Source: Perkinsela sp. CCAP 1560/9
Lineage: Eukaryota > Protista > Euglenozoa: Kinetoplastea
Length of the DNA: 64,000 bases
Reading direction: 5' to 3'
Assembly: GCA_965644495.1 (NCBI GenBank)
Contig: CBFFSA010000042.1
Span: 12,757 to 76,756 of the forward strand
Below the pieces are notes generated by a model. The model made no database searches, was not told the DNA's origin, and saw nothing but the letters and a program-made list of their open reading frames with translations. Below are positions 1 to 64,000 of the stretch, one piece after another. The translations under genes and the position numbers were made by a program. Each line of letters opens with the position of its first letter. Position 1 is the stretch's first letter.

Positions 1-1449
1 CCACCTGCATAGTGACCTTTGACTTCTAACGGCACTTTTCCTGCGAGCATGTGGTTGACGAACTTGGTGAGAGTGCCCAGAGGGTCGGTATAAGCGTCGT
101 GATGATATTGCATGGCTGTCTGAAGGTGCTCGGGTCGCAGACCAAAGGCCCCACCTGAGGACCCTCGGTGAAAGGTGGAAAGAGCTTCGGCCACTTCTTC
201 CTCAGTCGCTTTAAGTGGCTCAACGTCCCGAGCCGGAAAGCAGTCCACGTTGGAGGTGGAGAGTCTGGGTGGGTGCTTAGACAGGAGTTTCGCATAGGTC
301 GCTTCATCGTCAGGGGCGAGAGGTTCAGAAGTCAGGGCAGTCATAGCGCGAGAAAGCTCCGAGTCGCGAACAAGCCGTTTAGCGCGTAAAGCCGCTTTCT
401 TGATCTCGTCGTCAATGTCTTGCGCTTGTGCTACACTTTTCTTTTTCCGTACGAGACTAGAAACCGCTTCGTTCCATAGCGCTAAGAATTCTCCATTGCG
501 CCATCTAGCTAGACACTTCTTCACATGGGAAGCGTACGACGCTTTCGCGCGGTTCCCTCCGCGGTGGGGGGCAGGTAAAACGCACTTGGGCAACATGGCG
601 AGAAGCGTCCACGCTTGGAGTGTGTTTTCGCAGATCGCCGTAGATATACATCCACAAAGCGTCTTGGCCCATTCTTGTCGGCAGCGATCTGGGATGTCCT
701 TGCAAGTATTTATTGGCAGAGCGCTCACGGAAGATAAACTCGGAAGGGGTAGATCGACCTGGGCGCTCTGACTTTCCGTGGATTGGTCAGCTGGTGCGGA
801 GGCCGCGCAAAGATCTGGTTGGGGGGTGTCATTGAGATGAGGATTCGCTGCAGGGATGATGTTGCTGCTCGGAGGGGTTGTCTGTGGGATTTGAGGTAGT
901 GAACGGCGGGACGTGCAACTCTTCGTGTGCGTGTCCCGTTTGCCTAGGTCATAGTGTTTGTTGCACTCCTTGCAAAGAAAGCGACCTTCTTCTATCCACC
1001 ACGTATCCGGGACCTGGTCCCCGTGTCTGCGGGCTATGTGGTTATAGAATGCTTGCCACTGCCCCCCGTGAGACAATGTTTTCCATGCGCATCCCTGGAA
1101 ATGACACTTCCGTACGTTTACATTTTCGATGGATGCCTCTTCTCGTGTATGCCCTCTTCTCGTGGATGCCTCTTCTCGTGTAGCGTGGAGTGTCTTGGCT
1201 ATGTGGTGGGGTTTCTCGGCGCCCATGGGCTCGGCGGGCCTGATTTTCGACACCTGGTGACGTTTACGTTTCCCTGGCGATGTGGTTCGGTTCCGTCCGT
1301 CGTGGAACATTTCTCCCGAGGAGCTGTCCACATGTTCTGTTACAGGAGTACATGGCCTGGAGGAGTTCAAAATGGAGTCTGTGTTGTCCCGGTCTTCGCT
1401 GTCCACCCCGGACTCGGCACTCAGCTCGACAGTAGCCCCAGTTGTCTTG
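1..1449 (-). mobile_element. CRE-clade non-LTR retrotransposon, family F; 5'-truncated N-terminal part, ORF runs off the left edge
   Basis: Manual minus-strand translation gives CHFQGCAWK..HGGQWQAFYNHIARRHG, GRFLCKECNKHY, LPINTCKDIPDRCRQEWAK and DPLGTLTKFVNHMLAGKVPLEV, all homologous to families A-C. No SL at its 5' end; abuts poly(T) 1450-1472. Confidence 0.85.
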
Positions 1450-1492
1450 TTTTTTTTTTTTTTTTTTTTTTTGTATTTGGTGATCCTGTCCC

Positions 1493-3166
1493 TTAGGGCT
1501 TTCTCTGAATATGACTGCCTACCTTACTAATGTCTCTCTCGATCTTACCTTCGTATCTCTCGACCTTCTCCATCTCAATCTCCTTCCCGCGACTGACAGC
1601 ATCCGCCGGGTTCTCATCCGTGGATATATACGCTGCCTTGACACAAATACCTTTCTCCTCTGTCAGTCGCAGGACTTCGCGCAATTCCATTGAAACCCCC
1701 TCTGACTTGGAGATCCTCCTGTTCAGTGCAGCCTGACAGGAGGTGTTGTCAACAAAAACATCCAAGCAGGTTCCACGGGGGCAATGCGCGGAAAACTTCT
1801 CGAGGGCTAAGCGGACTGCTGCAGCTTCCGCACGATTCACCTCATACGAGGATGACTCAGGCCACGCCTCTCCCGTAATCAAAACCTCTCCGCTGTCTAA
1901 ATACATAATCGCTCCCCACCCTTTCACCGAGGCATCGGTGTAGAGACGATGCTTGTGTGGAACAACATCGGGATGGGGAGGTGGAGACCGTGGAACATTC
2001 TCCAACAACTCGTTTCTCCACTCTGCTAGCATGGAGCGAGTGACGACAGGGAGTGCGACCGGACGGTCACATAACTTCGGGCAACGGTTCAACAAGTTGA
2101 TACGCCGTTGCGCCACCTTCAAAGCGAAATAAAACCGCGGCATATTGAGTCGGAGAACTGCGGAGCCATAAATGAGGCGCCCCACCACCGCCTCTAGGTC
2201 AACAAAGGAAATGTTGAAGAAAGAGTCGGCTCGCAGTTTCCTGATCACTCGCGGTCCCAGGCAGACCGTATGCGCGTTATGGTCGAACGCCACCCCATTG
2301 AACACGTACTGTGGTACAGGGGGCTGACCCCGATCTTTGAAAAGACCGTTCGCTTTGTCGCAACGCTCGTCAATGAATTGAGCGTACGTGGTGGCCTCGG
2401 AGTCGGTTCCTGCAAACCGAACTCCGTCAACATAAACGTCGATAGCGCCTCGGTGAAACGAGTAGCGCTGAGAACAAATCGACGCCTCGCCAGCAATCGC
2501 GGCGGTAACCGTGTGCATAACCTCCGGTGCACACCTATGGCCCATCGGGAGGACGTTCATCTCATACACGTCTCCACTGTTCGTTCTAAGGCGGAATTTG
2601 GGCCGCGCCCTCTTCGGGATACCAATCTGGTAAAACCCGCATGTGAAGTCCCGCTTCACAGCCATCGGCTCGTGCGCCTTATGAAGATACTTGGAGGGAT
2701 GATATAATGGGACCTTTGGTTCATATGATTTTAATCTATCGTTATCGTCCCTTGTCCATGAAATAAATCTTCTGCGCTGATTGCCCTCATCATCGGTCTC
2801 CACAACCGTGAAGGGAATCATGAACTGCATCGATGGGCGCTTTCTCAACTCCTGCGCCGGGACCTTAGAGATTATGCCTGCGTCCTCCAACAATCGGACG
2901 TCCGCCTCAGGCAATGAACCTTTCACACTAGGTTCGGGGTACGGGGCTTTAGGTACCCATAATAATTCATCCACTACCTTGCGAAAACGAGTGGCAGCTG
3001 ACATACTCATCCACTCCTTAACCTGATCCAAATGGATAACAGGTATCGACTTCTTAACGTGCAAAGGTAGGTGAGCGTCGTGTGCCTTGGCTAGCCGTGA
3101 AGAGCGGCGTGCACAAACAACGGAGTGCCTGCGAAGGTAAGGCACTTCCTCGAAGCACTTTGCCAC
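1493..3166 (-). CDS. Reverse transcriptase / RNase H of the YR retrotransposon
   Basis: RT motifs DFTCGFYQI, LPMGHRCAP, VYVDG. RNase H motifs LYTDASVKGWG, NRAEAAAV, VFVDN, NPADAVSRG. Start codon uncertain. Confidence 0.9.
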   Translation of the reverse strand: MAKCFEEVPYLRRHSVVCARRSSRLAKAHDAHLPLHVKKSIPVIHLDQVKEWMSMSAATRFRKVVDELLWVPKAPYPEPSVKGSLPEADVRLLEDAGIISKVPAQELRKRPSMQFMIPFTVVETDDEGNQRRRFISWTRDDNDRLKSYEPKVPLYHPSKYLHKAHEPMAVKRDFTCGFYQIGIPKRARPKFRLRTNSGDVYEMNVLPMGHRCAPEVMHTVTAAIAGEASICSQRYSFHRGAIDVYVDGVRFAGTDSEATTYAQFIDERCDKANGLFKDRGQPPVPQYVFNGVAFDHNAHTVCLGPRVIRKLRADSFFNISFVDLEAVVGRLIYGSAVLRLNMPRFYFALKVAQRRINLLNRCPKLCDRPVALPVVTRSMLAEWRNELLENVPRSPPPHPDVVPHKHRLYTDASVKGWGAIMYLDSGEVLITGEAWPESSSYEVNRAEAAAVRLALEKFSAHCPRGTCLDVFVDNTSCQAALNRRISKSEGVSMELREVLRLTEEKGICVKAAYISTDENPADAVSRGKEIEMEKVERYEGKIERDISKVGSHIQRKP

Positions 3167-3177
3167 GTGCTACGAGG

Positions 3178-4750
3178 TTACAGCACTGGGAGAAGTGCTG
3201 AGACTCTCTGCGTCCCGAGAGCCCTTGCCGTTGTAATACTGCTTGCGTTGTAGCGCAACAGTGATTCGACGTTGAGGTGTTTCGTGAGGTTCTGGACGTC
3301 CTCCATCCTGAGATTCCCGAGGGAGATCTCGTGGAATGGGTAAGTAATCGCACCTCTTTTTATGTAATGTGTTCCATACCCCGGACCGAGAAGTTGATTC
3401 ATCCTGTGGTCCATCTCCCGGACCGTCGTGTAACACAGGCGCTGGCCTGGTCTCAAACTTCCCACAAACTGAGCCAGTTCGGGTGTCCCCGGTCCAGTCA
3501 CTATCGCGTAGAGGTACGGCCGGTAAGGATTCAGACGGGTTGTCTTGGTCCCCCTGCCCCAATAAATGATTACCTCGTGACTGGCCACACTCACGAACTG
3601 CTCCCGCCTCAGGTCGGCGGTCTCGGTCCATCTCGCAGCGGCTTTCCAACACAGGAGGCAACACATGCTCTCCTTTACGTCGAGATGACGTCTCAGCTTC
3701 TTTAGAAGAAGTGGCGTGATTGGTAGCATCTGCCGCGTGGGTTCTAGCCCCCCCTGCGCTTGCAGGGCCTTTACGTAGAGACTCAATGGGGTACCTTCGA
3801 TTCCCATGAGCTCGAAGAGAGTCCTCAATGCCCCTGCGTACCCCATGCGCGTCGAGGTAGCGAGAGGCAGAGTCTCCAGGAAGAGCACCGCGTTTGCAGG
3901 ATTCGCGGTGATTCCCTTCGCCTGGCAATACTCGCGCAGGCGGAACCACAGTCCAAATCCAAAAAAAATCCAAATCATTCCGGATTGCTCCGGATGGTCA
4001 CTGGCAAGCCAGACCCTTCACAGACAGATTTGGAAGTTCCGAGGCCGACGTCCTCTACCAGTTTCCGCTTGTCCAAGGCGGCACCAACGTGCTGTTACCA
4101 ACACGCTGCGTCGACGAACTGTACGTCAACACGGCTTACCCAAGAGGTGTAAGCCGGGTAAGGGAGCTGGTTCCCCGAGGGGAGGGTCCGGGACGGTCCT
4201 CCGAGTACTGGGCCTAGTCGGTTATCAGCCCAGCCTCTTAGAGTGAGGCCGCCGGGAATATTGCGATGAGCGGGTTTGAACTCGCCGTCTGAGCACCATG
4301 TGCTTCAAACTTTGAATTCTTGCCACTCCGCCACCTCCGCAAGAACCACAGTCGCTCCCTTGTGGCCCACGTGGCCGTTGCCCACATGGGCTGGAGCGCC
4401 TCGCCCAACTGGGTGGCGCGAGGATCGTCGGCGGGCATCCTCAGAATGGCCTCGAGCAGCTGCTTGCGGTGTTTTCCTGGCGGCTGTGCGGCGTCGGCGG
4501 TTACGACGGCGGCGGGTTTGGCGGCGGCGGGTTTGGGAGGAACGGTGAGCCGGGGGAGAGGAAGTGCCGGAAGAGAGACGCTGCGACGTCGTAGCCGTAA
4601 CGGGGAGAGAGGGCGTGGAGGAGGAGTATTGCCACGCACGCGTGGCCGTCTTTCGCGCTGGCGGAGGGACGGAGAGGGAACAGGTGTATGAAAATCCACC
4701 CGTCGTCGCCTGGGACGACGGGCACGAGCAGTGATTGGGGTGGGGGGCAT
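3178..4750 (-). pseudogene. Tyrosine recombinase, split by a 389-bp insertion (about 390 aa when restored)
   Basis: Catalytic R-K-H-R-H-Y pattern: AARW, TKT, HYIKRG, TKH, LRY. Removing the 400 bp between the GAACCACAGTC repeats fuses ORFs 4238..4750 and 3178..3978 in frame (RERLWF/RLREYC). Confidence 0.85.
3954..4342 (-). mobile_element. Candidate tRNA-derived SINE with 11-bp TSD
   Basis: TSD GAACCACAGTC at 3943-3953 and 4343-4353. Box A TGGCGGAGTGG (4333-4323), box B GTTCAAACC (4281-4273), several hairpins, and a (TTTGGA)-like tail. Confidence 0.7.
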
Positions 4751-4753
4751 TTC

Positions 4754-6154
4754 CTAGTGGAAAGCCCGTGTTGCGCCGTAACGGTTGGCGCCGCCCACCA
4801 CCCCGCCGCGAAAATCCTGTTGCGGGGTGCGCTGGGTACGGAACTGCCCCCCCTGCTGTTGGGACGATTGGGGGCAGTTCGATCGTAGGTGGCCTGGCTG
4901 ATGGCAGCCAAAACAGAAAGGTCCTTGGCTGCGTCGTCGGGGAGCACGCGTAGCGGTTCGGCCCCTCAGTTGCTCATCCACAACGAGCTGACCGTAACGG
5001 TCCTGAGGATCGTCGTCACGGTGCAAACGCTGTTGCACACGCTCGACAGCAACGCCCGCCGCAGCCCAACAATGGTTGCGAAGCTCTTCGATGATGAGAA
5101 GGGCTACGGCGAGGTTGTGCTTCTCTAGCCATCCCTCCGTATTACACGCAGCGTACACCCATTCAGTTAACATTTTGAACAGGCGCTCACGCTGCGGCGG
5201 CGGGTTGAAGCGTACCCCAAGCTGCGGAGCTTCGCGCAGCTCACGGATGAGTTCACGTGGCTTGAACAAATCATCCGTGTCGATCCACGGTTGCCAAGTA
5301 ACCGGATCGTAGGGGGAGAAGCCTTTCGGGTCCGTAATACGGACGCGTTCAAACGTGGGGATCAGATCTTCAACTGGTTTCCCACCCGGCATCTGCGCCC
5401 GAACATGGGCCAGTTCCAAAGAGTGGTAGTTGATCTCGGGATGGGGAAAACGGTAGGCAGTGTTCTTGTCCCCATCCCACTCGGCGAACAACTCAGTTGA
5501 GTTAGGGTCCTTTGGATGCGTCATATGCACCAACCCTATAACCGTCTGCCGTAGGCCATCCCGGGGAAGGGACCATACAGCCTCGACGGTGACCTCATAG
5601 TCTTTGCGCAGAAGCTCAATCACTTTCGTGATGAATTCTTCTTTGCTAGATTGTGTAATGATCCCACGCGCATCACAGCGTGAACGCTGAGGCATCCCGA
5701 CGTGGTCAAGGTCGAGGGCCTCGTAACGGCGCGGCGAGCGAGAAGCCTCAACCTGGTCAGGGTTGAGGGTTCCTCTACGTCGAACATGGGGCTCCGGAGC
5801 CTCCAGCGGAAATGGATACGGGCTAGGGAGGGAGCTCGCCGGCAAACTAGGGAGGTTGGAAGGGAGAGGGCTAGGCGGTTCGCGGGCGGGGCTGAGTGCT
5901 CTTCCTGAAGGGCGTACCTTGCGACGCGCCGGTCCAGGGGTAGGGGGAACAGGAGGAGGTCGCGCGGATACCTGCGGAGCCGGCTGCGTGGGAAGAGGAG
6001 GGAGAGGGGGGCGCACGGGAGGACATGAAAGAGACTGGCGTTTCGAACGGGCAAAAGAGGAGGTTTCAACCGGTGTTGGCGCCCGGTCACGCTTTGGAGA
6101 GCGATCACGGTCCTGGCTCGGCTCCTGAGGAGCCCGCAAACGTTGGGATCTCAT
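4754..6154 (-). CDS. Gag-like protein with CCHC zinc knuckle
   Basis: CFGCHQPGHLRSNC knuckle near the C-terminus, Pro/Arg-rich N-terminus, upstream of YR. Start taken at ATG 6154 (MRSQRL), downstream of AT-rich UTR-like sequence. Confidence 0.8.
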   Translation of the reverse strand: MRSQRLRAPQEPSQDRDRSPKRDRAPTPVETSSFARSKRQSLSCPPVRPPLPPLPTQPAPQVSARPPPVPPTPGPARRKVRPSGRALSPAREPPSPLPSNLPSLPASSLPSPYPFPLEAPEPHVRRRGTLNPDQVEASRSPRRYEALDLDHVGMPQRSRCDARGIITQSSKEEFITKVIELLRKDYEVTVEAVWSLPRDGLRQTVIGLVHMTHPKDPNSTELFAEWDGDKNTAYRFPHPEINYHSLELAHVRAQMPGGKPVEDLIPTFERVRITDPKGFSPYDPVTWQPWIDTDDLFKPRELIRELREAPQLGVRFNPPPQRERLFKMLTEWVYAACNTEGWLEKHNLAVALLIIEELRNHCWAAAGVAVERVQQRLHRDDDPQDRYGQLVVDEQLRGRTATRAPRRRSQGPFCFGCHQPGHLRSNCPQSSQQQGGQFRTQRTPQQDFRGGVVGGANRYGATRAFH

Positions 6155-6468
6155 TCTTAAACAAAAACTTAAAGCAAAGTAAAATAACAACCTAACAAGG
6201 ATATATAAGATAATAGTAAATACCCATCCCATGTAAAATTCTGAATACAAATCATAATTCGAAGAAACTATGTGCCCCGAAGGGCCAGCAGGCAAATACA
6301 TAACAGCCCCTCGGCTAAATTTCAAAACGTGGACTATTACTCGTGTGGTATATCTTCCAAAAACTTGCTAAAAATAACCTCGGAGCTCACAGTATCTGTA
6401 GTTTTGACGTGGCCTTCTGGGTACCAAGCGCCAAAGCGGTAGTGACAAAAAAACAAAAAAAAGTATAC

Positions 6469-8625
6469 AATAGTATACGCTGCTAGCTTTTCTATCTCGA
6501 GTTGGAAGGCCTCACGTACGTCTTCGTACTTTTGTTTGGCTCGTTGGGATAATGCCTTGAGGAGGGTTTTGGTGTCGTTGTGCAGAAAACCGCAGTCTGA
6601 GGCGGCCAGGCAACGAAAAGAGTCGCTTTCTACGCCTTTCTCCGTAACGTACTTCTTGAATTTCTTGTCGAGCACGTGCTGCATCAGCGCTGTACTTGTT
6701 TGTTTGGCATAGCTGCTGCAACAAGTGTGAACAACGGTAAAATCATACAGGACCTCCCCCATGTGGGGCCACATAATAGCAAGATCAGGACCGGATCGGA
6801 TTCTGCGGGCTTTGCAAGGATGATGTTCAGCTACTTCCGCTGAGATGGAACACTTGCACTTAGTACAGAAAAACGAAGAATGGATGCGCGGTTCGATAAT
6901 ACAAGGGAGACCAGCTTTGGAGCACAAATCTGCGAGGTACCTCACTATGTGTGAGTGCTTTCTGGTGCAATTCATGCCCGAGCACCGGGAGCATCCTGCG
7001 ACGTGTGGTATAATGCTGGTAGGAGATTCATGGCCACATCATCCAGGGCATATAACATCGGCCGGTGCGTTATGTAATCCGATGCCCAAACGCATCATCA
7101 AAGTGTATCGGAAGAGGTACGGGTTTACATAATTGCTGGTGCTTTCTAAATGCATGTTTGATTCCTTTGTACGCTTCAATAAAAGTCCCATGTGAGAATC
7201 CTTCTGCAGCTCAGTTATCTGTTTATCGTGTTCTGCACTTAGCTTCTTTTTCAATAGCTTGCGCGCTGCCTCTCCTCGACTTTGCGGTTGTTTCACAGCT
7301 TTTTCGCTGCCTTTCTGATCTACCGGAGCGTTATTGGGTTTAAGGTGCTCATCAATAGATTTGCTGGCAGTTTCGAAGAAATGTTTTTGCTTCAGAGTCG
7401 AGGAAATTAAGCCTAGGCCACCGAGTTTCTGTGGTAGAGCGGCGAGTTTCAGGGCGTTTGCGTCTGCTCCACTCCACTTTTCTAGAACTTTGTTTACTTG
7501 GTTCTCGAAGGATTGTGCTAGTTGGAAAGTAGCGCCTGGCCGATGTACTCGTAGATGGTAATCGTGCCGTGGAATCGTACAACGGCGGAGAATGGCAAGA
7601 GACAAATTACTGGGACCCATAAGCAACAACCTGCGGCAACAACCTACGTCAGGGCATTCGACTTTTGTCGAATGATGGGGCGTAGCGACCCCAGCTTCCC
7701 TAGCTAACTCACCCGGCGTCGCACAACAAGACGCTACATACCTAGGGTGGGTACGATCAAGGTCCCGCGGATGACACTACCCGGTGCCAACAAAACAAGG
7801 CACAAAATAACTAGGGTAACGGTCACCCAGGCATCGCAGCGTGAGAATGACACCGCCCGGTACCGGATATAACAAGGTACTAAGAAACTAGGGTGGGTGT
7901 CATTCAGCATAATCTTTGGAGTGTGTTGTGTTTTTCACTTCAAAAGAAGTGTTTTTTCATAAGGAATATTTTCTTGTAGTATATAAAAGGGGATAAAAAA
8001 AGATAAGCTGGCTGCTCGCGCTCGATCTGGTCAAATCTTCGAATTTGACTTGCGTGCTGCGTGGTACAGCTCCTAGCAAGCGATAAGGGGAGGCTTGTTC
8101 TTGGGAGGTAACATCTCCTCGGAGATATATTGCCTAATTCATCATCATCATCGACAACCTGCGGAATAGGCACTTGTGTTTCTCCATTTTCTTGATCAGC
8201 AGATTTTCCACGACTTGGTCTGTACCTACGTATGCGCCTAAGACTTTTATCGCATCACTGCAAAAGTTTACTCCAAGTTTTTCCAACGGAGGAGGCTGAG
8301 CTATGTTGGGAATGTTCTTCTGAAACCAATCGCATTTCTGGAAATTAATTCGGAGGTTCATCTCTGCGGCGATCTCACGCAGGTAAAAGAAAGCTGCCTC
8401 CAATGCTTGCACGTTTTTGGAGCTCAAAGTCACATCGTCTTGGTATGCTCGGATCTTCACGTCAGGATAGAGGTGCATGAGTTCTCGTAGCGGGCCTTGC
8501 AAAAGTGCGCAGAAGTACATTGATGAAAGTGCCGATCCTTGGCGAATTCCTGAAGAGCTTTCGATGGTAGCAAACAGAGCATTGTGCGCAAAAAATAGCA
8601 GCTCAGAGGGAATCCCATATTCTAG
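6469..8625 (-). pseudogene. Degenerate CRE/SLACS-like non-LTR element, family G (RT C-terminal half plus REL endonuclease)
   Basis: GIRQGSALSS, AYQDD, LPQKLGGLG, CPG*CG..H...C, RKH, GPDL..YDFTVVH, KKFKKY. ORFs 8134..8712, 7039..7629 and 6337..6975 are in one frame once the 7637-8153 insert is removed; one in-frame TGA at 7039. Confidence 0.8.
7637..8153 (+). mobile_element. Non-coding SINE-like insertion with 11-bp TSD and (ATC)n tail
   Basis: TSD ACAACCTGCGG at 7626-7636 and 8154-8164; ATCATCATCATC at the right end. Removal restores the family G frame (HKCLFRRL/LLMGPS). Confidence 0.75.
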
Positions 8626-8891
8626 TTTTTTTTTTTTTTTTTTTGCAGATAATAGGGGGGGAAGAGTACGAGTTCTAATTTTATATATGTATGTACGGTA
8701 TGACTTTCTCACTTACTTTCCTACTTGCTCAACTTCTTTCCCTCACTTCCCCCCATTTTGAAAACCAGCAAAATATATAACTAGCAAATACATGCTTTCC
8801 CATCTTACCCACTTCCCCTTACCAATCTTACCAGCTTTCCAGGGAGGGTAAGGTCTCCCTCGGTTAGGAGGGGCAGACTTTTCCCGAACCA

Positions 8892-9126
8892 TTCGCGCGT
8901 TCCGGACCGGGTCTTTCGACCTCTCCCAGCTTGCCTTGTTAACCCTTCTCTTGTTGTACGAGAGGGCGCAAGCAATGGGCCTGTGCCGACAGCGGCACGG
9001 TCGCGGAGCATGATGCTGGCCGACGGGGAGGAACAAAGTTCCCTACCCATGTCCTACCTCACTTGGAGTACCTAGCCCTGGCGGACTAGGCGTGAGCATA
9101 GACCCTGCCGGCATCGACCAGCATCC
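8892..9126 (-). ncRNA. Conserved structured RNA element in the 3' UTR (family A version; homologs near 18646-18876 B, 22850-23087 I, 23457-23687 C, 46495-46730 D and in their other copies)
   Basis: Compensatory changes between families and a conserved GNRA-capped hairpin on the minus strand. Confidence 0.7.
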
Positions 9127-9181
9127 GGACCAGCTGTTCGGGTTCCGGCTGAGCGGCCCATCTTGCACATCCGTCATCGTG

Positions 9182-12100
9182 CTATTGCTCGATTAAAGGG
9201 GGCAAGGGGTCCACAGCCGGCAGGCGCGTAATCATCATGCGTGCCTGGCAACGCATCAATGTTACGTTCATGTCGGTCACGAGACGGAGCGTAGAGGCCT
9301 CGTCTGTCAAGATACCGTTGGACGCTTTTGCCCTTCGTTCTCCAACCTTCCGGAGAACGGCTAAAGCACTGGCACTCCAAGAGCCATAGCTCTCGACCAC
9401 CATAGCTGTGAAATCGCTTCCGGCATCTTCAGATTCACGGCGTTGTCGGACTTTCTGCTCTGAGGCATAATGCTCTGCGAAGGACCCCGCGGCCACCCAG
9501 CTAGCATTTCGGACTGTGTCCGTGTATTTAAATTGCTGGGCGTGAGTGACCGCGAAGTCAAGCACGATAGGTTTCCCGAGGAAGAGACTCGGAAGGAAGA
9601 CGTCCCCGGGTCTAGTCAGAGCGCCTCCGGGGCCCCGGTTCCCGAGGCTTTTTTCCCGTTGGGGAGCTAGGCGTGCGTTACTGCAAGTATCGGCAAAGTG
9701 ATCGGCCAAGGCGTTGTGACGGCCGATAATACCGTCCCCGTGCTTGCATGTGAGAGCGTGATCGCCGTGTATGTCCAATGGGAGTGTGCAGTTCCCCTTG
9801 GGACATGTACCTTCTTCCCCGTACACGGGCACACCTAACCACCAGCGGGATAGGATGCGGAATTCTGTGGGGTTAAAGGCGTGGCCCGTGTCTCTGGAAG
9901 GAGTTACGAACGCCCAGCTGCTTGCTCCTTTACCACACTGAGAAGCCCAGCGTGCGCGAGTCCGGGCGTCGGCGTTTTCATATGCGTGCGAGAACTCTGT
10001 GGCAGAGATCGCGTAACTTATGTCTTTTTGGCGGGGGACGCTATTACTTGCCCAGTCGGGTGGATCCGCGTCAACGCAATCTTCGGATGCGTAAAGGGGG
10101 TTTGTATCGTGTGGAAAGTCTTCGGAATGAGGCAATGCGCGGTCACGAGGAAGGGAAGGCGGATTTGCGGGTTCAAAGGGATGTCTGGTTTCTCCCTCGC
10201 GAGATCTCTTGGTGAAGCGAGCTTTGGGGGAGAGTTCTTCACATTTATGGCGCGGGATGGAACGCACGAGTCCGTTTGAGTCGAGTAGACTGATACCAAC
10301 TTTCGAGTTCACGTCTTCAATCGATTGTAGAAAGCCCTCCACTTCTGAAGCATCCCATGAGTCCGTGGCCGCCGCGAAAACTACAGAGGAGGCGTAAGCG
10401 GAGGATGCGTGCACGGTCGACGATTTTAAACCGAAACCTCCGTGTCTTTTCAAGCGCTGAATTTGGGCGCGTGCGGAGGGAGGCAAAGGACATAGAGTGG
10501 ATTCGACCGCGTGCATTAGGAAGTCGTCGAGCCGCTTGCAGAGGTTCATAACTGATTGCGGGGGCGTCGTTCGTAGAGCATGTACCAATTTGCAGAATCC
10601 AGCACATTGTCGAATTAGCGCCATGGATACCTGGGGGTCCCGGATTCTGGTTATGGCATCAAGGGCCATTTCGGCGGGCTCAACCGCGTGTGTCAGCAGA
10701 TATTCAGTACAGTACTCAGGGGACCCAATTGGGCTTCCTAGGACACTAAAGTTACCGCACACGTTTATTTTGGCGTCGGGTATGTCCGGAAATATGGTTA
10801 CAACGTTAACCGAGGCAGGGGGGGTGATTATTTCGCACTTGGACATGTTCAGATATAGGCCCCATCGCGGACCTACTCTGGCGATTGTATCCAACGAATT
10901 CCTGACGTCTTCTGCCCTGCCAATGAGAATCCCGTCGTCTAGGTACCATAGCTGCAAGTCCAGGTCGGCCTGGTGATAGATTTCTTTTGCAAGTTCCAAG
11001 GAGACCAGTGAAAAGAAAAGTGGTCCCAGGGGATCGCCCTGTTGGACGCCTTCATCCGAAAGGAGTGTGTGGTAACGATAGGTCAAAGCACTAGTTGTCG
11101 TATAGCACCAGCTAGCCCAGGGGAACAATTCCGGAAAATGATCGCCTACAAGTTTCAAGAAAGTTGCTCTGCTAACGTTGTTGAATGCGTTGCTTAGGTC
11201 GACTTTACATAATACCATGTCGGGGTTGTCCGTATGAATTGTCATTGCGTGCCGTGAATTATTCGTTCCGAACCGGCCGGTGTCGCGACGCCGAACTGTA
11301 GTCCCTTAAAAAATTCCCTGGCTTTGCTCCTCACTGCATTGCAAGCCGCTTTGCTTACCAATCGACGTATCGTTTCTCCCGCTGCTATGGGGCGGACGTC
11401 ATTTTCGCCCTTTTCAAGCGCGCAAAGTCTGGCTCCCGCAAAATATGGTTGTACCTCTAGGGGTGCTTTCCCGGCTAGTAGATGATTCACGAGGTTTTTA
11501 AGGGCAGTAAGGGGTTTCACGGTGTTATCTACGTGCGCCAGGAGTACAGCTTGCAAGTGCTCGGGTCGTAAACCCATGGTTCCGGACGAGGAACCCCGGT
11601 GAAAGCTCTTGATAGTTTTCGCTACCACGCGTTCATCCATTATTAGGGGCGCTGTGGGCGGAGGCGTATAGTCGATGATGTCACTGTCTGGATGTCGGGG
11701 CGGGTGCTTGCTCTGAAGTTTGAGGAGTGTATCTTCGTCGTCAGGGGCCATAGCATCCGCCGTGAGTGCAGCCATACCCCTAGAGTACTCGCCTTGTCGA
11801 GCTAGAAGCTCTGCTCGGATAGCTGCCTTTTCCTCTTCGTCGTGAACGGTTGTAGGGGCTACAGATTGTTTCTTGAGTGCGTTGTCTACTGCTTCATTCC
11901 ATAGGGAGACATAATCTTGCGCGAGCCATCGGTTCATGCACTTCTGGACGTATGATGCGTAAGTTGTGTGGTTCTTACGTCCTCCTCGGGGTGGGGCGGG
12001 TAGTAAGCACTTGGGGAGCATGGCGAATAGGGTCCACGCGGCTGTAGAGTTTTCGGTGACTGCGTTTTGGGCTGCTTTGGTGATAATTTCTCCCCACAGT

Positions 12101-13041
12101 TGACGGCAACGTGGAGGTACGTCCTTGCAAGTGTTCAGGCGCAGCGTGCAGATAGAGGATAGCGAGGGAAGTTCAGAGTGATGAGTTTGAGTCCCCGGAA
12201 GGTGGCTTGGGTCGCTCGAGTGTGCTGCGCGCGATGGGATTTGGGGGTTCGCAACGTTCCCTTTGCAGGCTTGTGGATGAGCTTCCCTTTTGTTGATGTC
12301 ATAATGGCGCCCGCATAAGTTGCAAAGAAATCGGCCTTCTGCATCCCACCAGGTAGCGGGAACTCCGTTTCCGTGGCGACACGCGACGTGGTTATAAAAC
12401 GCTTGCCAAGACCCTCCGTGCGGCAGACTTCTCCAAGTGCATCCCATGGCCGGACATTCCCGAGTCTCTTCTCTTGTTTGTGTCTTTTCAGCGAAGTTAT
12501 TTTGGTTTGCGGCGTGTCGCGGTGAAGAGAAATATGTCCGGGGCTCCGGTGTTCGCCTTGACGAGCGCGAGTCCGCTTTGGTCACTCCTTTCGATGGGGA
12601 AGTGTTTCGACCTTGGTGGGAAAGAGCATCCTTCACTGCGGATTTGAGCGTCCGAGCTTCATCGGGGATCTTTGATGTGGGTGTAGCCTCGTGAGTAATT
12701 TTCTGCCTTCTCACTCCACAGTGCTGCATCTCCTCGTCTTCGGCCTCTACGTGGCCCGTGTCTGGGGTTTCCTTTTCCTGGGAGATGTGACGTGCGCGTT
12801 CCAACCATTCCTTAGGAATATTCTCCGGGATTGGTGTAGTGTAGAGTTGTTCGTCGTATGTGCTGACAGCGCGAATCAAATGCTTGTTTCCTTGGAATTG
12901 GTCCCAACTGCCGAGGGAGTGCGCACGTTCTTCGTCGGCGAGAGCGCCTACGCTGAGAGTTCCTTCCTTTGCACTCATATGGGATGAGGGGTGGTCCTCG
13001 TTCGAGCGTGCGGGGCTCTGAGGAGTATTGGTTTGCGTCAT
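9182..13041 (-). pseudogene. Family A polyprotein (LsmAD-like, zinc fingers, RT, CCHC, REL); frameshift near 11245
   Basis: ORFs 11242..13098 and 9182..11245 align consecutively to the intact B/C proteins. Motifs KVDLSNAFN, GVQQGDPLGP, WYLDDG, RHN, RPGD..LDFAV, VESYG. Confidence 0.9.
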
Positions 13042-13092
13042 AAAAGAGCTGGGCCCCGAGAGAATACTGCGTAAAAAAATTTCAACAAGGTA

Positions 13093-13130
13093 CAACAAGG
13101 TACAGAAACTGTATCTTTATCGTTAAAGTT
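13093..13130 (-). other. Spliced-leader (mini-exon)-like sequence at the 5' end of A1, followed by a 10-nt relict (13083-13092)
   Basis: AACTTTAACGATAAAGATACAGTTTCTGTACCTTGTTG resembles the kinetoplastid SL exon (AACTAACG...GATACAGTTTCTGTACTATATTG). Confidence 0.85.
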
Positions 13131-13487
13131 TACTCCAAGTTTTTCCAACGGAGGAGGCTGAGCTATGTTGGGAATGTTCTTCTGAAACCAATCGCATTTC
13201 TGGAAATTAATTCGGAGGTTCATCTCTGCGGCGATCTCACGCAGGTAAAAGAAAGCTGCCTCCAATGCTTGCACGTTTTTGGAGCTCAAAGTCACATCGT
13301 CTTGGTATGCTCGGATCTTCACGTCAGGATAGAGGTGCATGAGTTCTCGTAGCGGGCCTTGCAAAAGTGCGCAGAAGTACATTGATGAAAGTGCCGATCC
13401 TTGGCGAATTCCTGAAGAGCTTTCGATGGTAGCAAACAGAGCATTGTGCGCAAAAAATAGCAGCTCAGAGGGAATCCCATATTCTAG

Positions 13488-16400
13488 TTTTTTTTTTTTT
13501 TTTTTTGCAGATAATAGGGGGGGAAGAGTACGAGTTCTAATTTTATATATGTATGTACGGTATGACTTTCTCACTTACTTTCCTACTTGCTCAACTTCTT
13601 TCCCTCACTTCCCCCCATTTTGAAAACCAGCAAAATATATAACTAGCAAATACATGCTTTCCCATCTTACCCACTTCCCCTTACCAATCTTACCAGCTTT
13701 CCAGGGAGGGTAAGGTCTCCCTCGGTTAGGAGGGGCAGACTTTTCCCGAACCATTCGCGCGTTCCGGACCGGGTCTTTCGACCTCTCCCAGCTTGCCTTG
13801 TTAACCCTTCTCTTGTTGTACGAGAGGGCGCAAGCAATGGGCCTGTGCCGACAGCGGCACGGTCGCGGAGCATGATGCTGGCCGACGGGGAGGAACAAAG
13901 TTCCCTACCCATGTCCTACCTCACTTGGAGTACCTAGCCCTGGCGGACTAGGCGTGAGCATAGACCCTGCCGGCATCGACCAGCATCCGGACCAGCTGTT
14001 CGGGTTCCGGCTGAGCGGCCCATCTTGCACATCCGTCATCGTGCTATTGCTCGATTAAAGGGGGCAAGGGGTCCACAGCCGGCAGGCGCGTAATCATCAT
14101 GCGTGCCTGGCAACGCATCAATGTTACGTTCATGTCGGTCACGAGACGGAGCGTAGAGGCCTCGTCTGTCAAGATACCGTTGGACGCTTTTGCCCTTCGT
14201 TCTCCAACCTTCCGGAGAACGGCTAAAGCACTGGCACTCCAAGAGCCATAGCTCTCGACCACCATAGCTGTGAAATCGCTTCCGGCATCTTCAGATTCAC
14301 GGCGTTGTCGGACTTTCTGCTCTGAGGCATAATGCTCTGCGAAGGACCCCGCGGCCACCCAGCTAGCATTTCGGACTGTGTCCGTGTATTTAAATTGCTG
14401 GGCGTGAGTGACCGCGAAGTCAAGCACGATAGGTTTCCCGAGGAAGAGACTCGGAAGGAAGACGTCCCCGGGTCTAGTCAGAGCGCCTCCGGGGCCCCGG
14501 TTCCCGAGGCTTTTTTCCCGTTGGGGAGCTAGGCGTGCGTTACTGCAAGTATCGGCAAAGTGATCGGCCAAGGCGTTGTGACGGCCGATAATACCGTCCC
14601 CGTGCTTGCATGTGAGAGCGTGATCGCCGTGTATGTCCAATGGGAGTGTGCAGTTCCCCTTGGGACATGTACCTTCTTCCCCGTACACGGGCACACCTAA
14701 CCACCAGCGGGATAGGATGCGGAATTCTGTGGGGTTAAAGGCGTGGCCCGTGTCTCTGGAAGGAGTTACGAACGCCCAGCTGCTTGCTCCTTTACCACAC
14801 TGAGAAGCCCAGCGTGCGCGAGTCCGGGCGTCGGCGTTTTCATATGCGTGCGAGAACTCTGTGGCAGAGATCGCGTAACTTATGTCTTTTTGGCGGGGGA
14901 CGCTATTACTTGCCCAGTCGGGTGGATCCGCGTCAACGCAATCTTCGGATGCGTAAAGGGGGTTTGTATCGTGTGGAAAGTCTTCGGAATGAGGCAATGC
15001 GCGGTCACGAGGAAGGGAAGGCGGATTTGCGGGTTCAAAGGGATGTCTGGTTTCTCCCTCGCGAGATCTCTTGGTGAAGCGAGCTTTGGGGGAGAGTTCT
15101 TCACATTTATGGCGCGGGATGGAACGCACGAGTCCGTTTGAGTCGAGTAGACTGATACCAACTTTCGAGTTCACGTCTTCAATCGATTGTAGAAAGCCCT
15201 CCACTTCTGAAGCATCCCATGAGTCCGTGGCCGCCGCGAAAACTACAGAGGAGGCGTAAGCGGAGGATGCGTGCACGGTCGACGATTTTAAACCGAAACC
15301 TCCGTGTCTTTTCAAGCGCTGAATTTGGGCGCGTGCGGAGGGAGGCAAAGGACATAGAGTGGATTCGACCGCGTGCATTAGGAAGTCGTCGAGCCGCTTG
15401 CAGAGGTTCATAACTGATTGCGGGGGCGTCGTTCGTAGAGCATGTACCAATTTGCAGAATCCAGCACATTGTCGAATTAGCGCCATGGATACCTGGGGGT
15501 CCCGGATTCTGGTTATGGCATCAAGGGCCATTTCGGCGGGCTCAACCGCGTGTGTCAGCAGATATTCAGTACAGTACTCAGGGGACCCAATTGGGCTTCC
15601 TAGGACACTAAAGTTACCGCACACGTTTATTTTGGCGTCGGGTATGTCCGGAAATATGGTTACAACGTTAACCGAGGCAGGGGGGGTGATTATTTCGCAC
15701 TTGGACATGTTCAGATATAGGCCCCATCGCGGACCTACTCTGGCGATTGTATCCAACGAATTCCTGACGTCTTCTGCCCTGCCAATGAGAATCCCGTCGT
15801 CTAGGTACCATAGCTGCAAGTCCAGGTCGGCCTGGTGATAGATTTCTTTTGCAAGTTCCAAGGAGACCAGTGAAAAGAAAAGTGGTCCCAGGGGATCGCC
15901 CTGTTGGACGCCTTCATCCGAAAGGAGTGTGTGGTAACGATAGGTCAAAGCACTAGTTGTCGTATAGCACCAGCTAGCCCAGGGGAACAATTCCGGAAAA
16001 TGATCGCCTACAAGTTTCAAGAAAGTTGCTCTGCTAACGTTGTTGAATGCGTTGCTTAGGTCGACTTTACATAATACCATGTCGGGGTTGTCCGTATGAA
16101 TTGTCATTGCGTGCCGTGAATTATTCGTTCCGAACCGGCCGGTGTCGCGACGCCGAACTGTAGTCCCTTAAAAAATTCCCTGGCTTTGCTCCTCACTGCA
16201 TTGCAAGCCGCTTTGCTTACCAATCGACGTATCGTTTCTCCCGCTGCTATGGGGCGGACGTCATTTTCGCCCTTTTCAAGCGCGCAAAGTCTGGCTCCCG
16301 CAAAATATGGTTGTACCTCTAGGGGTGCTTTCCCGGCTAGTAGATGATTCACGAGGTTTTTAAGGGCAGTAAGGGGTTTCACGGTGTTATCTACGTGCGC

Positions 16401-17990
16401 CAGGAGTACAGCTTGCAAGTGCTCGGGTCGTAAACCCATGGTTCCGGACGAGGAACCCCGGTGAAAGCTCTTGATAGTTTTCGCTACCACGCGTTCATCC
16501 ATTATTAGGGGCGCTGTGGGCGGAGGCGTATAGTCGATGATGTCACTGTCTGGATGTCGGGGCGGGTGCTTGCTCTGAAGTTTGAGGAGTGTATCTTCGT
16601 CGTCAGGGGCCATAGCATCCGCCGTGAGTGCAGCCATACCCCTAGAGTACTCGCCTTGTCGAGCTAGAAGCTCTGCTCGGATAGCTGCCTTTTCCTCTTC
16701 GTCGTGAACGGTTGTAGGGGCTACAGATTGTTTCTTGAGTGCGTTGTCTACTGCTTCATTCCATAGGGAGACATAATCTTGCGCGAGCCATCGGTTCATG
16801 CACTTCTGGACGTATGATGCGTAAGTTGTGTGGTTCTTACGTCCTCCTCGGGGTGGGGCGGGTAGTAAGCACTTGGGGAGCATGGCGAATAGGGTCCACG
16901 CGGCTGTAGAGTTTTCGGTGACTGCGTTTTGGGCTGCTTTGGTGATAATTTCTCCCCACAGTTGACGGCAACGTGGAGGTACGTCCTTGCAAGTGTTCAG
17001 GCGCAGCGTGCAGATAGAGGATAGCGAGGGAAGTTCAGAGTGATGAGTTTGAGTCCCCGGAAGGTGGCTTGGGTCGCTCGAGTGTGCTGCGCGCGATGGG
17101 ATTTGGGGGTTCGCAACGTTCCCTTTGCAGGCTTGTGGATGAGCTTCCCTTTTGTTGATGTCATAATGGCGCCCGCATAAGTTGCAAAGAAATCGGCCTT
17201 CTGCATCCCACCAGGTAGCGGGAACTCCGTTTCCGTGGCGACACGCGACGTGGTTATAAAACGCTTGCCAAGACCCTCCGTGCGGCAGACTTCTCCAAGT
17301 GCATCCCATGGCCGGACATTCCCGAGTCTCTTCTCTTGTTTGTGTCTTTTCAGCGAAGTTATTTTGGTTTGCGGCGTGTCGCGGTGAAGAGAAATATGTC
17401 CGGGGCTCCGGTGTTCGCCTTGACGAGCGCGAGTCCGCTTTGGTCACTCCTTTCGATGGGGAAGTGTTTCGACCTTGGTGGGAAAGAGCATCCTTCACTG
17501 CGGATTTGAGCGTCCGAGCTTCATCGGGGATCTTTGATGTGGGTGTAGCCTCGTGAGTAATTTTCTGCCTTCTCACTCCACAGTGCTGCATCTCCTCGTC
17601 TTCGGCCTCTACGTGGCCCGTGTCTGGGGTTTCCTTTTCCTGGGAGATGTGACGTGCGCGTTCCAACCATTCCTTAGGAATATTCTCCGGGATTGGTGTA
17701 GTGTAGAGTTGTTCGTCGTATGTGCTGACAGCGCGAATCAAATGCTTGTTTCCTTGGAATTGGTCCCAACTGCCGAGGGAGTGCGCACGTTCTTCGTCGG
17801 CGAGAGCGCCTACGCTGAGAGTTCCTTCCTTTGCACTCATATGGGATGAGGGGTGGTCCTCGTTCGAGCGTGCGGGGCTCTGAGGAGTATTGGTTTGCGT
17901 CATAAAAGAGCTGGGCCCCGAGAGAATACTGCGTAAAAAAATTTCAACAAGGTACAACAAGGTACAGAAACTGTATCTTTATCGTTAAAG
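13488..17990 (-). mobile_element. Family A copy 2 (identical duplicate; SL 17955-17990)
   Basis: Same sequence as 8626-13128 at +4862. Confidence 0.92.
14044..17903 (-). pseudogene. Family A polyprotein, frameshifted near 16107
   Basis: ORFs 16104..17960 and 14044..16107 are identical to copy 1. Confidence 0.9.
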
Positions 17991-18347
17991 TTTACTCCAA
18001 GTTTTTCCAACGGAGGAGGCTGAGCTATGTTGGGAATGTTCTTCTGAAACCAATCGCATTTCTGGAAATTAATTCGGAGGTTCATCTCTGCGGCGATCTC
18101 ACGCAGGTAAAAGAAAGCTGCCTCCAATGCTTGCACGTTTTTGGAGCTCAAAGTCACATCGTCTTGGTATGCTCGGATCTTCACGTCAGGATAGAGGTGC
18201 ATGAGTTCTCGTAGCGGGCCTTGCAAAAGTGCGCAGAAGTACATTGATGAAAGTGCCGATCCTTGGCGAATTCCTGAAGAGCTTTCGATGGTAGCAAACA
18301 GAGCATTGTGCGCAAAAAATAGCAGCTCAGAGGGAATCCCATATTCT

Positions 18348-18350
<3 letters not shown>

Positions 18351-18385
<35 letters not shown>

Positions 18386-21300
18386 AATTAATAAGGGGGG
18401 AGAAGTATGAATCGCGGCATTGCCTCTATATTTTGACCCAGTAGACGAACCAAGTAGGTCCATTGGGGGGGGGGGGTATACGAATTGAAAACAAACAATC
18501 AAATTAGCAATTCTTTTTCTGTCCACAGATGTACCTTTTTTCTCAGCCCAAAACTAGCAATTTAGTCTCCCCTAAGTATATACTACAAACAAGAAAAACA
18601 GTAAAAATTAGTAAAAATTAAAACAAGCAATCCATGCCCAATCCATTCGCGCGTTCCGGACCGGGTCTTTCGACCTCTCCACGGCCTGACTTGTGAACCC
18701 TTCCCTTGTTATATGGGAGGGCGCAGGCGCGGGCCTGTGTCGACAGCGACACGGTCGCGAAACAGGATGCTGGCCGACGGGGAGGAGATTCACTGCCCGT
18801 GTACTACCTCACTTGGGGTACCTAGCCCTCGCGAGCTAGGCGTGAGTATAGACTCTGTCGACGCGACCAGCACCCTAATCGTCTTGTTACCCTAGAGGAC
18901 CATGCCTGTGGGCCCTACTCCCCTTCCAGGGGAGCTTGGGGGTCACTGACGACTATCCGGGAGACCATCATGCGGGCCTGAGAGCGCATGAGTGTGACGT
19001 TAAGCTCTTTCAGAAGGTCATTTCGGGCTTGAGCATCCGTGAGAAGACCTTTTGACGAGTTGGCGCGCAGTGCTCCCACCTTCCATAAGACCGCCATTGC
19101 GCTTTTACTCCACGAGCCAAAAGACTCGACAACCATGGCCGTGAACCCTAGTTGTGCTTCTTCTGCTTCTTGACGTTGTTTTTCCTTCGTTTCTGAGTAA
19201 TGCTCGGCGAAAGACCCTGCAGCCACCCAGCTAGCATTCCGGACAGAGTCCAAATACTTTGTTTGCTGTGCGTGGGTGACTGCGAAGTCTAGTACCATGC
19301 CTTTCCCTAGAGTGTACGTGGGGAGGAAAACGTCAGCCGGTCTGGTGAGACCCCCTCCTGGCCCCCGATTTCCTAGACTTTTTTCTCGCTGGGGAGCCAT
19401 GTTGGCCTTGCTGCAAAAGGAGGCGAATTCTACACAAAGCGCATTGTGCCGCGTGATGAGGCCATGTCCGTTCTTGCACAATAATGCATGCTCCCCATTT
19501 TTCTGTAGGGGTAGGGAACACCCGTTTGCTGTGCAGGGGCGGTCTTGGCCATAAATGTCCATGCCAAACCACCAGCGCGATAACGTGCGGAACTCGGTTG
19601 GTGTGAAAGCAAAACCTTTACTCCTTGAGGGCGTGACGAAGGCCCAGCTCCCAGCTCCCTTTCCTGACTGTGAAACCCATCGTGCTCGGGTGCGGGGGTC
19701 GGCCTGGCCGTAGGCTGTAGTGAATTCCTGCTGCGATATGGCTTGGCTCAGTTGCTGCTGCCGGGGTATAACCATTTCCGGCTCGGCCGTCTTATCCGCG
19801 TCCATGTTGTTGAGTATGTGTCGTGGGCGTTTGCTTCTCGAGGTGAGGTTGTGTCTTTGGCTGGACTCTGGATGTGGTTTATTCTGTTTCGGGATGCGTC
19901 CTGTACCGGGATCCACAAGTTCTACCCCCGCCTTTCTATTCACGTCCTGCACGGAAATGGTGAATCCCTCGGCTTCTGAAGGGTCCCAATCGTCTGCATC
20001 GGCGGCGTGCGCAACGGAGGAGACATATGCTGCTGTTGCGTGGAGGAGAGAAGACCTGAGACCAAAACCCCCGTTGCGCTTCTTACGTTGGATTTGGTCA
20101 CGCGCGTGGGAATCCAGAAGGAAAAGTGCCCATTCCGCGGCTTTTAGAACATTTTCATCAAGGGAATTACAAAGCTCAGAAAGCGCATGAGGGGGTGTCG
20201 TGCGAAGTGCGTAGACCATTTGACAGAATCCAGTGCACTGCCGGATGAGGGACATGGCTACTTGTGGGTCTCCTATGAAACCTATTGCGTCTAATGTTTC
20301 GCGTGCGGGCTCAATGGCTTCTGACCTGAGAAACTCCACGCAATGCTCCGCTGACCCAATCGGGGAGCCCAAGATGTCGAAATTTCCATCAGTACGAGTT
20401 TTAGTCTTCGGTATCTCTGGAAATAATCCTGTGAGATGGGATGAAGCAGGCGGTGTTATTATCTCACATTTCGATGGGTTTAGGAAAAGTCCGCATCGGG
20501 AGCCAACATTGGAAAAAACATCGAGCGCCTTCCTGACCTCCTCAGCCTCCCCTATGAGTACCCCGTCATCTAGGTACCAAAGTTGAGTGTCTAGATTCGA
20601 CCGAGACGATATTTCTTCTGTTACACTGGATAGTACTAGAGAGAAGAGAAGAGGGCCTAGTGGGTCTCCTTGTTGTACCCCCTCTGCCGAGGGTATGACA
20701 TTGTCTCTGTAGGTAAGACAGCTCACGTTGGAGTAACACCACTCTACCCAAGGTGAGAGTTCGGGGAAATTTAAGCGCGTGGTTAGGGTGAGAACAGGCC
20801 TGCTGACGTTATTGAAAGCGTTTCTTAAGTCCACTTTGCAGAAGACAAAATTGTCACTCCCCAGGTTATTGAGCATGGCTCTCCGGCAGAGGTGGATAAC
20901 TCGTTCGGCTCCCGCGGGGGCTGCTACACCATATTGTCGCCCGTTGAACAGAGTACCCGCTTTCTCCTTTATCGAGATACATGCCGCCTTGCTTACGAGG
21001 CGTCTAAGGGTTTCACCCGCTGCGATTGGTCGAACATCGTCCTCGCCTTTTTCCAGGGCGCAGAGCCGGGCTCCAGCGTAGAATGATTGGACGTCTTGTG
21101 GCGCTTTTCCTTGAAGCATGTGGTTCACTAGTCGCGTGAGGGCCGAGAGAGGATTCACATCCTTGTCCACATGTTCCAAGATGGCTGCCTGGAGGTGCTC
21201 TGGACGAAGGCCCATCGTGCCGGCTGAAGATCCCCTGCGGAAGCTGACGATCGCTTTTTTGACCTCTGTTTCCTCTAGGTGTAGGGGGTTGCCCTCGATC

Positions 21301-22580
21301 GGTGGTAGATCATTCTGCAAGGGATTTTCGTGTGGGTCTGGATGCTTCTCCAAGAGCTTTTCGAGGGTATCTGCATTGTCTGGCGCCATGGGGGCTGCGG
21401 TTAGGGCTGCCATTCCCCTGGAAAATTCCCCCTGGCGGGCCAAGAGTTCGGCTCGAATTGCCGCTCTGTCTGCATCGATTTCGGAGTCGCGTGATCTGGA
21501 GCGCTTTTTATAATGATCCCTCTGGGCATCTTCCCATAGCAAGAGGTACTCCCCCGCTAGCCACAGTTTCATGCGGTTTTCGACGTACGTAGAGTATGAT
21601 GTGTGGCCTTTGCGACCGCCTCGGAAAGGTGCTGGTAGGACACACTTAGGGAGCATTGCGAGAAGTGTCCATGCCTCTACCGTGTTTTCCTTCACTGCGG
21701 ATGTCAAGGATTGCGTGAGGATGCTCGCCCAGAGGAATCTGCAACAGTGTGGAACGTCTTTGCAGGTACTCATGGGAAGTGCGCAGATGGAGCCGAGTGA
21801 TGGCAAATTGTCTGTTGGATTTTCTTCTGCGTTTTGGGGACGTGCCGTTGGTGGGGCTAATGACCGTCCGGAATTGTTGCGGCCCCTGCAGTTTTTGGGG
21901 TGAGACTTGAGCTTGTTCTTGGCGTAGTGTCTGCCACAATCTCTGCAGAGGAATCTTCCCTCTCCCTCCCACCACTCGTTTGGAATGTTTTTGCCGTGTC
22001 GATGAGCTACATGGTGATAAAATGCCTGCCATTTTCCGCTATGTGGTGGGGTTTTCCACGTACATCCTTCTGCTGGGCATTGACGTTCTACATCCTTCTG
22101 CTGCGTATTGGCGTTGTGGTATGTGGTAGGGGCAGAATCAGTATTCTTGCGCTTTGTAGCCTTAGTTGGAGAGAAAATGTGGGCGGATGAGGCCTCCGAA
22201 GTAATTCCCACGTTGTTTGCCACGACAAGGGAGTGATTTGTCTCTTCGTCCGCGGTCATTCTGCCTGTGTCCGGTGTAGGTTCCTCTGCCGCGATCTTGT
22301 AGGCTCTTTCGGTCCAGTGTTTAGGTACGTTTTCGGGGATAGGTGTCGTATACAAAAGTTCATTGTAGGTGCTTTGGCCGGAAATCAGGTGAGCGTTTCC
22401 TGCGAATTGGTCCCAATCTCCGGGTTTGTGTGACATTTGTTCCTGGCGAAAAGAGTCATCATCCATTGGTAACGCGTTGGCATCAAAGGAATCATCGGGC
22501 GGCATGGTGCGACCCTAGTAAGCAATAAAGAGAAAGAAAAATTAATTCAACAAGGTACAGAAACTGTATCTTTATCGTTA

Positions 22581-22584
<4 letters not shown>
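18351..22584 (-). mobile_element. CRE-clade element family B, copy 1, full length (SL 22548-22583)
   Basis: A33 tail, 3' UTR, intact ORF, SL exon at the 5' end. Confidence 0.95.
18915..22505 (-). CDS. Family B RT-REL polyprotein, 1196 aa
   Basis: LsmAD-like N-terminus; zinc fingers CPAEGC..H..H and CRDC..H...C; RT KVDLRNAFN/GVQQGDPLGP/WYLDDG; CCHC CTANGC..HALLC; REL RHN, RPAD..LDFAV, VESFG. Confidence 0.95.
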   Translation of the reverse strand: MPPDDSFDANALPMDDDSFRQEQMSHKPGDWDQFAGNAHLISGQSTYNELLYTTPIPENVPKHWTERAYKIAAEEPTPDTGRMTADEETNHSLVVANNVGITSEASSAHIFSPTKATKRKNTDSAPTTYHNANTQQKDVERQCPAEGCTWKTPPHSGKWQAFYHHVAHRHGKNIPNEWWEGEGRFLCRDCGRHYAKNKLKSHPKNCRGRNNSGRSLAPPTARPQNAEENPTDNLPSLGSICALPMSTCKDVPHCCRFLWASILTQSLTSAVKENTVEAWTLLAMLPKCVLPAPFRGGRKGHTSYSTYVENRMKLWLAGEYLLLWEDAQRDHYKKRSRSRDSEIDADRAAIRAELLARQGEFSRGMAALTAAPMAPDNADTLEKLLEKHPDPHENPLQNDLPPIEGNPLHLEETEVKKAIVSFRRGSSAGTMGLRPEHLQAAILEHVDKDVNPLSALTRLVNHMLQGKAPQDVQSFYAGARLCALEKGEDDVRPIAAGETLRRLVSKAACISIKEKAGTLFNGRQYGVAAPAGAERVIHLCRRAMLNNLGSDNFVFCKVDLRNAFNNVSRPVLTLTTRLNFPELSPWVEWCYSNVSCLTYRDNVIPSAEGVQQGDPLGPLLFSLVLSSVTEEISSRSNLDTQLWYLDDGVLIGEAEEVRKALDVFSNVGSRCGLFLNPSKCEIITPPASSHLTGLFPEIPKTKTRTDGNFDILGSPIGSAEHCVEFLRSEAIEPARETLDAIGFIGDPQVAMSLIRQCTGFCQMVYALRTTPPHALSELCNSLDENVLKAAEWALFLLDSHARDQIQRKKRNGGFGLRSSLLHATAAYVSSVAHAADADDWDPSEAEGFTISVQDVNRKAGVELVDPGTGRIPKQNKPHPESSQRHNLTSRSKRPRHILNNMDADKTAEPEMVIPRQQQLSQAISQQEFTTAYGQADPRTRARWVSQSGKGAGSWAFVTPSRSKGFAFTPTEFRTLSRWWFGMDIYGQDRPCTANGCSLPLQKNGEHALLCKNGHGLITRHNALCVEFASFCSKANMAPQREKSLGNRGPGGGLTRPADVFLPTYTLGKGMVLDFAVTHAQQTKYLDSVRNASWVAAGSFAEHYSETKEKQRQEAEEAQLGFTAMVVESFGSWSKSAMAVLWKVGALRANSSKGLLTDAQARNDLLKELNVTLMRSQARMMVSRIVVSDPQAPLEGE

Positions 22585-22614
<30 letters not shown>

Positions 22615-23173
22615 GCGAAAATGCATACAGTTCATACACGTACATAATTATTAACAAACCCTATTCAAATATAATCCCTCCTGAATTTCAATCCGTAAAC
22701 TTTTAATCTTTTTTTTTATTTTTATTAAACAAGCAATCAAATTAGCAATTTCACATGTTGTAGCCCAAAACTAGTAATTCAACCTGCCTTAAGTTATTTA
22801 TGATTTTGATAACAATAATAATAAAAAGAAGCAATTTATGCCCAATTCATTCGCGCGTTCCGGACCGGGTCTTTCGACCACTCCTCGGCCTGACTTGTGA
22901 ACCCTTCCCTTGTTATATGGGAGGGCGCAGGCGCGGGCTTGTGCCGACAGCGGCACGGTCGCGAAACAGGGTGCTGGCCGACGGGGAGGAAGTTTTAGTT
23001 CCCGACCCATGTCCTACCTCACTTGGAGTACCTAGCCCTTGAGGGCTAGGCGTGAGCATAGACCCTGCCGGCATCGACCAGCATCCAGGCCAGCCATCTA
23101 TGAGGGCGCAAACGTGGGTCTGTGCTGACTGCCGTCCGGTCAGGAAACGTTTACTCCCCCAAGCAAGAAAAAG
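22585..23173 (-). mobile_element. 3'-UTR-only fragment of a further family (I) with poly(A)
   Basis: T28 tract, a distinct AT-rich end and a variant of the conserved RNA motif; no RT coding sequence recognised and no SL. Confidence 0.75.
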
Positions 23174-26100
23174 TTTTTTTTTTTTTTTTTTTTGCAATTA
23201 ATAAGGGGGGAGAAGTATGAATCGCGGCATTGCCTCTATAATTTGATCCAGTAGACGAACCAAGTACATAGTAGGTCCATTAGGGGGGTATATGAATTTA
23301 AAACAAGCAATCAAATTAGCAATTCTTTTCATTTCCACAGAAGTATATTTTCTTTTTCTTTTTTCTCAGCCCAAAACTAGCAATTCAATCTCCCCTAAGT
23401 ATATACGACAAATAAGACACAGTAAAAATAAAAACAAGCAATCCAGACCCAATCCATTCGCGCGTTCCGGACCGGGTCTTTCGACCACTCCACGGCCTGA
23501 CTTGTGAACCCTTCCCTTGCTATACGGGAGGGCGCAGGCGCGGGCCTGTGTCGACAGCGACACGGTCACGAAACAGGATGCTGGCCGACGGGGAGGAGAT
23601 TCACTACCCGTGTACTACCTCACTTGGGGTACCTAGCCCTCGCGGGCTAGGCGTGAGCATAGTCTCTGTCGACCCGGCCAGCACCCGCCCTGGATATTAT
23701 GGCGTCTTCGTGCTGAAACTGGACTGTCAGTAGAGGCTTAAGCCTCTACCAAAGGATCCGCTGGGTCCTCTACGCGGATGCGCGAAACCATCATCCTGGC
23801 TTGAGAACGCATTAGCGTCACGTTCAGATCTGTTAGGAGATCGTTTCGCGCTTGGTCTCGTGAAAGGAGCCCTTTGGATGCATTCGCCCGTTGGGTTCCG
23901 ATGTCCCGGAGTAACGCTAGCGCACTCTCGCTCCAGGAACCAAAGGATTCCACCACCATCGCTGTGAAGAGGTGTCCTGCTTTTTCTGCTTCTTGTCGCT
24001 GTCGCGCCTTGGTCTCCGCGAAGTGCTCGGCAAAAGACCCCGGGGTCACCCAGCTAGCATTGTGGACTGAGTCCAAATACTTTGTTTGCTGTGCGTGAGT
24101 GACCGCAAAATCTAGGACCATGCCTTGCGCTAAAGATCCTTTGGCGATGGAGGCAGTTGGCAGAAATACGTCTGCTGGTCTCGTGAGAGCCAGAACCCCG
24201 ATTTCCCAAACTCTTCTCTCTCTGTGGCGCCAGGAAGGCTCTGCTGCAGAACGATGTAAATTGTTGGGCCAGAGCGTTGTGCCGTGAGATGATACCATGG
24301 CCGTTCTTGCAGAGCAAAGCGTGCTCTCCATTCTTGAGCAAGGGAAGGGTGCACCCGTCAGCTGGGCAAGGCCGATCTTCGGGGAAGACGTCCATGCCTA
24401 GCCACCAGCGTGTTAGGGTACGAAACTCCGTGTGGGTGAAAGCGTAGCCTCTGGTCTTGGAGGGAGTTGCGAAAGCCCAGTTTCCGGCCCCTTTTCCGGA
24501 CTGCGAGATCCATCGCGCCCGCGTTCTTGCGTCTGCCTTTGAATATGCCGTTTGAAATTCCCTATCCGAGATAGCTTGGCTGAGATGTTTTTGCCTCGGG
24601 ATGATCTTTTCCTGATCCGTCGAGACCGGGAGAAGGGCGTGATTGAGGGATTGTGCGAGTTTTCTTTTCGATGGGCGGGAAAGGATGCTCCGATTTGCAT
24701 GATATTCACCAGGCACACTAGGTTTGGTAATGCGTCCAGTGTATGGATCAACCAGATCAGTCCCAACTTTGTCATTTATGTCATGTGCTGAGCTGGAAAA
24801 TCCCTCAGCTTCTGTGGGGTCCCAGTTGTCCAAGCTAGCGGCGTGCGCGACGGAAGAAACGTAGGCTGCTGACTGGTGGAGAATTGATGAGCGAAGTCCG
24901 AACCCGCCGTGGCGTTTTGGTCGTTGTATTTGGTCGCGAGCGGCGACGCCTAAGGGAGAAATTGCGTGCTCCACGGCCTGGACTAGATGAGAGTCAAGTT
25001 TTTGGCATAATTCTCCAAGGGCTTGGGGAGGAGTGGTGCGCAGTGCGTACACCATCTGACAAAACCCCGAACATTGCCGTATTAGTGCGAGAGCTATTTG
25101 GGGATCTTCTAACACAGCAGTAGCTTCTAATGTTTCGCGGGCTGGTTCAATCGCGTGTGTCATGAGAAACTCCGCACAGTGTTCCGCAGAGCCTATTGGG
25201 CTTCCAAGAATGTCGAAGTTCCCGTCGTACCGTATTTTATCACTGGGGATGTCAGGAAAGAAAACGGAGGTATGAGCTGATGCTGGGGGGGTAATGATCT
25301 CGCACTTGGAGAGATTCAGGAAGAGTCCCCACTTCGGTCCTATCTCGTCGAGGACGTCTAGGGCTTTACGGACTTCTTTGGGCTCACCTACAAGCACACC
25401 GTCATCTAAATACCATAATTGTGTTCGTAGGTTAGAATTTGATGCAATTTCTTCTGTTACCTCTGCTAACACCAAGGAGAAGAGGAGTGGGCCCAGAGGG
25501 TCTCCTTGTTGCACTCCTTCTGCCGAGGGGATAAAATCATTGCCGAATGTGAGACAGCTGTGATTGGCATAACACCATTCTACCCATGGGGATAGTTCAG
25601 GGAAATGCTTTCGTGTGAGAAAGATGAAGACGGGTCGGCTCACGTTATTAAAGGCGTTCCGAAGATCCACCTTACAGAACGTTATGTTCTCATTTTCTTC
25701 ATTATTTCTCATTAGACGGCGACAAAGGTGTATCACTCTTTCCGCCCCAGCAGACGCTGCGACCCCGTATTGACGACGTCCAAAGAAGGATCCTGCTTTT
25801 TCTTTTATCGAAAGGCACACTGCCTTGCTCACCAGGCGTCTAAGGGTTTCCCCCGCAGCGATAGGCCGCACGTCATCTTCCCCTTTTTCGAGTGCGCATA
25901 GCCGTGCCCCTGCAAAAAAAGGTTGCACTTCGTCTGCGGCTTTGCCAGCTAGGAGATGGTTTACGAAGGAAGTGAGCGTCGTAAGAGGATTCATATTCTG
26001 GTCGACGTGCTCTTGAAGCGCTGTTTGGAGGTGTTCAGGCCGGAGCCCCATAGTCCCAGCAGAGGATCCGCGACGGAAGGTATCTACTGCTTTTCTCACC

Positions 26101-27619
26101 TCGGATTCGTCCAGTTTTAAAGCTTCTTCTTCCAGGGGAGGTAGGGGGCACGAGATGGGATTACCATGGGGGCTAGGGTGTTTTTCCTGCAGCTTTAGCA
26201 GGGTTTCCTCGCTGTATGGTGCAAGTGGAGCTGCAGTAAGGGCAGCCATGCCTCGGGAAAATTCTCCTTGGCGAACCAGAATTTCAGCCCGTATTGCAGC
26301 CTTGTCTTCTTCACCCTCAATCTCATTATTCGGCACTTTTGAGCGCTTCCTGTCATGCTCCGAATTTGCTTGGGCCCATAGGGTGGTATATTGGCCTTGT
26401 ATCCAAAGTTCCATTCGCTTTGAGATGTAGGAGGTATAGGACTTGTGAGCTTTGCGGCCTCCTCGGTACGGGGCTGGTAGGACGCATTTCGGAAGCAAGG
26501 CAAGAAGGGTCCAGGCTCTCAGTGAGTTTTCGTTTACCGCGGTGGAGAGGGCTGCGGTAAAAATTCTGGTCCACAGATATCGACATCGGTGTGGGACATC
26601 CTTGCACGTGCTTATTTGAGTCGTGCAAACTTCCTCTAGGGACGGTAGACTATGCGTACCTTGTATATCGTACATGGCTTCCCCGGACTCTGACAGCTGT
26701 GAAGGCTGCTGTGGTTGTGAGGGCGGCTGCGAGGAGGGTGGTGTAGATTGCATTTTACAATGATTCAAATGAGAAGTTTTCTTGCTAATATCGTAATGAC
26801 GACCGCATGCGTCGCAGAGAAATCGTCCTTCCTTTGTCCACCAGTCATTGGGTATGTTATTTCCGTGTCGGTAAGCAACGTGGTTGTAGTACGACTGCCA
26901 TTGACCTCCATGGGCACGAGTTTTCCAAATACAGTTTTCTGCGGGGCACTCCCTTTGTGTCGGACGGTTTTGGGAAGATGGAAACGTGAGAACTGCTTCG
27001 CTCGTCGAAGGTGGGATTTCAAGGGAAGTTCCTTGTACTATTTGGCGTGGAGAGTTGTTTTCGGGGTTATGTTCCGTCGCTTCCCCTTTTCGAGGTGTAG
27101 CTGGTTCGCGCGCTTTTCGATGAGACTTTACGATTCCCCGATTCCCTTTGACGCTTGGGGGTGTGGAAGATGGTTGGCATCGAGTAAACTTTTTAGTGAT
27201 AGTGTTGCTATCAGATTGCGTTTTTTGGTGTCCATGATGTAATCTGATGACTCGTGAGTGGTTTGTTTCCTCATCGCTACTATCTACCTGTCCCGTATCA
27301 TGTGTCTGGTTCTCAGTTGAGATCAAGGCGGCGTTCATGTTCCATTCTTCCGGAATGTTCGCAGGAATAGGGGTCGTGTAGAGCAATTCGTTGTACGTAC
27401 TCCGTTGCTTAATGAGATGTGCGTTTCCAGCAAACTGGTCCCAGGATCCTCTATTGTGTACTGCTTCCTCTTGTAAAAATGAATCGTCGTCCATCGGCGG
27501 AGGTGAGGCTTTGAGAAGATCGTTTTCAGACATGAGAAAGAACCGCGTACCTGGAAAAGATGAAATAAAGAAAATAATTCAACAAGGTACAGAAACTGTA
27601 TCTTTATCGTTAAAGAGTC
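23174..27619 (-). mobile_element. CRE-clade element family C, copy 1, full length (SL 27580-27615), frameshifted
   Basis: A20 tail and SL at the 5' end; near-identical to 31895-36313. Confidence 0.93.
23738..27533 (-). pseudogene. Family C polyprotein with a 5-nt deletion near 24190, just before the REL PD motif
   Basis: GAGAGCCAGAACCCC here versus GAGAGCCCCCCCAGGACCCC in copy 2; span 3796 versus 3801 nt. Confidence 0.9.
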
Positions 27620-27753
27620 TTTTTTTTTTTTTTTTTTTTTTTTTTGCAATTAATAAGGGGGGAGAAGTATGAATCGCGGCATTGCCTCTATATTTTGACC
27701 CAGTAGACGAACCAAGTAGGTCCATTGGGGGGGGGGTATACGAGTTGAAAACT

Positions 27754-27755
<2 letters not shown>
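27620..27755 (-). mobile_element. Short 3'-terminal fragment of family B with poly(A)
   Basis: T26 plus about 110 nt of the B 3' end, followed by another poly(T). Confidence 0.8.
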
Positions 27756-27786
<31 letters not shown>

Positions 27787-30700
27787 GGGGGGGGGGGTAT
27801 ACGAATTGAAAACAAACAATCAAATTAGCAATTCTTTTTCTGTCCACAGATGTACCTTTTTTCTCAGCCCAAAACTAGCAATTTAGTCTCCCCTAAGTAT
27901 ATACTACAAACAAGAAAAACAGTAAAAATTAAAACAAGCAATCCATGCCCAATCCATTCGCGCGTTCCGGACCGGGTCTTTCGACCTCTCCACGGCCTGA
28001 CTTGTGAACCCTTCCCTTGTTATATGGGAGGGCGCAGGCGCGGGCCTGTGTCGACAGCGACACGGTCGCGAAACAGGATGCTGGCCGACGGGGAGGAGAT
28101 TCACTGCCCGTGTACTACCTCACTTGGGGTACCTAGCCCTCGCGAGCTAGGCGTGAGTATAGACTCTGTCGACGCGACCAGCACCCTAATCGTCTTGTTA
28201 CCCTAGAGGACCATGCCTGTGGGCCCTACTCCCCTTCCAGGGGAGCTTGGGGGTCACTGACGACTATCCGGGAGACCATCATGCGGGCCTGAGAGCGCAT
28301 GAGTGTGACGTTAAGCTCTTTCAGAAGGTCATTTCGGGCTTGAGCATCCGTGAGAAGACCTTTTGACGAGTTGGCGCGCAGTGCTCCCACCTTCCATAAG
28401 ACCGCCATTGCGCTTTTACTCCACGAGCCAAAAGACTCGACAACCATGGCCGTGAACCCTAGTTGTGCTTCTTCTGCTTCTTGACGTTGTTTTTCCTTCG
28501 TTTCTGAGTAATGCTCGGCGAAAGACCCTGCAGCCACCCAGCTAGCATTCCGGACAGAGTCCAAATACTTTGTTTGCTGTGCGTGGGTGACTGCGAAGTC
28601 TAGTACCATGCCTTTCCCTAGAGTGTACGTGGGGAGGAAAACGTCAGCCGGTCTGGTGAGACCCCCTCCTGGCCCCCGATTTCCTAGACTTTTTTCTCGC
28701 TGGGGAGCCATGTTGGCCTTGCTGCAAAAGGAGGCGAATTCTACACAAAGCGCATTGTGCCGCGTGATGAGGCCATGTCCGTTCTTGCACAATAATGCAT
28801 GCTCCCCATTTTTCTGTAGGGGTAGGGAACACCCGTTTGCTGTGCAGGGGCGGTCTTGGCCATAAATGTCCATGCCAAACCACCAGCGCGATAACGTGCG
28901 GAACTCGGTTGGTGTGAAAGCAAAACCTTTACTCCTTGAGGGCGTGACGAAGGCCCAGCTCCCAGCTCCCTTTCCTGACTGTGAAACCCATCGTGCTCGG
29001 GTGCGGGGGTCGGCCTGGCCGTAGGCTGTAGTGAATTCCTGCTGCGATATGGCTTGGCTCAGTTGCTGCTGCCGGGGTATAACCATTTCCGGCTCGGCCG
29101 TCTTATCCGCGTCCATGTTGTTGAGTATGTGTCGTGGGCGTTTGCTTCTCGAGGTGAGGTTGTGTCTTTGGCTGGACTCTGGATGTGGTTTATTCTGTTT
29201 CGGGATGCGTCCTGTACCGGGATCCACAAGTTCTACCCCCGCCTTTCTATTCACGTCCTGCACGGAAATGGTGAATCCCTCGGCTTCTGAAGGGTCCCAA
29301 TCGTCTGCATCGGCGGCGTGCGCAACGGAGGAGACATATGCTGCTGTTGCGTGGAGGAGAGAAGACCTGAGACCAAAACCCCCGTTGCGCTTCTTACGTT
29401 GGATTTGGTCACGCGCGTGGGAATCCAGAGGGAAAAGTGCCCATTCCGCGGCTTTTAGAACATTTTCATCAAGGGAATTACAAAGCTCAGAAAGCGCCTG
29501 AGGGGGTGTCGTGCGAAGTGCGTAGACCATTTGACAGAATCCAGTGCACTGCCGGATGAGGGACATGGCTACTTGTGGGTCTCCTATGAAACCTATTGCG
29601 TCTAATGTTTCGCGTGCGGGCTCAATGGCTTCTGACCTGAGAAACTCCACGCAATGCTCCGCTGACCCAATCGGGGAGCCCAAGATGTCGAAATTTCCAT
29701 CAGTACGAGTTTTAGTCTTCGGTATCTCTGGAAATAATCCTGTGAGATGGGATGAAGCAGGCGGTGTTATTATCTCACATTTCGATGGGTTTAGGAAAAG
29801 TCCGCATCGGGAGCCAACATTGGAAAAAACATCGAGCGCCTTCCTGACCTCCTCAGCCTCCCCTATGAGTACCCCGTCATCTAGGTACCAAAGTTGAGTG
29901 TCTAGATTCGACCGAGACGATATTTCTTCTGTTACACTGGATAGTACTAGAGAGAAGAGAAGAGGGCCTAGTGGGTCTCCTTGTTGTACCCCCTCTGCCG
30001 AGGGTATGACATTGTCTCTGTAGGTAAGACAGCTCACGTTGGAGTAACACCACTCTACCCAAGGTGAGAGTTCGGGGAAATTTAAGCGCGTGGTTAGGGT
30101 GAGAACAGGCCTGCTGACGTTATTGAAAGCGTTTCTTAAGTCCACTTTGCAGAAGACAAAATTGTCACTCCCCAGGTTATTGAGCATGGCTCTCCGGCAG
30201 AGGTGGATAACTCGTTCGGCTCCCGCGGGGGCTGCTACACCATATTGTCGCCCGTTGAACAGAGTACCCGCTTTCTCCTTTATCGAGATACATGCCGCCT
30301 TGCTTACGAGGCGTCTAAGGGTTTCACCCGCTGCGATTGGTCGAACATCGTCCTCGCCTTTTTCCAGGGCGCAGAGCCGGGCTCCAGCGTAGAATGATTG
30401 GACGTCTTGTGGCGCTTTTCCTTGAAGCATGTGGTTCACTAGTCGCGTGAGGGCCGAGAGAGGATTCACATCCTTGTCCACATGTTCCAAGATGGCTGCC
30501 TGGAGGTGCTCTGGACGAAGGCCCATCGTGCCGGCTGAAGATCCCCTGCGGAAGCTGACGATCGCTTTTTTGACCTCTGTTTCCTCTAGGTGTAGGGGGT
30601 TGCCCTCGATCGGTGGTAGATCATTCTGCAAGGGATTTTCGTGTGGGTCTGGATGCTTCTCCAAGAGCTTTTCGAGGGTATCTGCATTGTCTGGCGCCAT

Positions 30701-31894
30701 GGGGGCTGCGGTTAGGGCTGCCATTCCCCTGGAAAATTCCCCCTGGCGGGCCAAGAGTTCGGCTCGAATTGCCGCTCTGTCTGCATCGATTTCGGAGTCG
30801 CGTGATCTGGAGCGCTTTTTATAATGATCCCTCTGGGCATCTTCCCATAGCAAGAGGTACTCCCCCGCTAGCCACAGTTTCATGCGGTTTTCGACGTACG
30901 TAGAGTATGATGTGTGGCCTTTGCGACCGCCTCGGAAAGGTGCTGGTAGGACACACTTAGGGAGCATTGCGAGAAGTGTCCATGCCTCTACCGTGTTTTC
31001 CTTCACTGCGGATGTCAAGGATTGCGTGAGGATGCTCGCCCAGAGGAATCTGCAACAGTGTGGAACGTCTTTGCAGGTACTCATGGGAAGTGCGCAGATG
31101 GAGCCGAGTGATGGCAAATTGTCTGTTGGATTTTCTTCTGCGTTTTGGGGACGTGCCGTTGGTGGGGCTAATGACCGTCCGGAATTGTTGCGGCCCCTGC
31201 AGTTTTTGGGGTGAGACTTGAGCTTGTTCTTGGCGTAGTGTCTGCCACAATCTCTGCAGAGGAATCTTCCCTCTCCCTCCCACCACTCGTTTGGAATGTT
31301 TTTGCCGTGTCGATGAGCTACATGGTGATAAAATGCCTGCCATTTTCCGCTATGTGGTGGGGTTTTCCACGTACATCCTTCTGCTGGGCATTGACGTTCT
31401 ACATCCTTCTGCTGCGTATTGGCGTTGTGGTATGTGGTAGGGGCAGAATCAGTATTCTTGCGCTTTGTAGCCTTAGTTGGAGAGAAAATGTGGGCGGATG
31501 AGGCCTCCGAAGTAATTCCCACGTTGTTTGCCACGACAAGGGAGTGATTTGTCTCTTCGTCCGCGGTCATTCTGCCTGTGTCCGGTGTAGGTTCCTCTGC
31601 CGCGATCTTGTAGGCTCTTTCGGTCCAGTGTTTAGGTACGTTTTCGGGGATAGGTGTCGTATACAAAAGTTCATTGTAGGTGCTTTGGCCGGAAATCAGG
31701 TGAGCGTTTCCTGCGAATTGGTCCCAATCTCCGGGTTTGTGTGACATTTGTTCCTGGCGAAAAGAGTCATCATCCATTGGTAACGCGTTGGCATCAAAGG
31801 AATCATCGGGCGGCATGGTGCGACCCTAGTAAGCAATAAAGAGAAAGAAAAATTAATTCAACAAGGTACAGAAACTGTATCTTTATCGTTAAAG
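27756..31894 (-). mobile_element. Family B copy 2, full length (SL 31859-31894), alternative poly(A) site
   Basis: Poly(T) joins directly at the G-run, about 80 nt inside the end seen in B1. Confidence 0.95.
28226..31816 (-). CDS. Family B RT-REL polyprotein, 1196 aa
   Basis: As B1, with 2 aa differences visible (H/Q, L/P). Confidence 0.95.
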   Translation of the reverse strand: MPPDDSFDANALPMDDDSFRQEQMSHKPGDWDQFAGNAHLISGQSTYNELLYTTPIPENVPKHWTERAYKIAAEEPTPDTGRMTADEETNHSLVVANNVGITSEASSAHIFSPTKATKRKNTDSAPTTYHNANTQQKDVERQCPAEGCTWKTPPHSGKWQAFYHHVAHRHGKNIPNEWWEGEGRFLCRDCGRHYAKNKLKSHPKNCRGRNNSGRSLAPPTARPQNAEENPTDNLPSLGSICALPMSTCKDVPHCCRFLWASILTQSLTSAVKENTVEAWTLLAMLPKCVLPAPFRGGRKGHTSYSTYVENRMKLWLAGEYLLLWEDAQRDHYKKRSRSRDSEIDADRAAIRAELLARQGEFSRGMAALTAAPMAPDNADTLEKLLEKHPDPHENPLQNDLPPIEGNPLHLEETEVKKAIVSFRRGSSAGTMGLRPEHLQAAILEHVDKDVNPLSALTRLVNHMLQGKAPQDVQSFYAGARLCALEKGEDDVRPIAAGETLRRLVSKAACISIKEKAGTLFNGRQYGVAAPAGAERVIHLCRRAMLNNLGSDNFVFCKVDLRNAFNNVSRPVLTLTTRLNFPELSPWVEWCYSNVSCLTYRDNVIPSAEGVQQGDPLGPLLFSLVLSSVTEEISSRSNLDTQLWYLDDGVLIGEAEEVRKALDVFSNVGSRCGLFLNPSKCEIITPPASSHLTGLFPEIPKTKTRTDGNFDILGSPIGSAEHCVEFLRSEAIEPARETLDAIGFIGDPQVAMSLIRQCTGFCQMVYALRTTPPQALSELCNSLDENVLKAAEWALFPLDSHARDQIQRKKRNGGFGLRSSLLHATAAYVSSVAHAADADDWDPSEAEGFTISVQDVNRKAGVELVDPGTGRIPKQNKPHPESSQRHNLTSRSKRPRHILNNMDADKTAEPEMVIPRQQQLSQAISQQEFTTAYGQADPRTRARWVSQSGKGAGSWAFVTPSRSKGFAFTPTEFRTLSRWWFGMDIYGQDRPCTANGCSLPLQKNGEHALLCKNGHGLITRHNALCVEFASFCSKANMAPQREKSLGNRGPGGGLTRPADVFLPTYTLGKGMVLDFAVTHAQQTKYLDSVRNASWVAAGSFAEHYSETKEKQRQEAEEAQLGFTAMVVESFGSWSKSAMAVLWKVGALRANSSKGLLTDAQARNDLLKELNVTLMRSQARMMVSRIVVSDPQAPLEGE

Positions 31895-34800
31895 TTTTTT
31901 TTTTTTTTTTTTTTTTTTGGCATTGCCTCTATATTTTGACCCAGTAGACGAACCAAGTACATAGTAGGTCCATTAGGGGGGTATATGAATTTAAAACAAG
32001 CAATCAAATTAGCAATTCTTTTTATTTCCACAGAAGTATATTTTCTTTTTCTTTTTTCTCAGCCCAAAACTAGCAATTTAATCTCCCCTAAGTATATACG
32101 ACAAACAAGACACAGTAAAAATAAAAACAAGCAATCCAGACCCAATCCATTCGCGCGTTCCGGACCGGGTCTTTCGACCACTCCACGGCCTGACTTGTGA
32201 ACCCTTCCCTTGTTATGTGGGAGGGCGCAGGCGCGGGCCTGTGTCGACAGCGACACGGTCGCGAAACAGGATGCTGGCCGACGGGGAGGAGATTCACTAC
32301 CCGTGTACTACCTCACTTGGGGTACCTAGCCCTCGCGGGCTAGGCGTGAGCATAGTCTCTGTCGACCCGGCCAGCACCCGTCCTGGATATTATGGCGTCT
32401 TCGTGCTGAAACTGGACTGTCAGTAGAGGCTTAAGCCTCTACCAAAGGATCCGCTGGGTCCTCTACGCGGATGCGCGAAACCATCATCCTGGCTTGAGAA
32501 CGCATTAGCGTTACGTTCAGATCTGTTAGGAGATCGTTTCGCGCTTGGTCTCGTGAAAGGAGCCCTTTGGATGCATTCGCCCGTTGGGTTCCGATGTCCC
32601 GGAGTAACGCTAGCGCACTCTCGCTCCAGGAACCAAAGGATTCCACCACCATCGCTGTGAAGAGATGTCCTGCTTTTTCTGCTTCTTGTCGCTGTCGCGC
32701 CTTGGTCTCCGCGAAGTGCTCGGCAAAAGACCCCGGGGTCACCCAGCTAGCATTGTGGACTGAGTCCAAATACTTTGTTTGCTGTGCGTGAGTGACCGCA
32801 AAATCTAGGACCATGCCTTGCGCTAAAGATCCTTTGGCGATGGAGGCAGTTGGCAGAAATACGTCTGCTGGTCTCGTGAGAGCCCCCCCAGGACCCCGAT
32901 TTCCCAAACTCTTCTCTCTCTGTGGCGCCAGGAAGGCTCTGCTGCAGAACGATGTAAATTGTTGGGCCAGAGCGTTGTGCCGTGAGATGATACCATGGCC
33001 GTTCTTGCAGAGCAAAGCGTGCTCTCCATTCTTGAGCAAGGGAAGGGTGCACCCGTCAGCTGGGCAAGGCCGATCTTCGGGGAAGACGTCCATGCCTAGC
33101 CACCAGCGTGTTAGGGTACGAAACTCCGTGTGGGTGAAAGCGTAGCCTCTGGTCTTGGAGGGAGTTGCGAAAGCCCAGTTTCCGGCCCCTTTTCCGGACT
33201 GCGAGATCCATCGCGCCCGCGTTCTTGCGTCTGCCTTTGAATATGCCGTTTGAAATTCCCTATCCGAGATAGCTTGGCTGAGATGTTTTTGCCTCGGGAT
33301 GATCTTTTCCTGATCCGTCGAGACCGGGAGAAGGGCGTGATTGAGGGATTGTGCGAGTTTTCTTTTCGCTGGGCGGGAAAGGATGCTCCGATTTGCATGA
33401 TATTCACCAGGCACACTAGGTTTGGTAATGCGTCCAGTGTATGGATCAACCAGATCAGTCCCAACTTTGTCATTTATGTCATGTGCTGAGCTGGAAAATC
33501 CCTCAGCTTCTGTGGGGTCCCAGTTGTCCAAGCTAGCGGCGTGCGCGACGGAAGAAACGTAGGCTGCTGACTGGTGGAGAATTGATGAGCGAAGTCCGAA
33601 CCCGCCGTGGCGTTTTGGTCGTTGTATTTGGTCGCTAGCGGCGACGCCTAAGGGAGAAATTGCGTGCTCCACGGCCTGGACTAGATGAGAGTCAAGTTTT
33701 TGGCATAATTCTCCAAGGGCTTGGGGAGGAGTGGTGCGCAGTGCGTACACCATCTGACAAAACCCCGAACATTGCCGTATTAGTGCGAGAGCTATTTGGG
33801 GATCTTCTAACACAGCAGTAGCTTCTAATGTTTCGCGGGCTGGTTCAATCGCGTGTGTCATGAGAAACTCCGCACAGTGTTCCGCAGAGCCTATTGGGCT
33901 TCCAAGAATGTCGAAGTTCCCGTCGTACCGTATTTTATCACTGGGGATGTCAGGAAAGAAAACGGAGGTATGAGCTGATGCTGGGGGGGTAATGATCTCG
34001 CACTTGGAGAGATTCAGGAAGAGTCCCCACTTCGGTCCTATCTCGTCGAGGACGTCTAGGGCTTTACGGACTTCTTTGGGCTCACCTACAAGCACACCGT
34101 CATCTAAATACCATAATTGTGTTCGTAGGTTAGAATTTGATGCAATTTCTTCTGTTACCTCTGCTAACACCAAGGAGAAGAGGAGTGGGCCCAGAGGGTC
34201 TCCTTGTTGCACTCCTTCTGCCGAGGGGATAAAATCATTGCCGAATGTGAGACAGCTGTGATTGGCATAACACCATTCTACCCATGGGGATAGTTCAGGG
34301 AAATGCTTTCGTGTGAGGAAGATGAAGACGGGTCGGCTCACGTTATTAAAGGCGTTCCGAAGATCCACCTTACAGAACGTTATGTTCTCATTTTCTTCAT
34401 TATTTCTCATTAGACGGCGACAAAGGTGTATCACTCTTTCCGCCCCAGCAGACGCTGCGACCCCGTATTGACGACGTCCAAAGAAGGATCCTGCTTTTTC
34501 TTTTATCGAAAGGCACACTGCCTTGCTCACCAGGCGTCTAAGGGTTTCCCCCGCAGCGATAGGCCGCACGTCATCTTCCCCTTTTTCGAGTGCGCATAGC
34601 CGTGCCCCTGCAAAAAAAGGTTGCACTTCGTCTGGGGCTTTGCCAGCTAGGAGATGGTTTACGAAGGAAGTGAGCGTCGTAAGAGGATTCATATTCTGGT
34701 CGACGTGCTCTTGAAGCGCTGTTTGGAGGTGTTCAGGCCGGAGCCCCATAGTCCCAGCAGAGGATCCGCGACGGAAGGTATCTACTGCTTTTCTCACCTC

Positions 34801-36313
34801 GGATTCGTCCAGTTTTAAAGCTTCTTCTTCCAGGGGAGGTAGGGGGCACGAGATGGGATTACCATGGGGGCTAGGGTGTTTTTCCTGCAGCTTTAGCAGG
34901 GTTTCCTCGCTGTATGGTGCAAGTGGAGCTGCAGTAAGGGCAGCCATGCCTCGGGAAAATTCTCCTTGGCGAACCAGAATTTCAGCCCGTATTGCAGCCT
35001 TGTCTTCTTCACCCTCAATCTCATTATTCGGCACTTTTGAGCGCTTCCTGTCATGCTCCGAATTTGCTTGGGCCCATAGGGTGGTATATTGGCCTTGTAT
35101 CCAAAGTTCCATTCTCTTTGAGATGTAGGAGGTATAGGACTTGTGAGCTTTGCGGCCTCCTCGGTACGGGGCTGGTAGGACGCATTTCGGAAGCAAGGCA
35201 AGAAGGGTCCAGGCTCTCAGTGAGTTTTCGTTTACCGCGGTGGAGAGGGCTGCGGTAAAAATTCTGGTCCACAGATATCGACATCGGTGTGGGACATCCT
35301 TGCACGTGCTTATTTGAGTCGTGCAAACTTCCTCTAGGGACGGTAGACTATGCGTACCTTGTATATCGTACATGGCTTCCCCGGACTCTGACAGCTGTGA
35401 AGGCTGCTGTGGTTGTGAGGGCGGCTGCGAGGAGGGTGGTGTAGATTGCATTTTACAATGATTCAAATGAGAAGTTTTCTTGCTAATATCGTAATGACGA
35501 CCGCATGCGTCGCAGAGAAATCGTCCTTCCTTTGTCCACCAGTCATTGGGTATGTTATTTCCGTGTCGGTAAGCAACGTGGTTGTAGTACGACTGCCATT
35601 GACCTCCATGGGCACGAGTTTTCCAAATACAGTTTTCTGCGGGGCACTCCCTTTGTGTCGGACGGTTTTGGGAAGATGGAAACGTGAGAACTGCTTCGCT
35701 CGTCGAAGGTGGGATTTCAAGGGAAGTTCCTTGTACTATTTGGCGTGGAGAGTTGTTTTCGGGGTTATGTTCCGTCGCTTCCCCCTTTCGAGGTGTAGCT
35801 GGTTCGCGCGCTTTTCGATGAGACTTTACGATTCCCCGATTCCCTTTGACGCTTGGGGGTGTGGAAGATGGTTGGCATCGAGTAAACTTTTTAGTGATAG
35901 TGTTGCTATCAGATTGCGTTTTTTGGTGTCCATGATGTAATCTGATGACTCGTGAGTGGTTTGTTTCCTCATCGCTACTATCTACCTGTCCCGTATCACG
36001 TGTCTGGTTCTCAGTTGAGATCAAGGCGGCGTTCATGTTCCATTCTTCCGGAATGTTCGCAGGAATAGGGGTCGTGTAGAGCAATTCGTTGTACGTACTC
36101 CGTTGCTTAATGAGATGTGCGTTTCCAGCAAACTGGTCCCAGGATCCTCTATTGTGTACTGCTTCCTCTTGTAAAAATGAATCGTCGTCCATCGGCGGAG
36201 GTGAGGCTTTGAGAAGATCGTTTTCAGACATGAGAAAGAACCGCGTACCTGGAAAAGATGAAATAAAGAAAATAATTCAACAAGGTACAGAAACTGTATC
36301 TTTATCGTTAAAG
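31895..36313 (-). mobile_element. Family C copy 2, full length and intact (SL 36278-36313)
   Basis: A24 tail, intact ORF, SL. Confidence 0.95.
32431..36231 (-). CDS. Family C RT-REL polyprotein, 1266 aa
   Basis: Same domain set as family B (WDQFAGN..STYNELLYTT, zinc fingers, WYLDDG, RHN, RPAD, LDFAV). Confidence 0.95.
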   Translation of the reverse strand: MSENDLLKASPPPMDDDSFLQEEAVHNRGSWDQFAGNAHLIKQRSTYNELLYTTPIPANIPEEWNMNAALISTENQTRDTGQVDSSDEETNHSRVIRLHHGHQKTQSDSNTITKKFTRCQPSSTPPSVKGNRGIVKSHRKAREPATPRKGEATEHNPENNSPRQIVQGTSLEIPPSTSEAVLTFPSSQNRPTQRECPAENCIWKTRAHGGQWQSYYNHVAYRHGNNIPNDWWTKEGRFLCDACGRHYDISKKTSHLNHCKMQSTPPSSQPPSQPQQPSQLSESGEAMYDIQGTHSLPSLEEVCTTQISTCKDVPHRCRYLWTRIFTAALSTAVNENSLRAWTLLALLPKCVLPAPYRGGRKAHKSYTSYISKRMELWIQGQYTTLWAQANSEHDRKRSKVPNNEIEGEEDKAAIRAEILVRQGEFSRGMAALTAAPLAPYSEETLLKLQEKHPSPHGNPISCPLPPLEEEALKLDESEVRKAVDTFRRGSSAGTMGLRPEHLQTALQEHVDQNMNPLTTLTSFVNHLLAGKAPDEVQPFFAGARLCALEKGEDDVRPIAAGETLRRLVSKAVCLSIKEKAGSFFGRRQYGVAASAGAERVIHLCRRLMRNNEENENITFCKVDLRNAFNNVSRPVFIFLTRKHFPELSPWVEWCYANHSCLTFGNDFIPSAEGVQQGDPLGPLLFSLVLAEVTEEIASNSNLRTQLWYLDDGVLVGEPKEVRKALDVLDEIGPKWGLFLNLSKCEIITPPASAHTSVFFPDIPSDKIRYDGNFDILGSPIGSAEHCAEFLMTHAIEPARETLEATAVLEDPQIALALIRQCSGFCQMVYALRTTPPQALGELCQKLDSHLVQAVEHAISPLGVAASDQIQRPKRHGGFGLRSSILHQSAAYVSSVAHAASLDNWDPTEAEGFSSSAHDINDKVGTDLVDPYTGRITKPSVPGEYHANRSILSRPAKRKLAQSLNHALLPVSTDQEKIIPRQKHLSQAISDREFQTAYSKADARTRARWISQSGKGAGNWAFATPSKTRGYAFTHTEFRTLTRWWLGMDVFPEDRPCPADGCTLPLLKNGEHALLCKNGHGIISRHNALAQQFTSFCSRAFLAPQREKSLGNRGPGGALTRPADVFLPTASIAKGSLAQGMVLDFAVTHAQQTKYLDSVHNASWVTPGSFAEHFAETKARQRQEAEKAGHLFTAMVVESFGSWSESALALLRDIGTQRANASKGLLSRDQARNDLLTDLNVTLMRSQARMMVSRIRVEDPADPLVEA

Positions 36314-36700
36314 TTTTTTTTTTTTTTTTTTTTTTTTTTTTGACGAACCAAGTACATAGTAGGTCCATTAGGGGGGTATATGAATTTAAAACAAGCAATC
36401 AAATTAGCAATTCTTTTTATTTCCACAGAAGTATATTTTCTTTTTCTTTTTTCTCAGCCCAAAACTAGCAATTTAATCTCCCCTAAGTATATACGACAAA
36501 CAAGACACAGTAAAAATAAAAACAAGCAATCCAGACCCAATCCATTCGCGCGTTCCGGACCGGGTCTTTCGACCACTCCACGGCCTGACTTGTGAACCCT
36601 TCCCTTGTTATGTGGGAGGGCGCAGGCGCGGGCCTGTGTCGACAGCGACACGGTCGCGAAACAGGATGCTGGCCGACGGGGAGGAGATTCACTACCCGTG
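36314..36700 (-). mobile_element. Family C 3'-UTR fragment with poly(A)
   Basis: Matches about 31947-32305; different poly(A) site; truncated within the RNA motif. Confidence 0.85.
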
Positions 36701-39700
36701 TTTTTTTTTTTTTTTTTTTTTTTGCAATTAATAAGGGGGGAGAAGTATGAATCGCGGCATTGCCTCTATATTTTGACCCAGTAGACGAACCAAGTAGGTC
36801 CATTGGGGGGGGGGGTATACGAATTGAAAACAAACAATCAAATTAGCAATTCTTTTTCTGTCCACAGATGTACCTTTTTTCTCAGCCCAAAACTAGCAAT
36901 TTAGTCTCCCCTAAGTATATACTACAAACAAGAAAAACAGTAAAAATTAAAACAAGCAATCCATGCCCAATCCATTCGCGCGTTCCGGACCGGGTCTTTC
37001 GACCTCTCCACGGCCTGACTTGTGAACCCTTCCCTTGTTATATGGGAGGGCGCAGGCGCGGGCCTGTGTCGACAGCGACACGGTCGCGAAACAGGATGCT
37101 GGCCGACGGGGAGGAGATTCACTGCCCGTGTACTACCTCACTTGGGGTACCTAGCCCTCGCGAGCTAGGCGTGAGTATAGACTCTGTCGACGCGACCAGC
37201 ACCCTAATCGTCTTGTTACCCTAGAGGACCATGCCTGTGGGCCCTACTCCCCTTCCAGGGGAGCTTGGGGGTCACTGACGACTATCCGGGAGACCATCAT
37301 GCGGGCCTGAGAGCGCATGAGTGTGACGTTAAGCTCTTTCAGAAGGTCATTTCGGGCTTGAGCATCCGTGAGAAGACCTTTTGACGAGTTGGCGCGCAGT
37401 GCTCCCACCTTCCATAAGACCGCCATTGCGCTTTTACTCCACGAGCCAAAAGACTCGACAACCATGGCCGTGAACCCTAGTTGTGCTTCTTCTGCTTCTT
37501 GACGTTGTTTTTCCTTCGTTTCTGAGTAATGCTCGGCGAAAGACCCTGCAGCCACCCAGCTAGCATTCCGGACAGAGTCCAAATACTTTGTTTGCTGTGC
37601 GTGGGTGACTGCGAAGTCTAGTACCATGCCTTTCCCTAGAGTGTACGTGGGGAGGAAAACGTCAGCCGGTCTGGTGAGACCCCCTCCTGGCCCCCGATTT
37701 CCTAGACTTTTTTCTCGCTGGGGAGCCATGTTGGCCTTGCTGCAAAAGGAGGCGAATTCTACACAAAGCGCATTGTGCCGCGTGATGAGGCCATGTCCGT
37801 TCTTGCACAATAATGCATGCTCCCCATTTTTCTGTAGGGGTAGGGAACACCCGTTTGCTGTGCAGGGGCGGTCTTGGCCATAAATGTCCATGCCAAACCA
37901 CCAGCGCGATAACGTGCGGAACTCGGTTGGTGTGAAAGCAAAACCTTTACTCCTTGAGGGCGTGACGAAGGCCCAGCTCCCAGCTCCCTTTCCTGACTGT
38001 GAAACCCATCGTGCTCGGGTGCGGGGGTCGGCCTGGCCGTAGGCTGTAGTGAATTCCTGCTGCGATATGGCTTGGCTCAGTTGCTGCTGCCGGGGTATAA
38101 CCATTTCCGGCTCGGCCGTCTTATCCGCGTCCATGTTGTTGAGTATGTGTCGTGGGCGTTTGCTTCTCGAGGTGAGGTTGTGTCTTTGGCTGGACTCTGG
38201 ATGTGGTTTATTCTGTTTCGGGATGCGTCCTGTACCGGGATCCACAAGTTCTACCCCCGCCTTTCTATTCACGTCCTGCACGGAAATGGTGAATCCCTCG
38301 GCTTCTGAAGGGTCCCAATCGTCTGCATCGGCGGCGTGCGCAACGGAGGAGACATATGCTGCTGTTGCGTGGAGGAGAGAAGACCTGAGACCAAAACCCC
38401 CGTTGCGCTTCTTACGTTGGATTTGGTCACGCGCGTGGGAATCCAGAGGGAAAAGTGCCCATTCCGCGGCTTTTAGAACATTTTCATCAAGGGAATTACA
38501 AAGCTCAGAAAGCGCCTGAGGGGGTGTCGTGCGAAGTGCGTAGACCATTTGACAGAATCCAGTGCACTGCCGGATGAGGGACATGGCTACTTGTGGGTCT
38601 CCTATGAAACCTATTGCGTCTAATGTTTCGCGTGCGGGCTCAATGGCTTCTGACCTGAGAAACTCCACGCAATGCTCCGCTGACCCAATCGGGGAGCCCA
38701 AGATGTCGAAATTTCCATCAGTACGAGTTTTAGTCTTCGGTATCTCTGGAAATAATCCTGTGAGATGGGATGAAGCAGGCGGTGTTATTATCTCACATTT
38801 CGATGGGTTTAGGAAAAGTCCGCATCGGGAGCCAACATTGGAAAAAACATCGAGCGCCTTCCTGACCTCCTCAGCCTCCCCTATGAGTACCCCGTCATCT
38901 AGGTACCAAAGTTGAGTGTCTAGATTCGACCGAGACGATATTTCTTCTGTTACACTGGATAGTACTAGAGAGAAGAGAAGAGGGCCTAGTGGGTCTCCTT
39001 GTTGTACCCCCTCTGCCGAGGGTATGACATTGTCTCTGTAGGTAAGACAGCTCACGTTGGAGTAACACCACTCTACCCAAGGTGAGAGTTCGGGGAAATT
39101 TAAGCGCGTGGTTAGGGTGAGAACAGGCCTGCTGACGTTATTGAAAGCGTTTCTTAAGTCCACTTTGCAGAAGACAAAATTGTCACTCCCCAGGTTATTG
39201 AGCATGGCTCTCCGGCAGAGGTGGATAACTCGTTCGGCTCCCGCGGGGGCTGCTACACCATATTGTCGCCCGTTGAACAGAGTACCCGCTTTCTCCTTTA
39301 TCGAGATACATGCCGCCTTGCTTACGAGGCGTCTAAGGGTTTCACCCGCTGCGATTGGTCGAACATCGTCCTCGCCTTTTTCCAGGGCGCAGAGCCGGGC
39401 TCCAGCGTAGAATGATTGGACGTCTTGTGGCGCTTTTCCTTGAAGCATGTGGTTCACTAGTCGCGTGAGGGCCGAGAGAGGATTCACATCCTTGTCCACA
39501 TGTTCCAAGATGGCTGCCTGGAGGTGCTCTGGACGAAGGCCCATCGTGCCGGCTGAAGATCCCCTGCGGAAGCTGACGATCGCTTTTTTGACCTCTGTTT
39601 CCTCTAGGTGTAGGGGGTTGCCCTCGATCGGTGGTAGATCATTCTGCAAGGGATTTTCGTGTGGGTCTGGATGCTTCTCCAAGAGCTTTTCGAGGGTATC

Positions 39701-40907
39701 TGCATTGTCTGGCGCCATGGGGGCTGCGGTTAGGGCTGCCATTCCCCTGGAAAATTCCCCCTGGCGGGCCAAGAGTTCGGCTCGAATTGCCGCTCTGTCT
39801 GCATCGATTTCGGAGTCGCGTGATCTGGAGCGCTTTTTATAATGATCCCTCTGGGCATCTTCCCATAGCAAGAGGTACTCCCCCGCTAGCCACAGTTTCA
39901 TGCGGTTTTCGACGTACGTAGAGTATGATGTGTGGCCTTTGCGACCGCCTCGGAAAGGTGCTGGTAGGACACACTTAGGGAGCATTGCGAGAAGTGTCCA
40001 TGCCTCTACCGTGTTTTCCTTCACTGCGGATGTCAAGGATTGCGTGAGGATGCTCGCCCAGAGGAATCTGCAACAGTGTGGAACGTCTTTGCAGGTACTC
40101 ATGGGAAGTGCGCAGATGGAGCCGAGTGATGGCAAATTGTCTGTTGGATTTTCTTCTGCGTTTTGGGGACGTGCCGTTGGTGGGGCTAATGACCGTCCGG
40201 AATTGTTGCGGCCCCTGCAGTTTTTGGGGTGAGACTTGAGCTTGTTCTTGGCGTAGTGTCTGCCACAATCTCTGCAGAGGAATCTTCCCTCTCCCTCCCA
40301 CCACTCGTTTGGAATGTTTTTGCCGTGTCGATGAGCTACATGGTGATAAAATGCCTGCCATTTTCCGCTATGTGGTGGGGTTTTCCACGTACATCCTTCT
40401 GCTGGGCATTGACGTTCTACATCCTTCTGCTGCGTATTGGCGTTGTGGTATGTGGTAGGGGCAGAATCAGTATTCTTGCGCTTTGTAGCCTTAGTTGGAG
40501 AGAAAATGTGGGCGGATGAGGCCTCCGAAGTAATTCCCACGTTGTTTGCCACGACAAGGGAGTGATTTGTCTCTTCGTCCGCGGTCATTCTGCCTGTGTC
40601 CGGTGTAGGTTCCTCTGCCGCGATCTTGTAGGCTCTTTCGGTCCAGTGTTTAGGTACGTTTTCGGGGATAGGTGTCGTATACAAAAGTTCATTGTAGGTG
40701 CTTTGGCCGGAAATCAGGTGAGCGTTTCCTGCGAATTGGTCCCAATCTCCGGGTTTGTGTGACATTTGTTCCTGGCGAAAAGAGTCATCATCCATTGGTA
40801 ACGCGTTGGCATCAAAGGAATCATCGGGCGGCATGGTGCGACCCTAGTAAGCAATAAAGAGAAAGAAAAATTAATTCAACAAGGTACAGAAACTGTATCT
40901 TTATCGT

Positions 40908-40911
<4 letters not shown>
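36701..40911 (-). mobile_element. Family B copy 3, full length (SL 40877-40909)
   Basis: A23 tail, intact ORF, SL with a variant 5' end. Confidence 0.95.
37244..40834 (-). CDS. Family B RT-REL polyprotein, 1196 aa
   Basis: Same protein as B2. Confidence 0.95.
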   Translation of the reverse strand: MPPDDSFDANALPMDDDSFRQEQMSHKPGDWDQFAGNAHLISGQSTYNELLYTTPIPENVPKHWTERAYKIAAEEPTPDTGRMTADEETNHSLVVANNVGITSEASSAHIFSPTKATKRKNTDSAPTTYHNANTQQKDVERQCPAEGCTWKTPPHSGKWQAFYHHVAHRHGKNIPNEWWEGEGRFLCRDCGRHYAKNKLKSHPKNCRGRNNSGRSLAPPTARPQNAEENPTDNLPSLGSICALPMSTCKDVPHCCRFLWASILTQSLTSAVKENTVEAWTLLAMLPKCVLPAPFRGGRKGHTSYSTYVENRMKLWLAGEYLLLWEDAQRDHYKKRSRSRDSEIDADRAAIRAELLARQGEFSRGMAALTAAPMAPDNADTLEKLLEKHPDPHENPLQNDLPPIEGNPLHLEETEVKKAIVSFRRGSSAGTMGLRPEHLQAAILEHVDKDVNPLSALTRLVNHMLQGKAPQDVQSFYAGARLCALEKGEDDVRPIAAGETLRRLVSKAACISIKEKAGTLFNGRQYGVAAPAGAERVIHLCRRAMLNNLGSDNFVFCKVDLRNAFNNVSRPVLTLTTRLNFPELSPWVEWCYSNVSCLTYRDNVIPSAEGVQQGDPLGPLLFSLVLSSVTEEISSRSNLDTQLWYLDDGVLIGEAEEVRKALDVFSNVGSRCGLFLNPSKCEIITPPASSHLTGLFPEIPKTKTRTDGNFDILGSPIGSAEHCVEFLRSEAIEPARETLDAIGFIGDPQVAMSLIRQCTGFCQMVYALRTTPPQALSELCNSLDENVLKAAEWALFPLDSHARDQIQRKKRNGGFGLRSSLLHATAAYVSSVAHAADADDWDPSEAEGFTISVQDVNRKAGVELVDPGTGRIPKQNKPHPESSQRHNLTSRSKRPRHILNNMDADKTAEPEMVIPRQQQLSQAISQQEFTTAYGQADPRTRARWVSQSGKGAGSWAFVTPSRSKGFAFTPTEFRTLSRWWFGMDIYGQDRPCTANGCSLPLQKNGEHALLCKNGHGLITRHNALCVEFASFCSKANMAPQREKSLGNRGPGGGLTRPADVFLPTYTLGKGMVLDFAVTHAQQTKYLDSVRNASWVAAGSFAEHYSETKEKQRQEAEEAQLGFTAMVVESFGSWSKSAMAVLWKVGALRANSSKGLLTDAQARNDLLKELNVTLMRSQARMMVSRIVVSDPQAPLEGE

Positions 40912-40938
<27 letters not shown>

Positions 40939-41144
40939 GCAATTAATAAGGGGGGAGATGTATGAAACGCGGCATTGCCTCTATATTACCCATTATGCGA
41001 ACCAAGTAGGTCCATTGGGGGGGATATGAATGTATGTAAATTTCTTAGTTTTTCCTCCTTCCACAAGCAATCAGCCCACCCCAAACTAGCAAACAATTTC
41101 CCCCCACGAAGCCGCCTCCCTGAAGAGAAATGCAGTGAAAAGTC
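40912..41144 (-). mobile_element. Unit H: about 206-nt non-coding polyadenylated unit (also 46022-46235, 52908-53138, 60170-60401)
   Basis: Four copies with the same ends (GCAATTAATAAG...GTGAAAAGTC on the + strand) but different neighbours and tail lengths. Confidence 0.8.
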
Positions 41145-41170
41145 TTTTTTTTTTTTTTTTTGCAGCCGTC

Positions 41171-44100
41171 TTTTGCAATTAATAAGGGGGGAGAAGTATG
41201 AATCGCGGCATTGCCTCTATATTTTGACCCAGTAGACGAACCAAGTAGGTCCATTGGGGGGGGGGGTATACGAATTGAAAACAAACAATCAAATTAGCAA
41301 TTCTTTTTCTGTCCACAGATGTACCTTTTTTCTCAGCCCAAAACTAGCAATTTAGTCTCCCCTAAGTATATACTACAAACAAGAAAAACAGTAAAAATTA
41401 AAACAAGCAATCCATGCCCAATCCATTCGCGCGTTCCGGACCGGGTCTTTCGACCACTCCACGGCCTGACTTGTGAACCCTTCCCTTGTTATATGGGAGG
41501 GCGCAGGCGCGGGCCTGTGTCGACAGCGACACGGTCGCGAAACAGGATGCTGGCCGACGGGGAGGAGATTCACTGCCCGTGTACTACCTCACTTGGGGTA
41601 CCTAGCCCTCGCGAGCTAGGCGTGAGTATAGACTCTGTCGACGCGACCAGCACCCTAATCGTCTTGTTACCCTAGAGGACCATGCCTGTGGGCCCTACTC
41701 CCCTTCCAGGGGAGCTTGGGGGTCACTGACGACTATCCGGGAGACCATCATGCGGGCCTGAGAGCGCATGAGTGTGACGTTAAGCTCTTTCAGAAGGTCA
41801 TTTCGGGCTTGAGCATCCGTGAGAAGACCTTTTGACGAGTTGGCGCGCAGTGCTCCCACCTTCCATAAGACCGCCATTGCGCTTTTACTCCACGAGCCAA
41901 AAGACTCGACAACCATGGCCGTGAACCCTAGTTGTGCTTCTTCTGCTTCTTGACGTTGTTTTTCCTTCGTTTCTGAGTAATGCTCGGCGAAAGACCCTGC
42001 AGCCACCCAGCTAGCATTCCGGACAGAGTCCAAATACTTTGTTTGCTGTGCGTGGGTGACTGCGAAGTCTAGTACCATGCCTTTCCCTAGAGTGTACGTG
42101 GGGAGGAAAACGTCAGCCGGTCTGGTGAGACCCCCTCCTGGCCCCCGATTTCCTAGACTTTTTTCTCGCTGGGGAGCCATGTTGGCCTTGCTGCAAAAGG
42201 AGGCGAATTCTACACAAAGCGCATTGTGCCGCGTGATGAGGCCATGTCCGTTCTTGCACAATAATGCATGCTCCCCATTTTTCTGTAGGGGTAGGGAACA
42301 CCCGTTTGCTGTGCAGGGGCGGTCTTGGCCATAAATGTCCATGCCAAACCACCAGCGCGATAACGTGCGGAACTCGGTTGGTGTGAAAGCAAAACCTTTA
42401 CTCCTTGAGGGCGTGACGAAGGCCCAGCTCCCAGCTCCCTTTCCTGACTGTGAAACCCATCGTGCTCGGGTGCGGGGGTCGGCCTGGCCGTAGGCTGTAG
42501 TGAATTCCTGCTGCGATATGGCTTGGCTCAGTTGCTGCTGCCGGGGTATAACCATTTCCGGCTCGGCCGTCTTATCCGCGTCCATGTTGTTGAGTATGTG
42601 TCGTGGGCGTTTGCTTCTCGAGGTGAGGTTGTGTCTTTGGCTGGACTCTGGATGTGGTTTATTCTGTTTCGGGATGCGTCCTGTACCGGGATCCACAAGT
42701 TCTACCCCCGCCTTTCTATTCACGTCCTGCACGGAAATGGTGAATCCCTCGGCTTCTGAAGGGTCCCAATCGTCTGCATCGGCGGCGTGCGCAACGGAGG
42801 AGACATATGCTGCTGTTGCGTGGAGGAGAGAAGACCTGAGACCAAAACCCCCGTTGCGCTTCTTACGTTGGATTTGGTCACGCGCGTGGGAATCCAGAGG
42901 GAAAAGTGCCCATTCCGCGGCTTTTAGAACATTTTCATCAAGGGAATTACAAAGCTCAGAAAGCGCCTGAGGGGGTGTCGTGCGAAGTGCGTAGACCATT
43001 TGACAGAATCCAGTGCACTGCCGGATGAGGGACATGGCTACTTGTGGGTCTCCTATGAAACCTATTGCGTCTAATGTTTCGCGTGCGGGCTCAATGGCTT
43101 CTGACCTGAGAAACTCCACGCAATGCTCCGCTGACCCAATCGGGGAGCCCAAGATGTCGAAATTTCCATCAGTACGAGTTTTAGTCTTCGGTATCTCTGG
43201 AAATAATCCTGTGAGATGGGATGAAGCAGGCGGTGTTATTATCTCACATTTCGATGGGTTTAGGAAAAGTCCGCATCGGGAGCCAACATTGGAAAAAACA
43301 TCGAGCGCCTTCCTGACCTCCTCAGCCTCCCCTATGAGTACCCCGTCATCTAGGTACCAAAGTTGAGTGTCTAGATTCGACCGAGACGATATTTCTTCTG
43401 TTACACTGGATAGTACTAGAGAGAAGAGAAGAGGGCCTAGTGGGTCTCCTTGTTGTACCCCCTCTGCCGAGGGTATGACATTGTCTCTGTAGGTAAGACA
43501 GCTCACGTTGGAGTAACACCACTCTACCCAAGGTGAGAGTTCGGGGAAATTTAAGCGCGTGGTTAGGGTGAGAACAGGCCTGCTGACGTTATTGAAAGCG
43601 TTTCTTAAGTCCACTTTGCAGAAGACAAAATTGTCACTCCCCAGGTTATTGAGCATGGCTCTCCGGCAGAGGTGGATAACTCGTTCGGCTCCCGCGGGGG
43701 CTGCTACACCATATTGTCGCCCGTTGAACAGAGTACCCGCTTTCTCCTTTATCGAGATACATGCCGCCTTGCTTACGAGGCGTCTAAGGGTTTCACCCGC
43801 TGCGATTGGTCGAACATCGTCCTCGCCTTTTTCCAGGGCGCAGAGCCGGGCTCCAGCGTAGAATGATTGGACGTCTTGTGGCGCTTTTCCTTGAAGCATG
43901 TGGTTCACTAGTCGCGTGAGGGCCGAGAGAGGATTCACATCCTTGTCCACATGTTCCAAGATGGCTGCCTGGAGGTGCTCTGGACGAAGGCCCATTGTGC
44001 CGGCTGAAGATCCCCTGCGGAAGCTGACGATCGCTTTTTTGACCTCTGTTTCCTCTAGGTGTAGGGGGTTGCCCTCGATCGGTGGTAGATCATTCTGCAA

Positions 44101-45398
44101 GGGATTTTCGTGTGGGTCTGGATGCTTCTCCAAGAGCTTTTCGAGGGTATCTGCATTGTCTGGCGCCATGGGGGCTGCGGTTAGGGCTGCCATTCCCCTG
44201 GAAAATTCCCCCTGGCGGGCCAAGAGTTCGGCTCGAATTGCCGCTCTGTCTGCATCGATTTCGGAGTCGCGTGATCTGGAGCGCTTTTTATAATGATCCC
44301 TCTGGGCATCTTCCCATAGCAAGAGGTACTCCCCCGCTAGCCACAGTTTCATGCGGTTTTCGACGTACGTAGAGTATGATGTGTGGCCTTTGCGACCGCC
44401 TCGGAAAGGTGCTGGTAGGACACACTTAGGGAGCATTGCGAGAAGTGTCCATGCCTCTACCGTGTTTTCCTTCACTGCGGATGTCAAGGATTGCGTGAGG
44501 ATGCTCGCCCAGAGGAATCTGCAACAGTGTGGAACGTCTTTGCAGGTACTCATGGGAAGTGCGCAGATGGAGCCGAGTGATGGCAAATTGTCTGTTGGAT
44601 TTTCTTCTGCGTTTTGGGGACGTGCCGTTGGTGGGGCTAATGACCGTCCGGAATTGTTGCGGCCCCTGCAGTTTTTGGGGTGAGACTTGAGCTTGTTCTT
44701 GGCGTAGTGTCTGCCACAATCTCTGCAGAGGAATCTTCCCTCTCCCTCCCACCACTCGTTTGGAATGTTTTTGCCGTGTCGATGAGCTACATGGTGATAA
44801 AATGCCTGCCATTTTCCGCTATGTGGTGGGGTTTTCCACGTACATCCTTCTGCTGGGCATTGACGTTCTACATCCTTCTGCTGCGTATTGGCGTTGTGGT
44901 ATGTGGTAGGGGCAGAATCAGTATTCTTGCGCTTTGTAGCCTTAGTTGGAGAGAAAATGTGGGCGGATGAGGCCTCCGAAGTAATTCCCACGTTGTTTGC
45001 CACGACAAGGGAGTGATTTGTCTCTTCGTCCGCGGTCATTCTGCCTGTGTCCGGTGTAGGTTCCTCTGCCGCGATCTTGTAGGCTCTTTCGGTCCAGTGT
45101 TTAGGTACGTTTTCGGGGATAGGTGTCGTATACAAAAGTTCATTGTAGGTGCTTTGGCCGGAAATCAGGTGAGCGTTTCCTGCGAATTGGTCCCAATCTC
45201 CGGGTTTGTGTGACATTTGTTCCTGGCGAAAAGAGTCATCATCCATTGGTAACGCGTTGGCATCAAAGGAATCATCGGGCGGCATGGTGCGACCCTAGTA
45301 AGCAATAAAGAGAAAGAAAAATTAATTCAACAAGGTACAGAAACAACAAGGTACAGAAACTGTATCTTTATCGTTAAGAGAGTTTGCGTGCAGCCGTC
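41171..45398 (-). mobile_element. Family B copy 4, full length, SL (45344-45376) plus 16-nt SL relict (45328-45343)
   Basis: Intact ORF. The 5' end reads SL + TTTCTGTACCTTGTTG + element body. Confidence 0.95.
41695..45285 (-). CDS. Family B RT-REL polyprotein, 1196 aa
   Basis: Same protein as B2/B3. Confidence 0.95.
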   Translation of the reverse strand: MPPDDSFDANALPMDDDSFRQEQMSHKPGDWDQFAGNAHLISGQSTYNELLYTTPIPENVPKHWTERAYKIAAEEPTPDTGRMTADEETNHSLVVANNVGITSEASSAHIFSPTKATKRKNTDSAPTTYHNANTQQKDVERQCPAEGCTWKTPPHSGKWQAFYHHVAHRHGKNIPNEWWEGEGRFLCRDCGRHYAKNKLKSHPKNCRGRNNSGRSLAPPTARPQNAEENPTDNLPSLGSICALPMSTCKDVPHCCRFLWASILTQSLTSAVKENTVEAWTLLAMLPKCVLPAPFRGGRKGHTSYSTYVENRMKLWLAGEYLLLWEDAQRDHYKKRSRSRDSEIDADRAAIRAELLARQGEFSRGMAALTAAPMAPDNADTLEKLLEKHPDPHENPLQNDLPPIEGNPLHLEETEVKKAIVSFRRGSSAGTMGLRPEHLQAAILEHVDKDVNPLSALTRLVNHMLQGKAPQDVQSFYAGARLCALEKGEDDVRPIAAGETLRRLVSKAACISIKEKAGTLFNGRQYGVAAPAGAERVIHLCRRAMLNNLGSDNFVFCKVDLRNAFNNVSRPVLTLTTRLNFPELSPWVEWCYSNVSCLTYRDNVIPSAEGVQQGDPLGPLLFSLVLSSVTEEISSRSNLDTQLWYLDDGVLIGEAEEVRKALDVFSNVGSRCGLFLNPSKCEIITPPASSHLTGLFPEIPKTKTRTDGNFDILGSPIGSAEHCVEFLRSEAIEPARETLDAIGFIGDPQVAMSLIRQCTGFCQMVYALRTTPPQALSELCNSLDENVLKAAEWALFPLDSHARDQIQRKKRNGGFGLRSSLLHATAAYVSSVAHAADADDWDPSEAEGFTISVQDVNRKAGVELVDPGTGRIPKQNKPHPESSQRHNLTSRSKRPRHILNNMDADKTAEPEMVIPRQQQLSQAISQQEFTTAYGQADPRTRARWVSQSGKGAGSWAFVTPSRSKGFAFTPTEFRTLSRWWFGMDIYGQDRPCTANGCSLPLQKNGEHALLCKNGHGLITRHNALCVEFASFCSKANMAPQREKSLGNRGPGGGLTRPADVFLPTYTLGKGMVLDFAVTHAQQTKYLDSVRNASWVAAGSFAEHYSETKEKQRQEAEEAQLGFTAMVVESFGSWSKSAMAVLWKVGALRANSSKGLLTDAQARNDLLKELNVTLMRSQARMMVSRIVVSDPQAPLEGE

Positions 45399-46021
45399 TT
45401 TTTTTTTTTTTTTTTTATTTCCACAGAAGTATATTTTCTTTTTCTTTTTTCTAAGCCCAAAACTAGCAATTCAATCTCCCCTAAGTATATACGACAAACA
45501 AGAAACAGTAAAAATAAAAACAAGCAATCCAGGCCCAATCCATTCGCGCGTTCCGGACCGGGTCTTTCGACCTCTCCACGGCCTGACTTGTGAACCCTTC
45601 CCTTGCTATACGGGAGGGCGCAGGCGCGGGCCTGTGTCGACAGCGACACGGTCGCGAAACAGGATGCTGGCCGACGGGGAGGAGATTCACTACCCGTGTA
45701 CTACCTCACTTGGGGTACCTAGCCCTCGCGGGCTAGGCGTGAGACTTCACCCGCTTCTTTCCCTCACTTCCCCCCCCCCCGAGCATCCATCCGCGCCTTC
45801 CAAACTTTGCCCTCCTCTTTCCCTCACTTCCCCCCAGAAATCAATCCGCGCGTGCTCCACCCCTTCTTCCAGCAGTGCGCGCTTCGGACCGGGTCTCTCG
45901 ACCTCTCCACGGCCTGGCTTGGGAACCCTTCCCTTGTTATGCGGGAGGGCGCAGGCGCGGGCATGTGCCGACAGCGGCACGGTCACGAAGTTGGGTTTTG
46001 ATCGCCGGATTCGGATGAATG
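45399..46021 (-). mobile_element. Chimeric 3'-UTR fragment: C/B-type (45399-45743) fused to D-type (45743-46021)
   Basis: Switch at GGCGTGAG/ACTTCACCCGC with no intervening poly(T). Confidence 0.8.
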
Positions 46022-46235
46022 TTTTTTTTGCAATTAATAAGGGGGGAGATGTATGAAACGCGGCATTGCCTCTATATTACCCATTATGCGAACCAAGTAG
46101 GTCCATTGGGGGGGATATGAATGTATGTAAATTTCTTAGTTTTTCCTCCTTCCACAAGCAATCAGCCCACCCCAAACTAGCAAACAATTTCCCCCCACGA
46201 AGCCGCCTCCCTGAAGAGAAATGCAGTGAAAAGTC

Positions 46236-49160
46236 TTTTTTTTTTTTTTTTTTTTTTTGTCTTTTTTACTTACTTTCCTACTTACTTTACTTCGCCCTTA
46301 TCAACTTCGCCCGCTTCTCTCCCTTATCTCCACCCCTCAAAGAAACCATCCGCGACTTTCCGACTTCACCCGCTTCTTTCCCTCACTTCCCCCCCCCCCG
46401 AGCATCCATCCGCGCCTTCCAAACTTTGCCCTCCTCTTTCCCTCACTTCCCCCCAGAAATCAATCCGCGCGTGCTCCACCCCTTCTTCCAGCAGTGCGCG
46501 CTTCGGACCGGGTCTCTCGACCTCTCCACGGCCTGGCTTGGGAACCCTTCCCTTGTTATGCGGGAGGGCGCAGGCGCGGGCATGTGCCGACAGCGGCACG
46601 GTCACGAAGTTGGGTTTTGATCGCCGGATTCGGATGAATGTTCCGAATCCATACCTGTCTCACATTGGGGTACCTTGCTCGTGAAAGCGAGGCGTGAGGA
46701 TAGGCACTGTCGGCTCGATCGGCCTCGGGCCGCTCTGGAGGCTATTCCTCCAGAGTTGCGATGGGGTCTTCGGAAGGTGAACGAGCAACCATCATGCGCG
46801 CTTGAAAGCGCATAAGGGTTATGTTTAGTTCAGCGAAGATTCGGCTCGTTGCCTCACCTTCCGAAAGTAGACCCCCCGAGGCGTGCGAACACCTCTCACC
46901 GACTTTGCGGAGCACGGCTGAAGCGCTGGGGCTCCAGGCGCCATAACTTTCGACAACCATGGCCGTAAAGTCGCATCCTGCCTCTACGGCTTCTCGACGC
47001 TGCTTGCCCTTCTCCATTGAGGAATAATGTTCGGCAAATGACCCCGCGGCAACCCAGCTAGCGTTTCGGACTTTGTCCGTATATTTTAATTGCTGAGCAT
47101 GGGTGACCGCGAAGTCAAGCACAATGGGATTTCCAAGAAAAAGGCTGGGCAAGTATATGTCGCCAGGTCTGGTGAGGGCCCCGCCTGGGCCCCTGTTCCC
47201 GAGACTCTTTTCTCGTTGAGGGGCGAGGCGGGCTCGACTGCACACGTCCGCGAACTGGTCCGTAACAGCGTTGTGCCTGGTCACAATACCATGGCCATGT
47301 TTGCAAGACAGTGCATGGTCCCCTTTGCTGTCAAGGGGGAGCGAGCATTTCGGCATGGGGCACGTGCTATCTTCATGGTAGATGTCCACGCCTAACCACC
47401 AACGGGCCAAAGTTCGGAATTGTGTGGGGGTAAAGGCGTGCCCAAGGTCTTTCGAAGGAGTCACAAAGGCCCAGCTGCTCGCTCCCGTGCCACACTGGGA
47501 GATCCACCTTGCACGGGTTCGTGCGTCAGTTGTCTCATATTCCTGGGAAAAGGCATGGGCTGCAATAGCATAACTGATTACCCGCTGGCGCGGGATCTTC
47601 CCTTTGGGCCACTGTGGGGGTAGCATGTCCTGGCATTCTTCAGAACCGTAGAGGGGAGTCGAGAGTGGGTAGGCATCCGTGGGTGTGTTGGCCGTGCGGG
47701 AAGTCGTACGAAGAATATGTCCCGGAGGCTCGTCCGGGGGGTGAGGATCATTCCCTGGCGGAGGGCGCCTTCTCTTCCGGTAGGAGTACGGCGCGCTCAG
47801 GGCCTTCTCGCATGGGGCGTTGGGAGTCGTGAGAACACGACCTCGGGGATCGAGGAGAGCAGTGCCGGCCTTCTGATTGATGTCGAGGATGGCCTCCGAG
47901 AAACCTTCAGCGTCTGTGGGATCCCAGGAATCTGTGGCAGAGGCAAAGGCGACGGATGCAACGTAAGCCGCGGAAGCGTGGAGAGCTGCGGATCTCAGAC
48001 CTAATCCCCCATGACGCTTCAGTCGCTGTGCTTGAGATTGTGCTGACCTGTCCAGAGGACAGATGATTGCCTCTATAGCGGTCATGAGAAAGTCGTCTAA
48101 ACGGGAGCAAAGGTGAATCAGGGACTGTGGGGGCGTGCTTCTCATGGCATACACCATTTGACAGAACCCCGCACATTGACGAATTAGGGCAAGCGCGACC
48201 TGGGGGTCCTGAATGTTGGTGATGGCATCGAGGGTATCCTCGGCTGGTTCTAGGGCGTGAGAAAGAAGATAAGCAGAGCAGTGGTCGGCGGATCCTACAG
48301 GACTCCCTAGTATGTCAAAGTTCCCCTGCGAATTGATCTTCTCGTCGGGTATGTCTGGGAAGTAATCAGCCTGGTGGGCCGAGCTGGGGGAAGTAATAAT
48401 TTCGCATTTCGACGTATTGAGATACAAGCCCCATTGAGGTCCTACTCGGGCGATCGTGTCTAGGGCGTCTCTAACTTCCTGCGCCTGGCCAACGAGGACG
48501 CCATCGTCGAGATACCAGAGTTGGGCGGGAATATCAGTTTGAAGGTTAATGGCTTCTGAGAGCTCCAGGGCCACTAACGAGAAGAGCAATGGTCCTAGGG
48601 GATCGCCCTGTTGTACTCCTTCCTCGGAGGAGATGAATCGGGCCCCGTAGGTAAGAGAGATGGGGTCGGAATAGCACCAATTGATCCAAGGGAAGAGTTC
48701 CGGGAAATATTCCTGTACTAGTGGAAGGAAGGCAGCCCTGCTTACGTTATTGAAAGCGTTACGTAGGTCCACTTTGCACATGACGAAGTTCGGGTTTTCC
48801 ATATTGGACGACATGGCCAGGCGACACATGTGAATGACTCTTTCGGCCCCGGCTGTCGCTGCCACTCCGTACTGTTTGCCTTCAAAGAGCTCGCTCGCTT
48901 TGGGTCGGATTGCGTTGCATACGGCTTTGCTCGCTAATCGCCGAAGGGTTTCACCGGCAGCGATCGGACGAACATCATTTTCGCCCTTTGATAGGGCGCA
49001 TAAGCGCGCCCCTGCGAAGTGCGCCTGTACTTCAGAGGGTGCCTTCCCAGCTAGGAGGTGATTTGTTAGCTTTGTGAGGGATCGGAGAAAGTCATTTCCG
49101 TGTACGAGCAGTGCTGCCTGTAGGTGCTCTGGGCGTAAGTTCCTCTTTAAGTAGTTCCTC
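46236..49160 (-). mobile_element. CRE-clade element family D, copy 1, 5'-truncated
   Basis: ORF 46742..48865 extends upstream to LRPEHL at about 49139. RT WYLDDG, REL RPGD/LDFAV; no SL. Confidence 0.92.
46742..49139 (-). pseudogene. Family D RT-REL, N-terminally truncated
   Basis: Homologous to the C-terminal two-thirds of families A-C. Confidence 0.88.
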
Positions 49161-52100
49161 TTTTTTTTTTTTTAGCAAATCTTTTTGTTTCCACAGATGT
49201 ACCTTTTGTTTTTTTCTCTCAGCCCAAAACTAGCAATTTAATCTCCCCTAAGTATATACTACTTCTTTTTACACTTTTTTACTACTTTTTTTTACTACTT
49301 TTTTTTTTTTCCTCTTTTTTTGCAATAAATAGGGGGGGAGAAGTATAAAACGCGGCATTGCCTCTATATTTTTACTCAGTAGACGAACCAAGTAGGTCCA
49401 TTGGGGGGGGTATATGATTTGTAAACAAGCAATCAAATTAGCAATTTCACATTTTTTTTTTTTAAAGTTAGGCTCAGAATAGAAACAAGCAACTGTACGA
49501 AAAGTAAAAGAATGTTCAACCGAGCAAACGGCCCAAAAAACAGCAAATAAGAACCCGTTCCCACCCCCAAAAAAAACCTTCCCCAAAAAACGAATACCCA
49601 AAGCCCCAAAAAGAAACCACCCGAGAAAACCAGCCAATAGAAACGAGGCCTCCTCCCTTGACACCGACTCCTTCACTTTCCTACTGAGCTCCTACTCCTC
49701 TTTTCCGTAACCTAAGAGCACTGTGTCAGGGACCGCCGCTGGGGATCGTAATACAAGCATGCGAGCTTGCGACCTCATGAGGGTAATGTTGAGAGATGAA
49801 AGGAGGTGATGCAAGGCATCGCTTTTAGGGAGGGTATCCCCTGAGTTCGCCATCTTTTTAGTTGAAATTTCCCTAAGAACCGCCATGGCGCTGGGACTCC
49901 AGGCGCCATAGGACTCTACTACCATTGCCGCGAACTTGTACCCAGCCGTGTTAGCCTCTTCCCGTTGTCTTCTCTTGTTCTCGGTAGCATAGCGCTCCGC
50001 AAATGACCCGGCCGTCACCCCGTTAGCGTCACGGACTGAGTCCGTATATTTTTGTTGCTGTACATGGGTGACGGCAAAGTCAAGCACAAGACCCTCGCCA
50101 AGCCCGAAATTTTTGATGAAGACATCACCAGGCCTGGTGAGGGCGCCCCCCTGCCCCTTGTTTCCCAAGCTCATTTCCCTCTGGGTAGTGAACCCAGCCT
50201 TAGAACATTCAGAAGAAAATTCTGCGGCCAGGGCATTATGCCGCGAGGTGATACCATGTCCACTTTTGCAAGCCAATGCGTGATCGCCCTCAGGACCCAA
50301 CGGTTGGGTGCACTTCTCCATGGGACAAGATCGGGGACCCGGATATATTTGCTCCCCTAGCCACCAACGTCCAATCCAATCCAATCCAAAAGACCGACAT
50401 ATGTCGGTTAGAATGTTAAATGTTTTCCCCCCGAACTTATACTCCCTCGCCTTCCAGTTCAGAGTTTAGTAGTGCCTACTATTTTACTTTCACACAATAC
50501 TTTTCCTTATCTTCCTGAACTCTTCCTCAGGGTATTCCGAACCTGCTGGTGGAAGCACGTCTTCCGCCCAACTCTTACTATGAAGGCGCCCTCTTCCCAC
50601 CAGTTTTCGCAATCTTCCCGCACAGCTTGACTTTAGCCTCGGCGCCGCGCTTGGGTGCTGGATTGGTTTTCGTCTTTCCCTTTTCCAAGGTTCTATGTTT
50701 TATCAGCTTTTCCAAGGATTTGTCGATTTGTGATGCGTTGGAATCATTACTTGTTTTTCTCTTTTTCTGCTCAGGCGGTCGAGGAACTTTTCGCGCTGCA
50801 ATCAGTGCTAACCCATCTGCCTCCTCGTTCCATTTATTTCCTGAGTGACCCTTGACTTTGCACATATATATTGAGTAGAAATCATGTTTTAAGGACCGTA
50901 ATTTTCCGTCTAACTGGGAGAACAAATCTCCATTTAAAACCCCCTTGTAACCAACGATTCGCCACCAACGTACCAGAGTCCGAAACTCGGTTGGGGTATA
51001 AGCGTGGCCGTTCTTTTTCGACGGCAATACAAAAGCCCATTCTGCTGCTCCGTGCCCCGTTTCCGAAATCCATCGAGCCCTCGTACGTGGGTCAGCGAGG
51101 GAGAGTGCTTGATGAAACTCGTGAGATGAGATTGCATCGCTTAGATCTCGTTGCCGAGGGATTACTGTTTCGGTACTGGATTCTGTAATGCCACGTTTAC
51201 TGAAAGGCGGAGTGGATGACAAGGCGAAACCTTTCGGTATTCTCCCTGATTGAATGTCTACGATGTCTTTCCCCACCCTTTTATTGACATCGCTTACGGC
51301 TTCTTCGAAACCTTCTGCCTCCGTGGGGTCCCAGCGATCTAGCTCCGATGCAAATGCGACAGAGGCGATATAGGCTGAAGTAGAGTGCTCTTCCGCGGAA
51401 CGGAGTCCTAACCCGCCAAATCGCTTGTTTCGTTGTGTTTGACGGCGGGCCTCGGGGGTCAGAGGACGGAAAAAATTCTCTACCGCGCGTTGCACGGCGT
51501 CGTCCAAGCGCCGACAGAGATCCCGAAGTTCAGATGTTGGGGTTGTTCGTAGGGAGTAAACCATCTGGCAGAAGCCAGTGCAGTGACGAATGAGGGATAA
51601 GGCAACCTGGGGGTCTTCGAGGTGCGTTATAGCGTCCAGAGAATCTTCTGCCATTTCGACTGCATTGTTGACGAGATATTCACGACAAAACTCTGGCGAT
51701 CCAACGGGGCTTCCCAGAATGTAAAAATTGCCTTCGAGGTTTTTGTTAGGGCCAGGGAGATCGGGAAAAACAGAAGAACGATGAGAAGATGCTGGGTGGG
51801 TAATAATCTCGCATTTTGCAGCGTTGAGGTGTAGGCCCCATTGTGGACCCTTCATTTCGATAACGTCGAACGCGTGTCGCACATCACAGGAAGTGCCAGC
51901 CAAAACGCCATCATCCAGGTACCAGAGGCTTAGGTCTAATTTGGGGGCTGCTGCGTGAATTTCTGAGGCGACTTCCCTCATGACTAACGAGAAAAGAAGA
52001 GGGCCCAAGGGGTCCCCTTGCTGGACACCCTCACGAGATTTAATAACGCGTGTTCCAAAGGTAAGCTTACTTTCCGAAGTGTAGCACCATTCGACGTAAG

Positions 52101-52907
52101 GAGTAAGCGTGGGGAAATGCTCGCGTGTTAGTGCTATGAACCAGTCCCTTGAAACTTGGTTGAAGGCATTACGTAGGTCGATTTTACAGAGAACAAAGTC
52201 GTCATCTTCCGTGCGAGCAGCAAAGGCCTGGCGACACAGATGTATAACTCGCTCGGCCCCGGCGGGCGTGGCTACCCCGTACTGATGGCCTTTGAAAATT
52301 TTGCGGGCTCGCGCTTTTACTGATAGGCAGGCCACTTTACTCACCAGACGGCGGAGCGTTTCTCCATCGGCTATTGGGCGCACGTCGTGTTCTCCCTTTT
52401 CCAAAGCACATAGCCTTCCTCCGGCAAAGTGGTCTTGAACGTCGAGTGGTAACTTCCCAGCGAGCATATGGTTGGTGAAATTTGTGAGCGTGCCCAGTGG
52501 ATTTGTGTGCCCGTCATTGTGATATTGCATTGCCGCTTGCACGTGTTCTGGGCGGAGGCAAAGTGCGCCACCTGATGATCCTCTGTGGAAGGTTGAGAGC
52601 GCAGCTGCGACTTCTTCCTCGGTGACTTTGAGTGGTTCTGTTTCCGGAGTTAAGCTGGGGGATGTTGTGGATGCGGAGATTCGTGGGGGGTGTTTGGCCT
52701 GAAGTTTGGCGTACGTGTTGTCGTCGTCTGGTGCTAGCGGCGAAGAAGTCAGTGCGGTCATGGCGCGAGAAAGTTCTCCGTCGCGGGCCAGTCGCTCCGC
52801 GCGAAGACACGCTTTCTTCCCCTCGTCTTCTAGGCTTGTTGCTTGCGCAGCACGTTTCTTACGATTCAAAGTCTTACATGTTTCGTTCCAAAGTGATAGA
52901 TATTGTC
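49161..52907 (-). mobile_element. CRE-clade element family E, copy 1, 5'-truncated and interrupted (includes a short 3' tag at 49161-49314)
   Basis: RT KIDLRNAFN/WYLDDG and REL RPGD..LDFAV. ORFs 50578..52869 and 49692..50384 fuse in frame after removing 601 bp. Confidence 0.9.
50371..50960 (-). mobile_element. 5'-truncated LINE-like insertion encoding an RNase H C-terminus, with (TTGGA)n tail and 11-bp TSD
   Basis: TSD GCCACCAACGT at 50360-50370 and 50961-50971. VLNGDLF...KVKGHSGNKWNEEADGLA is an RNase H1-type motif. Confidence 0.85.
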
Positions 52908-53138
52908 TTTTTTTTTTTTTTTTTTTTTTTTTTGCAATTAATAAGGGGGGAGATGTATGAAACGCGGCATTGCCTCTATATTACCCATTATGCGAACCAA
53001 GTAGGTCCATTGGGGGGATATGAATGTATGTAAATTTCTTAGTTTTTCCTCCTTCCACAAGCAATCAGCCCACCCCAAACTAGCAAACAATTTCCCCCCA
53101 CGAAGCCGCCTCCCTGAAGAGAAATGCAGTGAAAAGTC

Positions 53139-53522
53139 TTTTTTTTTTTTTTTTTATGCGTTCAAGACTGAAAAATTCTTTCTTCTAAAATATATTCTAT
53201 GAATGTACGGTATCCCTTTCTTACTTACTTTCCTACTTACTTTACTTCGCCCTTATCAACTTCGCCCGCTTCTCTCCCTTATCTCCACCCCTCAAAGAAA
53301 CCATCCGCGACTTTCCGACTTCACCCGCTTCTTTCCCTCACTTCCCCCCCCCCGAGCATCCATCCGCGCCTTCCAAACTTTGCCCTCCTCTTTCCCTCAC
53401 TTCCCCCAAGAAATCAATCCGCGCGTGCTCCACCCCTTCTTCCAGCAGTGCGCGCTTCGGACCGGGTCTCTCGACCTCTCCACGGCCTGGCTTGGGAACC
53501 CTTCCCTTGTTATGCGGGTACC
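53139..53522 (-). mobile_element. Family D 3'-UTR fragment with a more distal poly(A) site (also 60402-60785)
   Basis: Matches the D UTR and is flanked by poly(T) tracts. Confidence 0.8.
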
Positions 53523-56421
53523 TTTTTTTTTTTTTTTTTTTTTTTACTTTACTTCGCCCTTATCAACTTCGCCCGCTTCTCTCCCTTATCTCCACCCCTC
53601 AAAGAAACCATCCGCGACTTTCCGACTTCACCCGCTTCTTTCCCTCACTTCCCCCCCCCCGAGCATCCATCCGCGCCTTCCAAACTTTGCCCTCCTCTTT
53701 CCCTCACTTCCCCCCAGAAATCAATCCGCGAGTGCTCCACCCCTTCTTCCAGCAGTGCGCGCTTCGGACCGGGTCTCTCTACCTCTCCACGGCCTGGCTT
53801 GGGAACCCTTCCCTTGTTATGCGGGAGGGCGCAGGCGCGGGCATGTGCCGACAGCGGCACGGTCACGAAGTTGGGTTTTGATCGCCGGATTCGGATGAAT
53901 GTTCCGAATCCATACCTGTCTCACATTGGGGTACCTTGCTCGTGAAAGCGAGGCGTGAGGATAGGCACTGTCGGCTCGATCGGCCTCGGGCCGCTCTGGA
54001 GGCTATTCCTCCAGAGTTGCGATGGGGTCTTCGGAAGGTGAACGAGCAACCATCATGCGCGCTTGAAAGCGCATAAGGGTTATGTTTAGTTCAGCGAAGA
54101 TTCGGCTCGTTGCCTCACCTTCCGAAAGTAGACCCCCCGAGGCGTGCGAACACCTCTCACCGACTTTGCGGAGCACGGCTGAAGCGCTGGGGCTCCAGGC
54201 GCCATAACTTTCGACAACCATGGCCGTAAAGTCGCATCCTGCCTCTACGGCTTCTCGACGCTGCTTGCCCTTCTCCATTGAGGAATAATGTTCGGCAAAT
54301 GACCCCGCGGCAACCCAGCTAGCGTTTCGGACTTTGTCCGTATATTTTAATTGCTGAGCATGGGTGACCGCGAAGTCAAGCACAATGGGATTTCCAAGAA
54401 AAAGGCTGGGCAAGTATATGTCGCCAGGTCTGGTGAGGGCCCCGCCTGGGCCCCTGTTCCCGAGACTCTTTTCTCGTTGAGGGGCGAGGCGGGCTCGACT
54501 GCACACGTCCGCGAACTGGTCCGTAACAGCGTTGTGCCTGGTCACAATACCATGGCCATGTTTGCAAGACAGTGCATGGTCCCCTTTGCTGTCAAGGGGG
54601 AGCGAGCATTTCGGCATGGGGCACGTGCTATCTTCATGGTAGATGTCCACGCCTAACCACCAACGGGCCAAAGTTCGGAATTGTGTGGGGGTAAAGGCGT
54701 GCCCAAGGTCTTTCGAAGGAGTCACAAAGGCCCAGCTGCTCGCTCCCGTGCCACACTGGGAGATCCACCTTGCACGGGTTCGTGCGTCAGTTGTCTCATA
54801 TTCCTGGGAAAAGGCATGGGCTGCAATAGCATAACTGATTACCCGCTGGCGCGGGATCTTCCCTTTGGGCCACTGTGGGGGTAACATGTCCTGGCATTCT
54901 TCAGAACCGTAGAGGGGAGTCGAGAGTGGGTAGGCATCCGTGGGTGTGTTGGCCGTGCGGGAAGTCGTACGAAGAATATGTCCCGGAGGCTCGTCCGGGG
55001 GGTGAGGATCATTCCCTGGCGGAGGGCGCCTTCTCTTCCGGTAGGAGTACGGCGCGCTCAGGGCCTTCTCGCATGGGGCGTTGGGAGTCGTGAGAACACG
55101 ACCTCGGGGATCGAGGAGAGCAGTGCCGGCCTTCTGATTGATGTCGAGGATGGCCTCCGAGAAACCTTCAGCGTCTGTGGGATCCCAGGAATCTGTGGCA
55201 GAGGCAAAGGCGACGGATGCAACGTAAGCCGCGGAAGCGTGGAGAGCTGCGGATCTCAGACCTAATCCCCCATGACGCTTCAGTCGCTGTGCTTGAGATT
55301 GTGCTGACCTGTCCAGAGGACAGATGATTGCCTCTATAGCGGTCATGAGAAAGTCGTCTAAACGGGAGCAAAGGTGAATCAGGGACTGTGGGGGCGTGCT
55401 TCTCATGGCATACACCATTTGACAGAACCCCGCACATTGACGAATTAGGGCAAGCGCGACCTGGGGGTCCTGAATGTTGGTGATGGCATCGAGGGTATCC
55501 TCGGCTGGTTCTAGGGCGTGAGAAAGAAGATAAGCAGAGCAGTGGTCGGCGGATCCTACAGGACTCCCTAGTATGTCAAAGTTCCCCTGCGAATTGATCT
55601 TCTCGTCGGGTATGTCTGGGAAGTAATCAGCCTGGTGGGCCGAGCTGGGGGAAGTAATAATTTCGCATTTCGACGTATTGAGATACAAGCCCCATTGAGG
55701 TCCTACTCGGGCGATCGTGTCTAGGGCGTCTCTAACTTCCTGCGCCTGGCCAACGAGGACGCCATCGTCGAGATACCAGAGTTGGGCGGGAATATCAGTT
55801 TGAAGGTTAATGGCTTCTGAGAGCTCCAGGGCCACTAACGAGAAGAGCAATGGTCCTAGGGGATCGCCCTGTTGTACTCCTTCCTCGGAGGAGATGAATC
55901 GGGCCCCGTAGGTAAGAGAGCTGGGGTCGGAATAGCACCAATTGATCCAAGGGAAGAGTTCCGGGAAATATTCCTGTACTAGTGGAAGGAAGGCAGCCCT
56001 GCTTACGTTATTGAAAGCGTTACGTAGGTCCACTTTGCACATGACGAAGTTCGGGTTTTCCATATTGGACGACATGGCCAGGCGACACATGTGAATGACT
56101 CTTTCGGCCCCGGCTGTCGCTGCCACTCCGTACTGTTTGCCTTCAAAGAGCTCGCTCGCTTTGGGTCGGATTGCGTTGCATACGGCTTTGCTCGCTAATC
56201 GCCGAAGGGTTTCACCGGCAGCGATCGGACGAACATCATTTTCGCCCTTTGATAGGGCGCATAAGCGCGCCCCTGCGAAGTGCGCCTGTACTTCAGAGGG
56301 TGCCTTCCCAGCTAGGAGGTGATTTGTTAGCTTTGTGAGGGATCGGAGAAAGTCATTTCCGTGTACGAGCAGTGCTGCCTGTAGGTGCTCTGGGCGTAAG
56401 TTCCTCTTTAAGTAGTTCCTC
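53523..56421 (-). mobile_element. Family D copy 2, 5'-truncated (ORF 54003..~56400)
   Basis: Duplicate of D1. Confidence 0.92.
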
Positions 56422-59400
56422 TTTTTTTTTTTTTAGCAAATCTTTTTGTTTCCACAGATGTACCTTTTGTTTTTTTCTCTCAGCCCAAAACTAGCAATTT
56501 AATCTCCCCTAAGTATATACTACTTCTTTTTACACTTTTTTACTACTTTTTTTTACTACTTTTTTTTTTTTTCCTCTTTTTTTGCAATAAATAGGGGGGG
56601 AGAAGTATAAAACGCGGCATTGCCTCTATATTTTTACTCAGTAGACGAACCAAGTAGGTCCATTGGGGGGGGTATATGATTTGTAAACAAGCAATCAAAT
56701 TAGCAATTTCACATTTTTTTTTTTTAAAGTTAGGCTCAGAATAGAAACAAGCAACTGTACGAAAAGTAAAAGAATGTTCAACCGAGCAAACGGCCCAAAA
56801 AACAGCAAATAAGAACCCGTTCCCACCCCCAAAAAAAACCTTCCCCAAAAAACGAATACCCAAAGCCCCAAAAAGAAACCACCCGAGAAAACCAGCCAAT
56901 AGAAACGAGGCCTCCTCCCTTGACACCGACTCCTTCACTTTCCTACTGAGCTCCTACTCATCTTTTCCGTAACCTAAGAGCACTGTGTCAGGGACCGCCG
57001 CTGGGGATCGTAATACAAGCATGCGAGCTTGCGACCTCATGAGGGTAATGTTGAGAGATGAAAGGAGGTGATGCAAGGCATCGCTTTTAGGGAGGGTATC
57101 CCCTGAGTTCGCCATCTTTTTAGTTGAAATTTCCCTAAGAACCGCCATGGCGCTGGGACTCCAGGCGCCATAGGACTCTACTACCATTGCCGCGAACTTG
57201 TACCCAGCCGTGTTAGCCTCTTCCCGTTGTCTTCTCTTGTTCTCGGTAGCATAGCGCTCCGCAAATGACCCGGCCGTCACCCCGTTAGCGTCACGGACTG
57301 AGTCCGTATATTTTTGTTGCTGTACATGGGTGACGGCAAAGTCAAGCACAAGACCCTCGCCAAGCCCGAAATTTTTGATGAAGACATCACCAGGCCTGGT
57401 GAGGGCGCCCCCCGGCCCCTTGTTTCCCAAGCTCATTTCCCTCTGGGTAGTGAACCCAGCCTTAGAACATTCAGAAGAAAATTCTGCGGCCAGGGCATTA
57501 TGCCGCGAGGTGATACCATGTCCACTTTTGCAAGCCAATGCGTGATCGCCCTCAGGACCCAACGGTTGGGTGCACTTCTCCATGGGACAAGATCGGGGAC
57601 CCGGATATATTTGCTCCCCTAGCCACCAACGTCCAATCCAATCCAATCCAAAAGACCGACATATGTCGGTTAGAATGTTAAATGTTTTCCCCCCGAACTT
57701 ATACTCCCTCGCCTTCCAGTTCAGAGTTTAGTAGTGCCTACTATTTTACTTTCACACAATACTTTTCCTTATCTTCCTGAACTCTTCCTCAGGGTATTCC
57801 GAACCTGCTGGTGGAAGCACGTCTTCCGCCCAACTCTTACTATGAAGGCGCCCTCTTCCCACCAGTTTTCGCAATCTTCCCGCACAGCTTGACTTTAGCC
57901 TCGGCGCCGCGCTTGGGTGCTGGATTGGTTTTCGTCTTTCCCTTTTCCAAGGTTCTATGTTTTATCAGCTTTTCCAAGGATTTGTCGATTTGTGATGCGT
58001 TGGAATCATTACTTGTTTTTCTCTTTTTCTGCTCAGGCGGTCGAGGAACTTTTCGCGCTGCAATCAGTGCTAACCCATCTGCCTCCTCGTTCCATTTATT
58101 TCCTGAGTGACCCTTGACTTTGCACATATATATTGAGTAGAAATCATGTTTTAAGGACCGTAATTTTCCGTCTAACTGGGAGAACAAATCTCCATTTAAA
58201 ACCCCCTTGTAACCAACGATTCGCCACCAACGTACCAGAGTCCGAAACTCGGTTGGGGTATAAGCGTGGCCGTTCTTTTTCGACGGCAATACAAAAGCCC
58301 ATTCTGCTGCTCCGTGCCCCGTTTCCGAAATCCATCGAGCCCTCGTACGTGGGTCAGCGAGGGAGAGTGCTTGATGAAACTCGTGAGATGAGATTGCATC
58401 GCTTAGATCTCGTTGCCGAGGGATTACTGTTTCGGTACTGGATTCTGTAATGCCACGTTTACTGAAAGGCGGAGTGGATGACAAGGCGAAACCTTTCGGT
58501 ATTCTCCCTGATTGAATGTCTACGATGTCTTTCCCCACCCTTTTATTGACATCGCTTACGGCTTCTTCGAAACCTTCTGCCTCCGTGGGGTCCCAGCGAT
58601 CTAGCTCCGATGCAAATGCGACAGAGGCGATATAGGCTGAAGTAGAGTGCTCTTCCGCGGAACGGAGTCCTAACCCGCCAAATCGCTTGTTTCGTTGTGT
58701 TTGACGGCGGGCCTCGGGGGTCAGAGGACGGAAAAAATTCTCTACCGCGCGTTGCACGGCGTCGTCCAAGCGCCGACAGAGATCCCGAAGTTCAGATGTT
58801 GGGGTTGTTCGTAGGGAGTAAACCATCTGGCAGAAGCCAGTGCAGTGACGAATGAGGGATAAGGCAACCTGGGGGTCTTCGAGGTGCGTTATAGCGTCCA
58901 GAGAATCTTCTGCCATTTCGACTGCATTGTTGACGAGATATTCACGACAAAACTCTGGCGATCCAACGGGGCTTCCCAGAATGTAAAAATTGCCTTCGAG
59001 GTTTTTGTTAGGGCCAGGGAGATCGGGAAAAACAGAAGAACGATGAGAAGATGCTGGGTGGGTAATAATCTCGCATTTTGCAGCGTTGAGGTGTAGGCCC
59101 CATTGTGGACCCTTCATTTCGATAACGTCGAACGCGTGTCGCACATCACAGGAAGTGCCAGCCAAAACGCCATCATCCAGGTACCAGAGGCTTAGGTCTA
59201 ATTTGGGGGCTGCTGCGTGAATTTCTGAGGCGACTTCCCTCATGACTAACGAGAAAAGAAGAGGGCCCAAGGGGTCCCCTTGCTGGACACCCTCACGAGA
59301 TTTAATAACGCGTGTTCCAAAGGTAAGCTTACTTTCCGAAGTGTAGCACCATTCGACGTAAGGAGTAAGCGTGGGGAAATGCTCGCGTGTTAGTGCTATG

Positions 59401-60169
59401 AACCAGTCCCTTGAAACTTGGTTGAAGGCATTACGTAGGTCGATTTTACAGAGAACAAAGTCGTCATCTTCCGTGCGAGCAGCAAAGGCCTGGCGACACA
59501 GATGTATAACTCGCTCGGCCCCGGCGGGCGTGGCTACCCCGTACTGATGGCCTTTGAAAATTTTGCGGGCTCGCGCTTTTACTGATAGGCAGGCCACTTT
59601 ACTCACCAGACGGCGGAGCGTTTCTCCATCGGCTATTGGGCGCACGTCGTGTTCTCCCTTTTCCAAAGCACATAGCCTTCCTCCGGCAAAGTGGTCTTGA
59701 ACGTCGAGTGGTAACTTCCCAGCGAGCATATGGTTGGTGAAATTTGTGAGCGTGCCCAGTGGATTTGTGTGCCCGTCATTGTGATATTGCATTGCCGCTT
59801 GCACGTGTTCTGGGCGGAGGCAAAGTGCGCCACCTGATGATCCTCTGTGGAAGGTTGAGAGCGCAGCTGCGACTTCTTCCTCGGTGACTTTGAGTGGTTC
59901 TGTTTCCGGAGTTAAGCTGGGGGATGTTGTGGATGCGGAGATTCGTGGGGGGTGTTTGGCCTGAAGTTTGGCGTACGTGTTGTCGTCGTCTGGTGCTAGC
60001 GGCGAAGAAGTCAGTGCGGTCATGGCGCGAGAAAGTTCTCCGTCGCGGGCCAGTCGCTCCGCGCGAAGACACGCTTTCTTCCCCTCGTCTTCTAGGCTTG
60101 TTGCTTGCGCAGCACGTTTCTTACGATTCAAAGTCTTACATGTTTCGTTCCAAAGTGATAGATATTGTC
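56422..60169 (-). mobile_element. Family E copy 2 with the same RNase H insertion (57633-58222)
   Basis: Duplicate of E1; TSD at 57622-57632 and 58223-58233. Confidence 0.9.
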
Positions 60170-60785
60170 TTTTTTTTTTTTTTTTTTTTTTTTTTTGCAA
60201 TTAATAAGGGGGGAGATGTATGAAACGCGGCATTGCCTCTATATTACCCATTATGCGAACCAAGTAGGTCCATTGGGGGGATATGAATGTATGTAAATTT
60301 CTTAGTTTTTCCTCCTTCCACAAGCAATCAGCCCACCCCAAACTAGCAAACAATTTCCCCCCACGAAGCCGCCTCCCTGAAGAGAAATGCAGTGAAAAGT
60401 CTTTTTTTTTTTTTTTTTATGCGTTCAAGACTGAAAAATTCTTTCTTCTAAAATATATTCTATGAATGTACGGTATCCCTTTCTTACTTACTTTCCTACT
60501 TACTTTACTTCGCCCTTATCAACTTCGCCCGCTTCTCTCCCTTATCTCCACCCCTCAAAGAAACCATCCGCGACTTTCCGACTTCACCCGCTTCTTTCCC
60601 TCACTTCCCCCCCCCCGAGCATCCATCCGCGCCTTCCAAACTTTGCCCTCCTCTTTCCCTCACTTCCCCCAAGAAATCAATCCGCGCGTGCTCCACCCCT
60701 TCTTCCAGCAGTGCGCGCTTCGGACCGGGTCTCTCGACCTCTCCACGGCCTGGCTTGGGAACCCTTCCCTTGTTATGCGGGTACC

Positions 60786-63684
60786 TTTTTTTTTTTTTTT
60801 TTTTTTTTACTTTACTTCGCCCTTATCAACTTCGCCCGCTTCTCTCCCTTATCTCCACCCCTCAAAGAAACCATCCGCGACTTTCCGACTTCACCCGCTT
60901 CTTTCCCTCACTTCCCCCCCCCCGAGCATCCATCCGCGCCTTCCAAACTTTGCCCTCCTCTTTCCCTCACTTCCCCCCAGAAATCAATCCGCGAGTGCTC
61001 CACCCCTTCTTCCAGCAGTGCGCGCTTCGGACCGGGTCTCTCTACCTCTCCACGGCCTGGCTTGGGAACCCTTCCCTTGTTATGCGGGAGGGCGCAGGCG
61101 CGGGCATGTGCCGACAGCGGCACGGTCACGAAGTTGGGTTTTGATCGCCGGATTCGGATGAATGTTCCGAATCCATACCTGTCTCACATTGGGGTACCTT
61201 GCTCGTGAAAGCGAGGCGTGAGGATAGGCACTGTCGGCTCGATCGGCCTCGGGCCGCTCTGGAGGCTATTCCTCCAGAGTTGCGATGGGGTCTTCGGAAG
61301 GTGAACGAGCAACCATCATGCGCGCTTGAAAGCGCATAAGGGTTATGTTTAGTTCAGCGAAGATTCGGCTCGTTGCCTCACCTTCCGAAAGTAGACCCCC
61401 CGAGGCGTGCGAACACCTCTCACCGACTTTGCGGAGCACGGCTGAAGCGCTGGGGCTCCAGGCGCCATAACTTTCGACAACCATGGCCGTAAAGTCGCAT
61501 CCTGCCTCTACGGCTTCTCGACGCTGCTTGCCCTTCTCCATTGAGGAATAATGTTCGGCAAATGACCCCGCGGCAACCCAGCTAGCGTTTCGGACTTTGT
61601 CCGTATATTTTAATTGCTGAGCATGGGTGACCGCGAAGTCAAGCACAATGGGATTTCCAAGAAAAAGGCTGGGCAAGTATATGTCGCCAGGTCTGGTGAG
61701 GGCCCCGCCTGGGCCCCTGTTCCCGAGACTCTTTTCTCGTTGAGGGGCGAGGCGGGCTCGACTGCACACGTCCGCGAACTGGTCCGTAACAGCGTTGTGC
61801 CTGGTCACAATACCATGGCCATGTTTGCAAGACAGTGCATGGTCCCCTTTGCTGTCAAGGGGGAGCGAGCATTTCGGCATGGGGCACGTGCTATCTTCAT
61901 GGTAGATGTCCACGCCTAACCACCAACGGGCCAAAGTTCGGAATTGTGTGGGGGTAAAGGCGTGCCCAAGGTCTTTCGAAGGAGTCACAAAGGCCCAGCT
62001 GCTCGCTCCCGTGCCACACTGGGAGATCCACCTTGCACGGGTTCGTGCGTCAGTTGTCTCATATTCCTGGGAAAAGGCATGGGCTGCAATAGCATAACTG
62101 ATTACCCGCTGGCGCGGGATCTTCCCTTTGGGCCACTGTGGGGGTAACATGTCCTGGCATTCTTCAGAACCGTAGAGGGGAGTCGAGAGTGGGTAGGCAT
62201 CCGTGGGTGTGTTGGCCGTGCGGGAAGTCGTACGAAGAATATGTCCCGGAGGCTCGTCCGGGGGGTGAGGATCATTCCCTGGCGGAGGGCGCCTTCTCTT
62301 CCGGTAGGAGTACGGCGCGCTCAGGGCCTTCTCGCATGGGGCGTTGGGAGTCGTGAGAACACGACCTCGGGGATCGAGGAGAGCAGTGCCGGCCTTCTGA
62401 TTGATGTCGAGGATGGCCTCCGAGAAACCTTCAGCGTCTGTGGGATCCCAGGAATCTGTGGCAGAGGCAAAGGCGACGGATGCAACGTAAGCCGCGGAAG
62501 CGTGGAGAGCTGCGGATCTCAGACCTAATCCCCCATGACGCTTCAGTCGCTGTGCTTGAGATTGTGCTGACCTGTCCAGAGGACAGATGATTGCCTCTAT
62601 AGCGGTCATGAGAAAGTCGTCTAAACGGGAGCAAAGGTGAATCAGGGACTGTGGGGGCGTGCTTCTCATGGCATACACCATTTGACAGAACCCCGCACAT
62701 TGACGAATTAGGGCAAGCGCGACCTGGGGGTCCTGAATGTTGGTGATGGCATCGAGGGTATCCTCGGCTGGTTCTAGGGCGTGAGAAAGAAGATAAGCAG
62801 AGCAGTGGTCGGCGGATCCTACAGGACTCCCTAGTATGTCAAAGTTCCCCTGCGAATTGATCTTCTCGTCGGGTATGTCTGGGAAGTAATCAGCCTGGTG
62901 GGCCGAGCTGGGGGAAGTAATAATTTCGCATTTCGACGTATTGAGATACAAGCCCCATTGAGGTCCTACTCGGGCGATCGTGTCTAGGGCGTCTCTAACT
63001 TCCTGCGCCTGGCCAACGAGGACGCCATCGTCGAGATACCAGAGTTGGGCGGGAATATCAGTTTGAAGGTTAATGGCTTCTGAGAGCTCCAGGGCCACTA
63101 ACGAGAAGAGCAATGGTCCTAGGGGATCGCCCTGTTGTACTCCTTCCTCGGAGGAGATGAATCGGGCCCCGTAGGTAAGAGAGCTGGGGTCGGAATAGCA
63201 CCAATTGATCCAAGGGAAGAGTTCCGGGAAATATTCCTGTACTAGTGGAAGGAAGGCAGCCCTGCTTACGTTATTGAAAGCGTTACGTAGGTCCACTTTG
63301 CACATGACGAAGTTCGGGTTTTCCATATTGGACGACATGGCCAGGCGACACATGTGAATGACTCTTTCGGCCCCGGCTGTCGCTGCCACTCCGTACTGTT
63401 TGCCTTCAAAGAGCTCGCTCGCTTTGGGTCGGATTGCGTTGCATACGGCTTTGCTCGCTAATCGCCGAAGGGTTTCACCGGCAGCGATCGGACGAACATC
63501 ATTTTCGCCCTTTGATAGGGCGCATAAGCGCGCCCCTGCGAAGTGCGCCTGTACTTCAGAGGGTGCCTTCCCAGCTAGGAGGTGATTTGTTAGCTTTGTG
63601 AGGGATCGGAGAAAGTCATTTCCGTGTACGAGCAGTGCTGCCTGTAGGTGCTCTGGGCGTAAGTTCCTCTTTAAGTAGTTCCTC
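60786..63684 (-). mobile_element. Family D copy 3, 5'-truncated (ORF 61266..~63663)
   Basis: Duplicate of D2. Confidence 0.92.
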
Positions 63685-64000
63685 TTTTTTTTTTTTTAGC
63701 AAATCTTTTTGTTTCCACAGATGTACCTTTTGTTTTTTTTCTCTCAGCCCAAAACTAGCAATTTAATCTCCCCTAAGTATATACTACTTCTTTTTACACT
63801 TTTTTACTACTTTTTTTTACTACTTTTTTTTTTTTTTCCTCTTTTTTTGCAATAAATAGGGGGGGAGAAGTATAAAACGCGGCATTGCCTCTATATTTTT
63901 ACTCAGTAGACGAACCAAGTAGGTCCATTGGGGGGGGTATATGATTTGTAAACAAGCAATCAAATTAGCAATTTCACATTTTTTTTTTTTTAAAGTTAGG
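63685..64000 (-). mobile_element. 3' tag and 3' end of family E copy 3 (runs off the window)
   Basis: Matches 56422 onward. Confidence 0.85.

What the first reader, a model, noticed from the sequence alone, without database searches (positions are those of the whole stretch)
45328..45376. SL relict: new SL joined at the AG inside the old, DNA-encoded SL (cDNA recycling)
Seen: B4 reads SL + TTTCTGTACCTTGTTG, exactly the part of the SL downstream of its internal ACAG. A1/A2 read SL + TACCTTGTTG, the part downstream of an internal TG. Known: tandem relict SLs mark repeated retro-recycling in dinoflagellate genes. Inference: array copies are transcribed, re-trans-spliced within their own SL and reinserted. 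Splicing at the SL's terminal TG would regenerate single-SL copies exactly, so the 5' end would not erode.
Basis: partly seen in the sequence, partly recalled or inferred. Interest (0 to 1): 0.8.

Follow-up and report, generated by a model that had tools for sequence, protein, structure and literature searches.

The report
Recycled spliced leader on protist retrotransposon
A young jumping gene in a kinetoplastid-type protist begins, in the DNA, with the cell's mRNA leader followed by a shortened second leader, most likely the record of a copy that already carried a leader being transcribed, given a new leader at an AG inside the old one, and copied back into the genome.

Summary
Confirmed. On the minus strand, element B4 starts with spliced-leader (SL) nt 5-38 plus an exact 16-nt relict that begins after the SL's internal CAG; reads span the junction. 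The host is kinetoplastid-like and B4 is an intact CRE-like retrotransposon. The SL is part of the copied RNA, not a target duplication.

The 16-nt AG relict is best explained by re-trans-splicing (~0.75). The left SL ends at the splice donor in 24/24 and 9/13 tandem cases. In other organisms' metagenomes the same AG relict occurs seven times, three before distant RT lineages, one with a further 22-nt AG relict, and no TG relict occurs.

The TG part is weaker. Here 10-nt TG relicts dominate (26 copies versus 9 AG), but 7- and 8-nt relicts follow AC/TA, stuttered ends exist, and no parent locus or usable RNA data were found. Regeneration of single-SL heads by splicing at the terminal UG is plausible but unproven (~0.45).

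This works like dinoflagellate cDNA recycling, but on retrotransposons. The scan noted SL-headed elements and relicts before on other pieces of this genome; the cross-species evidence comes from my own tests. New variant of a known kind; interest 0.55.

The parts
45344..45377 (-). New (outer) SL exon copy, nt 5-38, at the head of element B4
   Evidence: identical to the SL RNA gene exon
45328..45343 (-). 16-nt SL relict (nt 23-38), starting after the SL's internal CAG
   Evidence: junction in reads
45286..45327 (-). Family-B 5' UTR; pyrimidine-rich, with an AG at 45296-45295 that is not the SL junction in any of 11 DNA copies
41695..45285 (-). Intact 1196-aa ORF: N-terminal Cys/His motifs, RT (RVT_1), C-terminal CCHC and restriction-like endonuclease PD..D motif
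41145..41694 (-). B4 3' UTR, A4, a 10-nt piece also found upstream of the SL, and an A17 run; no SL follows
45378..45398 (-). 19-nt fragment of another repeat plus 2 extra nt between the upstream poly(A) and the SL; its first 10 nt recur at the B4 3' end (possible but not clean target duplication)
45399..45416 (-). Poly(A) tail of the upstream 5'-truncated element
13083..13130 (-). A1 head: SL nt 1-38 plus 10-nt relict (after TG)
17945..17992 (-). A2 head: same as A1, part of the same tandem duplication
22548..22583 (-). B1 single-SL head (nt 3-38, preceded by T)
27580..27615 (-). C1 single-SL head (nt 3-38, preceded by T)
31859..31896 (-). B2 single-SL head (nt 1-38; the first two A may come from the upstream poly(A))
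36278..36315 (-). C2 single-SL head
40877..40909 (-). B3 single-SL head (nt 6-38)

Best explanation
B4 records two rounds of RNA-to-DNA copying. (1, shown) Full-length elements of many families begin in DNA with the host's current SL, and the SL is part of the copied RNA. (2, inferred from trypanosomatid polycistronic transcription) An SL-headed family-B copy was transcribed by read-through. (3, inferred, well supported) The spliceosome used the CAG at nt 20-22 of the DNA-encoded SL as acceptor and joined a fresh SL there, giving SL + 16-nt relict + UTR. (4, from established non-LTR biology) The element's RT/endonuclease copied this RNA by target-primed reverse transcription next to a poly(A) tail in the array, stopping near the cap. 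The 22-nt relicts are the same event at the SL's other AG. The 10-nt relicts are probably use of a UG acceptor (~0.55). Single-SL heads are probably renewed in register at the terminal UG (~0.45), against homologous RT or DNA exchange (~0.3), direct transcription of the DNA SL (~0.15) or unassembled AG-preceded masters (~0.1).
For: SL is not a target duplication: 5'-truncated copies stacked after poly(A) carry no SL (about 16 such fragments in L189), and the B4 3' end is not followed by SL. All 11 intact family-B heads have an SL, 10 single and only B4 double, and B4 is 1 SNP from B1-B3 over 1.4 kb, so the relict is recent and derived. A single-SL family-A head exists in a second assembly (L190). 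The left SL ends exactly at nt 38 in 24/24 and 9/13 cases, never at the nearer TG at nt 34-35 in that search. Both AGs give relicts here (7 x 16 nt, 2 x 22 nt) and the CG does not. Other organisms: 7 metagenome contigs with SL + 16-nt AG relict, at least 3 SL variants, 5 with upstream DNA flank, 3 followed by RT ORFs only 21-29% alike, one with SL+16+22; no TG relict (8 of 8 G-preceded starts are AG, P=0.004). Triple heads here (16+10; 10+10) fit successive rounds. A T replaces SL nt 2 in most heads across unrelated families (rough P=7e-4), as expected if RT runs off at a modified cap. 45 of 61 heads match SL nt 9-38 exactly, most of the rest are 5'-truncated, and there are 38 different UTR starts.
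Against: No RNA evidence: the only probable RNA run holds none of the element. In this genome TG relicts (26) outnumber AG relicts (9), the reverse of T. brucei acceptor use (94% AG at major sites, TG 2% of minor sites; PMC2916883). Relicts also start after AC (7 nt, 5 copies) and TA (8 nt, 3 copies), and 10 junctions have spacers. For two spacer cases no parent locus was found. Stuttered partial SL repeats that splicing cannot make exist (L046, L055, L056, L068, L013, L050; three more). The internal AG has no upstream pyrimidine tract, while the tract-AG 31 nt into the B UTR is never a junction in DNA (0/11).
Confidence: 0.72

Rival explanations
1. RT slippage or template jump during one insertion. 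The RT copies into the SL, slips or jumps using a G/TG microhomology to an SL 3' end (same RNA, another mRNA or a free SL exon), and copies the SL again. No second splicing round is needed.
For: Every common relict start has 1-2 nt of microhomology to the SL end, and the commonest (10 nt) has the longest of those tested. Stutters and partial 5'-SL duplications occur at heads. Spacers of 1-9 nt lack parents and resemble non-templated additions. 16 of 26 ten-nt relicts have a 5'-truncated left SL, near a hairpin over nt 18-30. R2-type RT template jumping is known (own knowledge).
Against: It predicts left ends at nt 35 as well (0/24) and TG over AG starts, yet other organisms show 8 AG and 0 TG. 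The same AG relict sits on distant RT lineages, which points to host machinery. About 0.15 for B4, about 0.4 for the 10-nt class.
Confidence: 0.17
2. DNA-level unequal exchange or tandem duplication between SL heads after insertion.
For: Arrays recombine: A1/A2 and the 7.26-kb block are tandem duplicates. The same module + A-run + GC + SL nt 6 junction precedes family B here (B3) and another family in L190, which implies exchange within the SL/UTR start.
Against: It gives no reason for break points at the splice donor on one side and after AG on the other, in several species.
Confidence: 0.06
3. SL-targeted insertion as in CRE1/SLACS/CZAR: the outer SL is target DNA (a duplication) and the relict is the element's own truncated end.
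For: The elements are CRE-like, and trypanosomatid CRE elements insert in SL RNA genes with target duplications (PMC12278014).
Against: Poly(A) tails are usually not followed by SL; truncated copies have no SL; upstream flanks are unrelated to the SL gene and vary.
Confidence: 0.03
4. Assembly artefact.
For: The SL is a 500-copy repeat; library concatemers of SLs exist in one metagenome study.
Against: The junction is present in contigs of two read sets at depth above 150.
Confidence: 0.02

Closest known systems
Dinoflagellate recycling of processed cDNAs with tandem relict SLs (Slamovits and Keeling 2008, as cited in PMC6050394; PMC5585692)
   Same: Tandem SLs in DNA as a count of retroposition rounds; the SL's internal AG proposed as acceptor for the next SL (PMC5585692).
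   Different: Here the carriers examined are retrotransposons and repeats, not host genes; the host is a euglenozoan; relicts are exact and young; many start after TG; most copies have a single, near-complete SL.
Trypanosomatid CRE clade (CRE1, CRE2, SLACS, CZAR)
   Same: Single ORF with zinc-finger-like motifs, RT and restriction-like endonuclease, poly(A) tail (PMC12278014); SL sequence directly at the 5' end.
   Different: Those insert at a fixed site in SL RNA genes. These are dispersed or stacked on poly(A) tails and carry the SL as part of their RNA. No named trypanosomatid CRE was among the 120 best protein hits; the named hits were sponge proteins at 36-40%.
R2-type RLE retrotransposons
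   Same: Best solved-structure matches are R2 proteins (E 4e-6 to 1e-4); 5'-truncated copies and variable 5' junctions.
   Different: R2 makes its 5' end with a ribozyme from an rRNA co-transcript (PMC3414825 abstract); here the 5' end is the host SL.

Membership tests
Kinetoplastid-type SL RNA system | SL exon followed by a GT intron in SL RNA genes, with a stem-loop across the donor site | tested here: met
   L002/L003 tandem genes; fold z=-5.6 with three stem-loops
Kinetoplastid-type SL RNA system | SL joined to host mRNAs at AG acceptors in this organism | not testable with these tools
   No raw RNA reads available
CRE-clade RLE non-LTR retrotransposon | Single ORF with non-LTR RT | tested here: met
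   1196 aa, RVT_1 E=1.5e-17; R2 best PDB hits
CRE-clade RLE non-LTR retrotransposon | C-terminal CCHC and PD..D endonuclease motif; N-terminal zinc-finger-like motifs; poly(A) tail | tested here: met
   Motif scan only; tails
CRE-clade RLE non-LTR retrotransposon | RT phylogeny groups with named CRE elements | not tested
   No named CRE sequence was returned by the tools; 'CRE-like' rests on architecture and my recollection of motifs
SL-specific CRE1/SLACS/CZAR | Insertion at a fixed position in SL RNA genes | tested here: not met
   Flanks vary; no SL or SL intron after tails; truncated copies lack SL
SL-specific CRE1/SLACS/CZAR | Target-site duplication | tested here: inconclusive
   B4 has a 10-nt repeat at both ends, but it is part of a 19-nt piece of another repeat; none found in L189-L192
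Dinoflagellate-type SL recycling | Tandem SL in DNA with a shorter inner relict | tested here: met
   46 matches genome-wide
Dinoflagellate-type SL recycling | Relict begins after the SL's internal AG | tested here: inconclusive
   Met for B4, 9 copies here and 8 of 9 junctions elsewhere; not met for 26 TG and 8 AC/TA copies
Dinoflagellate-type SL recycling | Carriers are host protein-coding retrogenes | tested here: inconclusive
   Carriers I could assign are RT elements or repeated families; many downstream ORFs were unassigned
Dinoflagellate-type SL recycling | Double SL seen on transcripts | not testable with these tools
   No RNA run holds the element

The most novel reading that the evidence does not exclude
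These retrotransposons renew their 5' end every cycle because the spliceosome joins a fresh capped SL in register onto the SL copy in their pre-mRNA, at its terminal UG, without an AG. The incoming SL RNA's intron could guide this by pairing with nt 20-31 of the old SL (duplex -9.2 kcal/mol, the normal stem-loop I pairing formed in trans). Relicts would be the mis-registered products, and the strategy would be shared by several RT lineages across kinetoplastids.
Probability: 0.4. Interest if true: 0.75.

Novelty: new variant of a known kind. Interest (0 to 1): 0.55.

Why it matters
Non-LTR elements need a way to regain a defined 5' end and expression signals after each insertion; known answers are internal promoters, ribozymes and insertion into a fixed host gene. 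These elements appear to use the host's trans-splicing, and the relicts are a DNA record of which acceptors were used. If UG acceptors, including the terminal one, are real, this is a natural case of efficient non-AG trans-splicing that one SL-anchored RNA experiment can test. It would also suggest re-reading the SL at the 5' junction of CRE1/SLACS/CZAR as possibly RNA-borne. My literature searches (open-access library only) found no description of SL relict recycling in Euglenozoa.

Tried and rejected
- Dinoflagellate SL in the window: no match. Rfam: no hit.
- SL as target duplication: rejected.
- The 10-nt repeat at both ends of B4 as a clean TSD: downgraded, it is part of a 19-nt piece of another repeat.
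- AG-preceded master copy of family B: none among 11.
- Parent loci for two spacer junctions: none in the assembly.
- Conserved pairing between the SL 5' half and the element UTR: seen in family B (P about 0.02) but not across families, rejected.
- 77 metagenome hits from one study series (Ga00739xx) were excluded as SL concatemer or assembly artefacts: a few fixed non-AG junctions at contig ends on many different mRNAs, one contig with four or more SLs. L126 was excluded as an AT-rich chance match.
- Species name: not obtained.
- One search used 27 ten-nt copies; the recount is 26. Event counts are rough and conservative.
One search was over a pattern size limit and was resent shorter.
- The big protein search was not used. 

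Full report
Observation. On the minus strand, 45377-45344 is nt 5-38 of a 38-nt spliced leader and 45343-45328 repeats nt 23-38 exactly; the family-B 5' UTR and a 1196-aa ORF follow. The SL was defined from two tandem SL RNA genes on contig C1, where the same exon is followed by a GT intron and folds into three stem-loops; nt 1 is inferred, not mapped. SL nt 20-22 are CAG, so the relict starts after an AG. A1 and A2 carry the full SL plus nt 29-38, starting after TG, but they lie in one tandem duplication and are the only family-A heads in the assembly, so they count once. Short contigs from two read sets span the SL/relict junction.

Context. The window is a head-to-tail array of poly(A)-tailed non-LTR elements with RT, zinc-finger-like motifs and a restriction-like endonuclease motif. 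The 21-Mb genome has 521 matches to SL nt 16-38, mostly at the heads of retroelements and repeats, with a few retrocopies of unspliced SL RNA. The SL and intron are of kinetoplastid type (own knowledge); the species was not identified.

The SL belongs to the copied RNA. Trypanosomatid CRE elements insert into SL genes (PMC12278014), so I tested whether the SL is a target duplication. It is not: 5'-truncated copies follow poly(A) with no SL, here and in a stack of about 16 fragments in a second assembly of the same or a very close organism (L189); flanks of dispersed copies are unrelated to the SL gene. Heads mostly start at SL nt 3-7, and a T stands in place of nt 2 in most of them across unrelated families (16 T, 6 A, 2 C, 1 G before removing duplicates; rough P=7e-4). 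I read this as RT running off at a modified cap (inference). Forty-five of 61 heads match SL nt 9-38 exactly, most others are simply truncated, and they sit on 38 different UTR starts. Two relatives from other organisms, 35-38% identical to B, start with their own host's SL (L097, L187). The SL is therefore either renewed each cycle or strongly constrained.

B4 is a derived double. All 11 intact family-B heads have an SL; ten are single, none is preceded by an AG instead, and none is joined at the pyrimidine tract and AG 31 nt into the UTR. B4 is one SNP from B1-B3 over 1.4 kb and differs from all three at two sites over its length, so its parent need not be a neighbour. A single-SL family-A head exists in the second assembly (L190), so the A relict is also an addition.

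Census. Of 46 tandem matches, 26 are 10-nt (after TG), 7 are 16-nt and 2 are 22-nt (after the two AGs), 1 is 17-nt, and 10 have 1-9 extra nt between the copies. Five 7-nt relicts (after AC) and three 8-nt relicts (after TA) add to this. No relict starts after the CG. Among abutting relicts, 35 of 44 use 3 of 26 positions (copies, not events; at least 19 distinct flanks among the 10-nt sites read). The left copy ends exactly at the donor, nt 38, in 24 of 24 cases where it could have ended from nt 32 on, never at the nearer TG, and in 9 of 13 for the longer class. Triple heads (SL+16+10, SL+10+10) exist. There are also stuttered heads and partial 5'-SL duplications that splicing cannot make, so RT irregularities are a second source. 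Parents for two spacer junctions were not found.

Other organisms. A scan of metagenomes with the canonical kinetoplastid SL end gave 86 hits. Seventy-seven from one study series were set aside as concatemer artefacts and one as chance. Of the other eight, seven are SL plus the 16-nt AG relict, with at least three SL variants; five have upstream DNA flank; three precede RT ORFs only 21-29% alike; one has a further 22-nt AG relict; the eighth is a 9-nt relict. None is a TG relict, although that TG is present and offers the longer microhomology. This is the strongest argument that the AG relict is made by the host spliceosome rather than by one RT.

Mechanism. Shown: SL-headed copies, the SL in the copied RNA, donor-exact left ends, AG-exact starts for B4's class in several organisms. 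Inferred: read-through transcription of an SL-headed copy, trans-splicing at the internal CAG, and re-insertion (about 0.75 for B4). The 10-nt class may be UG-acceptor splicing (about 0.55) or RT slippage (about 0.4); T. brucei uses AG at 94% of major sites and TG at 2% of minor sites (PMC2916883), so this organism would need unusual tolerance. How single heads are renewed is open. Splicing at the terminal UG (about 0.45) could be guided by the SL intron pairing with nt 20-31 of the old SL (speculative). Homologous exchange is a real alternative (about 0.3): the same upstream junction precedes two different families in the two assemblies. Direct transcription (0.15) and missing masters (0.1) remain.

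Comparison. It works like dinoflagellate cDNA recycling, where tandem SLs count retroposition rounds and the internal AG is the proposed acceptor (PMC5585692, PMC6050394), but on retrotransposons of a euglenozoan. The elements have CRE-type architecture but fail the SL-gene insertion test, so I do not file them with CRE1/SLACS/CZAR; clade membership by tree was not tested. Earlier scan notes on other pieces of this genome describe SL-headed elements and relicts. One judged AG recycling unsupported; my donor-end and cross-species tests support it for the 16- and 22-nt class only.

Limits.

Noticed in passing
window 16104-17960 and 41695-45285 (N-termini); L097, L185, L187, L121: Host-like domains on these RT proteins: weak LsmAD match in families A and B (E 7e-5, 0.007, below cut-off); MLLE, ubiquitin and UCH domains in relatives from other organisms. 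LsmAD and MLLE both belong to poly(A)-binding pathways, and these elements stack on poly(A) tails.
   Followed up: partly
window 40877-41161 and L190:2890-3245: The same short module + A-run + GC + SL nt 6 junction precedes family B here and a different family in the second assembly, suggesting exchange inside the SL/UTR start.
   Followed up: no
L075-L078, L033: Dispersed retrocopies of unspliced SL RNA, ending in A-rich tails about 70 nt into the intron (L033 shorter); they suggest where the SL RNA ends.
   Followed up: partly
L001, L004, L005, L007, L018, L022, L024-L026: A dispersed non-coding family headed by SL nt 8-20 onward followed by GTAC; roughly 100 SL+GT sites genome-wide; one copy (L048) has the 16-nt relict.
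   Followed up: partly
window 45378-45398 and 41161-41174: A 19-nt piece of another repeat (also in L015, L065, L188) sits before B4's SL, and its first 10 nt recur at B4's 3' end; unexplained.
   Followed up: partly
L189:239-4307: About 16 successive 5'-truncated 3'-end fragments, each ending in poly(A), stacked head to tail, reminiscent of telomeric retrotransposon arrays.
   Followed up: no
window 1493-6975: ORFs of a different element; only a weak RT_RNaseH match (E 0.003); possibly a DIRS/VIPER-type retroelement.
   Followed up: no
G000:C1:661.3k-661.6k: Only two SL RNA genes with the full exon and their own upstream sequence were seen (pattern misses some); the main SL gene array may be collapsed in the assembly.
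   Followed up: no
G000:C11:518304-518333: An SL-headed sequence with one copy in the assembly has depth above 1000 in the probable RNA run X5; unexplained.
   Followed up: partly
window 50578-52869; L191:4922-9805: Some CRE-like ORFs carry or adjoin an RNase H match, unusual for this architecture; may be a fusion with a nested insert.
   Followed up: no
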